From NCBI RefSeq assembly GCF_963921235.1, contig NC_086097.1, positions 110,858,001 through 110,922,000 on the forward strand: a DNA stretch of 64,000 nt, read 5' to 3'. The DNA comes from Mobula hypostoma (Eukaryota). A program made the translations under genes and the position numbers. The notes under the pieces were generated by a model. The model did not search any database and had not been told where the DNA came from. It was given only the letters and a program-made list of their open reading frames with translations. This document shows positions 1 through 64,000 of the stretch, one piece after another. How positions within the stretch are numbered: position 1 is the stretch's first letter; every line of letters begins with the position of its first letter.

Positions 1-200
1 TCTCCCAATCTACCTCACTAATATACAAGAGGCCACACCGGAAGCAGCAAACTGGGTATATGACCTCAACAGTGTTGCCTCACCTGGAAGGACTGTTTGG
101 GGCCCTGAATGGTAGTGAGGGAGGAGGTGTAGGGGCAGGTGAAGCACTTATTCCACTTGCAAGGATAAGTGCCAGGAGGGAGATCAGTGGGGAAGGAATA
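1..200 (-). mobile_element. Penelope-like element fragment (GIY-YIG region)
   Basis: Homologous to 37790-38010 (cacctggaaggactgtttggggccctgaatgg...gtgccaggagggagatcagtgggg). Confidence 0.8.
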
Positions 201-1367
201 CAATATTTGCTTGGTGTGGGAGTTAGAAGGTGGTAGTTGATGGTTGCTTTTCAGATTGGAGCCCTTTGTCCACTGCTATGCTGCAGGGATCAGTGCTGAG
301 TCCCATGATTTTGTCATCAATATTAACAATTTGGATGAGAACATAGTTACCAGATGATATTTGGTAAGTTTGCAGATAATATCAATCATTGGTGATTCAG
401 AAGTCAGCAAAGTAAGTTCTCTAGGATTATAACATGGGAGTTCCCAACCTGGGGTCCATGGACTCCTTGATTAATGGTATTGTTACATGGCATAAATAAA
501 GGCTGTGATGGCCATTATTTAAGTTTCCTGTAATTTGATTGTTAGTGGGCTGACTCACTTGGTCTGCCTTCTTCTTTTCTCTGTGACCAGCAATCGTGAA
601 CGCTCGCCTGCATTTTACCAGACACACGCTGGGCTCCAAGCTCATTCTACATTTGCATTCCAGGAGACAGGAATGACCAGAATCCTGGCTACTGGGTGCA
701 TTTATGAGACACACTGTAACTATGTTTCAACTTTGTAAAAATCCTTCTGAAGAAATAAAACTCACTCAGTGTGTTGAAAATACCCTATGTTATGAAAAGT
801 TCACTCCCCGAGTGTTCCAATCTCCCTCCAAAATCAAGTTTCAAATCCCTAATTTGTGTATTCCCAAATCACCAATTTCTTCGAAAATGTGGGTGTCTAT
901 TTAATATTTCAATAATATTTGAGAAATCAGTAGGTCCAGCATCGTGGGGACATGATAGGCTGAAACAACTATAACTTGATTGGGGATCCATCCACAACTT
1001 GCATACCACATCCCCTGCAATGAAGCCATCTGGGACTCAATTGTGAAAAGTACCATATAACCACATAACAATTACAGCACGGAAACAAGCCATCTCGACC
1101 CTTCTAGTCCGTGCCGAACTCTTACTCTCACCTAGTCCCACCGACCTGCACTCAGCCCATAACCCTCCTTGCCTTTCCTGTCCATATATCTATCCAATTT
1201 AGCTTTAAATGACAACATCGAACCTGCCTCAACCACTTCTGCTGGAAGCTCGTTCCACACAGCTACCACTCTCTGAGTAAAGATGTTCCCCGTCATGTTA
1301 CCCCTAAACTTTTGCCCTTTAACTCTCAACTCATGTCCTCTTGTTTGAATTGTTAATTGTTGAATTG

Positions 1368-1643
1368 TGGGAGGGGGAGGGGGAGATCCAAAATGATAGG
1401 AGAAATCAGGAGGGGGAGGGATAGAGCCAAGAGCTGGACAGTTCATTGGCAAAAGGGATATGAGAGGATCCCACTTTCAAATCTCTTACTAGCTCTTCTT
1501 TCAGTTAGTCCTGATGAAGGGTCTCGGCCCGAAACGTCAACTGTACCTCTTTCTAGAGATGCTGCCTGGCCTGCTGCATTCACCAGCAACTTTGATGTGT
1601 GTTGCTTGAATTTCCAGCATCTGCAGATTTCCTCATGTTTGTG
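1368..1643 (+). mobile_element. Penelope pseudo-LTR fragment with an inverted 5' segment
   Basis: 1368-1470 matches 37308-37410 in the same orientation; 1471-1643 is the reverse complement of 37140-37310. Confidence 0.8.
1506..1543 (+). ncRNA. Minimal type I hammerhead ribozyme motif
   Basis: tagtc CTGATGA a gggtctcggccc GAAA cGTC aactg: catalytic core, stem II, palindromic stem III, stem I with one mismatch. Confidence 0.75.
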
Positions 1644-2567
1644 TTCCTATACTCAATGCTCTGATTTATAAAGGCCACCATACCAAAAGCTTTCTTCACC
1701 ACCCTATCCACATGAGATTCCACCTTCAGGGAACTATGCACCATTATTCCTAGATTCCTCTGTTCTACAGCATTCTTCAATGCCCTACCATTTACCATGT
1801 ATGTCCTATTTTGATTAGTCCTACCAAAATGTAGCACCTCACATTTATCAGCATTAAACTCCATCTGCCATCTTTCAGCCCACTCTTCTAACTGACTTAA
1901 ATCTCTCCGCAAGCTTTGAAAACCTACTTCATTATCCACAACGCCACCTATCTTAGTATCATCTGCATACTTACTAATCCAATTTACCACCCCATCATCC
2001 AGATCATTAATATATATGACAAACAACATTGGACCCAGTACAGATCCTTGAGGCACACCACTAGTCACCGGCCTCCAATCTGACAGTTATCCACCACTGC
2101 TCTCTGGCATCTCCCATCCAGCCACTGCTGAATCCATTTTACTACTTCAATATTAATACCTAACGATTGAACCTTCCTAACTAACCTTCCATGTGGAACC
2201 TTGACAAAGGCCTTACTGAAGTCCATATAGACAACATCCACCACTTTACCCTTGTCAACTTTCTTAGAAGCATCTTCAAAAAATTCAATAAGATTTGTCA
2301 AACATGACTTTCCACACACAAATCCATGTTGACTGTTCCTAATCAGACCCTGTCTATCCAGATAATTGAATATACCATCTCTAAGAATACTTTCCATCAA
2401 TTTATCCACCACTGACGTCAAACTCACAGGCCGATAATTGCTAGGTTTACTGTTAGAACCCTTTTTAAACAATGGAACAACATGAGCAATACGCCAATCC
2501 TCCGGCACCATCCCCGTTTCTAAAGACATTTGAAATATTTCTGTCAGAGCCCCTGCTATTTCCACAC

Positions 2568-3402
2568 TGTTACGTACCCCGTAACTGGGTTGCCAAACCA
2601 GCAGAAATGGAACGCTCGTTGGAGTCTGGATTACTAGGAACTAATAAAGTTTTATTAATGAAATAAGTAATGCAGTACACTAATAGTAAGGATATAAATG
2701 TAACAGGTTAGCAATGATAATATACACGTATACACAGAAATAGGGTAATAGGAATCAACCAAGCTCTATCGCAGTCTAGGGGTAAAATGATCAGTCTTAA
2801 GTGAAGCAGAGTTCAGTTCAGTTTAGTGCAGTTCGCAGTAATCGCTGTTGTCGTACCATTGGAGAGGGAGAGAGAGAGAGAGATGCAATTTGGTTTCGGC
2901 AGACCTTTTTGATGTCTTTGCAGTTGGTTTCAGGCAGACCCTTTGATGTCTTCTAATCCCGCTGTGGTCACCAACTATGACCCCTCCGTTCCAGATATGA
3001 TCGTTCTTCCGCAGTGAACCTGGCACCTAGGCAAGGGCGGACACACACCCCAGGTTCCCACCGATCGTACCTTTACGCCCTGTGAGCCTCTGGTCGGTTT
3101 CCGCGAACTGGACCTCCAAACTCCCACCAACTTGTGGGGGCACACTACTCTTTCCAGGGTATCCTGGTGTCGTGCCTTAGCAAACCTGCTCCTTTTACCC
3201 CCCTGCTGGGGTACCACCTGTCCATCAAACTTCAAACAGTTCAGGTTCAAATAAACCAGTCTGTCAATAGCTGAATTGTGTTTCTTTCCCGTTAATCCCT
3301 CTCTTCTCCCTTATTAGCATTTTGAATGTTTTTCCATTGTCTTTCTTATCTCTCTCATTAGCATCATCAGTCCGGTAGCTCTGCTGAGCGTCACACATGA
3401 CA
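2568..3402 (-). mobile_element. Solo LTR (835 bp) inserted in CR1
   Basis: TGTTA...TGACA termini with acac/ccac flanks. The CR1 text (cctgctatttccacac|taacttccctcaag) rejoins when it is removed. Confidence 0.8.
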
Positions 3403-3645
3403 CCACTAACTTCCCTCAAGGTCCTAGGGAATATCCTGTCAGGACCTGACGATTTATCCACTTTTATATTCCTTAAAAGCGCCAGTACATCCTCTTCTTT
3501 AATCATCATAGTTTCCATAACTACCCTACTTGTTTCCCTTACCTTACACAATTCAATATCCTTCTCCTTAGTGAATACCAAAGAAAAAATTTGTTCAAAA
3601 TCTCCCCCATCTCTTTTGGCTCCGCACATAGCTGTCCACTCTGGA

Positions 3646-4262
3646 TGATGCCACAACTGTCTCCATGCTGTACACCGTGAATCATTGCCCAATAGAAGAC
3701 AAACAGTTGTTGGTGCCAACCTCTGTGCCTCTGGTTGGAAAGCATATTAGACCAAGGAAGGATCATGCTGCTCAGAGGAAGTATGCACGTGACAAAAGCA
3801 ATGGTCAATTACAACAGTATGTGTAGGCAACATATCTGAGAAAGCTTCTGATATGTTAGTCAGGCAGTTACTTGCAAAAGATGGCTTGGTTTTAAGCTGG
3901 AAGAGAGTTCAAGGAGCTTCAGGAAAGTTGCAAGCATTCAACTTTTGTGAGTACAAAGAACCAGAATCTACCCTGCATGCATTAAGGTTATTGAATGAAT
4001 GTCAAGTGACAGACAAAAGGCTGCTTGTGAAAATAGATGGAAAGACCAAAGCCCAGCTGGATGAATGGAAGGCCAAAAAGAAAGGAGTCAATGGAGATAC
4101 AGAAACAGAGAATTTGTCAGTTGATGTTGTGGATGAGGATGCCAAGAAGGAAGATCAGATCATAAAGGGAGCGATAGCTGGATTAATAAGTGAACTAAAT
4201 GCATCATCCCGAGATCAAGAAGCACAAACTAGAAGGAGAAAAAGAAAAAAAGAAGAAATTTG
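3646..4262 (+). pseudogene. RBM25: Processed, truncated RBM25 fragment (Pro-rich N-terminal part, RRM, start of charged region)
   Basis: LVPTSVPLVGKHIRPRKDH, then a frameshift, then TTVCVGNISEKASDMLVRQLLAKDGLVLSWKRVQGASGKLQAFNFCEYKEPESTLHALRLL...KTKAQLDEWKAKKK. No introns, no poly-A. Confidence 0.9.
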
Positions 4263-4672
4263 GCTACCACTGTCAGAACCAGTTCCTGCAGTCCCAGAGT
4301 CAACTCCTACAACCACCATGGAGGAAACCTCCAGAACCTGAGATAGTTTTCACAGCCACAAGTCTCATCTGCCAAGCAGAGTGATCTTCCTTGTCAGAAA
4401 AGACATTATCCTGGAAGAGGAAGAAATCCTCCACGGCAATCAAATCTTTAGACCTGAATGGGACAATGTAAATATTTGCTTTGTTATGGATGCCTGTATA
4501 TAACAATTGTATTATATAATATACTGTGTTTATAGCTGAGATGCATTCTATATTGAGTTGGAGTTTATAGCTAAGCAGGAAGGAGTGTTGTGAATTTAAT
4601 ATTTCAATGATATTTCAGTAATCTTGTATAGATATTGTTTGATTAAGCATTCATGCTTGTTTAAATAATTAA

Positions 4673-5243
4673 TGTAATGCGCTGTAAGGTTTCACTGCTA
4701 ATGTGATAGCCTCTCTGTAATGTTTCACTGCTAAGGTAATGGTTTCTCTGTAGCAGCAATGTTTGGGTTATGATTAGAGATAAGGGGGCTTTGGAATGTA
4801 TGCTAGCCAATGAGACGCATGTTGTTCTTTCTTGTGGGTCTGGGAGCAGGTCTTTTGTCGGCAAGAAATGAAGAGAGAAGACGCGAATAGCAAGAGTTGG
4901 TAGGCCGCCAGATGGAATGGACTAGAAGTAACGGTTCAAAGGTCAGCGACACTCAGAGAAGGTTGATGGGGAACGACTGGATGTATCTGTGAGCTCCAAC
5001 ATGCACATTAAACTGATTCATTAAAATGGGCCCTTTTTCTTTGTATTTTCTAACCCGATAGTCAAAGTAAGATTTATAAAGCTCAATCGTTAAATTGCAT
5101 ACGGTGTACTGATATTTTGTGGTTCGGATTTGTAACCGGACAACACATCACGCAGCATCCACACCAACGAGATTTTTCAGTTTGGCTGGGCCAGAGGCTG
5201 CCTTCCCCTAGGCAAAAGCGTGCTGGCGAACCTGAGGGTTACA
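4673..5243. mobile_element. Solo LTR nested in the Gypsy LTR
   Basis: TGTAA...TTACA termini; flanks ttaa/ttag (imperfect 4-bp TSD). Confidence 0.7.
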
Positions 5244-5317
5244 TTAGTTATGGGTTATATTAAAAATTACATTAATTGCATACATTATCATTATCATTAT
5301 ATGTGCATGCCTCACTA

Positions 5318-5833
5318 AAGGCTGATTTATACTTCTGTGTCAAATGGACATCGTAATCTACGCAAGTGGCCTACGCGCATTGTGAGCATTTATACCTGTG
5401 CGTTGGTGTGTCTGCGTCGCTCTGCAATTCGGGCACATCGCGCATGCACACACACCTGCCCAAGCAAGGCTTCATGGTTTTGGTAGTCTTACTCAAGGTA
5501 AACAAGTTTAAAGCGAGTGTCTTTTTTCGTAAAAGCAAAATGTGTCCTCCATAATTTCGGAGAACTGTAAAGCTTTATGGAAATTATGACAGCCAGAGTT
5601 CCCTCCCTGCCCTTCGGTCGCCCAGAGGGAAGCTATTGCAGCGTAGGAGGAAATGCGATGCTACCAAGCGGACCAATACAGTTGTTGCGGTCTGCATTGC
5701 CATGACACGTAGTTACATTTTGGGAGAGGTGCCTGTCAGGCTACGGCATAGGGATCCACATAGGCTCTGCGTAGGGTTCGCGGCTACGCCGTACTTACGG
5801 CGTTGATTTGACGCAGAAGCATAAATCAGCCTT
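5318..5833. mobile_element. MITE with ~28-bp TIRs (possibly PIF/Harbinger-type)
   Basis: aaggctgatttatacttctgtgtcaaat versus atttgacgcagaagcataaatcagcctt (2 mismatches), flanked by TA. Confidence 0.8.
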
Positions 5834-6199
5834 TACAGTAGAAGACAATGTTACACCCATATTTTGGACCCCCGTCTTCATTTGTATTAATTTAATATTT
5901 TGAAGTTACAAAACATAATAATGGGCTTCCATATCCAGGATAGAGATGCACAGATTTCCATCATCTTAACTCATGGCCAGCGTGGAATCTGGGTCTCTCT
6001 CTAAAATTATAAAGAAACAAACTTAAACCACAGACAAGACAAACAAAAATCCACACTTGTACTTTGTTTCCTTCAGACCCTTCACAAGTAACTGCAAAAT
6101 TTAGAACAAACAGTGAATATCCACGGTAAAAGACTTTAACACATTTTTCAAAGAACAAAGGACAACATTAACACTTTTCAAAAACTCTTAAATGCACAG

Positions 6200-6394
6200 A
6201 CAACATGAACTCTGCAGATGCTGGAAATTCAAGCAACACACATCAAAGTTGCTGGTGAAGGCAGCAGGCCAGGCAGCATCTCTAGGAAGAGGTACAGTCG
6301 ACGTTTCAGGCCGAGAGGGTCTTGGCCTGAAACGTCGACTGTACCTCTTCCTAGAGATGCTACCTGGCCTGCTGCGTTCACCAGCAACTTTGAT
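6200..6394. mobile_element. Foldback mini-Penelope element (two inverted pseudo-LTR ends)
   Basis: About 75-bp inverted arms at 6242-6316 and 6320-6394. TSD cttaaatgcacag (6187-6199) / ctcaagtgcacag (6395-6407). Confidence 0.85.
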
Positions 6395-6614
6395 CTCAAG
6401 TGCACAGCCTCTTAAAAGATCTCCTGGAAATTTATTCCACAGTGTACCAAAATATTTCAGTTGGTCACCTTTTCTGCTGAAGTAGAGGATTAATTCAAAC
6501 TTCCAATATTGATTGAGCAAACTCATGACAGTCTTTACACTCACTCACTCAGATACTCTCTCTCAGGTAAACTCACATGTGGCCATAACTCATGCAACAT
6601 TTGAAACATACAGA

Positions 6615-7059
6615 ACAAGAGAAGAAGCAGGATATCCCAGTGGCCACTCATCTTAATTCCACTTCCTATATGTCCATCCATGGCCTCCTCCACTGCCGTG
6701 ATGATGCCACACTTAGGTTGGAGGAACACCACCTTATATACCGTTTGGGCAGCCTCCAACCTGATGGCATGAACATCAATTTCTCAAACTTCCGGTATGC
6801 CCCCCAACACCACCCCCCCCCATTTCCCTCATTCACCTCACCTCACCAATCAACTTCCCAGCTCGGTATTTCATCCCTCCCCCTCCAGGTTTCACCTATC
6901 ACCTTATGTGTCTCTCTCCTCTCGCCCCACCTCTTAAATCTACTCCTCAGCTTTTTTCTCCAGTCCTGCCGAAGGGTTTTGGCCTGAAATGTCAACTGCA
7001 CCATTTTCCATAGATGCTGCCTGGCCTGTTGAGTTGCTCCAGCACTTTTTGTGTGTTGC
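6615..7059 (+). mobile_element. 5'-truncated Penelope-like element (GIY-YIG C-terminus plus pseudo-LTR)
   Basis: PVATHLNS...LRLEEHHLIYRLGSLQPDGMN. Perfect 15-bp TSD tttgaaacatacaga at 6600-6614 and 7060-7074. Confidence 0.9.
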
Positions 7060-7229
7060 TTTGAAACATACAGACCACTCAGACTTTAAACTATTTCAGA
7101 AATGGCTTGCTCTTAAGAGCTAAACCTTTACCAAAATATTAGTCAGCTGTGCTATTTTACCCAAGCACCCCACCACAGTTCAGCCAGTCCACAATCCTCT
7201 GGTGGGTCCAAGCTTGTGACCAAGGCACC

Positions 7230-8290
7230 CTTACAAAGTGCTTTGGTTCCTTCCTCTACCATGCCCACTCCTCCCAAGACTTTAAATGCCATTTGAGAAG
7301 GGAGAGATACCTAACCTTAATCATCACTGTAATTTGATCCCATAAAGATTTAATTGATCATTCCCTCAGGAAGCAGGTGTTGTTTATCGCCTGATGGGAT
7401 GTCAGACCCCCTCCCACTGTTCCCTCCAGGTACCCATCTCTCTATTAGATAAAATCACTCCAGCAACTACCCCCATCCACACCCCCAGATCCCATATCCT
7501 CAGTACCTAGAGGCTCCCTCGGTTTTTGTCTATATCTATCACCCAATTCCACCAGCTCCTTAGTGGAAAGCTCTCCAGTCATTGTCATCTCAGAGGGCCC
7601 ATCATACTGTCCACTGCACGTACCTCTTCCTCATCTTGTCCCGGGGGCTGGGCTGAAAACCCCCATGGTTGTGGAATGATGAGGTCACCAGTCTAGACTG
7701 CACTGCTTCTGTTGCATAAAGAGGGGGGCAGTCATTTAGGGGGGGAATTACAGGTCTGTCCTCTAACCCCTCTTCTGCATTGACTCTATCGAGTCAGATA
7801 TCCTCATCCCCCATCCACGTGTTGGGATTCTCTCTCCACAGCATCAAGGCTCAGACCTTAACAGAGTCCATCTGCCAATTAGCCATTTGGGCAGCCTCTA
7901 ATTGCAGGACTTTTACAAGCCGAAAGGCTACTTCAGTACCCTTGTCCACCAGTTCTTTAGCCCTGGCCTGTGCCGACTGGGCAGCCTCCCTTATGGTGAT
8001 ACAGTACTGAATCACCTCTTCCAGCTCATTGTAAGTCTTTCTATTTCTGTTCTTTCCATGAAATCAACTCACACTGTTGCTTTACAATGGCCGGCAGCAG
8101 CCAAAAAGCTCTCCTCTGGCTCCCCTTCTGCGCTGGGAACCCTACCTTAATCAACATGGACATGATGTGCTATCCCTTTTTTACCCTGACAGCTTGTCTG
8201 ACCAGCCCACTGGAGCAGCAAGTAGGTTGTCTCGACTTCCAAATCATCATATTGTTATCAGTCCAGCCTGGGATCCACACACCACCTGAT
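7230..8290 (-). mobile_element. Degraded endogenous retrovirus gag relic, ERV-L/Fv1-like (class III)
   Basis: Frameshifted translation: ELSTKELVELGDRYRQKPREPL/VLRIWDLG...GVILSNREMG...LWDQITVMIKVRY...EEGTKAL. Resembles the recalled ERV-L capsid motifs 'ELxxLxxxYRQKPGExxxxWxLRxWDxG' and 'SLW...RYP...EEGI'. Confidence 0.6.
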
Positions 8291-8364
8291 GCAGGCACAC
8301 ATGAAAGTTGTCATCAAAATGATGGAAATGATGTGTACATATTTGCCCTATTAATGAGAGACCT

Positions 8365-8815
8365 TGCCAAATATATTACGGAAATCCAAGTACACAACAT
8401 CCACTGTTCTATTACTTTCAACATGTCCTTGGAAAAATTCAGCCACAACTTGCCCTACACAAAACCATGTTCACTGTCCCCAATTTGCAAACAGCTTTTC
8501 CAAATGCCCATATATCCTATCCCTAAGAATCATTTCCATTAAATTCCCTATCACTGACATGAGACTCGCTAATCTGTAATTTCCAGGATTATTCACATTT
8601 GCCGCCCAGAATAATCGAACAACATTAACTTTTTACCAGTCCTCTGGAACATCATCGATGGCTAGAGAAGACATAAAGATCTTGGTCAAGGCCCCAGGCA
8701 TGTCGCCTCTTGCCTCGTTCAGTAACTGGAGTAAAGCCCATCAGGCCTGGGGATAGCCACCATAATGCTCTTTTAGGGACCTAACGCCATCTCCTATATC
8801 TCAAACCGCCCTAGG
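8365..8815 (-). mobile_element. Old CR1 ORF2 fragment
   Basis: Reverse-complement similarity to the RT region of other CR1 copies in the window. Confidence 0.65.
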
Positions 8816-8819
8816 ACTG

Positions 8820-10440
8820 GGATGGAAAGATAAGAGAAACTTGGATGTCCAGAGAGGTGATGAATTTAGTCAAAAAGAAAAAGGGAAAGCTTCGGAATTT
8901 AGGATCAAACAGAGCACACAAGGATTACAAAGAAGCCAGAAAAGAACTAGGAAGGGAATTAGGAAAGCAAGGAGGGGCCATGGAAATAACTTGGCAAGTA
9001 GTATTAAAGTGAATCCAAGGCATTCTGTACATACATCGAGAGCAAGAGGATAACTAGGGAGAGGGTGGGACCACTCAAGGATAAAGAGGGTTGGATGCTT
9101 GGATGCAGAGAATGTGAGTGAGGTACTTAATAAGAACTTTTCTTCAGTGTTTACCATGGAAAAGGACATGGAGGATCAGGAGATCAGTGCTGAATGTATT
9201 AATATGTTAGGGCATTTAGAGGTCAAGGCAGAGGAAGTGTGGGGCCTCCTAATGAGTATTAAGGTGGTTAAGTCCCCAGGGCCTGATGGCATTTACCCCA
9301 GGTTATTGAGGGAGGCAAGAGACAAGATTGCTGGAGCCCAACCAGTATCTTTGTGTTCTCTCTACCTACAGGTGAGGTCCCGCAGGACTGGCAAGCGGCT
9401 AACGTTGTACCTCTATTTAAGAAGGGAACAAGAGCAAGTCCTAGAAACTTCAGACTGGTGGGTCTCACATAAGTTGTAGGGAAATAGCTGGAGGAGATTT
9501 TTAGGGATAGGATCCATGCGCATTTGTAAATCCATGGCCTAATTAAGGAGAGGCAGCGTGGGCTTCTGTAGGGCAAGTCATGTCTTACCAACTTGATTGT
9601 GTTTTTTGAAAAGGTGATGAGAGATATTAATGAAGGTGGGGCAGTGGATGTTGTCTACGTGGATTTTAGTAAGACATTTGACAAAGTCCCTCATGGGAGG
9701 CTAATCCAGAAGATTAAGATGCATGGGGTCCACGTCAAATTGGCTTGCTCATAGAAGACAGAGTGTAGTGGTTGAAGGGACTTACTCGAGCTGGAGGTCT
9801 GCAGTTAGAGATCTGTGCTGGGACTTCTGTTTGTGATGTATATAAATTACCTGGATGAAAATGTGGATGGCTGGGTTTGAGGATTATACCACAATTGGTG
9901 GAGAATGTAGAAGAATGGCAAAGAATACATCAGGATATAGATCAGTTGCAGACATGGGCAGAGAAATGGCAGATGGAATTTAACCCAGGTAAATGTGAGG
10001 TGCTGAACCTTGGTAGGGCAAATGCAAGGAGACAGGACACTGTTAAGGGGAAGACCCTTAACAGTGTTGCTGAGCAGAGAAATATTGGGGTCCAAATCAT
10101 AACTCCATGAGAGGCATAGACAGAGTAGACAGGGAGTACCTGTTTCCCAGGGTAGAAAAGTTGAATACCGGAGGGTGTGTGTTGAAGGTGAGAGGGGGTA
10201 GGTTCAAAGGGGATAAGTTTTTTTACTCAGAGACTCGTTGATGCCTGGAACCTGCTGCCTGTTATGGTCATAGAGGCTTTGAAGAGTTGTTTAGATAGGT
10301 ACATGAGTATGAGGAAGATGGAGTGATATGGACATTGTGCAGATAGGAGGGATTAGCCTTTCACGGGTTTTTGATTCACTTTTTTGCTGGTCTGGCACAA
10401 TATTTTGGGCCTAAGGGCTTGTTCTATATTAGCCTGCTCC
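8820..10440 (+). mobile_element. Degraded CR1 LINE
   Basis: LNKNFSSVFT, KSPGPDGIYPRLLREA and WAEKWQMEFNPGKC motifs. Confidence 0.85.
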
Positions 10441-10539
10441 ACCCTGATCTCACTATCCTTTCTATCCTCTCTCCTTGGTAAATACCAATGCAAAGCACTC
10501 ATTTAGGACCTCACACACATCCTCAGCTTTGAAGCACAT

Positions 10540-11540
10540 CAGAATCAGGTTTATTATCACCAGCATGTGACATGAAATTTGTTAACAGCTGCAAAAGTTC
10601 AATGCAATACATAACATAGAAGAAAATCAATCAATTTCAATAAATGTATGTTGAATTGATTAAAAAACATGCAAAACACAGAAATACGGTATATTAAAAA
10701 AAGTGAGGTAGTGTTCACAGGTTCAATGTCCATTTAGGAATCGGATGGCAGAGGAGAAGAAGCTGTTCCTGAATCGCTGAGTGTGTGCCTTCAGGCTTCT
10801 GTACCTCCAACCCAATGGTAGCAATGAGAAAAGGGCAAGCCCTGAGTGCTGGAGGTCCTTAATAATGGACGCTGCCTTTTTGAGACACCGCTCCCTAAAG
10901 ATGTCCTGAGTACTTTGTAGGCTAGTACCCAAGATGGAGCTGACTAGATTTACAACCCTCTGCAGCTTCTTTCGGTCCTGTGCAGAAGACTCCCCCCCCC
11001 CGCCCCCATACCAGACAGTGATGCAGCCTGTCAGAATGCTCTCCATGGTACAACTGTAGAAGTGTTTGAGTGTATTTGTTGACATGCCATATCTCTTCAA
11101 ACTCCTAATGAAGTATAGCCGCTGTCTTGCCTTCTTTATAACTGCATTGATATGTTGGGATCAGATTAGATCCTCAGAGATTTTGACATCCAGGAACTTA
11201 AAACTGCTCACTCACTCCACTTCTGATTCCTCTATGAGGATTGGTATGTGTTCCTTTGTCTTACCCTTCCTGAAGTCCACAATTAGCTCTTTTGTCTTCC
11301 TGACATTGAGTGCCAGGTTGTTGCTGTGGCACCACTCCACTAGTTGGCATATAGTTCACTCCTGTAGGTCCTCTTGTCACCACATGAGAATCTACCAACA
11401 ATGGTTGTATTGTCAGCAAATTTGTAGATGGTTTTTGAGCTATGCCTAGCCACACAGTCATGTATATATAGAGAGTAGAGCAGTGGGTTAAGCACACATC
11501 CCTGAGGTGCACCAGTGTTGGTCGTCAGTGAGGAGGATAA
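10540..11540 (-). mobile_element. Rex1/Babar-clade LINE 3' part
   Basis: TGAPQGCVLNPLLYSLY, KFADNTT, FYSCTMESILTGCITVWYG and RFRNSFF motifs. Confidence 0.85.
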
Positions 11541-11544
11541 ATTA

Positions 11545-14500
11545 CATAGAAACATAGAAAACCTACAGCACAATACAGGTCCTTCAGCCCACAATGCTGT
11601 GCTGAACTTGCACTTACTTTAGAAATTACCTACGGTTACCCATAGCCCTCTATTTTTCTAAGCTCCATGTACCTACTCAGGAGTCTCTTAAAAGACCCTA
11701 TTGTATCCGCCTCCACCACCATTGCCGGCAGCCCATTCCATGCACTCACTACTCTTTGCGTAAAAAATGTACCCCGACATCTCCTCTGTACCTACTTCTA
11801 AGCACATTAAAACTGTGCCTTCTCATGTTAGCCATTTCAGCCCTGGGAAAAAGCCTCTGACTACCCACACGATAAATGCCTCTCATCTTATACACCTCTA
11901 TCAGGTCACCTCTCATCCTCCGTCACTCCAAGGAGAAACCCCAATGCAGGCAACATCCTTATAAATCTCCTCTGCACACTTTCTATAGTTTCCACATCCT
12001 TCCTGTAGTGAGGTGACCAGGACATTACCTCCCAGCTCTTAAACTCAATCTCATGATTGATGAAGGCCAATGTACCATATGCTTCTTTAACCACAGAGTC
12101 AGCCTGCGCAGCAGCTTTTAATGTTCTATGGACTTGGACCCCAACATCCCTCTGATCCTCAACAATGCCAAGAGCCTTACCATTAATACGATATTTTGTC
12201 ATCATACTTGACCTACCAAAATCAACCACCTCACACTTAGTCTGGGTTGAATTCCATTTGCCGTTTCTCAGCCCAGTTTTGCATCCTATTGATGTCCTGC
12301 TGTAACCTCTGACAGCCTTTCACACAATCCACAACACCCCCAACCTTTGTGTCATCAGAAAATTTGCTAACCCATCCATCCACTTCCTCATCCAGGTCAT
12401 TTATAAAAAATCATGAACAGAAGGCGTCCCAGAACAGATCCTTGAGGCACACCACTGGTCACCGACCTCCATGCAGAATATGACCGGACTACAACCACTC
12501 TTTGCCCTCTGTGGGCAAGCCAATTCTGGATACACAAAGCAAGGTCCCCTTGGATTCCATGCCTCCTTACTTTCTCAATAAGCCTTGCAATGGGTACCTT
12601 ATCAAATACCTTGCTGAAATCCATATACACTACATCTACTGCTCTACCTTCATCAATGTGTTTAGACACATCCTCAAAAATTCAATCAGGCTCGTAAGGC
12701 ACGACCTGCTTTTGACAAAGCCATACTGACTATTCCTGATCATATTATGCCTCTCCAAATGTTCATAAATCCTGCCTCTCAGGATCTTCTCTATTCTATA
12801 GACAGGTATATGGAGGAATGTATGGTGGGCAGTTATATGGGAGGCAGGGTTTAAGGGTTGACACAACATTGTGGGCCGAAGGGCCTGAACAGTGCTGTAC
12901 TATTCTATGTTCGATGTAACTTACCAACCACTGAAGTAAGACTCACTGGTCTATAATTTCCTGGGCTATCTCTACTCTCTTTCTTGAATAAGGGAACAAC
13001 ATCTGCAACCCTCCAATCCTCCAGAACCTCCACACCCCCCCCCATCCCCATTGATGACGCAAGGATCACTGCCAGAGGCTCAGCAATCTCCTCCCTCTCC
13101 TCCCACAGTAGCCTGGGGTACATCTCATCCAGTCCTGGAGACTCATCCAACTTGATGCTTTCTGAAAGCTCCAGCACATCCTCTTTCTTAATGTCTATAT
13201 GCTCAAGCTTTTCAATCCACTGTAAGTCGTCCCTACAATTGCCAAGATTCTTTTCCGTAGTTAATACTGAAGCAAAGTATTCATTAAGGATCTCTGCTAT
13301 CTCCTCTGGTTCCATACACACTTTTCCATTGTCACACTTGATTGGTTCTATTCTCTTACGTCTTATCCTCTTGCTCTTCACATACTTGCAGAATGCCTTG
13401 GGATTTTCCTTAATCCTGTTCGCCAAGGCCTCCTCATGGCCCATTCTGGCTCTCCTAATTTTATTCTTAAGCTCCTTCCTGCTAGCCTTATAATCTTCTA
13501 GATCTCATCGGTCCCTCCCCACGGATCTCCCACCTGGCACTTATCCCTGTAAGCGTAAGTGCTACACCTGTCCCTACACTTCTCTTACCACCATTCAGGG
13601 CCCCAAACAGTCCTTCCAAGTGAGGGAACACTTCACTTGCGAGTCTGTTGGGGTCATCTATTGCATCCGGTGCTCCCAGTGCGGCCTCCTCTACATCGGT
13701 GAAACCCGACGCAGATTGGGGGACCGTTTTATCGAGCACCTCCGCTCCGTCCGCCACAACAGATAGGATCTCCCAGTAGCCACACACTTCAACTCTGCTT
13801 CCCACTCCCATTGAGATATGTCCATACATGGCCTCCTCTACTACCATGATGAGGCTAAACTCAGGTTGGAGGAGCAACACCTCATATACTGTCTGGGTAG
13901 TCTCCAGCCCCTTGGTATGAACATAGAATTCTCCAGCTTCCAGTAATTCCCTCCCCCTCCCTTCCTCTATCTCTATGCCACTCTGCCCCCTCCCCCGGGT
14001 GCCTATCACCTCCCTCATGGTTCCGCCTCCTTCTACTACCCATTGTGTTTTCCCCTATTCTTTCTTCACCTTTCCTCCCTGCTTCCCCTCCCCCACCCCT
14101 TTATCTTTCTCCTCACTGGTTTTTCACCTGGAACCTACCAGCCTTCTCCTTCCCACCCTCCCCCCACCTTCTTTATAGGGCCTCTGCCCCTTCCCTCTAC
14201 AGTCTTGACGAAGGGTTCCGGCCCGAAACGTCGACCGATCTTTTCCACGGATGCTGCCCGACCTGCTGAGCTCCTCCAGCGTGTTGTGAGTGTTGCTCTA
14301 TCATTACCTAGTTTTTTGAACCTTTTGTAAGCTTTTCTTTTCTCTTGACTAGATTTTCAACAGCCTTTGTACACCACAGTTCCTGTACCCTACCATCCTT
14401 TCCCTGTCTCATTGGAATGTACCTATGCAGAATGCCAGTCAAATATCCCCTGAACATTTGCCACACTTCTGCCGTACATTTCCGAGAACATCTGTTCCCA

Positions 14501-14805
14501 ATATTTGCTTTCCAAGTTCCTGCCTGATAGCTTCATATTTCCCCTTACTCCATTAAACACGTTCCTAACTTGTCTGTTCCTATCCCTCTCCAATGCTCAT
14601 GTTAAAGGAGATAGAATTCTGATCACTATCTCCAAAATGCTCTCCCACTGTGAGACCTGACACCTGACCAGGTTCACTTCCCAATACCAGATCAAGTACA
14701 GCCTCTCCTCTTGTAGGGTTATCTACATATTGTGTCAGGAAACCTTCCTGAACACACCTAACAAACTCCACCCCATCTAAACCCTTTACTCTAGGGAGAT
14801 GCAAA
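11545..14805 (-). mobile_element. CR1 LINE (end of EN plus RT), interrupted by a Penelope element
   Basis: CR1 ORF2 motifs in ORFs 11906-12229, 12397-12669, 12905-13444 and 14580-14804; (catagaaa)n tail. Confidence 0.9.
13507..14297 (+). mobile_element. 5'-truncated Penelope-like element
   Basis: Zn-finger/GIY-YIG coding remnant plus pseudo-LTR. Hammerhead-like motif at 14200-14237. Confidence 0.88.
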
Positions 14806-14835
14806 TCAATATTATATGAATATCAATATCAATAT

Positions 14836-15025
14836 ATGTTATCACCAATCCGCACAGATTGTGGTCTTCTGGTTAGGAAGTTAAAGATCCAATTGCAGAT
14901 ATTCGTCTTACCCTTCCTGAAGTCCACAATCAGCTCTTTCGTCTTACTGATGTTGAGTGCCAGGTTGTTGCTGCGGCACCATTCCACTAGTTGGCATATC
15001 TCACTCCTGTACACCCACTCATCAC
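14836..15025 (-). mobile_element. Rex1/Babar fragment
   Basis: WCRSNNLALNISKTKELIVDFRK; similar to 11255-11360. Confidence 0.75.
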
Positions 15026-15199
15026 ATGTTATCCTCAAGTGGTCTTTTCCTCTATTAAGTTATATTCTTACTCTTCATGTATGTATAGAATTTCTTAGGA
15101 TTCTCTTTAATCCTACTTGACAAGGACTTTTCATGGTCCCAGCTGGCTTCTTGAGTTCTTTTCTAGCTTCTTTATAATTCTCAAGGCCCCAATTTGATA

Positions 15200-15780
15200 T
15201 GAGAGAGAGAGACGTGGAGGGGAGAGACAGAGTGAGAGAGAGAAGGGTAGAGAGTGAGAGAGAAAGAGAGAAAGAGAGAGACACACACACACACACACAG
15301 ACATGGGAAGACAGAGAGAGAGACAGGGAGGGAGAGAGAGGGAGAGACGGGGAAGGAGAGAGAGACGAGGAGGGACAGAGAGAGAGAGGGGGAGGGTAGA
15401 GGGGGGGAGTGAGAGAGTGAGAGATGGGGAGGCAGAGAGAGAGATGGGGGGACAGAGAGAGACAGGAAGTCAGACAGAGAGAGAGAGATGGGGAGGGAGA
15501 GAGAGAGAGAGACAGGGAGGGTAGAGAGAGAGAGAGGGAGGAGTGAGAGAGTGAGAGATGGGGAGGGAGAGAGAGAGAAAGAAAGATAGAGTGAGATACA
15601 GAGAGACAAGCGAGACAGAGAAATAGAGATAGAGAGAGACAGATAAAGAAAGTGAAAGATAAAGCTCGAGATAGAGAAAGAAAGACAGAAATCGAGATAA
15701 AGAGACAGGGAGAGGGAGGAGGGGAAGGGGAAGGGAGGGGGAGAAAGAGAGAGTTAGATAGAGGGAGATAGAGAGTGTGC
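15200..15780. repeat. (GA)n-rich low-complexity tract with a short (CA)n
   Basis: Seen directly in the sequence. Confidence 0.95.
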
Positions 15781-16829
15781 ACATGCAGGGGTGCCTAAGA
15801 CTTTTGTACAGTACTGTAATTTAAAGTATTGCACTGTACTGCTGCTGCATATAAAATCATGACATACGCCAGTGATGATAACCCCGATTCTGATTTTGGT
15901 CACTATAGTGGAGTGAGAGTGGGAAGTGGACAGGGAGAGGGGAAGTATGGTTGGGAAAACGGAAGGGAGATGGTAGGGAGAAGACTCAGCACTCAACTCT
16001 ACTTAATCTCAAAACCTCCCAGCATATTTGCTATCTTTCAATACCTTCTTCTTTATACTCACCTCAAACACTTGCTATGATTCCAAGCTCAAATTCTCAC
16101 ATTTATCCTTCAGTGGACCTACCCCTCTCCTTAGTTTTGCTATCATTCTCAAAACGTAAACATAAAATGCCTTGGGATTCCCCTTGACCCTGTTCTGTAA
16201 GGATGACTCGTGGCCCCATTCACCCTTCCTACTCATCTGTTTGAGCACTTTGTGATTACATTTATATTTCAAATGGGCCCAGTCTGATTTTAGACTCCGA
16301 AACCTTATATATATGCTTCCCTTTTCTTCTTGACATTCTTTTGCTGTTTGGATTGCATGTGGTCCTATGTTCCAACTTTTTAGCTCAACTCATGATCTTA
16401 TATACCCTTCTTGGCAAGAAACTGAACCTCAATTTAACCATTTGTGATTTGGACAACATCTCCAATTTGAAAGTACAGAGATGCCTTAACCTTAAGATAA
16501 TAGCAAATGGTTACGTAGTATTAATCAGACACATGAACAGGCAGGGAATGCAGGCAGATGGGAATAGTTTCGATTGGCATCATGGTCGATGTCAACATGG
16601 TGGTGTGAAGGGCCCACTTTCTTTGCCGTACTATGTTCTGTGTTAGATGTTTAAGCCTACAGAAGCCTTGGAATTTAGTATTTTAAAGAAGTGCATTTCA
16701 AGTCAAAGATTATAGAGAATAGTTTACAATGATTTGAACTTCTGATGGTTAAACTGGAATGTTAAACAGGAACATGTAAAATTAAACTGATACTACTGAC
16801 ATACTGTCTATTAAAGAAAACGAATGCAA

Positions 16830-19660
16830 AAAAAACTGCTGTAATTACTCAGCAGATGAAGTAGTTTTTGTGTAGCTTAAAAGTGTGTGTCAATGTTTCA
16901 GGATGAGATAATGCATTGATGTCGGGAGGGGAAAAGTAGCTGTATAAAGAGTACTGGGGCAGGGGGGAAGTAGGACAATAGATGGTAGGGAAGCAGATAA
17001 GGGGAATTATGGATAGACGAAGCAATGACGAATCTGCTGGAAGAACTCAGCAAGTCAAGCAACATCTGTGAGAAGAATGGAACCATTTTGGGTTGAAATC
17101 TTTAGACTGGAGCAATGAGTTGGCCAGTCCAAAAAGGGAAAAGTGTATAGTGAGGAAGAAGTCCAAGGTGATTGGTGGACCGAGGAGGGGTGTAGGAAGT
17201 CAGGAAGGGAGTTGGGGTGGGGGTGGGAGAAAGTGGCAGGTGCATGATAGATGGAGGGGGACAGAGAGATTAAAAAAAGGAATTAAAATAGGGGAAAGCA
17301 CAGTGGAACAAGGTGAGGGCAGAGAGTGTGAAGGTAAGAGGCAGTTGCTGGAGGGAGAGGCTAAGATACAGAAACACAAATCACTTCCAGTGCTGGATTC
17401 TGTTAAGTAAAAGAAGTGAAAATCGGAACCATTATGGGGGGAGGTGAATGGTGGTTGGAACCAGAGCCAGACTGATTGGGGAAAGGGGAGGGGAGGAGCC
17501 CATAGGTCGTGTGTATGTAGTGGGTGGATGGAAACAGGAGAGGAATCGGGACAAAAGTGTGAGAGTGGCGGACTGAGGAGAAGTGTAATATAGCAGGCAG
17601 CTTGTGTCACATAGGAGCGGGGGTTGGGATGGAGGTGGGAGTCAGTGCAGGTGAGCGATAGATAGAAACAAACAGTGACGGTTAAGCAGACGAGGTAGTT
17701 ACAGAGGGACTGGTCTCCTGCTGAAGACATAAAGGGATATGGAGGACATGTGGCTCCATTTTGTTACAGCTTGTGGAAGGACTATTCCCATTCATCCCTC
17801 CCTGACCCCTGGTACTTCCCCCAACCTTCCCAGTAGATGTAACATATATCCTTATACCACCATCCAGTGACCTTAAACACTTGTAGGTGAGGCCAACATT
17901 TACATGCATCTCCTCCAACTTTGTCTACAGAATTCAGTGCTCCCATTTTGCCTCTATGTACATTGGTGAGACCAAACACAGATCGGATAACCGTTTTGCA
18001 GGTCTGCAGTGGCCATCCCAAACTCCCAGCCACATGCCACTTCAGTTCCCTTGGCCGTCTCTACTGCTGGGATAAAGCCCAAGACTAAACGGAGGAACAG
18101 CCCATCTTATTCCACTGGGGTAATCTGCTATGTAATGGCATGAATACTGAGTTTTCCAAGTTTTAGGTTAACCTCTCTCCCTTTTTTCTTTTTCATATTC
18201 TTTCTGATCTTCCACCAGTCCTCCCATTTTTGTCCCGATTCCCCTCCTGTTTCCATCCACCCACTACATACACATGACCTATGGGCTCCTCCCCTCCCCT
18301 TTCCCCAATCAATCTGGCTCTCTCGGTGGCCACCCATTTCAATCTTGCTTCCCATTCCTGTTCCGACATGTCAATCCATGGCCTTCTATACCGCTGCGAT
18401 GAGGCCACACTCAGGTTGGAGGAGCCACACATTCTGTCAGGGTAGCCTCCAACCTGATGACACGAACGTCGATTTCTCGAACTTCTCGTAATGCCCCTCT
18501 CCCACCTTCACCATTCCCTATTGCTGTTTTCCCCCTCTAACCTTATTTCTTTACCTGCCCATTATTTCCCTTTGGTGCTCCTCCCCCTTCCCTTTCTTCC
18601 ACGGTCTTCTACCCTCTCCTATCAGATTCCCCCTTCTTCAGCCCTTTATCTCTTTCACCAATCAACTTCCCAACTCTTTACTTCACCCCTCCCCCGACTC
18701 GGCTTCACCTATCATCTGCCATCTTGTACTTGTTCCACCCCGCCCCCCCCTTTTTTTTTAAACCATGACTGCTCGTCTTTTTTTCCCAGTCCTGATGAAG
18801 GCTCTCAGCCCAAAACATCAACTGTTTATTCTTTTCCATAGATGCTGCCTGGCCTGCTGAGTTCCTCCAGCATTTTGTGTGTGTTGCTTGGATTTCCAGC
18901 AGCTGCAGATTTTCTTGTGTTTGTGAACCTACACGACCAGTACTTCTCCCACCCCCAACTAGCACATCCATTTTCTCTCTCCCTTTTGTTAGGGTATATA
19001 GCAATTATTAACTTCAACCAATTTTCGGATCTCTGTCTGTCTCTCTCATGACTCCAAAGGCTGCCAGCTTGTGTGTGTCCCAAATGAAGACTTGTATCCG
19101 ACAGCTGTGTTTGGTGAAGAAGGCGAATGCAATGTTGGCATTCATTTCTAGAGGAATAGAGTATAGGAGCAGGGATGTGACTTTGTTCATGTTACCACAC
19201 CTTTGATCACCTTTTCCAGCCCTCCGACCACCACCACCCTCCCACCCGCAGCTAGCTCTGTCTGTCCATAGGATATACAAGAGACCGCAAATGCTGGCAC
19301 GTGGGGCAACGAACGATCTGCTGGAAGAACTCAATGATGTGAGTAGCATCAGTTGAGGAAAGGAATTAACAACATTGTGGGTTGAAACTCTACATCAAGA
19401 ACTCAGTGGAGAGGGGAGATGGCCAGTGTAACGGTAGATGACCCTAACAGACTCACAGGTGAAGTGTTGTCACATTTGGAAGGACTGTTTGGGGCCTTGA
19501 ATGGTAGTGAGGGAAGAGGTGTAGGGGAAAATGTGGCACTTGCTCCACTTGCAAAGAGAAGTACCAGAAGGGAGATCAGTGGGGAGGGATGGCGAGGGGA
19601 GAGAAAGATGTGCTTTGTGGTGGGATCCAGTTGGATTTGGTGGAAGTTATATGCTGTGTA
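16830..19660. mobile_element. Cluster of old Penelope-like fragments in both orientations
   Basis: FTCISSNFVYRIQCS...MYIGETKHR (ORF 17887-18075), a pseudo-LTR ending near 18925, and minus-strand GIY-YIG pieces at 19430-19640. Confidence 0.7.
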
Positions 19661-20234
19661 GGTTACCTTTAATTGGAAAATTAAATGTTCTGATCACCAG
19701 GAAGCCCAAGAGGAATAATGAGGTTGTTGTTTCTCTAGTTTGCACTTGGCTTCAGCATGGCAGTGGAGGCAACCAAAGGGAGACTGACTAGTGTGGGAAT
19801 AGCAAGGAGAAGCTGAAATAAGATGCAACCAGAAACTCAAGAGGTCTATTGCAGACAGAATGGTCACCAAGTCTATGCTTGGTCTTCAGAAATCAAGGAG
19901 GGCACACAACGTGCACCAAATGCAACAGCTCAGGTTGAAAGAGATGCAGGAGAATTTTACCTCAACTGGATGGGCTGTTGAGATTCCATCCTATAGTTGC
20001 AGTCCTAAGGGACAGGGAGGAGTGGGTCAGAAGGGATGAGTGAACCAAGGGCCACAGAGTGGGTGGTTTCTATGGAAATCAGACAGAAGGGAGAAAGAGA
20101 AAATGAAGGATTGAATGTTAGATAGGGAGGCTGGTTCAGTGAAAGGCGAGGACAGAGGGAACTCTATTGTCATGTTATGCGCTATCTGTTTATTGAATAA
20201 ATCCAACAGCGTAAGATTTCCTAAAGAAAATCCG

Positions 20235-21265
20235 GCTGGTTTCAGGCTATTTTATCATGTGGCTTCAAGTACCCTGAAAACTCATCTTTAATAATGTATT
20301 CTAACATCTTGCCAACCATGGAAGTCAGGCTATCTGGCCTATAATATCCTGTCTTTTGCCTCCCTCCCTTTATGGCCAAATTTGCTGATGATACAAAGAT
20401 AGATGGATGGGGCAAGTAATGTTGAGGAAGCACGGAGTTTGTTGAAAGACTTGGACAGATTAAGGAATGGACGTGGTAGATAGAATACAACGTATTCCAC
20501 TGTATATGGTTCATGAATTTTGGTAGAATGAAAAAAGGCATGGACTATTTTCTAAACGGGGAGCAAATTCAGAAATCAGAAGTGCAAAGGGAGTCCCAGT
20601 GCAGATTTCCTAATGGTTAACTTCTAAGTTGGGTTGGTAGTCAAGAAGGCAAATGCAATATTAGCATTCATTTCAAGAGGACAAGAATATAAAAGCGAGG
20701 ATGTAATGCTGAGGCTTAATAAGGCATTGGTCAGACCTCATTTGGAGTATTGAGAGCAGTTTTGGGCCCCTTATCAAAGAAAAGATGTGCTGGCATTGGA
20801 AAGGGTCCAGAGAAGGTTCACGAGAATGATTCTGGGAATGAAAGGATTAGCATATGAGGAGCATTTGATGGCTCTGGTCCTATACTTGCTGGAGTTTACA
20901 AGAATGCAAAGAGATCTTGTTGAAACCGAATGAATATTGAAAGATATGGAAAGGATGTTTCCATTGGTGGGGGAGTCATGACTGAGGGCACAACCTCAGA
21001 ATAGAAGGACATCCCTTTAAGAATAGAGATAAGGAGGAACTTCTTTAGCCAGAGGGGATGAATCTGTGGAATTCATTGCCACAGACAGCTGTGGAAGCCA
21101 AGTCATTAGGTACATTTAAAATAAAGGTTGGTAGGTTCTTGATTAGTAAGAGTGTCACAGCTTATGGGGAATGGCAGGAGAATGGGGCTGAGTGGTTAAG
21201 TAAATCAGCCTTGATCAAATTGCAGAGCACATTCAATGAGCTGAATGGTCTATTTTGTCTTAAGG
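20235..21265 (+). mobile_element. CR1 3' fragment with an inverted 5' piece (20235-20370)
   Basis: KFADDTK...RPHLEY...MNLWNSLPQ on +; the YYRPDSLTSMVGKMLE piece is on -. Confidence 0.8.
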
Positions 21266-21784
21266 TCCAAGAACCTGAATCCCTGCCCTGCACTAGCTCC
21301 TTAGCCAGGAATTTCCCTGGCCTTTATTTCTATCTCTGAATTCACTAGCACATGGCACCAGGAGTAATCTCGAGATCACAAACCTCAAGGTCTTCCTTCT
21401 AAGCTTCTTATCGAACTTCCTATACTCATTTTGCAGAACCACATCCCTTGTTCTACTAATGTTACTTGTATACCTTTGGCTGCAGCCACTCAGGGACAAA
21501 TCAGCCATCACATTATAGAGTACTTCAACAAATATTTTGAATTAATTTTCTTCAGAGGAGGGACCACTGGCAGCTTGCTGAAATAAACAATTCTTGGTAC
21601 AGTATGTCTGACGCTTTACTGTAAACTAAGGAAAATCCCATGGAAAATAAAAATGGGAAATAATTTTACATTACTGGACTGTGACAAAAGAGGCAAAATG
21701 GCATTAACATGTTTAGAAAATATATATTGATTTAGGTATTTCTATTAACAATTACAAACAAGTGAGTAGACAAATAGAAACATT

Positions 21785-22267
21785 TAGTACAGTAAATAAA
21801 ACTTTATTCACTTTCCAAGTCTGTTACAAGTTATCCTCTTCCTTAGCTGAGATATGAATCATGTATTTACAATTTACAGTAGTGTCTTTCGAAAATACAA
21901 GTACAAAAGCTATAATAAACAAACTAGGTACAGCTATTTAGTACCTTTAAAGGCTGAAGCTCCAAGGATGAGACCCTGCAAAAATAAATCAGTTGTACAG
22001 AGAGCATTCCAGTCAAACATTAACAGCTCAAGTTCCATTAATTTTATTGCACAATTTATCCTAGTGCCATTTAATAAAAAATCTGCTTGAATTAACATCA
22101 GAATAAGATTGAGAGCTTTTTTGCATTTTAGGTTTTGTACAAATCACAGTAGAAGGCCATGAAAACATTATCCTGATAACAGTACCATATTCTTCCCATG
22201 TGCAACCAGATAAATAACTTCCCAGAAGCATGATCCCTGAACAGTTCCACTTAGGTGACTTCCTTAG
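21785..22267 (-). other. GOLGA4: Putative GOLGA4 3' UTR with polyadenylation signals
   Basis: Non-repetitive AT-rich sequence after the stop. AATAAA on the minus strand at 22043-22048 and 21803-21808; the latter is followed by GT/T-rich sequence. Confidence 0.6.
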
Positions 22268-22285
22268 TTAACGGAGCCAAGAAGT
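22268..22285 (-). CDS. GOLGA4: Golgin A4 terminal coding segment (TSWLR-stop)
   Basis: cttctccttccAG|act tct tgg ctc cgt TAA in phase 0. Matches the SWLR C-terminal isoform of golgin-245. Confidence 0.85.
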   Translation of the reverse strand, partial: TSWLR

Positions 22286-24305
22286 CTGGAAGGAGAAGTA
22301 AGGAATTAATGAAGTGGACTGTAAATATTTTTCAGTTGCATTTACAAATCACAATTACTTAGAAATACAAACAAATTTACTGTTCTGCTTTGGTCATGGA
22401 AGATCAACTTGTCAACCACAAAGAAAGATTTTGCAAATACACTATCCATCTTTCAGACTAAGCATTTATTTTTATAAATGAAATTGCATAAGCAGTGGCA
22501 CAATTTTCTGATCACTTGATTGATTAGCAGTATCAGGAACAAACAGATCATCACAAAGACTTCAGAAAGGCACTTCCTGCATAAAGTCAGCAATATAAGT
22601 ATCTGTTCCAATTTCATTGTGTTCTAATGTAACTCTACACCCGTTAATGCAAAAAGAATGCACAATGGCCTTTAAATGCATAATTGTACCTACCTCTGCA
22701 GCTTCCTCTGGAAACGCCAAAACAACATATTAACTGCATTACTACTAACTGTTAACACATCAAAAATTCTGACACCTTGGTCAAACAGTTTGTTCTTAAC
22801 AAATTAATACATGTGTTGTTCAACATTTCCAGCATCTGCAGAATCTCGCATCTTTATTAGACAACTCCTAATTTTCTTCCAAATTGTATGGTAACATTCT
22901 TTCCCCAGAGTAGGGTATGTCTAAATCTTGAGAACATAAACTTAAGGTGAGAGGGGAAAGATTTAAAAGAGACTTGAGGGGTATCTTTCTCACAGAAAGG
23001 GTAATGAGTATATGAAATGAGCTGTTGGAGGAAGATGTCGAACCTGGTTCAATTACAACGTTTAAAAGACACTGGATAGCAAAGGTTTTGGACAAAACAG
23101 AAGCAGAAGGGGTTAGTTTGGATAGACAGCTTGGTCAGCAAGTGAGAGTTCGGCCTGTATCTGTAGTGTGTAATGTCATCATGTAAGAAATAAACCAACT
23201 AAACTAACTAAACCAATTAACTAGTACTGGTATGTTTCCATTTAGTGGGCTTAATTTAGAAGTAGTAATCAGGCAGACACAGCATGGATTCAGCCAGGTC
23301 AGATTCTGTCTGACAAACCTACTGGAGTTCTTTGAGGATATAAAGAGCGCAGTGGACAGAAGGGAACAGATGGACGTTACTTACTTGGATTCCCAGAAGG
23401 CATTCGATAAGGTGCCACATAAAAGACTTATCCATAAGGATGCATAGAGTTGGGGGTTATGTATTAGCATGGATAGAGGATTGGTTAACTAATAGAAAGC
23501 AGAGAGCTGGGACAGACGGAGAGGTGGAACGAAGTCAAGATGGCGCTAAATGGTGACTCCCTTACTTGCATCTTCAGAAACAGCTCTATTTCCAGCTTTA
23601 ATATCTCTATTTTTCCCTTTCAAGGTTCTTTTGAAGACTCTGACCTGGAATTACACACTGACTTCGGTTGTTTGTGGGAATGGGACTCATTCTCATGGTT
23701 TCAGGACTGGCCGTTGTTCGGCACGCCAAAGATTCGGCCTGGGAGTCCAGCTCGGATTTGTAAGCCTAAGATCTCGGGGCTCTGGAGACGGGTGGATCGA
23801 GGGTTGGTGTCACGGCAGGAGACCTGCGTATCGTGGGGGGAGTTGGAAAATCTACTGTTGTGTGCCCAAGACACGGGATCTTTGAGATTTTTGGGAACAG
23901 AGCCTGGAAAAAGCAACGTAACAGACTTTTAACATCGTAAACCAGCATGTTGTTTATTATGTCTCCCCGCTCACTGGGGAAAAATGAAGACACCTCCTTC
24001 TCCCTTATTAGGGAGAGAGAGAACCTGTGGTATGTCAAATGCCGGGTGAAACGCGAAGTCTTTGGGATAACTGCAAGTCTGTGTCTTTGCCATTACTTTG
24101 CTCACTCTTGAATGCCCGGTGGTGGGTGCTGATGCTCTATTTTGCTAGTGGGGGGGAGGGATCATTGCTTGCTGCTGCTTACGCGCAGGAGGGGAGCTGG
24201 TGGGGACTTTGGGGTTCTTACGTTTAACTGTCACTTGTTCTTTAGGCCACTCTTCTGTTTTCGTGGATGTTGACGAAGAAAAAGCATTTCAGGATGTATA
24301 TTGTA

Positions 24306-27300
24306 ATTAAACCTATCAAGTCCTATTATATCCAGTGTTTTCTTCCAACCATCCAGAACTGATCAAGCTTTTCTTTTATGGAAAATGAAGGGAATAATAT
24401 GTTTTCGTGATTTATTCATAGATAATTGTCTCATGTCCCTTGAGCAGTTGTCTAATAAATATAATTTGTCTAGATCACATCTGTTCATATATTTACAGAT
24501 TAGAAACTTTTTGAAAGTTATTTTACCTACTTTTCCAATATCACATCAAACTGAAATTACATAAAATATTTTAGGTTTAAACCCCTACGAGAAGAGTTTA
24601 ATAGCAATTGTTTATGATTTAATTACGAAAATACATTTAGGTATGTCTGATAAAATTAAGAATGAATGGGAAAGAGAACTTCAGGCATCTTTACCCATAG
24701 AGAAATGAGAGAAAATTCTCCAACTAGTTAACACTTCAATGTGTGCCAGAAACGCTTTGATATAATTAAAGGTGGTTCATAGGGCCCACATGTCTAAGGA
24801 TAAATTAGCTCGTTTTTATGGTCATATAAATCCTGTCTGTGACAGATGTAATTCTGAGGTAGCTTCCTTGACACATATATTCTGGTCTTGCCCTCTTTTG
24901 GAAAAATATTGGAAAGACATTTTTGATATTATATCAGTAGTTTTGTGTATTGATTTACAACCTCATCCTATTACTGCAATTTTTAGACTACCAACGATAG
25001 ATAGACTTTAGTCATTTTCAGTTTGTCATTTGATTACATTTGGATCGGGACTACAGAGCGGCGTGGGAGCTGAATTCTGAAGGAAGGCAGTTTTTCTTAA
25101 AAACTTCTTCCAGTGCAAGAAGGACGAGACTGTGCAGGCGCGTGACGTAAAGGGACAGCACAGAGAGTTTAAAAAGGAGACCACCCTATACAGCGGACAG
25201 CTGTCGGAGCGGACAGCGGAGTGAGCAGTAGCAGAGTGTAGGGCTTTGGCGGTAAACAGGAAGAGGCAAGAGCAAAGCACCAACTCTTTTTCTCTATCTC
25301 CCCCCCCCCACCCCGTTTTGCGAATCGGCCCGGACAGACAGGAACAGCAGGGCTCTCACAGCTAACAGTACGAGCTAACGGTTTAAAAAGTTGTCTGTTT
25401 GGCAAGGTAAGTGGGTGAGTAGACTTATTTTTCCCGTTTTATTCCTGTAGAATTAGATAGCATGCCTGCAGGGTTAGCGCTTTGTTCAAGGTGTCAGATG
25501 TGGAATCCTGGGAGACCTCCAGCCTCCCTGATGGCCACATCTGCGCCAGGTGCACCGAGGTGCAGCTCCTCAGAGACCGTGTTAGGGATCTGGAGCTGCA
25601 GCTTGATGACCTACTCCTTATCAGGGAAAGTGAAGAGTTGATAGACAGGAGCTACAGGGAGGGAGTCATCCCTAGGCTACAGGGGTCAGAAAACTGGGTC
25701 ACTGTCAAGAGAAGGAAGGGAAATGCCCGGATAGTGGAGAGCACACCTGTGGCTGTCCCCCTCAGCAACAAATATCTTGTTCTGGATGCTGCTGAGGGGG
25801 ATGACCTGACAGGGGACGCCCACGGTGACCGCGTCTCTGGCACTGAGCCTGGCACTGTTGTGCAGGAAAGAAGGAGGGAGAAGAGGAATGCGGTAGTCAT
25901 AGTCAAGGGAACGGAGGGGAGATTCTGTGAGCCTGATAAGAGATACCCGCATGGTGTGTTGCCTCCCAGGTGCCAGGGTACGGGATGTCTCGGATCGGGT
26001 CCAGAATATTCTGAAGGGGGAAGGTGAGCAGCCAGTTGTCTTGGTACATGTTGGTACCTACGACATAGATAGGACAAAGGAGGAGGTCCTGAAGAGAGAT
26101 TTCTGGGAGTTAGGAAGGAAGCTGAGAAGCACGACCTCCAGGGTACTAATCTTGGGATTGCTACCTGTGCCACATGCTAGCGAGGGCAAGAATAGTAGGA
26201 TCAGGCGGATGAATGTGTGGCTGAGAGACTGGTGCAGGGGGCAGGGCTTCAGATTCTTGGATAATTGGGATCTCTTCTGGGGGAAGTATGACCTGTTCAA
26301 GATGGACAGGTTACACCTGAACCCGAAGGGGACCAATATCCTGGCGGGAAAGTTTAATAGAGCTGTTAGGGAGGGTTTAAACTAATTTGGCAGGGGGATG
26401 GGAACCGGAATGACAGAGCGGAGGAAGGGGAAAACAGAAATAAATATAAGATAGTGAGCAGTAAAGATGTCAGGAAAGACAGGCAGGTGATGGGGCAAAT
26501 TTGTAGCCACCGGGATGAGTTGCAGTGCAATAAAGTTGCAGTGAAATCAAAGCGAAAAGTACCAAATACTGGTCTTAAGGTGTTATACTTACATGCACGC
26601 AGCATAAGGAATAAGGTGGATGATCTTGTCATACAGCTACAGATTGGCAGGTATGATATTGTGGCCATCAGTGAGACGTGGCTAAAGGATGCATGTCTCT
26701 GGGAGCTGAACGTCCAAGGACACACGATGTATCGGAAGGATAGGAAGGTGGGCAGAGGGGAAGACGTGGCTTTATTGGTAAGAAATAATATTAAATCATT
26801 AGAAAGAGGTGATATAGGATTGGAAGTTGCAGAATCTTTATGGGTTGAGCTAAGAAATCGCAGGGGTAAAAGGACCCTGATGGCAGTTATTTATAGGCCT
26901 CCAAACAGCTGCAGTGATGTGGACTACAAAATACAACAGGAAAGAGAAAACGCTTGCCAGAAGGGCAGTGTTATGATAATTGTGGGGGATTTTAACATAC
27001 GAGTGGATTGGGAAAATCAAGTCGGCACTGGATCTCAAGAGAGAGAACTTGTAGAATGTCTGCGAGATGACTTTTTAGAACAGCTTGTAGTTGAGCCCAC
27101 TAGGGGATCGGCTGTACTGGATTGGGTATTGTGTAATGAACCGCAGGTGATTAGAGAGATTGAGGTGAAGGAACCCTTAGGAGGCAGTGATCATAACATG
27201 ATTGAGTTCACTGTGAAATTTGAAAAAGAGAAGCCGAAATCTGACGTGTCGGTATTTCAATGGAGTAAAGGAAATTACAGTGGCATGAGAGAGGAACTGG

Positions 27301-29914
27301 CCAAAGTTGACTGGAAAGGGACACTGGCGGGAAAGACAGCAGAGCAGCAGTGGCTGGAGTTTATGCGAGAAGTGAGGAAGGTGCAAGACAGGTATATTCC
27401 AAAAAAGAAGAAATTTTCGAATGGAAAAAGGATGCAACCGTGGTTGACAAGAGAAGTCAAAGCCAGAGTTAAAGCAAAGGAGAGGGCATACAAGGAAGCA
27501 AAAATTACTGGGAAGACATAGGATTGGGAAGTTTTTAAAAGCTTACAAAAGGAAACTAAGAAAGTCATTAAGAGGGAAAAGATTAACTATGAAAGGAAGC
27601 TGGCAAATAATATCAACGAGAATACTAAAAGCTTTTTCAAGTATATAAAGAGTAAAAGACAGGCGAGAGTAGATATAGGACTGATAGAAAATGATGCTGG
27701 AGAAATTGTAATGGGAGATAAGGAGATGGCGGAGGAACTGAATGAGTATTTTGCATCAGTCTTTACCGAGGAAGACAGCAGTATACCAGACACTCAAGGG
27801 TGACAGGGAAGAGAAGTGTGCGCAGTCACAATTACGACAGAGAAAGTACTCAGGAAGCTGAATAGTCTAAAGGTAGATAAATCTCCCGGACCAGATGGAA
27901 TGCACCCTCGTGTTCTGAAGGAAGTAGCTGTGGAGATTGCGGAGGCATTAGCGATGATCTTTCAGAAGTCGATAATTCTGGCATGGTTCCGGAGAACTGG
28001 AAGATTGCAAATGTCACTCCGCTATTTAAGAAGGGGGCAAGGAAGCAAAAAAGAAATTATAGACCTGTTAGCTTGACATCGGTGGTTGGGAAGCTGTTGG
28101 AGTTGATTGTCAAGGATGATGTTACAGAGTACCTGGAGGCATATGACAAGATAGGCAGAACTCGGCAATGGATTCCTTAAAGGAAAATCCTGCCAGACAA
28201 ACCTATTACAATCTTTTGAGGAAATTACAAGTAGGCTAGACAAGAGAGATGCAGTGGATGTTGTATATTTGGATTTTCAGAAGGCCCTTGATAAGGTGGC
28301 ACATATGAGGGTACTTAACAAGAGCCCATGGAATTACGGGAAAGTTACATACGTGGATAGAGCGTTGGCTGATTGGCAAGAAACAGAGAGTGGGAATAAA
28401 GGGATCCTATTCTGGTTGGCTGCTGGTTACCAGTGGTGTTCCACAGGGGTCCGTGTTGGGGCCGCTTCCTTTTATATTGTACATCAACGGTTTGGATTAT
28501 GGAATAGATGGCTTTGTGGCTGAGTTTGTTGACGATACGAAGATAGGTGGAGGGGCTGGTAGTGCTGAGGAAACAGAGAGACTGCAGATAGACTTGGATA
28601 GATTGGAAGGATGGGCAAAGAAGTGGCAAATGAAATACAATGTTGGAAAGTGTATGGTTATGCACTTTGGCAGAAGAAATAAACGGGCAGACTAAGATTT
28701 AAATGGGGAGAGAATTCAACGTTCTGTGATGCAACGGGACTTGGGAGTCCTCGTACAGGATACCCTTAAGGTTAACCTCCAGGCTGAGTCAGGCAATGTT
28801 GGCATTCATTTCTTGAGGAATAGAGTATAGGAGCAGGGATGTGATGTTTGAGGCTTTATAAGGCACTGGTGAGACCTCACTTGGAGTACTGTGGGCAGTT
28901 TTGGTCTCCTTATTTAAGAAAAGATGTGCTGATGTTGGAGAGGGTACAGAGAAGATTCACTAGAATGATTCCAGGAATGAGAGGCTTAACATATGAGGAA
29001 CGTTTGTCCACTCTTGGACTGTATTCCTCGGAGTTTAGAAGAATGAGGGGGGACCTCATAGAAACATTTCGAATGTTGAAAGGCATGGACAGAGTGGATG
29101 TGGCAAAGCTGTTTCCCATGATGGGGGAGTCTAGTATGAGAGGGCATGACTTAAGGATTGAAGGGCACCCATTCAGAACAGAAATGCGAAGAAATTTTTT
29201 TAGTCAGAGGGTGGTGAATCTATGGAATTTGTTGCCATGGGCAGCAGTGGAGGCCAAGTCATTGGATGTATTTAAGGCAGAGATTGATAGGTATCTGAGT
29301 AGCCAGGGCATCAAAGGTTATGTTGAGAAGGCATGGGAGTGAGACTAAATGGGAGAATGGATCAGCTCATGATAAAATGGCGGAGCAGACTCGATGGGCC
29401 GAATGGCCGACTTCTGCTCCTTTGTCTTATGGTCTTATTAGCCAGAAGATCCATTTTATTTAAATGGAAAGATTCTAATCCCCCTCCTACATTTCAGTGG
29501 TTTTCCCAAACTTTAACATGTTTAAACTTGGAAAAAATTAGGAGTGGTACCACTGATCCTTTGGTTAAATTTGAAGAAACTTGGAGGCCATTTATTCAAC
29601 ATTTTAATATGATGTAAGCTGACCTTTTCCAAATCCTTTTCAATAACTTTTTGTTTGTGTATAGGGGAGCAGAGTTAATGACAAATAATGATCTTAACCG
29701 ATGAACTATGGCAGACCAGTCTTTGTTTTGTTTTGTTTAGTGTAGGGGGTAAAAATTTTTTAAAAATCTTTTTCATGTTCAGTTATTAAGAGATTGGGAG
29801 GTTTAAATTAAATATGTTACTCGGAGTCTGTGTCTGTAATCCCGATCTCTTTGTATTATTATCATTGTTATGTTTATCAATTTGAAACTCAATAAAAAAG
29901 ATTGAAAAAGGAAT
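24306..29914 (+). mobile_element. 5'-truncated L1-clade LINE (24306-25041 and ~29437-29914)
   Basis: KVVHRAH...CDRC...HIFWSC zinc knuckle continues as LLARRSILFKWK after the CR1. AATAAA and A-rich end. TSD gatgtatattgta at 24293-24305 and 29915-29927. Confidence 0.88.
25042..29438 (+). mobile_element. Full-length but disabled CR1 LINE (ORF1 Zn-finger plus SGNH esterase; ORF2 APE-RT)
   Basis: 5' UTR; ORF1 from ~25462 (CSRC...ICARC, CLPGA, HVGT, DRLHLN); ORF2 EN (ISETW, IYRPP, GDFN, SDH) and RT; (tcttatgg) tail. Multiple stops and frameshifts. Confidence 0.93.
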
Positions 29915-32900
29915 GATGTATATTGTATACACTCTCTGACACTGAATTGGACCTTTGAGCCTTTGTTACTCTGGTTGGCAATCAGTGGTGAGTGGTGTGC
30001 CACAAGGGTCAGTGCTGCGCCCGCAACTGTTCACGATATACATTAACGATCTGGAAGAGGAGTCCAAGCGTGGTGTATCGAAGTTTGCTGATGATACTAA
30101 ATTGAGTGGAAAAGCATATTGTGCAGAAGATACAGAGAGTCTGCAGAGAGATATAAATAGGTTAAGTGAGTGGGCAAAGGCCTGGTAGATGGAGTACAAG
30201 GTTGGTAAATGCAAGGTCATCCACTTTGGAAGGAAAAATGAAAGAGCAGGTTATTATTTAAATGGTAAAAAATTGCAACATGCTGCTGTGCAGAGGGACT
30301 TAGGAGTGCTTGTGCATGAATCACAAACAGTTGATTTGCAGGTGCAGCAGGCTATCAAGAAGGCAAATGGAATGATGGCCTTCAATGCTAGAAAGATTGA
30401 ATTTAAGAGCCGGAGAATATGCTGCAACTGTACAGGGTACTGGAGAGGCCACACCTGGAGTACTGCATCCAGTTTTGGTCTCCTTACTTGGTGAAGGATA
30501 TACTGGCTTTAGAGGTGGTGCAGAGGAAGCTCACCAGGTTGATTCCAGAGATGAGGGGGTTAGACTAAGAGGAGAGATTGATTCGCCTGGGACTGTACTC
30601 GCTGGAAATCAGAAGAAGATCTTATAGAAACATATAAAATTATGGAGGGGATAGATAAAATAGAGGCAGGAAAGTTGTTTCCACTGGTAGGAGAGACTAG
30701 AACTAGAGGACCTCGCCTCAATATTCGGGGGAGTAGATTTAGGATGGAGATGAGGAGGAACTGCTTTTCCCAGAGAGTGGTGAATCTATGGAAGTCTCTG
30801 CCCAATGAAGCAGTGGAGTCTACCTCAGTAAATATATTTCAGACAAGGTTGGATAGATTTTTTGCATAGGGGAATTAAAGGCTATGGGGAAAAGGGAGGT
30901 AGGTGGAGATGAGTTCATGGCCAGATCAACCACAATCTTACTGAATGGCGGAGCAGGCTTGATGAGCCAGATGGTTTACTCCTGCTCCTATTTCTTATGT
31001 TCTAATATACCAGCAAAAGAGAGTTGTAGGTAAGGTTTGCTGAAAATTACAAGAATATAGTGAAACAAAAAAGAAATGCATCATGCTTGGCAAAAACCAG
31101 AAGTTCTTTACTGCACAATCAGCTGACATGAAGCCTGAATATTCGGAAGAGAAGCAGACTAGTCAGAACTGAAAAATCTCTGCTAATAGAAGTAGAAGAC
31201 AACCTTCTGATTTCTAGATACATTTTGTATTTGGTCTTCATCTATTGACCATTGATATCCTGAACAATTGTGCACATTACTGCTGTCAATGTTCTGCACA
31301 CCTACATGCACAACAGAAAAGATTTTATTGCAGTGATACTATTGTCCATATGAAGTACTTTACCATGGATGCCCGACTGAAACCAAATAAATGTACCCTC
31401 AGAATTAAGTCAAAGATGTTATTTTGCAAATGTGGTCAAGCACAAACTGTAATTGGTTTGAAATTTTAAAAAAACTTCATTCTGTTTGATAGTGTTATGT
31501 ACTTCCTCATGCTGCTCATTTCCTTCAGAAGGGTAATTTACAGAATGATAAAGGCTGTTGAAGGAACACACTCAATAACTGAATGGTCTTTTTCCAGATT
31601 TTCATATATTAGTAGTGTTCTGCCAGTTAATGACAAATATCTAGACAGATGAGCTGAAACACATTTAGTATTAGTTTGTTAGTAGGACAAATATATTATT
31701 GTTACAAAAAGATGAGAAAAAGACAATTAAAGATAACACTCACCCATGAAATGAATGCATCAATAGCCAACTCTCAGAAGATGCCAGTGCGAGGTGAAGA
31801 ATACTACAGTGCCAGAGGAAATGAGCATATTGGATTTTATAAGTTATGCAAGAAACATTCAAAGCTTGGAAAATGCAAGCAAACAGGATAACCATTAGAT
31901 GAATTGTGCCAATGATTGTAAACCAGCATCTGAATTGGAGAACTCAGGAAGGAATGGAATGGGATGGGATGGGGATAGCAGGAAGAAAATAACATCCTGT
32001 GAGGGTTGGCTCCTGCCATTTAGAAATGGGATCAACTGGAATTAAGATAGTTGAACAAAAAATTTGATGCTTTACCCATTCCAGTAAAGGACTGTGATCA
32101 CATAACGTCCAGAAGCCATTACAGCATTAAAAATGGACTATTACGTTCAGTCACGTTATTTAAGATTTTAATTATTAAAAATGTTTTAAAAAATGTTCTT
32201 TTATGTCTGATCTATATTGCAATATCATCTTTTTCTTTTTATTTTGCTTCAGTACACAATTTTACATGGCTAAATAACTAATTAAGAGTGCGTTCTTCAA
32301 CCTTGTTGTAAGATGAATTAAATGCCTATTTTACACATAAAAACATCTACAGTGATCCACTGTAGGAGTCACAACACAAAGGAGGTAGCCATTCAGCACA
32401 AGTCCACGTCAGCTCTCTCTTAAGTGCTTTAATCAGCTCTCTTCCCTGCTCTCTTCTTTTAACTCTGGAGGTTTCTTTCCCTGAAGTGCCTATTCCTTGT
32501 GAAAATATGGATCATCTCTGCTCCAGCTATTCCAATAATAAAGTCGTCACTGAATAAAAATGTTCTCCTTGCCATCCCACTGCATATTTTGTCCAAAACC
32601 TTAAAGCTATTGGCTTTTTTTTTTGTAAAAAGTGAATGGGATCAATTTTGCATTCCCTATGTAAAGCTGTTACCATCTAGAACACTACTATCAAATCTTC
32701 CTTAGTTCCAAAGAGAACAAACATCTTTCACATTGCCAACCTAACATTGCAGCTAAAAATCCTCACTGCTGGACATGTTCTGATAGATTTCCTTTGTATT
32801 CTTCAAAGGTCCTTTATATCTTTCTTATTTTGTGATAACTAGAATTGGACATTCTGATTTAGTCACCCGATAATTTTAAAATGTTGTTGTCCATACAATC

Positions 32901-34529
32901 CTGACAAAGATATTATCCAAATTCCAACAATGTTTGTAACATATGCACCAAATTATTAATATTAATTTTTTTTCAATATGCTATTTACAGTTCAATCCAT
33001 GATTGATTCAGATGGTGGCTTATAATCCAGTTATCTATCAAGGTCATCCACTTGACCATGAAATGAGTTTGTATTTGTGGAAACCAAATTTGAAATAAAA
33101 ACCAGTTAGTAAATGCTGGTGCTATTGCCAATATTGACATATAACAATAAGCAAAATGAATGTTAAAACACAAACATTCTTTGAAATTGCAGAAAGCTAC
33201 ATAATGTTTGGAAATAGACCACTTGCAGAAGGTACAATGGCTAACAACAAATTACAGGACAAGAAGTTAATTGTTTGAGTCAAGCATGTGCTGAGTTATT
33301 TGATAATGGAGTGTATTCCAGAAATAATGATCAAATTTTGAGTAAATGGCTTTTCCATCTAAACATAGTAAAACTCAGTGCCTTTTCCTTATTGAACTGA
33401 GATGAGCAGCCAATTATTGAATGTGGAAATAATTAAACTCCTATTCACCATTGTTTTGCTGGTCAAAGTAATGTAGGTCTCTTGAACTTTGAAATTTTCC
33501 TCAGGATTGATTTTATTAGTTGTGAACTAGAACTTCATTCATCTCTATTCAAAGTTTCTGGTGAGCAGATGAAATGCCTCTTCCATGACTCCCAGGTGTA
33601 TAAACATAATTGAATGATACATATCAAAATTTCCACTTGGTACTTCAAGAGGATTATCCATCAGGTTGGGGAATAAAGAGAAAATCAGTTTGCGATATTC
33701 CTTAGTTTGCAATTATTTCCAGAATGTTTAAGATAATTTGGGCCATGTTTCTTTTTTTAAAAAAACAGTAGTTAACAGTGACATGAGGATGTTAAAGATG
33801 ACAGCAGTTAATACTGGAACATTAACATGCTAAAACAAAATAATGAGTGCTCCTTTTGAATTTCTAAACAAAATAAATATAAAGCACACATTGACAATAA
33901 CTAGTCAAATAATACCCATCACAAAACGCTTACATTAAGTGGAACAGCAAATTATATTTTCCCAGATTAAAAAACATTATCATGCATCTCTTACCTGTGA
34001 AATATTATTTCCTTGTAATGTGGTCACATTTTTCCTGAATTCCTTCTTACTCTGTTCCCCCCATTCCCTTCTTATTTTCTCTCTCCCTAAATCCCTTCTT
34101 ATTCTCTCTCACATTAAAGAATATGCTACTAAATTTTGTCCAGGATACAGCATTCCTGAGTAACAATTTTAACTGAATCAACTGCATTTAACCTGCAAAA
34201 ATACTTGTAACCAATGGGCTATAAGAAATAAAGCCTAAAGCTACTGCAACTTTTAATGAAAACTTTAAAAAATCAGAGAAAAACTACAAACAATGGAAAT
34301 CTGAAATAAATATAGGAAATGCTGTAAAAATCAGCAGATAAGGCAGCATCTGTTGAAAAGGGAACATCTTCTATTTCAGATCGAAGGTCCTTCATTAGAA
34401 CTAAGAAAGAGAAAACAAGAGATCTAGGTGGCAGAAAAGGTACATGAAGGAAATGGGAATTTGTGAGACAGAACAAACTAACACAGCAAGAGGGTGGTTA
34501 AGCTTGATTAGTATAATATGTCACTAATT

Positions 34530-35220
34530 TTCAAAGTACCTTTATTATCAAAGTATTTTATATACTGTACGTCCTTGAGATTTGTCTCCTTATGGGCAGC
34601 CACAAAAACAAAGAAACCCAATAGTACCCATTTTAAAAAAAAGACTGTCAAACACCCAATGTACAAATTGGGTAAACAATCAAGTAAGCAAACATCATTC
34701 AGAACTTAAGTTCGCAGAAGTGAGTCTACAGCGACGAAGCCAGTTCATTGCCGTAGCTGATCCAGGAGCCTAATAGTTGCAGGGTAGTCTTAGTTCAGCG
34801 CAGTGACAAGTAAACCTCACGAGCAGCAAGCTGAACACTTGCCCATAACGAGTTGTTCCTTATTCTCAGGCCCCGCTGCCTTGATTCGAACTGTACCAAA
34901 CCTTTCCGATATGGCATGATGTTTAAATTGATCAACCGTCGGTTTGATCCTCACTCGCAGGCCTGGGCCCCGCCATCTCGACTCTACAGCTTCAAATCAA
35001 CTCCAAGCCCACTCCAGCAATGGCCAAACATTGGCTCGTTTCCTGTTCTTGGGCTCAGGCCCATCACCTCGATTTGGCCTGTACACATCACGCCACAACT
35101 GTCCTGCACCTTCGAAACTTCAGTTTACACGACAAAAATGCTAGGTCGTAAAGGCAGTTCAAAAGCTCATCGTTGAAAGGGCAGTTATAGGCAAGATCAC
35201 TTTCGAAAAAAAGTGTGATT
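34530..35220 (-). mobile_element. Probable non-autonomous retroelement or SINE-like repeat
   Basis: A tail-type motif (tcaaagtacctttattatcaaagta) and a CpG-richer body set within AT-rich intron. Confidence 0.4.
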
Positions 35221-36019
35221 AATTCAATTTTCTTGAAGTAGATAGTAATGCTGTAAAATACAGGTCATGTTACATGCAACATTAAAAGTTAGCTTTTCAC
35301 TTAACTCCTTAAAATATAGTTCATTAGTCACAGGTATTCTATGCAGATACTGGACATATCCCACAGGCCACAAGAGAAAGAAAAGGGAGAAAAACGACAA
35401 GCAGAGATTTCCTGTCCTGATACAAACAGAAAGAAAGGTCAAGTTAAAAGGTTGGAGAACTCAATATAATGTCCTGCAGGTTGCAATGTGTCCAAACAAA
35501 GGAGGAGGTATTGTTCCTCGAGCCTATGTAGGATATTGCTGTAACAGTGCAGGCGGCCAGAGAGGAGTTGAAGGTGGGGCAATCTTTAAAAACGTCATCT
35601 TTGAAACTAATGAAAATCATTCATTATTCCTGTGCAAAACTAGCAACTGTTCCAAAGGGAGCTTTGGGCAAGATCTAGCCCTCTGCATTACAGAACAATA
35701 GGTGGTAATTTGACCCTTTGTTTGTGCCTCATCACAAAAGTACTGTAAATTAAAATATATGGCAAGGAGGGAGATCGGGACATTACATATTCTATGTTTG
35801 ACATTACTTATCCAACATCCATTTAAAAACTCATAAATGCAAACAATTCTATTTGTGAACTGATTATGCAAACTGATCCTTTTACCTCAATTTCAGGAAG
35901 ACTTTTATGTTGTAATGACTGTTTAAAGTCATTCAAACAGTCCATTTGGCCAACCGTATCCACACCAATATGTGACAATAGATCTACATCAATCCCAAAT
36001 CCAGCACTTGGTCTACAGC

Positions 36020-37128
36020 TTTCAGTGCCTTGGTAATTCAAGTGCTGAAAGCGATTCTGCTTTCATCACTCTGTCAGGCAGTGTATTCCAAGTACTCACC
36101 ACTCTCTGGGTGAAAAGGACCCCTCAGGTTCCTTCCAAATCTCTTACCCCCTTACCTTGAATCTCATTTTCATCTCAGATAAGAGCAAACGTTTCCTGCA
36201 GGTACACTTTTTAAACCCCTTTAAACGTTCCTGTCACCTTAAACCTGAACCCTCCAGTGTGAAGCACCCCAAACATGAGATACACACTCTTATAATTTTA
36301 TATATTTTATCATGTTATCTCTCGGTCTCCTCACTTAGGGAAAAGAGACCCAGTCTATTCAAATCTCTTCTAACAACTCAGTCCTTCCAATCCCAGCAAA
36401 ATCTTCATTAACCTTTTCTGCAATATCAGCTTAATCACACCTTTTCTACAATGGAATAAACAGAACTGCGTACATTTCCCCAAATGAGGGCTAATCATTA
36501 TAATCTGTCCCATTATAACATGACATCCCAACTCTTGCACAAGGCAACATACCAGATGCCTTCTTCACCACCACATTTTTCCACGTTTCCATTTTCAGGG
36601 AACTATGCCTTTGTAATTCCAAGGTGCCTCTACTGAAGAAAGATGCCAGAGAGTAACGCCATTCTCTGTGTACGTCCTGCCCTGGTTTAACTTCCCAAAG
36701 TGCATCGCTTCACACCTGTCAGATTTAAATTCCATCATCCATTTCTTTGCCACATTCCCAGTTGATCAACAACACTGTTGTAACCTCCTTTACTGTTTAA
36801 TAGATTTTGGTATCATCTGCAAACAGACAAAATATGCTACCTACATACTCATCCAAATCATTAATACATGTGACAAACAAAACAGAACCTAGCACCAATA
36901 CACGCACACACTTGTTATAGGCTTCTAATCTCAAAAACAATCCTCAACTACTACCCTATGCCTCGGACCACCACGCTAATGTTAAATGCAACTGGCTAAC
37001 TTGCTCTGGATCCCACATTATCTAATCTTTCAGAACAGCCCACTGTGTAGGTATCAAACACCGTGCTAAAGTCCACATAGGCAATGTCTATTGCTTTAGC
37101 ATCTTCAACCCTCTTCAAAAACGCATTC
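36020..37128 (-). mobile_element. Old CR1 fragment
   Basis: Reverse complement of the CR1 RT 3' region (DIAYVDFSTVFD). Confidence 0.65.
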
Positions 37129-37236
37129 AAATTTATGACAAACAACAGGAATTCTGCAGATGCTGGAAATCCAAGCAACATACATCAAAGTTGCTGGTGA
37201 ACGCAGCAGGCCAAGCAGCATCCGTAGGAAGAGGTG

Positions 37237-37274
37237 CAGTCGACGTTTCAGGCCGAGACCCTTCGTCAGGACTA
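37237..37274 (-). ncRNA. Minimal type I hammerhead ribozyme (intact)
   Basis: Minus strand: tagtc CTGACGA a gggtctcggcct GAAA cGTC gactg. Confidence 0.8.
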
Positions 37275-38264
37275 ACTGAAGGAAGAGTGAGTAAGGGATT
37301 TGAAAGTTGGAGGGGGAGGGGGAGATCCAAAATGATAGGAGAAGACAGGAGGGGGAGGGATGGAGCCGAGAGCTGGACAGGTGATAGGCAAAAGGGATAC
37401 GAGAGGATCATGGGACAGGAGGTCCGGGAAGAAAGACAAGGGGGGGGGTGACCCAGAGGATGGGCAAGAGGTATATTCAGAGGGACAGAGGGAGAAAAAG
37501 GAGAGTGAGAGAAAGAATGTGTGCATAAAAATGAGTAACAGATGGGGTACGAGGGGGAGGTGGGGCCTTAGCGGAAGTTAGAGAAGTCGATGTTCATGCC
37601 ATCAGGTTGGAGGCTACCCAGACGGAATATAAGGTGTTGTTCCTCCAACCTGAGTGTGGCTTCATCTTTACAGTAGAGGAGGCCGTGGATAGACATGTCA
37701 GAATGGGAATGGGATGTGGAATTAAAATGTGTGGCCACTGTGAGATCCTGTTTTCTCTGGCGGACAGAGCGTAGATGTTCAGCAAAGCGGTCTCCCAGTC
37801 TACGTCGGGTCTCGCCAATATATAAAAGGCCACATCGGGAGCACCGGACGCAGTGTATCACCCCAGTCGACTCACAGGTGAAGTGATGCCTCACCTGGAA
37901 GGACTGTTTGGGGCCCTGAATGGTGGTATGGGAGGAAGTGTAAGGGCATGTGTAGCACTTGTTCCGCTTACACGGATAAGTGCCAGGAGGGAGATCAGTG
38001 GGGAGGGATGGGGGGGACGAATGGACAAGGGAGTTGTGTAGGGAGCGATCCCTGCGGAATGCAGAGGGGGGGGGAGGGAAAGATGTGCTTAGTGGTGGGA
38101 TCCCGTTGGAGGTGGCGGAAGTTACGGAGAATAATATGTTGGACCCGGAGGCTGGTGGGGTGGTAGGTGAGGACCAGAGGAACCCTATTCCTAGTGGGGT
38201 GGTGGCAGGATGGAGTGAGAGCAGATGTACGTGAAATGGGGGAGATACGTTTAAGAGCAGAGTT

Positions 38265-38492
38265 GATAGTGGAGGAAGGGAAGCCCCTTCTTTAAAAAAG
38301 GAAGACATCTCCCTCGTCCTAGAATGAAAAGCCTCATCCTGAGCGCAGATGCGGCGGAGACGGAGGAATGATAGTGGAGGAAGGGAAGCCCCTTTCTTTA
38401 AAAAAGGAAGACATCTCCCTCGTCCTAGAATGAAAAGCCTCATCCTGAGAGCAGATGCGGCGGAGACGGAGGAATAGATAGTGGAGGAAGGG
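38265..38492. repeat. About 105-bp tandem duplication (~2.2 copies) at the 5' junction of the Penelope element
   Basis: gatagtggaggaaggga starts at 38265, 38370 and 38477. Confidence 0.9.
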
Positions 38493-40207
38493 AAATTTAT
38501 GAGACAACTTTCCATGAACCAAAGCATTCTGACTATCTTTGGTCTTCAAAATGCAAATAAATCCTCAGTCAGCAGATTCCAGAACCCCTGCTAACAATAA
38601 ATGATGTCAAGCTCACCGAGTTGTCATTCCCTCACATTTTTGCTACCCTTCATAATTGAAGAAACAGTGTCTTCAGCCAGCACCAGCTCCTTTATAACAC
38701 TGATATTGTGGAGGGTAAGCGAGTCTAAAATTAGAGTACACAGGTTAAAGGTGTGAGGGGAAAGATTTAAAAGGGGACCTGATAGTGAAGAGGGTGGTGC
38801 GTATATGGAATCAGCTGCCAAGAGGCAGTGGTTGAGGCAGGTACAATAACAACATTTCAAACTCTCTTGGACAGTAATGGATGGGGAAGGTTTTAAGGGA
38901 TAAATATAGACTAATTGTGGGCATCTGGGACCAGCTTCGATGGGCACGGATAGTAGGGCCTGCTTTCATGCTGTATTACCTTATGACATTCCGCACATGC
39001 AAAGATTGATTGGAATACTTTGAGATCAACAACCATAATTTTATTAGTTTCAAGGTAGTCATGGAAAGTTAAAGTCAAGTTGAAGTCCTAAATTAGGGGA
39101 AGTCATCAGTCAGGATTTGATCCGAAAGTTGATAGGGAAAGGTAGTTTGCAGGTAAAGAGACCTGTGGCAAGTGAGGGACCATTTAAAGTGTGATTGGGA
39201 AAGTTCAAGGACAGATTGAAGGGAAAGGCTGGCAGGAGAGGGGGATCATGTCTGATGTAGGCAGGAAAAAGGTGTATGTTAGCTATAGGCAGTTAGGATC
39301 AAGCAAATTGCTTGAGTAATGTTAGGAATACACGAGAACATAAAGGAAGACAAAAAAGATAAGACATGGCTTGGGTAGATGAGGTAAAGGACAATCCTGA
39401 GAGATTCTAAAGCATATTAAAAACAAAAAGAAAGAATAGATCTCCTTAAGGATCAATGAGCTGCAGATGGGCAGTGGGTTAAATAAATACTTTGTGTCTA
39501 TCTTTAATGTTCAGAATGTCACAGAAGCTAAGGAATTAGGAGGGTGAAAGGGAGACGGGGGTTGGGAGACAGCGGGGGGGGGAGACAGCGGGGGGGGGTG
39601 GGGAGACACAGAGGAGTAGAGTACATGTTAAGCAGGATTTTAAAGCTGAAGGTAAATACAGACAGGATGAAGGAGGGAAATACAGAGCTTGGTAACTGTG
39701 GACATAACTATCATTGAGAGAGTGATTATCATTGGCAATGAAACAGACCAGAATTAATTGGTTTGGTTGCACAAGAAATGTGATTCCAGCTTATTTCACT
39801 TTCTTCAAATGAACTTGTAGCTTAAAAAGTACTGGCATGGACAACAGTACCTTCAAATATATAATCAAGCTTGAATAGCACTTCTTTTCCAGCCTACACA
39901 GTTTACACCTATAAATCCAGTTGGCTAGGACATTGTCAAAATATATGTCAATAAGGAATACAGGGGCAAAATAGTAAAGACTGTAAAATGTTCATCCCCT
40001 GCAAGTGAACAGTAAATGATATAGATTGCTATTTTCAAAGAAAATACATTTTAATTCCATATAGGCCATATGAAAATGACACAAATTGAATGGTATGAGC
40101 AAAGTCGCCCTTTAATGTAGAATCTATCCCATCTTTTGAACACACTCAAAGCAAATAATGATCAAACAGAAAAGAACAATAGCTCTTTATGTCATGTTAA
40201 ATGACAT

Positions 40208-40779
40208 ACCCGACGCAGATTGGGGGACCACTTCGTCGAGCACCTCCGCTCCGTCCGCCAAAACAGACAGGATCTCCCAGTAGCCACACACTTCAACTCT
40301 GCTTCCCACTCCCATTCAGATATGTCCATACATGGCCTCCTCTACTGCCATGATGAGGCTAAACTCAGGTTGGAGGAGCAACGCCCCATATACCGTCTGG
40401 GTAGTCTCCAGCCCCTTGGTATGAACATAGAATTCTCCAACTTCCGGTAGTTCCCTCCCCTTCCCTTCCCCTATCCCTATGTCACTCTGCCCCCTCCCCC
40501 AGCTGCCTACCACCTCCCTCTTGGTTCCGCCTCCTTCTACTACCCATTGTGCTTTCCCCTATTCTTTCTTCACCTTTCCTGCCTATCACCTCCCTGCTTC
40601 CCTTCCCCCACCTGGAACCTACCAGCCTTCTCCTTCCCACCCTCCCCCCACCTTCCTTATAGGGCCTCTGCCCCTTCCCCCTACAGTCCTGACAAAGGGT
40701 TCCGGCCCGAAACGTCGACCAATCTTTTCCACGGATGCTGCCCGACCTGCTGAGTTCCTCCAGCGTGTTGTGAGTATTG
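40208..40779 (+). mobile_element. 5'-truncated Penelope-like element, same subfamily as 13507-14297
   Basis: GDHFVEHLRSVRQ...GMNIEFSNFR plus pseudo-LTR. The hammerhead core is mutated (ctgacaa). Confidence 0.9.
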
Positions 40780-41563
40780 CGAGGACAGCATCAGGATACA
40801 TGTCCAGAGAAGATTTGATCAAAAAGAAAATTAATTAAAAATGCTGTTGTGATTTGCAAAGGTTTTACTCCCCATTCTCTCTGAACTGTAGAACAAGGCT
40901 GATATTAAAGGGTTTAACTGTCATATTGATTATTGCTGTATTCCATTCACACTCAAATTAAACAGACATGAAGTCTAGTCAGGTCAGTTAACACTGGTCA
41001 CACCACAGGTACCAGCAGAAAGTAGTAATGTGACCACCAGGAAAGGAAAAGGCAGATAGTGCAATCTTGACTGCAATTGTACAGACCTGATGAAGGGTCT
41101 TGGACTGAAATGTCAACTCTTTATTCCTCTGCACAGATGCTGCCTGACCTGCTGAGTTCCTCCAGCATTTTTTGTGTTACTCTGGATTTCCAGCATCTGC
41201 AGACAATCGTGTTTATGATAGTACAAGACTCCCCTGTGGCCATAGATATGGTGAATGCACACTATTTTCTCAGAGTTGGGGTACTAAGACTAGGGGACAT
41301 ATATTTAAAGTGAGTGAAGCAAGATTCAAGAGGAACTTGAGGGGTAACTATATGGAACCAACTGCCAGAGGAAGTGAGTGCATATGGAAGAACACTTTTA
41401 AAAGACAGTTGGACAGATAATGGACTGCTCTTGGCCGGCATCAACCAGTTGGGCCAAAGGGCCTATTTCCTCTATGACTCCATGAGTGGCCTTTCACTTA
41501 GTTGTTGATACCTTGCAAATTGTTATATTGGCTACATCAAATCATAATAAATTATAGACTCAC

Positions 41564-41650
41564 AGAGGATCGAGATTCTTCTCGTTCTAGTATCTTCTGT
41601 GTCTGATCTGATGGAAACTTCAGGACAGTAGTTATTACTTTCGCCAAAGT
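41564..41650 (-). CDS. GOLGA4: Golgin A4 GRIP domain exon 2 (TLAKVITTVLKFPSDQTQKILEREESRSS)
   Basis: 87 nt, tttcAG acceptor and GTgagt donor. Nearly identical to the recalled human TMAKVITTVLKFPDDQTQKILEREDAR. Confidence 0.95.
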
Positions 41651-41875
41651 CTGAAATATAGATATATTTAAAAAAAAATCAATTTTTAACATAATTTCAC
41701 TACAAAATAGAAAACTCTGACTTATGCAATTTATTCAGATGTGAATTCTAGACTATAAACTAGTTATCCACTTCAAACACCAAACACTCATCAGAACGTA
41801 CAATAGTTAGAGAAATAATTTGCTTAAAATTTAGGTAGTTTTATCAAAATGCTCACCATAAACAACCATTATTAT

Positions 41876-42055
41876 ATAGTGGATTCCGGTTAACTGGGAC
41901 AAATCAGGACAGGTGCATTTTGGCCCAATTAAGTAGCTACCCCAATTAGTTGAAGTTTCATGAAAATAGTCAAGGAGGTATAAAAATGACAAAACACTGT
42001 TTAACGGAGTAACAAATTATGTATTTAAATGAAATACAGAACAAATTAGAACACC
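41876..42055. mobile_element. Probable Tc1/mariner (Tigger-like) MITE end
   Basis: ta-tagtggattccggttaactgggac start resembles Tigger/pogo-type termini. Confidence 0.4.
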
Positions 42056-42868
42056 ACCAGCCACTATTTGGAGGCCTGTATACCTTGCAGTTTCTTAACT
42101 TAATCCAGGAACTTGCCACCTTACTGACACCCAGGAACTTGAAATCACCCACTTCTGATTCCTCTCTGATGACTGGTTTGTGTTCCTCGTCTTACCCTTT
42201 CTCACAATCAGTCAGATATGTCAGAAACATCTATATTCATAGCCGCAGGGAGGGGGGGGGGGTTGTGGAGGTAGTGGGGATACCCTCCCACTGTCTATTA
42301 AATGCTCCCACTGGCACGCATCTCAACTAACCTCTGATGACAACCAGTTCCAGCTCCTGGCCTTCACACATGGCTTAGCTACTGAGCCCACCAGAACTCT
42401 TTCTATTGAAAGGAGAAGGGCAAAGGCAGGTTAATGGCACCTTAAAATCAGTTGCTTCACACAGATGGGCCTGTCAGCCATGGTTGGCAGCTCATCTAGG
42501 AGAAGGAAAACTCTGATCTCAAGCCTCTGTTGCCTTGCAGCTATACCCACTCATGGGGAAAGCTTCGAGAGTAAACCCCGAGGAAAACTCCAGAGCTATA
42601 GTCCCAAAGGCAGTCCTATGTTGAGTTCAATTATGACTGGCAATTCCTGCAACACCACTGGTGCCAAATTGCACTGGTCTCTACTATTCCTTTGGATTCA
42701 TCAGCTGCGTGAAGAGGGGGAGCCGGCTACATGGGCAACAGCTTGCTCTCCATATAGGCTTGCGTGTCATGTAGACAGCTCGGACACAATATCCATGGTC
42801 AACCCCAACCAAGAGAGGGCCTCAATATCAATATGATTATCACATAACATGTTATCATTACACCATAC

Positions 42869-42969
42869 CTTAGTTTCTTTTCCCATCATGTATTCGTAGA
42901 GGACCTTCTTAAGATATTCGATCTCTGTTGGCTCAGTTATCACAGAACCATCATCAGCATAATTTCTAT
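42869..42969 (-). CDS. GOLGA4: Golgin A4 GRIP domain exon 1 (DRNYADDGSVITEPTEIEYLKKVLYEYMMGKETK)
   Basis: 101 nt, phase 1/0, consistent with both neighbouring exons. Carries the GRIP signature E-Y-L-K-K-V-L-x-E-Y-M with the conserved Tyr that binds Arl1. Confidence 0.95.
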
Positions 42970-43159
42970 CTGTTATACAAAACAAAAAACGCAAGTGTTA
43001 AGAAAAACAGATTAAGTATTCAATAATTCAAATATAAAATCATTTTATTTCAATTGACAAATACTTTAAGTGATTTGAACACGTCAGGCCATACAATCAT
43101 CACAGATAATGGATAACGGCCAAATTAAAAGTCATACAATTGTTCAATTGTTCAACAAT

Positions 43160-45252
43160 TGTTCATCCCAGTTTGGCAAAAGAATAAATCAAGGAAGGTA
43201 GTGCACCCGTGGCTGACAAGAGAAATTAGGGATAGTATCAATTCCAAAGAAGAAGCATACAAATTAGCCAGAAAAAGTGGCTCACCTGAGGACTGGGAGA
43301 AATTCAGAGTTCAGCAGAGGAGGGCAAAGGGCTTAATTAGGAAGGGGAAAAAAGATTATGAGAGAAAACTGGCAGGGAACATAAAAACTGACTGTAAAAG
43401 CTTTTATAGATATGTAAAAAGGAAAAGACTGGTAAAGACAAATGTAGGTCCCCTACAGACAGAAACAGGTGAATTGATTATGGGGAGCAAGGACATGGCA
43501 GACCAATTGAATAATTACTTTGGTTCTGTCTTCACTAAGGAGGACATAAATAATCTTCCAGAAATAGTAGGAGACAGAGGGTCCAGTGAGATGGAGGAAC
43601 TGAGTGAAATACATGTTAGTAGGGAAGTGGTGTTGGGTAAATTGAAGGGATTAAAGGCAGATAAATCCGCAGGGCCAGATGGTCTGCATCCCAGAGTGCT
43701 TAAGGAAGTAGCCCAAGAAATAGTGGATGCATTAGTGATAATTTTTCAAAACTCGTTAGATTCTGGACTAGTTCCTGAGGATTGGAGGGTGGCTAATGTA
43801 ACCCCACTTTTTAAAAAAGGAGGGAGAGAGAAACCGGGGAATTATAGACCGGTTAGCCTAACATCGGTGGTGGGGAAACTGCTGGAGTCAGTTATCAAAG
43901 ATGTGATAACAGCACATTTGGAAAGCGGTGAAATCATCGGACAAAGTCAGCATGGATTTGTGAAAGGAAAATCATGTCTGACGAATTTCATATAATTTTT
44001 TGAGGATGTAACTAGTAGAGTGGATAGGGGAGAACCAGTGGGTGTGGTATATTTGGATTTTCAAAAGGCTTTTGACAAGGTCCCACACAGGAGATTAGTG
44101 TGCAAACTTAAAGCACACGGTATTGGGGGTAAGGTATTGGTGTGGGTGGAGAATTGGTTAGCAGATAGGAAGCAAAGAGTGGGAATAAACGGGACCTTTT
44201 CAGAATGGCAGGCGGTGACTAGTGGGGTACCGCAAGGCTCAGTGCTGGGACTCCAGTTGTTTACAATATATATTAGTGACTTGGATGAGGGAATTAAATG
44301 CAGCATCTCCAAGTTTGCGGATGACATGAAGCTGGGCGGCAGTGTTAGCTGTGAGGAGGATGCTAAGAGGATGCAGGGTGACTTGGATAGGTTGGGTGAG
44401 TGGGCAAATTCATGGCAGATGCAATTTAATGTGGATAAATGTGAAGTTATCCACTTTGGTGGCAAAAATAGGAAAACAGATTATTATCTGAATGGTGGCC
44501 GATTAGGAAAAGGGGAGGTACAACGAGACCTGGGTGTCATTATACACCAGTCATTGAAAGTGGGCATGCAGGTACAGCAGGCGGTGAAAAAGGCGAATGG
44601 TATGCTGGCATTTATAGTGAGAGGATTCGAGTACAGGAGCAGGGAGGTACTACTGCAGTTGTACGAGGCCTTGGTGAGACCACACCTGGAGTATTGAGTG
44701 CAGTTTTGGTCCCCTAATCTGAGGAAAGACATCCTTGCCATAGAGGGAGTACAAAGAAGGTTCACCAGATTGATTCCTGGGATGGCAGGACTTTCATATG
44801 AAGAAAGACTGGATGAACTGGGCTTGTACTCGTTGGAATTTAGAAGATTGAGGGGGGAGCTGATTGAAACGTATAAAATCCTAAAGGGATTGGACAGGCT
44901 AGATGCAGGAAGATTGTTCCTGATGTTGGGGAAGTCCAGAACGAGGGGGTCACAGTTTGAGGATAAAGGGGAAGCCTTTTAGGACCGAGATTAGGAAAAA
45001 CTTCTTCACACAGAGAGTGGTGAATCTGTGGAATTCTCTGCCACAGGAAACAGTTGAGGCCAGTTCATTGGCTATATTTAAGAGGGAGTTAGATATGGCC
45101 CTTGTGGCTACGGGGATCAGGGGGTATGGAGGGAAGGCTGGTGCAGGGTTCTGAGTTGGATGATCAGCCATGATCATAATAAATGGCGGTGCAGGCTCGA
45201 AGGGCCGAATGGCCTACTCCTGCACCTATTTTCTATGTTTCTATGTTTCTAT
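43160..45252 (+). mobile_element. Young 5'-truncated CR1 LINE
   Basis: Nearly continuous ORF2 (ORFs of 278, 225 and 94 aa in one frame, separated by point stops); (ttctatgt)n tail. Confidence 0.95.
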
Positions 45253-46559
45253 ATGTTGAATTACATTTCTAGACATACACTAAATGGATTGTTCAGGCAG
45301 AGATTTCTCTGGAATTTTTATGAGATTTCCTTGTATTTTTTTTAAACTGTTGTAAATATAAGTATGGTTGACCTAAATATTCATCCCTGCCACCGAGGAA
45401 TCAGTCTGATGATCTTTTGCTGAAATCCTTCTGTAACAACATGCTTCATCAAATCAAGAGAGCAAAGCAGTATGCAGTACTCAAGGTGCAGTCTCACCAA
45501 GGTCTCCTACACATCACAATCAGTGCCGTTGCTTCTGGGCACAACAACATAAAATCTTGAAGTTACCTACTCCATTACTAATCATTGAAATAATCTGTCA
45601 TCTCAATTGTGTTGCAATGTCACAAACTGCATTTTGCCCAAAGATTTAAAAAAATTATTATGAATACAATTGGCTGGAAGGAGGAACCAATAAAAAAATT
45701 CACAATCAACTCCTATTACTGTATCTAGTTTCTCCCAAGTAGATAGCAGCAAACACAAGAAAATAATAAAAGGCATTCTGACAAAATATCTGAATGTGTG
45801 CATCTTGCTTAATTATTTACTGTATTCTTTCTGAGTGAGTGGCTGGTAAGGTTATGGGCAAGATACTGGCAATGCTACTCACTTGGATGGGTATCTTTTT
45901 CAGCATTGATCAGTTGGGCCTAAGGTCCTGTTTCCATGCTATATGACTTTAACTGGAGGTTTATGCTGGGCTTGAGAAAGGAAATCAAATTTCCAGTCTG
46001 TTACATAACTTTAGAATTCTTGAAAAAAAGGCAGAGTAGTAAAAGGCGACTACCTTCCATGCAAGATTAATGGTAAGCATAGCGCAACCTATCAATAAGT
46101 GTTTTGTGAGGTTTATCATAACCATCACTAGCATTTAAATACAGCTACCACAGGTTCAGCAGGCCCCTTCAGTTTTACCTGGCACTATTAATCAAATAAA
46201 CAAACAAGCTCAAAAATCATTGGACTCATCTGGGCAAACCTTGTCTACACTGTCATTTATACTCTTGTCCAATTTACTACTCTTGCAACCTCTATGTAAC
46301 CATCAACTTATTTTCTCACCTTACCAGTTCGAATGTTAGGTCTTGGACCTGAAACATTAATTCTGTTCCTCTTTCCACAAATGCAGCTTCATTGTGCGCA
46401 GTTCTGATTTCCCCCCACCATTACAGGAAGAGGTTCACCGGGATGTGCCTGGATTACACTATCAGATCTAAAGATAGATTAAATAAACTTGGATTTTGTT
46501 TTGTTTTTGCATTTTAATGGTTCAGAGCTTGCTTGTCCAATTGCAGTAGCCGGAGGAGG

Positions 46560-48895
46560 AGAGGCACTGCACTGTCCTGCTTTAAAACTAAGCAGGACAG
46601 TGCAGAGTTTTCCTCAGAATTATTGTTCCTATTAAAATAAATAGGATGTCAATGAAGACTGTGGAATGAGGGAGATCAGGGAGACTACCAACATCCCTGT
46701 GCGTCCAACTGCAGCTCCTGGGAGACCAGGTGAAGGAATTGGAGTTGGAGTTGGACATTCTCTGGAGTGGCTTGGATGATGAAAGCTTCATAGTCATGAG
46801 CATTACTGAGCTAGTCACACTTCAGGTAAAGGCTTTAGATAGTTGGGTAACCACAAGGAAATGCAAGTGGAAGACGTGTGGCCAATTTTCTCAGCAGCAG
46901 CAGCTAATCAGTGCCACTGTGGCCAGCTCTGAGGCTCAGCAGGGAAGGGTAAAGTCAAGCAGAGAAACAATGACATGCAACTCAGTAAGGGAACAAACCC
47001 TGTGGCCATGAAAGAGATGCCAGGATGGTATGTTGCCACCCAGGTGCCTAAGTCAAGGATGTCTGAGAGTGGAAGCAGGACGTGCTCAAGGGGATGGTGA
47101 GCACCAGAGGTTGTTGTGCACGCCGGTGTAAACAAATTTTTTTTGGGGGGGGGGAGAGAAGAGATGAGGTCCTATGTAGAAAATACACGGAGTTAGGAAA
47201 GTGGCTGAAAGGTAGGACCTTAGGGTAGTAATCGTTGGATTACTCCCAGTGTCACTGTGAGGGCAGGAACAGAAAGATAGAACTGATGAATATATGGTTG
47301 AGGAACTGGTGCAGGAGGCAGGTTTTCAGGATCTTTAATCATTGGAACATCTTCTGAGGCAAGTGTAACCTGTACAAGAGGGACTGCTTGCACCAATATC
47401 CTGGCTGGGAATACTGCAAGTGCTGTTCAGGAGGGTTTAAACTAGTTTTGCAGGAGATGGCAACAAGAGCACCAGCACAGAAAGTGGAAGGATTGACTGG
47501 AAGATAGATGTCATGAACAGCAAGAACAGATAGATGCAAGGAGCAATAGGGCAGATGGGTTGAAGAGTGTGTATTTTAATGCCAAGTATTATTCAAAAGG
47601 TTAATGGGCTTGAGTACATGGTTCAGTACATTTAGCTATGATGTTGCAGGTCATAATGAAGGGGGTTGAGAGGGGTACAAAAATGGTTGCTTAATGTTCC
47701 AGGGTGAAAAAAATGACGGGGGAAGATACACTATTAATCAGGGACAATATTACAGCTGCATTTAAGGGGTCATAACTGAGTCTATAGTGATAGAACTCAA
47801 AGAAAGATTAAAGACCAACTGTAGATTACAGGACAGTTATGTTCCAGTCGGGAAGGATAGACAAATTTCACAATGCCGATGATATTAACTCTGATTCAGA
47901 TTCTGACAAAGATGGCAAGGTAAGGGAAACTTGGATCTTGAGAGAGGTGGTGAATTTACTCTAGGATGCTAAAATTAAACAGTTCCATTGAGGATTATAA
48001 AGAAGTCAGAAAAGAATTAAAAAAGAGAATAAGGAAAGCCAGGAGGGGCCACAAAAAGATCTTGGCAAGTAAGATCACAGAGATTTCCAAGGTATTTTAT
48101 GCACAAATCAAGGGCAAGAGGATAACTGAACAGCAGGTAGGACCACTCAAGGACATAGGAGGGAACATGTGCTTGGAGGCAGAAGACATGGATGAGGTCC
48201 AAAGTGAGTATTATGCATTAGTATTTACCAAGGAGAAGAACAGGAAAAAGGAAGATTAGTATGGAACATGCTAATATGCTAAGGCATTTGAGAAAAAGGT
48301 GGTGTTGGGTGTAAAGAACAATAAAGAGGATAAATCAAGTTACACAGAAGTGCAAGAGTTGAGATTGCTTGGACATTTACTTATATCACTGTGTCCTTTC
48401 CAGCTACAGGAGAGGTCCCAGAAGATTGGTTGAGTTCCATTTTTCCAGAAGGGAAATAGGGATAATCCTGTAAACTCTATCCTGGCAATTCAATGGTAGG
48501 AACGTCAATGGAGAGGATTCTTAAAGTTAAGGTTCATTAATGCTTGGCAAACTATAGCCAAAATACGGACAGTCAGCATGGCAAGTTGTGTCCTACTAAC
48601 TTGATTGAGTAAGACAATAAAGGTGATTAATGAAGGTGAGCTATAGATGTTTACATAGATATTAGCAGGGTGTTTGATAAGGCTCCTCATGGGAGGCTCA
48701 TCCAGATTAAGGTGCATGAGATCAAAGGTGAATTGGACATTTGGAATCAGAATTAGTTCACCCGTAAAAGACAAGTCAGTGGTACTTATTCTAACTGGAA
48801 GTCAATAACTAATTGTGTTCTGGACTGGGACCTCTGCTGTTCGTAATTGATATATAAATGACCTTTATGAAAGTGCAGATGGATATGATACGAAG
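46560..48895 (+). mobile_element. Heavily degraded CR1 (ORF1 and ORF2 remnants)
   Basis: QLLGDQVKELELELD, esterase remnants, KARRGHKKILASKI. Confidence 0.7.
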
Positions 48896-49833
48896 AATAC
48901 ATAGAAACATAGAAAACCTGCAGACAAAACCTTCAGCCCACAAAGTTGTGCCGAACATTTCCCTACCTTAGAAAATACTAGGCTTACCCATAGCCCTCTA
49001 CTTTTCTAAGCTCCATGTACCTATCCAAAAGTCTCTTAAAAAAGACCCTATCCTATCCACCTCCACCACCGTTGCCTGCAGCCCATTCCATGTACTCACC
49101 ACTCTCTGCGTAAAAAGTTACCCCTGACGTCTCGTCTGTACCTACTCCCCAGCACCTTAAACCTGTGTCCTCTTGTGGCAAACATTTCAGTTCTGGGAAA
49201 AAGCCTCTGACTATCCACACGATCAATGCCTCTCATCATCTTATACACCTCTATCAAATCACCTCTCATCCTCTGTCGCTCCAAGGAGAAAAGGCCAAGT
49301 TCATTCAACCTATCCTCATGAGGCATACTCCCCAATCCAGGTAACATCCTTGTAACGCAAACACGAGGAAATTTGCAGATGCTGGAATTTCAAGCAACAC
49401 ACATAAAAGTTGCTGGTTAACGCAGCAGGCCAGGCAGCATCTCTAGGAAGAGGCACAGTTGACGTTTCGGGCCGAGACCCTTCGTCAGGATGAAGGGTCT
49501 CGGCCCAAAATGTCGGCTGTACCTCTGTGGTAACTGGAAAATTCTGCATTAGCAGCTCTTCTTTGCTCGCTGCTAAGAGCTCCCTGTGATGCATTTGAGT
49601 TTGCAAAGGTGTTAAAAGCTCCCCTTGATGCATTTGACTTTGCTAAGGTGTTAACAATTTATTTCTGTCAAAGCAATGCTCTTACAAGAATTGTAGCGCT
49701 ATGACTTCCAGGTCATCAAGGGAATGGCGGCGTAAGGAAAAGGTCTCTCAACAAAAAAGAAGGTAAACTGCCCCAAAATCGAATTTAGACAAATACTTAA
49801 TATTGCATAACTATATTAATAAAAGGGGCAAGG

Positions 49834-50820
49834 ATGATGTCTAAGAACAAGATTAAAAAGTCCGCTCCGAAGGCTGATAAACATAAAGAGACGCAGCAAG
49901 GCGACGGGCCTAGCTCCCCCACGGCAAGCCAGGACGGAGATAATGAGGGGGAATCGGTGACTCTGTCTTTGATTCTCGGAGAGATTCGTGAGTTCCGACA
50001 AGATAACAGCAAACAGCTGGAAGATATTAAAGGAGAAATAGTAAAAACTAACTCGTGGATAGATGAAGCCGAAGTGAGGATTGTTGGAATTGAAGAGAAG
50101 CTACAAAACGCCGAGGAAGTTATAGCAGAAATGCTGAAGCTACAAGAGCAGCTCCAGTGGAAACTAATAGATCAAGAAGGCCGCTCAAGAAGGGAAAATG
50201 TGAGGATTTACGGAGTTCCCGAAGGAACCGAAGGTAAACCCGGATTGATGATTCCCTTCATAGAGAAGCTGCTTAGAGAGAACCTTGATATACCGGCCGC
50301 AAAAGACCTACAGATAGAAAGGGCTCACCGCGCGTTGGCACCACAGCCTCCGGCAGGTGCCCAGCCCAGATCGATTCTGGTCAGATTTCTCAGTTACAGA
50401 ACGAAGGAAGAGGTGCTTAAACGGGCATGGCAAAAGAAAGGTTTCATGTGGAGCAACTGTAAAATCAGTTTAGACCACGACTACGCACCGGGGATCCTTG
50501 CCAGACGGAAGGAATATACGGAAACACGGAGGGTCCTGAAGGAAAACAACATCAGATTCCAGACCCTGTATCCAGCTCGGCTGAGAGTCTTTTACGACAA
50601 AGGGACAAAAACTTACGCTACGGTGGAGGAGGCAACGTTGGACCTGGCGGACCAGGGACTACCTATTAAAGTTATCACCCAACCGGAGTCGCTACTGGAG
50701 AGGATTCGGCAGAAGTCGTGGCAGTTAGTGGGGCGAGGACGCTCCACACGAACCAGAGTGTCAAACTACAAGGAAAAGCTGCAAATATTCAGATGCGAAT
50801 GTACAGAGAATACAGACTAA
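49834..50820 (+). CDS. L1 ORF1p (coiled coil plus RRM/CTD), intact, 328 aa
   Basis: EGRSRRENVRIYGVPE, IERAHR, PRSILVRF and LYPARLRV motifs. Confidence 0.9.
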   Translation: MMSKNKIKKSAPKADKHKETQQGDGPSSPTASQDGDNEGESVTLSLILGEIREFRQDNSKQLEDIKGEIVKTNSWIDEAEVRIVGIEEKLQNAEEVIAEMLKLQEQLQWKLIDQEGRSRRENVRIYGVPEGTEGKPGLMIPFIEKLLRENLDIPAAKDLQIERAHRALAPQPPAGAQPRSILVRFLSYRTKEEVLKRAWQKKGFMWSNCKISLDHDYAPGILARRKEYTETRRVLKENNIRFQTLYPARLRVFYDKGTKTYATVEEATLDLADQGLPIKVITQPESLLERIRQKSWQLVGRGRSTRTRVSNYKEKLQIFRCECTENTD

Positions 50821-51183
50821 TTAAGAGAAATGATTGAAAAGAGTAAATCGGACTTAAAGGTAAAATGAAAACTGGTAACTGAAAATAAACTAGGCGGAAT
50901 AACTTGAATGATAGCAATTTGGTCGAGACATAAATAGGAGAAAATTCTCTATGATTATTCAAACTGCTGAGGGCCCTCTAACACAGGGTGAAGATAGAGG
51001 TTATCCCTCTGAACTGAGGCGGGTCGGTGCTCAGGCCTCACTGTGGGAAGTTGGGAAAAATTTTCAAATGTTACACTTTCAAAAATGTCTAGGGTGTGGT
51101 TATATGTCTTGGTTTACTGTTGAGAAGGGATTGCTTACTGTTTGGTTAGAAAAGGAGAGTGTTTTTTTTTCTACTAGAGGAAA

Positions 51184-54100
51184 ATGCAAACTGAATTGGT
51201 AAAAATAATTTCCTATAATGTTAATGGGGTTTTGAATCCAATTAAAAGAAATAAGATCATGTCTAAATTGAAGAAAGAGAGGGCACAAATAGCCTTCCTC
51301 CAGGAAACACACATGAGCCAATCTGAACATGGAAAATTAAAAAGAATGGGCTTTAAGCATGTATTTTATTCATCATATAAATTGTCACAAAAGAGGGGTA
51401 GCTACTTTAATATCAAGTACTCTTAATTATGAACATATTTCAGAGACGAAAGACAAAGAAGGACGGTTTGTAAAAATCACAGGAAGAATAGGTACAGAAA
51501 TAACATTGCTGAATGTTTATGCTCCTCCAGGTTGTGAATGGTCATTTTATAGACACATTTTTGACCTAATGGTCAGTTCTCAAGGGGTAGTAATTTGTGG
51601 AGGGGATTTTAATATTAGATTAAATCCTGTATTAGATTCTTCAAGAATAGTTACTCAGAATAAACCTCTGACTCGGAAAATGAATTCATTGATGGAGGAG
51701 TTGGGAATTATAGATGTCTGGAGGGAATTACACCCCACTAGTAAAGATTATACACATTACTCTTTCCCTCATTCAGCCTATTCAAGGATAGACTATTTCT
51801 TTATCTTTAATACAGATAGACTCGGGATAAAAAACTGTAATATTGCAACAATTGATCTGTCGGATCATAGCCCAGTCTCTATGTCTCTAATCCTGGAAAG
51901 GAAAATGAGGAAAACATTATGGAGGCTAAATGCACATATACTCAATAACCCGAAAGTAATGGAGAGATTAAGGTGAGAAATCAAAGAATATCCAGACCTT
52001 AATGACACGGGAGAAACATCACCAGTAATCTTATGGGATACATTTAAAGCTGTACTGAGAGGGAAAATTATTTCCATTACCACTCACATGAAAAAGATCA
52101 ATGCACAAAAATTAGTAGACCTTCAAGGAAAATTAAAACAACTTCAAGTTGTAGATAGCAACAAAAGTAATTCAAATCAAAAACAGGAAATTAGGAAATT
52201 GCAAAGTGAAATTGACGATATTTATACGTTGGAAACTCAAAGAAATTTTCTTTACCTGAGACAAAAGAATTATGCAGTAGGAGGTAAATCAGCTAGATTA
52301 TTAGCATATAAATTACGAAAACAACGAGCAGACGATACAATTCATAAAATAAAGAATCCAAAGACAAAGCTTGTGGAGAGTACAATAGGGAAAATTCAAG
52401 AGAGTTTTGAAACATATTATCGAGAGCTGTACTCCCAATCCCGGGCCCCCAATGAGCCCTATATAGACAGTGTATTGAATTTTTTAGATCTAACTAAACT
52501 TACAGATTTACAAAATGAAAGTTTATTAGAACCAGTAACTGTCAAAGAACTGAACGTGGCCATCTCTAGGTTAAAGGCTGGAAAGTCCCCGGGTTCTGAT
52601 GGGTTTACCTCAGAGTGGTACAAGTCCCTGAAGACACAGTTAGCCCCATTACTACTTAACACCTTTAACTGGATCTTGCAGAGAGGAGAAACTCTACCTT
52701 CCTGGAGAGAAGCGATTATTTCAGTTATTCCTAAAGAGGGTAAAGATAAACTAGAATGTGGCAATTATCGGCCAATTAGTGTTCTTAATTTAAATTACAA
52801 ACTATTTACATCTATATTAGCGCGCAGATTGGAAAAGCTTTTACCTGGCCTAATCCACTTAGACCAGACTGGATTTATTCAACAAAGACAAACACAGGAC
52901 AACATAAGGAGAACTCTGCACATATTACAACAGGTTAATAAGAACGAGACAGAGACAATGGTAGTAGGATTGGACGCTGAGAAAGCTTTTGATTCGGTTA
53001 GTTGGGCATTCCTATGCAGAGTGTTAGGAAGATTCGGCTTTCGAGAAAAGTTTATTAAAGTAATTCAGACTCTATATGACAGCCCTACAGCCTGAATTAA
53101 GATAAATGGGGACCTCTCTGACTCCTTCATCTTAGAGAGAGGCACTAGACAGGGATGCCCAATTTCTCCTTTCCTTTTTGTGCTATATATTGAACCGCTT
53201 GCCCAACTAATAAGACAGAGCGAAATCGTAAAAGGTATCAAGGTGGCAGGGATTGAACAGAAAGTGGCGTTATTCGCAGATGATGTTTTGGTCTATCTGA
53301 GTGAACCGGAAAAATCATTTATAGGATTGTTTACACTGTTGGATGACTTTGGGAAAATATCAGGTTATAAAATAAATGTAAAGAAAACGCAGGTTATGTC
53401 CCTAAATTATACACCATCCAAAAAAATTGCAGGATACATACGATCTTAAGTGGGAAGCTAAATCATTAAAATATTTAGGAATAACCCTGCCGAAGGATCT
53501 TTCAACACTGTCACAGGTAAATTATGGGCCATTAATCTCAGAGATAAAAGCAGATATGCATAGATGGAATCTTATCCCCTTTTTAAGTTTAAATTCAAGG
53601 ATAAATACTATAAAAATGAATATTCTTCCTCGGTTATTGTATCTTTTCCGTACTTTACCCGTGGAGGTGGATGATAATCAATTCAGGGAATGGGACAAAT
53701 GGATTTCCCGCTTCATTTGGCAAGGAAAGAAACCTAGAATTCGATATAACACCTTACAGTTAGGGAAGGAAGGAGGAGGTATGGTTCTTCCTTGCCTGAG
53801 AAATTATTTTTATGCCTCACAGATAACCCCTCTGTTATATTGGTGTAATAGGGAATATAAGGCTAGATGGAAGGAAATAGAATTTGGATTAGTTGACAGT
53901 TTTCCTCTACAGGCCTCAATAGCTGACAAAGGATTGATGGCCCAGTTGGAAAAATTTAAAAACAGTTGGATAAATCTTACATTAAAAGTATGGCAGAAGG
54001 TGGTTAATTCATGTGGAATTAATAACATGTTAAAACTCTTTAGATGGTGTGCATATGATACCGAATTCCTTCCCAACAGAGGAGATAAAAGATTTGAGCT

Positions 54101-54968
54101 ATGGATAAAGAAAGGTCTTACAACCTACCTCTCATTTATAGATAAAAGTGTATTACAAAGTTTCCAAATCCTGCAGGACAAACATGGCCTAGAACACAAT
54201 GAATTTTTTAGGTACCTTCAAGTACGAAACTATATTAACCAGAGTTGTAGATATACAGACCTATCAACAGTAGAATTAGAATTTTTCAAGATTCTGAATT
54301 CGGCTTGCAGTTCAATACCTAGTAAATCAGTTTCTCGATTATATAATGCACTCTCCCATGCTAAAAATGTAAATACACTGTATATTAAAGAACAGTGGGA
54401 GAAAGAAGCGGGGTTGGTACTTTCAGAGGAGGCTTGGGGGAAAATCTGCAGCTTTCAATGGTCCTCGACTAATTCTTTGACTTGGAGAGAACATTGTTGG
54501 AAAAACATTATAAGATACTTCAAGACCCCATATCAGGAAAAATATAAAGATACAAACGTGACGTGTTGGAGAAGGTGCGGCTCCAAGGAGGCAAATCATT
54601 TTCATATTTTCTGGGATTGCCCTAAATTAAGTCTATATTGGGAAGGTATTCATAGAACATTAGTTAAGGTACTTAGGTCCCAGATACCTCTGAACTTTGA
54701 GACGCTCTATTTGGGGCATGTATTGTTTCTTGAACAGAAGGAAGATATAAAGTTGCTGCAGGCCCTCTTAGCGGCAAATAAGAAATCAATCACTAGAAAG
54801 TGGCTAAATCCAATACCACCTACATTAGAAGACTGGCACGAAATTATCTTGGAAATATTTAAAATGGAAAAGTTGACTTACTCCCTGAGAATTCAAAAAG
54901 AAAAATTTTATCAAATCTGGAATAAATGGATTGAATATATAACCCCAATGCGAGCAGACTTTAGATGA
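51184..54968 (+). pseudogene. L1 ORF2p (APE endonuclease, RT, Zn knuckle) with two frameshifts and two nonsense codons
   Basis: SYNVNG, LQETH, GGDFN, SDH, NYRPIS, LDAEKAFD, QGCP, LFADD, CWRRC...HIFWDC. Frameshifts near 51380 and 53425; TGA at 51974 and 53093. Confidence 0.93.
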
Positions 54969-57947
54969 CTCTCCTAATAATTTATACTGCTCTTCTCATC
55001 AACACAGTAATATTGCTAACGTAAGCACCCCTAGTCTAAATGTCTTTTTTTTTTGTTTTCTTTTGGAAAATAGAGAATTAACACAAGTAAAGGGAAAGAT
55101 TTGGGAAAGGGATAAAAAATGAAAAAATTAAGTAAATAAGTACATAGGGATTGGATAATTATGTCTGCAGGCAGGAGCAAGCATGAACAAATTAGGATAT
55201 AAACACCTACAATGGTTGTTACATAGGCTTATATACAACAATTTGGTCCAGTGGAAATGGTCCAGATGAGTTACATGGAAACTATTACCATTTTTCTTAA
55301 CAACTAATACCATTACTTAGCCTAATAGATTAGAATTACCACAGTACATAATTATCTATTTAAGTGTCTAATTTGCTTTTATATCATCTCAAATGTGTAC
55401 TTAAGAATGTATAAATAATTATAGTTTTATACATATAAAAAAATGGAAAAGGTTATATGTGTGAAAAAAGTACATATTTGTGAATTCCTTATCCAAATAA
55501 AAATAAAATTAAAAAAAAAAGAATTAGACATATTCTAAGAAGTAATCATCTCTCTTTACGTAGAGCTGTCTCATTTATATGTATAAAAGTTCAACTTGCT
55601 TATGCGTCCGGTCAGAACCCGCCGCTCCATTGTGAAGGTTGGCTCTCCGTGATCATCACGACAATAAAAGGACTTTGCTGCGAAGTGAGCCCAAAGAGTC
55701 TCCGTCTTTTTTATTCGGAATAAAGTACTAACTCTGCTGCAACAACCTCTTCCTAGAGATGCTGCCTGGCCTGCTGCGTTCACCAGCAACTTTTCTGTGT
55801 GTTGCTTGAACATCCTTGTAAATCTCTACTGCACCCTTTCTATGGTCTCCACATCCTTCCTGTAGTGAGGTGACCAGAACTGAGCACAGTACTCCAAGTG
55901 GGGTCTGACCAGGGTCCTATATAGCTGCAACATTACTTCTCGTCTCCTAAATTCAATTCCACAATTGACCAAGGCCAATACACCGTATGCCTTCTTAACC
56001 ACAGAGTCAACCTGCGCAGCTGCTTTGAGCATCCTATGATCCCCCAAGATCCCTCTGATCCTCCACACTGACAAGAGTCTTACCATTAATACTATATTCT
56101 GCCATCATATTTGACCTACCAAAATGAACCACCTCGCACTTATCTGGGTTGAACTCCATCTGCCACTTCTCAGCCCAGTTTTGCATCCTATCTATGTCCC
56201 GGTGTAACCTCTGACAGTTCTCCAAACTATCCACAACACCTCCAACCTTAATGTCATCAGCAAACTTACTAACCCACCACTCCACTTCCTCATCCAGGTC
56301 ATTTATAAAAATCACAAAGAGTAAGGGTCCCAGAACAGATTCCTGAGGCACCTCACTGGTCACCAACTTCCATGCAGAAAACGACCCGTCTACAACCACT
56401 CTTTGCCTTCTGTGGGCAAGCCAGTTCTGGATCCAGAAAGCAATGTCCCCTCAAAAAATTCAATCAGGCTCATAAGGCACAACCTGCCCTTGACAAAGCC
56501 ATGTTGACTATCCCTAATCATATTATACCTCTCCAAATGTTCATAAATCCTGCCTCTTAAGGATCTACTCCATCAACTTACCAACCACTGAAGTAAGACT
56601 CACTGCTCTATAGTTTCCTGGGCTATCTCTACTCCCTTTCTTGAATAAAGGAACAACATCTGCAACCCTCCAATCCTCCGGAACTTCTCCCGTCCCCATT
56701 GATGATGCAAAGATCATCGCCAGAGGCTCAGCAATCTCCTCCCTCGCCTCCCACAGTAGCCTGGGATATACCTCATCCAGTCCCGGCGACTTATCCAACT
56801 CGATGCTTTCCAAAAGCTCCATCACATCCTCTTTCTTAATATCTACATGCTCAAGCTTTTCAGTCCGCTGCACGTCATCACTACAATCACCAAGATCATT
56901 TTTCATAGTGAATACTGAAGTAAACTATTCATTAAGTACCTCTGCTATTTCCTCCGGTTCCATACACACTTTCCCACTGTCACACTTGATTGGTCCTATT
57001 CTCTCACATTTCATCCTCTTGCTCTTCACATACTTCTAGAATGCCTTGGGGTTTTCCTTAATCCTGTCTGCCAAGGCCTTCTCATGGCCCCTTCTGGTGT
57101 TGTGAACAGTGTAGAGCTGCCAAAGGATACAGTGCAATATAGATAAGTTGCAGAGAAATAGTAGATAGTTTCATCTGACCAAATGTGAAATATTGGACTT
57201 CGGGACTAAACGTAAAGGACAGTGGAAAGAAAGAGAGCCAAGACTGATGCAAGTGAATTTGAACTGTAAGTGTATCATTAAATCTACTGAGTTGACAGCA
57301 AATGGTTTTTGCCTTAGAACTAAATTAATATCTCAGCAAAACTGAAACTCTGATGACTCTGCAACTTTGAACAGTCCTGAATATGAATGGCTGTGAATGG
57401 TCTATTACATATTGCAACTTCTTTTAAAAAGCATTTAAATATGTAACGCAAAACACCACAAGTGTACAGATTCAATAATGGAAACTGTTCCTGATGTGGT
57501 ATTAAAAAACTGTTCTTGAGTATTAGGACAAAAATGCTAAAGACACAATTTCAATTCATGGCTTAGTATCTTGATGATTACTACTTTTAATGAACATTTT
57601 TGTACCGGATTATGGTGTTTACATCATGACTCAAAATGAAAAGGGAAATGAAGTGAAGGTGACATACAAAAGTCATACAGCACAGAAACAAGGCCCTTCG
57701 GCTCAACTGGTCCATGCCAAGCAAGATTCCCATTTATACTGCTCCCTTTTGCCCATGATTAGCCCATATTGCTCTAAACCTGTCCTATCCACATACCTAT
57801 TCAAGGGACCATCCTAGTAGATGTTCACATCCTTTGGCAAATCAAGTGCTGCACACAGTAATCCAGTTGTAGCCCAACCACTGTTTTACACAAGTTCAAC
57901 ACAGCCTTTCTGCTTTTTTTAAATTCTGTATCAGTATTTACTAATTC

Positions 57948-58540
57948 TACTGGACAACAAAGATTTTGCTTCCTGAAAACTTTTGGGTGTATTTTAGGGA
58001 TTCTGGGCCGCGGATCAAGAAAATTGCCATGAAGTTTCCTTTCCATGCAGCATTTTCTTGAAATCGCCTATATTTGTTATCTCAATTCATAATTAAAGTC
58101 AGAATAACTGATGCCAAAATTAAGCAAGGTCCACAGCATCAAACAGGTCATCAATGACAAGCAATTTGAAACTTTAGTGGGACGGGAAAAAATTACATGG
58201 AAGGCATCTAAGGATGTTGCTGAAAATCTTCTTGACAAGTATAGAGCATCAAACTACGTGCAGCTGGTGGTCAAAATACTTCAAGCATATAAAATGACAA
58301 GTGCAACATGTCACTAAAGATTCATTTTCTGCATTCCCTGCAAATCTTGACATTGTCAGTGATGAGCATAGTGAAAGGTTTCACCAGGACATTGGAGAAA
58401 CCGTATCAGGGCAACTAGAATCCATCAATACTGGCTAATTAGTGTTGGACACTTAACCGAGAAACCTTAGACACTGAGCACAAACGAAAAGATCAAAATT
58501 TTTTTTTAGCTTAGTTGAACTATTACGATGCAATTAAACA
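57948..58540 (+). mobile_element. Chapaev3-like (CMC superfamily) DNA transposon deletion derivative
   Basis: Degenerate RITDAKIK...KQVINDKQFE...WKA.KDV.EN...MSLKIHFLH...VSDEH(S)ERFHQDI...LANxCWTL motifs; (c/t)actggacaac terminus. Confidence 0.6.
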
Positions 58541-59142
58541 TTGATGCTGCCTGGCCTGCTGAGTTCTTCCAGCATTTTGTGTGTGTTGCTTGGACTTCAA
58601 GCATCTGCAGATTTTCTCTTGTTTATGATCCAAAACGTTTATTTTTCCTACCATCAGTGCACCATAACCACTGTACACTGCCGTTACTTGCCTAGACTAC
58701 ATCAAGGACACGTATCTAAAACACGTTTTAAACTTGCAAACTCTAACAATGGAGGGGAAAAGGAGAACAATATAACCACCTGCAAGCTCTGGTAAAATCA
58801 CAAACCATCCTTCATTGTTGCTGGTGTTAAGAACTTGAACTTATCAACTTTCTTAATTTGGGTATACCTTCATTAGGAATACTGTGGCTCAAAATATGGC
58901 TGACTACCACCTTCTTGAATGCAATGTTGCTTGCATCTCAAAGTAATTATAAATATATTAAAGACGAAGTAAGCCCAAATGCACCACTTTCAGAGTGAGC
59001 AATGTAATAACCTATTCAATTGTCATAGTCATAGTCATACTTTATTGATCCCGGGGGAAATTGGTTTTCGTTTTAACGTTGAAGCTGTCATTTTAATGTT
59101 GATATATTTAAAAGAAGCAAACCAGAGCTCCAAAAATCTTAC

Positions 59143-59218
59143 CTCTATCTGATATCCGAAAAGGTGACATACAAGAACTTTTCTCATGGACTCCAAGCTG
59201 ATCTTCAAGTGAATGAAT
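59143..59218 (-). CDS. GOLGA4: Golgin A4 exon (IHSLEDQLGVHEKSSCMSPFRISDR+G)
   Basis: 76 nt, ttttccAG acceptor and GTaag donor, phase 0/1. Similar to human IHNLEDRLKKYEK. Follows a 75-bp intron. Confidence 0.9.
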
Positions 59219-59293
59219 CTGGAAAATAATTAACTATTCAGCTGAATCTGGACTGAGAAACTAACCAATAGGAAATAAAAAGTTTGCTTTTAC

Positions 59294-59362
59294 CTGCTCT
59301 CTAAATTCCTGTTCCTGGAGTTTGGCATCACTGAGAAGTGTGGTCTTTTGTGCTAATTGTGC
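59294..59362 (-). CDS. GOLGA4: Golgin A4 coiled-coil exon (AQLAQKTTLLSDAKLQEQEFREQ)
   Basis: 69 nt bounded by AG and GT, phase 0/0. Closely matches the recalled human sequence TQLAQKTTLISDSKLKEQEFREQ. Confidence 0.93.
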
Positions 59363-59891
59363 CTGATAGGTGAAATTAAGATATCACAGAAATAAACACA
59401 AAGCTTAACTAATATCACAAATTAGTTGCAATGCAAATAGTGAGATAGTTTCACAGGTTTCAGCCCAGTAGGTTTAATTTACAAACAATCCAATATTTCA
59501 ACCAATCAAAATAAGTGATGAATAATATGTCAAACTTGATATAGAAACATCCTCAAGAAATTCAGAAAAACTAGATTTTATGCATTGGATGGCACAGTAA
59601 AGCAACTGTTAGCATAGTGCAAAATATCCCTCTAGTGTTTGTAGATCTCGTACTGGAGATGCATTATCACTTCACTCTGCCACTTTGTTGTTGGTCCACG
59701 TTGTCATCATCTCGGTCCTCAACTTGCCTTTATTGGGATCTTCCTCCTCGTTAACCTCCATTCTGGAGTTTAAGTTAAATGGTGAAGTTATTGCCTATGG
59801 ATAGTGTTGGGGGGGGGGGTGTGTTATAGGGAATGGGTGCTATGACCTGGGGGTTGTGCGGTAGCTACTTGAGGGGTGTTGTGGGGAGGGT

Positions 59892-60185
59892 GGGCACGTG
59901 GCCAAGTGGTTAAGGCATTGGACTAGCGACCTGAAGGATGTGAGTTCGAGCCCCAGCCGAGGCAACGTGTTGTGTCCTTGAGCAAGGCACTTAATCACAC
60001 ATTGCTCTGCGATGACACTGGTGCCAAGCTGTATGGGTCCTAATGCCCTTCCCTTGGACAACATTGGTGTCGTGGACAAGGGAGACTTGCAGCATGGGCA
60101 ACTGCCGGTCTTCCATACAACCTTGCCCAGGCTTGCACCCTGGAGAGTGAAGACTTTCCAGGCGCAGATCCATGGTCTCGCAAGA
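59892..60185 (+). mobile_element. tRNA-derived SINE with a CORE-like segment
   Basis: A box TGGCCAAGTGG, B box GAGTTCGAGCC, then gtgtccttgagcaaggcacttaa. Perfect 12-bp TSD tgtggggagggt at 59880-59891 and 60186-60197. Confidence 0.9.
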
Positions 60186-60339
60186 TGTGGGGAGGGTCAG
60201 GCCCAGGGGTAGCGTTAGGTAATGAGGGTGGAGGATTCACTGCGAAGGGAGGTGGGGTGGCAACTGGCAGCATTGGGGGGGGGAGGGGTTCTGCAGGACT
60301 TTGCAGTGGTGGGGAGGGCTGAAAGAGGAACTGAACAGC

Positions 60340-61010
60340 TGGTGATATTAGGTGATTTGACCCCTTGGTGGGGTGAGAGCTTGGGTTTATGGGGGTGTGT
60401 AGGAGGGTTGGAGATGTTAGGTTTAGGGGTAGGAAAAAGGACCGGGGATGCGAGAGGGAATGGTGGGGGCAGCTGTTACGTAAGCCCCTTTGTGGGGTGT
60501 GGCTTGGGTTATTTGGGATGCTGTTCAGTTTAGTTGGGGTGCGCAGGCCATTGGAAGTTAGGATTAGGGTGAAGTGTAGGGTTGGGGATGTTTGTGGGGT
60601 GGCGTGTTAGTGTTAAACTGGTGATGTGGGGTGACCTTGGCCCCTTGGTGGAGAGAGGGCTCAGGTTTATGGCGGTGCGTAGGATGGGTCAAGTTGTTAG
60701 ATTTAGGGATAGGGCTGAGGAATGTGGATGCAGGCCTCCCCATATGGGGGGGGGGGGAGAGCAACATGGGACCCAGTGTTAAGTAGGCCCCTTTGCGGGG
60801 GTGTGGCCAGGGTTATCTGGGGGAGTGTTGTCTGGTTTAGTTTGGGTGTGTGGTCTTTTGGATGTTAGGATTTTAGGTTGGGGGGGTAGGGTCAAGGGAT
60901 GTCTGGGGGGTGCCGGGAGGTAGAACTGGTGGTGTGGGGCGAGTTTGGCCCCTGGCGAGAAGAGGACTTAGGTTTATGGGGGTGTGAGGATGTTAGGTTT
61001 CAGGGCAGGG
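60340..61010. repeat. Degenerate ~300-bp G-rich tandem repeat (~2.3 copies)
   Basis: gcccctttg...gtgtggc at ~60485 and ~60787; cccct(t)gg at 60361, 60641 and ~60949. Confidence 0.75.
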
Positions 61011-61438
61011 CCATGTGACGGAGATGCATTCTTCCCCTTGGGGGGAAGTTGGGGGGTTGTGGTGAGTGCTGTGTCTGGATCAAACTGGTCGTTAGGAGTC
61101 TATTCTTCCTGGTGGTTATTCATTGTAGTTATACTTTCTACATTTATCCCTCTCTATTCCGTTTAGGTGTTACTATTTGGGGAATTAGGTTCTGTCTGGG
61201 GCCTAGTTGTTAAGCTCTATTTCCAAAGTAAGACGTACCTTTCCTATTTAATGGTCACCTGTCTTAATTTTGTTTCTGGGTGGGTGACTGAAGGGGACCT
61301 CCTCTTCCTCCCTAGTCTGGTTTTCTCAATAATTTTCTTAATTATTGGGTGCAGTGTTGGCCCTTTAGTGGGTATATTTTACTTTCCTGGCCTAGCTTTT
61401 TAGGCCTCGTTTAGGCCGTTTGGGGACTAGTTCATACA

Positions 61439-61970
61439 TAGGGTTGCCAACTGTCCCATATTAGCCAGGACATCCCGAATATTGGGCTAAATTGGTTTGT
61501 CCCATACGGGACCGCCCTTGTCCCGTATTTCCCCTGCTAAGGTAGAGCGTTCCTATGAAACCGTTCATAAGCCGAAATAGCGTAAAGTGAAGAAGCATTT
61601 ACAATTAATTTATAGGGGAAAACATTTTGAGCATTCTTAGACCCAAAAAATAACCTACCAAATCATACCAAATAACCCATAAAACCTAAAATAACACTAA
61701 CATATAATAAAAGCAGGAATGATATGACAAATACACAGCCTATATAAAGTAGAAATAATGTATGTACAGTGTAGTTTCACTTAATAGAATCAGGAAGATT
61801 AAGCCAAAACCGATTTGTAGAAAAAAAAATCGGCACATACACGCACACGCACACAGGTGCCCACGCAAGGCTTCATCGTCATGGTAGTCTTTCTCGGGGT
61901 AAACACAAGTGTCCCATATTTGACTGCTACTTTTGTTCCTTATTTGGCAGTGAGAAATTTGGCAACCCTA
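61439..61970. mobile_element. hAT-type MITE
   Basis: TIRs TAGGGTTGCCAA...TTGGCAACCCTA; 8-bp TSD ttcataca/ttcgtaca. Confidence 0.88.
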
Positions 61971-62352
61971 TTCGTACAGCACCAGTAATCAGAAGACTGA
62001 GGTTCAATTCCTGCCACTGACTGGAAGAAGTATGTATGTTCTCCCCATGGCTGCCCGTGTTTCCTCCAAATGCTCTGGTTTTGTGGTATATTGCAAAAGA
62101 TGCACAGGTTAGGATTAGTAAGTTGTGGGCATACTATATTGGTGCCAGAAACACGCTTTCACTTCTGTGCCGTCCCCAGAACATCCTTGGATTGTGTTGG
62201 TTGTGGACACAAACAATGCATTTCACTCCATGTTTTGATGTAAAGTACGTGACCATTAAAACTTAAATATTTAAATATCCCTTTAAATATTTCAGTGTCT
62301 TCTTGAACTTTAGCTTTGAAATAAGTAAGTAAACATTGAAATAATGTCTCAC

Positions 62353-62382
62353 CTTCAATTCTGTTACTGTGTGAAGATGTCC
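62353..62382 (-). CDS. GOLGA4: Candidate 30-nt micro-exon of golgin A4 (GHLHTVTELK)
   Basis: Minus strand reads ...ttttttaatgttgattcatgcAG|ggacatcttcacacagtaacagaattgaag|GTgaga. The phase-0 end joins the next exon (AQLAQKTT). It resembles the mammalian 'VTIMELQ' segment that precedes TQLAQKTT. Confidence 0.55.
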
Positions 62383-62594
62383 CTGCATGAATCAACATTA
62401 AAAAAAATACTTCAAAATACACATTATTGTTTTCTGTTACAACTAAGTTACACCTTCATAAACAGAATCCATAGTTTACGATAGTCTTTATCAAAACCGT
62501 CTGCTAACAGTACAGAATAGTTCCCAGAACCCATACAATAAAAAAACATTTATGGAACCCTAAAAGATATGTTGGGTTTTTTTGTTCAGGTGGC

Positions 62595-63945
62595 TACGTC
62601 CCCAGAGCCTGATGGGATTTACTCAGGTTGCTAGGAGATGCAAAAGATAACATTGTTGGGGCCTTAATCAAGATCTTTGTGTCCTCTCTAGCCACAGCCG
62701 AAGTCCCAGAGGACTGGCAAGTGGTTGATGTTGTTCCATTGTTCAAAAAGGGAAATAGGGAGAATTGTAGAAAATATAGATCAGTGAGTTGCAAGTCAAT
62801 GGTACAAGTCATTGTTACTAGACAGGATGTTTGGGATAGGATTTATAAATATTTTGAAAAGCATGGCCTGATTAGGGATAGTTAGCCTAGTTTTGCACAG
62901 GACAAGTTATTTCTTTCTAACTTGATGGTGACCCATGTGAAGACACAGAGGAATGGATGTGTCTATCATCATCTTCTTCTTTTAACTACTTCTACTACTT
63001 CCACTACTACGTCACCTCAGGCCAAGGGGGCCGTCTTCGGGCACGATGACGGACTCCCCACTTCTCCCTCTCCCTCATCAGTGTGTTCAGTTCATCTATA
63101 TTAGCCGTGCCGCTGTCTTGGGAGGGCGCCCAGGGTTCATCCTCCCATGCTTAGGCTCCCATATGATGACAAGGCTGGCAAGTAGCTCGGGGTGGCGAAG
63201 ACAGTGCCCTGCTAGTTGCAGTCTTCTCGCTTTGATTTTAGTGGCGAGCGTCGGTAGGTCGTCATAGAGCTTGACATTCGTCATGTGCTGTTGCCAACTC
63301 ACGTCAAGAGCCATCCGGAGCATGCCCAGTTCTGCATGGTGTCTATATCTATACCTTCCATAAAACCAGCAACCTTTGTGTCATCTACACACTTACTAAC
63401 CCTCCCCACCACTTCCTCATGCGTCATGTATGTAAATCACAAAAGAACAGAGGGTCCCAGATTGCACCCCTGTGGAGCATCATGGATCTCCAGGCAGAAG
63501 ACACTCCATCTACAACCACTGTCTGCCTTCTGTGGGCAAGACAATTCCAAATTCATGTAGCCAAGTTTCATTTGATTCCATGCCCCCTGACATTCTGAAT
63601 GAGCCTACAATGGGGAACCTATCCAAGTGTCTTACTAAAAATCTATGTATAGCTCATTCACTGCTTGACCTTCATCAATATATCTTGTCAATTCCTCGAA
63701 AAGGTCAATTAGGCTCATGAGGCATGACTTATCTCTCACAAACCCATGATGAATATCCCTAATCAGACTATGCTAACAATTTCATATTCAGAAGTAAGTG
63801 ATTTTAAGAGACTCCTGGATAGGTACAAGGAGCTTAGAAAAATAGAGGGCTATGGGTAACCTTAGGTAATTTCTAAGGTAAGGACATGTTCCGCACAGCT
63901 TTGTGGGCTGAAGGGCCTGTAAGGTGTTGCAGGTTTTCTGCTTCT
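62595..63945. mobile_element. Short CR1 fragments in both orientations around the RTE
   Basis: VPEDWQVVDVVPLFKKG on +, an RT piece on - (63340-63775), and a 3' tail on + (63800-63945). Confidence 0.7.
62965..63330 (-). mobile_element. RTE-clade LINE 3' fragment
   Basis: MLRMALDVSW...RRLQLAGHCLRH...GRP; short tandem-repeat tail. Confidence 0.8.
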
Positions 63946-64000
63946 ATTTGACAGATCAAATTATGGCTTGGCATCCACCTCACTAGGGCCCCAGTTCCTG

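Follow-up and report, generated by a model that had tools for sequence, protein, structure and literature searches.

The 64,000-nt stretch of DNA analysed here (the window) contains a chimeric element at positions 3641–5920, in which a spliced internal fragment of RBM25 mRNA (3650–4258, forward strand) is followed by the pol-like tail, polypurine tract (PPT), and long terminal repeat (LTR) of a retroelement that is probably of the Ty3/Gypsy class. The element is very likely a degraded member of a non-autonomous LTR family that arose via template switching onto RBM25 mRNA. Both an LTR-mediated capture and a mobile, multi-copy chimeric family had been put forward in a sequence-only reading of the window, and both proposals are supported: the RBM25 piece is spliced, lacks poly-A, is cut at both ends, and joins the tail at an 8-nt in-register microhomology, and it occurs in high copy number in three species. 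The chimeric element in the window is old and dead, and the RBM25-carrying family is probably large. The capture mechanism is already known, and the unusual part is the scale of the amplification.

The fragment at 3650–4258, as delimited by protein alignment and exon edges, comprises an alternative 5′ exon extension, the RRM, and the next exon of RBM25. Translated alignment to a shark RBM25 (P0222, Heptranchias perlo) gave 74–76% identity from 3811 to approximately 4257 and 62–66% identity from 3650/3665 to 3805, the two parts being in different frames owing to a frameshift near 3806–3810; a 12-nt deletion is also found near 4190. The closest RBM25 protein was another from H. perlo (P0121, 79%), compared with at most approximately 72% for bony-fish and tetrapod matches of similar coverage, and the host is therefore most likely a cartilaginous fish. 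Among the 36 short matches examined for exon edges, 17 start at 3934 and 22 stop at 4095, most of the latter running on into a Val-type donor read-through. A genomic exon (L001, an amniote-type RBM25 exon that was the one locus found in 86 candidate metagenome stretches and was used for exon edges only) extends from the position of 4096, with an AG acceptor, to approximately 4257, with a GT donor. The RBM25 piece reads through both 3933/3934 and 4095/4096 without an intron, as judged by the edges in the protein matches and by L001, and the spliced state of these junctions is thereby confirmed. Two introns are firmly lost, and a third was probably lost at 3706/3707, where the isoforms P0121 and P0222 differ by four residues. 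At the 3′ side, the piece stops at an exon end and leaves out the last approximately 590 codons of full-length RBM25, and no A-run of at least 8 nt occurs in 3601–6000. The fragment is thus what had been described from the letters, namely an intron-free internal piece of RBM25 with no poly-A. A 16-codon extension (3656–3706) is found in the shark RBM25 proteins P0121, P0222, and P0223 and is absent from the aligned bichir and lizard proteins, and it may represent a shark-type splice form of RBM25.

To place this locus among its relatives, contigs from DNA runs of three organisms (X1, X5, and X9) and from a probable RNA run (X16) were compared with 3570–5320 at 80% likeness. The RBM25 match ends at 4257/4258, and the tail matches other copies from 4270. 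In each DNA run, 266–298 contigs match from 4270 on with a different 5′ neighbour, and the consensus of these loose ends upstream of 4270 (agreement of approximately 0.7) is free of stops in the frame of the junction-crossing ORF and has AGAAGAAA in register, as compared by eye. RBM25 therefore replaces part of the internal sequence of the element at the 3′ side. The 8-nt microhomology (AGAAGAAA, 4251–4258, forward strand) is common in register to RBM25 and to the element's own upstream sequence, and it is followed by 11 nt of uncertain origin (4259–4269, forward strand), which match the X1 loose-end consensus at 4 of 11 positions by eye. The 8-nt match and the 11 poorly fitting nucleotides are consistent with a switch within a brief region of identity, accompanied by additional or diverged nucleotides, as described by Tan et al. 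(2016). The junction also preserves both reading frames. An earlier placement of a direct RBM25-to-tail join at approximately 4262 holds in that a PPT and an LTR do follow, while the edges are refined to 4257/4258 and 4270 with the 11 nt between them.

The pol-like tail (4270–4451, forward strand) was delimited by three-frame translation and has frame breaks near 4330 and 4347, both of which are indels relative to many other copies. The tail is tentatively labelled as Gypsy integrase on the basis of the earlier reading and the general LTR features; this label was confirmed by none of the protein searches, in which the queries were short and decayed. A word search gave no candidate homologue of the tail and the Atlas search gave none, and no tail-bearing protein was recognised in 110 near-length matches, none of which covered more than 91% of the query. 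A single repeat-protein match to the tail among the representatives was rejected as spurious. Downstream of the tail, the predicted PPT and LTR were borne out, as 12 of the 13 nucleotides at 4573–4585 (forward strand) are purines and directly precede the TG at 4586 that begins the LTR. A 25-nt pattern of the PPT region had no match in metagenome, viral, or prokaryote contigs. Many contigs skip from several points within 4318–4472 to 4537, and approximately 200 contigs per run come in at 4537 from a different sequence, which suggests related LTR subfamilies that have the PPT region in common but not the 3′ untranslated part.

Two nested insertions, to which no strand was assigned, divide the 3′ LTR into three parts. 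The first part (4586–4672, forward strand) starts with TG and has a summed contig depth of approximately 73,000 in X1. Next comes a solo LTR from a different family (4673–5243), which has TGTAA...TTACA ends and 4-bp flanks that match at 3 of 4 positions. This segment is identified as nested because 260–297 contigs per DNA run depart at 4670 into sequence that matches 5246–5275 at 23 of 30 positions by eye, and the same loose-end match marks the second part of the LTR (5248–5315, forward strand). The second insertion is a MITE (5316–5835) with 41-nt terminal inverted repeats that are 85% alike; a related piece lies elsewhere in the window at 61832–61905. The last part of the LTR (5836–5920, forward strand) is suggested by terminal inverted letters and a candidate target site duplication (TSD), and it would have a degenerate end with TA for CA. 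The 3′ LTR probably ends at 5920, a position supported by these features, as the contig comparison covered 3570–5320. The candidate right TSD (5921–5924, forward strand) matches 887–890 at 3 of 4 letters. Within 3570–5320, sites with A in the window and G elsewhere exceed the mirror class of T and C (56 of 560 A sites versus 29 of 481 T sites; Fisher p 0.023), a weak hint of a G-to-A strand bias with CpG decay or deamination as candidate causes.

On the 5′ side, the element appears to survive in remnants that are separated from the RBM25 piece by a LINE. The probable remnant of a 5′ LTR (891–928, forward strand) corresponds to the first 38 nt of the LTR and matches 4586–4623 without gaps at 31 of 38 positions. 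It is the best non-self match to the LTR start in the window, with the next best at 24, and none of 200 shuffles reached 31; it could also be a stray piece of a common LTR family unconnected with the element. The 4-bp sequence immediately outside it (887–890, forward strand) is a tentative candidate for the left TSD, with a 3-of-4 match to 5921–5924 that has a chance of approximately 0.05 at a fixed place. The absence of a 5′ LTR and of a TSD that had been reported for this locus is therefore probably wrong. Following the LTR remnant is a probable pol-like internal remnant with two stops (929–1052, forward strand), the frame of which resumes at 3641, beyond the LINE, and which may resemble the segment that follows the Gypsy protease. 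There was no Pfam match to 918–1052, and the one PDB match was a chance match. RBM25 had no match in 700–1100, and reading 975–1030 as the RBM25 N-terminus was accordingly ruled out.

The intervening LINE (1053–3643, reverse strand) is 5′-truncated, represents a later insertion, and has RVT_1 matches in 1583–2086 and 2068–2640; it is taken to be of CR1 type, as in the earlier reading. Between this LINE and the RBM25 match, which begins at 3650, are element-side letters (3641–3649, forward strand), of which 3641–3643 are common to the CR1 end. In each DNA run, 90–120 contigs depart at 3643 into other sequence. Moreover, 9 of the 31 listed long contigs begin aligning at 3640–3641, several of them with 56–316 further 5′ letters unlike CR1. 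On the simplest reading, which is considered likely, the CR1 landed in the element 9 nt upstream of where RBM25 starts, and most of the 5′ LTR and the gag region went in an independent deletion. The 5′ side had been regarded as cut away by the CR1; more likely, the CR1 sits inside the element, with 5′ remnants surviving at 887–928. The CR1 itself contains a short repeat at approximately 1367–1643 and a solo LTR of a third family (2568–3402), which has TG...CA ends, 4-bp flanks matching at 3 of 4 positions, and no other copy in the window. No Rfam match was found in 1–7000.

The RBM25 piece is represented by dozens of distinct contigs per site. At each of 17 listed RBM25 sites, 56–125 X1 contigs carry a letter other than that of the window (the counter saturates near 128), and the counts at these sites are similar in X5 and X9. 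All eight of the listed long X1 contigs overlap at 3843–3926, each differing by 13–19% from the copy in the window. The exon junction at 3933 is crossed by five of the eight listed contigs in X1, five of eight in X5, and all six that lie in RBM25 in X9, and that at 4095 by one of eight, two of eight, and two of six, respectively. Summed X1 depth at the listed RBM25 sites was 2,365–28,092, compared with 4.7–10.2 for one long contig. The claim is held to dozens of contigs because summed contig depth is no copy number and the compared stretch (3570–5320) holds no single-copy control; hundreds of copies or more are likely. We infer that other copies have the same RBM25-to-tail junction as the copy in the window. 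Contigs from X16, which is probably RNA and may be DNA, match the RBM25 part at approximately 83–86% and are not assignable to the window copy.

Several other origins of this arrangement were weighed against template switching. One is that splicing or read-through came first, such that the element lay in or near RBM25, the tail became linked to the exon donor that follows the KKEE codons, and the fused transcript then recombined into a two-LTR element. The RBM25 piece does end only a few nucleotides from an exon end, as given by the L001 donor and by the intron read-through in P0121. However, the element sequence before the junction is purine-rich and lacks a pyrimidine tract for an acceptor, and the 5′ junction at approximately 3650 falls inside an exon. 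In addition, template switches near exon junctions are themselves reported in the available text of Tan et al. (2016; PMC5131818), and a splice-first origin is considered quite unlikely.

A very unlikely origin is that the RBM25 piece was amplified as part of a separate family and that a later deletion between neighbouring insertions created the junction with the LTR element tail. No contig bridges 4258–4270 among the 32 listed contig pieces (79,541 further pieces), the 11 nt there fit neither side, and the 2.6-kb CR1 separates the 5′ side, all of which would be compatible with such a deletion. On the other hand, both frames are preserved at the junction, which also has the 8-nt in-register match. 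Summed X1 depth in the junction bin (4219–4277) was 6,486, against 4,670 in the preceding bin, and is thus not at a single-copy level. Furthermore, no loose end departs at approximately 4258 among the six best-supported per run, and an LTR start in matching orientation precedes the CR1.

An ordinary processed pseudogene of RBM25, made by a LINE and adjoining an LTR element by chance, is highly improbable. LINEs are abundant in the window and many retrocopies are known from cartilaginous fishes, but the piece has no poly-A, stops approximately 590 codons short of the end of RBM25, and is high-copy in three species. Because the 3′ end of the mRNA is missing, this origin is already refuted unless a deletion is added to it. 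Capture at the DNA level, as by a Helitron or Pack-type element, was ruled out because the introns are missing from the RBM25 piece.

The 162-aa open frame (3853–4341, forward strand) that crosses the 3′ junction had been described as a chimeric RRM/integrase-tail ORF. The frame is indeed open over the junction, but it is a relic and makes no credible gene. It begins inside the RRM, past the first RRM strand, and gives no Pfam match at E 0.01, whereas a 182-aa stop-to-stop frame matches RRM_1 at 1.5e-5. It contains a G-to-N change in an RNP1-like motif and a 4-residue deletion, a frameshift lies just upstream, and its last codons arise from the frame break near 4330. At 17 listed sites, taken from 40 of 281 difference rows, the copy differs from the majority by 13 nonsynonymous and 4 synonymous changes, where the expected nonsynonymous fraction is 0.79 (p 0.77). 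This is the proportion that neutral decay predicts. With the majority letter, 10 of the 13 nonsynonymous sites encode the residue of shark RBM25, and the family founder was therefore close to the parent gene. The copy at 3650–4258 has decayed neutrally from a founder near the parent RBM25. That the 162 codons, being open and in frame across the junction, encode a working chimeric gene at this locus is hardly credible given the partial RRM, the upstream frameshift, and the 13:4 private changes.

The preferred origin by template switching may be set out as follows. RBM25 mRNA would have been co-packaged with element RNA, and reverse transcriptase would have jumped to the RBM25 mRNA and back at short shared sequences. 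Approximately 610 nt of RBM25 would thereby have replaced most of pol, with the LTRs, the PPT, and the pol tail retained. The chimera may then have been multiplied in trans by helper elements, probably before the split of the three sampled species. These helpers would be autonomous relatives, probably represented by the contigs that run upstream of 4270 without RBM25. Later, the copy at 3641–5920 would have been stripped of most of the 5′ LTR and of the gag region, and a CR1 would have entered the internal region; two insertions nested in the 3′ LTR, and the copy decayed neutrally.

The founder chimera may also have encoded one continuous element protein, with the RNA-binding domain of RBM25 in frame at both junctions and the RRM aiding the element, but this is considered unlikely. 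If true, a captured RRM that, for example, bound or protected element RNA would account for the abundance that the element reached in cartilaginous fishes. Such a role is compatible with the in-frame 3′ junction, the continuity of the frame over the CR1, and the likeness of the majority letters to the parent gene, but all three features are also expected if a young founder multiplied in a neutral burst.

LTR-mediated retrocopies of animals have been described previously (Tan et al., 2016, Genome Res 26:1663; PMC5131818). As in the cases given in the available text of that study, the RBM25 piece is a partial spliced mRNA that is cut at both ends, lacks poly-A, and replaces part of the internal ORF of the element, with microsimilarity at the 3′ switch point. 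The microsimilarity is 8 nt here and had a median of 6 bp in that study, where extra letters at some junctions and further copying as a non-autonomous element are also described. Unlike the retrocopies covered by that text, the present case involves dozens of contigs per site in three cartilaginous-fish-type genomes and an old, dead copy.

Among vertebrates, crocodilian endogenous retroviruses (ERVs) have captured KIT-ligand (CrocERV29) and nectin3 (CrocERV31), with nine and six ORF-bearing copies, respectively, under purifying selection, according to the accessible text (PMC4299795). The RBM25 case is similar in that a vertebrate LTR element with host mRNA has been copied as a lineage and is common to several species. 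It differs from the ERVs, as far as they are described in that text, in that the carrier looks like a Gypsy-type element, the number of copies is much greater, and the window copy shows no selection. Host mRNA fragments in LTR elements are also represented by HERV-K/FAM8A1 and maize Bs1, as cited in the available part of PMC5131818, with carriers, hosts, and genes that differ from those of the RBM25 case.

A survey of LINE-made retrocopies counts 14,081 copies in cartilaginous fishes and, in its main text, gives MIPOL1, SUDS3, SDF2L1, SLU7, and ZNF276 as the top parent genes (bioRxiv 10.64898/2026.06.26.734816). RBM25 is absent from that main text, and the supplements may list it. The RBM25 piece resembles the LINE-made processed pseudogenes of that main text as an intron-free gene copy in a LINE-rich genome, and it differs from processed pseudogenes in its lack of poly-A and of the mRNA 3′ end and in its LTR context. 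In the mostly open-access literature covered, which was searched partly by title and abstract, no description of an RBM25-carrying LTR family was found.

The single locus is ordinary, and the interest lies in a family that spreads a piece of a splicing-factor mRNA across several cartilaginous-fish genomes. The scale of amplification exceeds that of the vertebrate cases compared, as far as the available texts of Tan et al. (2016) and the crocodilian ERV study describe them. RBM25-carrying LTR copies would inflate the retrocopy counts that are usually attributed to LINEs, which suggests that other top "retrocopied" genes of sharks and rays may be element-borne too. The many diverged copies also make it testable whether the captured domain was selected for the benefit of the element and whether element-directed small RNAs reach the host RBM25 mRNA.

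The remainder of the window is dense with LINE remnants. These include a near full-length L1-type LINE (49801–54968, forward strand) that has an ORF1 with a weak Transposase_22 match, an endonuclease, RVT_1, and few breaks, and a CR1-type LINE (25461–29342) with a GDSL-esterase-like domain in ORF1 and an endonuclease. A frame at 10723–11160 matches ALKBH8_N, but its sequence points more to the C-terminal part of the reverse transcriptase of a LINE than to ALKBH8. A Penelope-like remnant with a weak GIY-YIG match lies on the reverse strand at 37568–38545, and similar pieces are found at 66–275 and near 6589–6987. Just downstream of the chimeric element, a short repeat (6242–6394) consists of two 75-nt copies arranged head to head, 96% complementary and 3 nt apart. 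The region at 60001–61000 is GC-rich (0.56) with a strong G skew and overlaps a low-complexity frame of 188 codons at 60040–60606.
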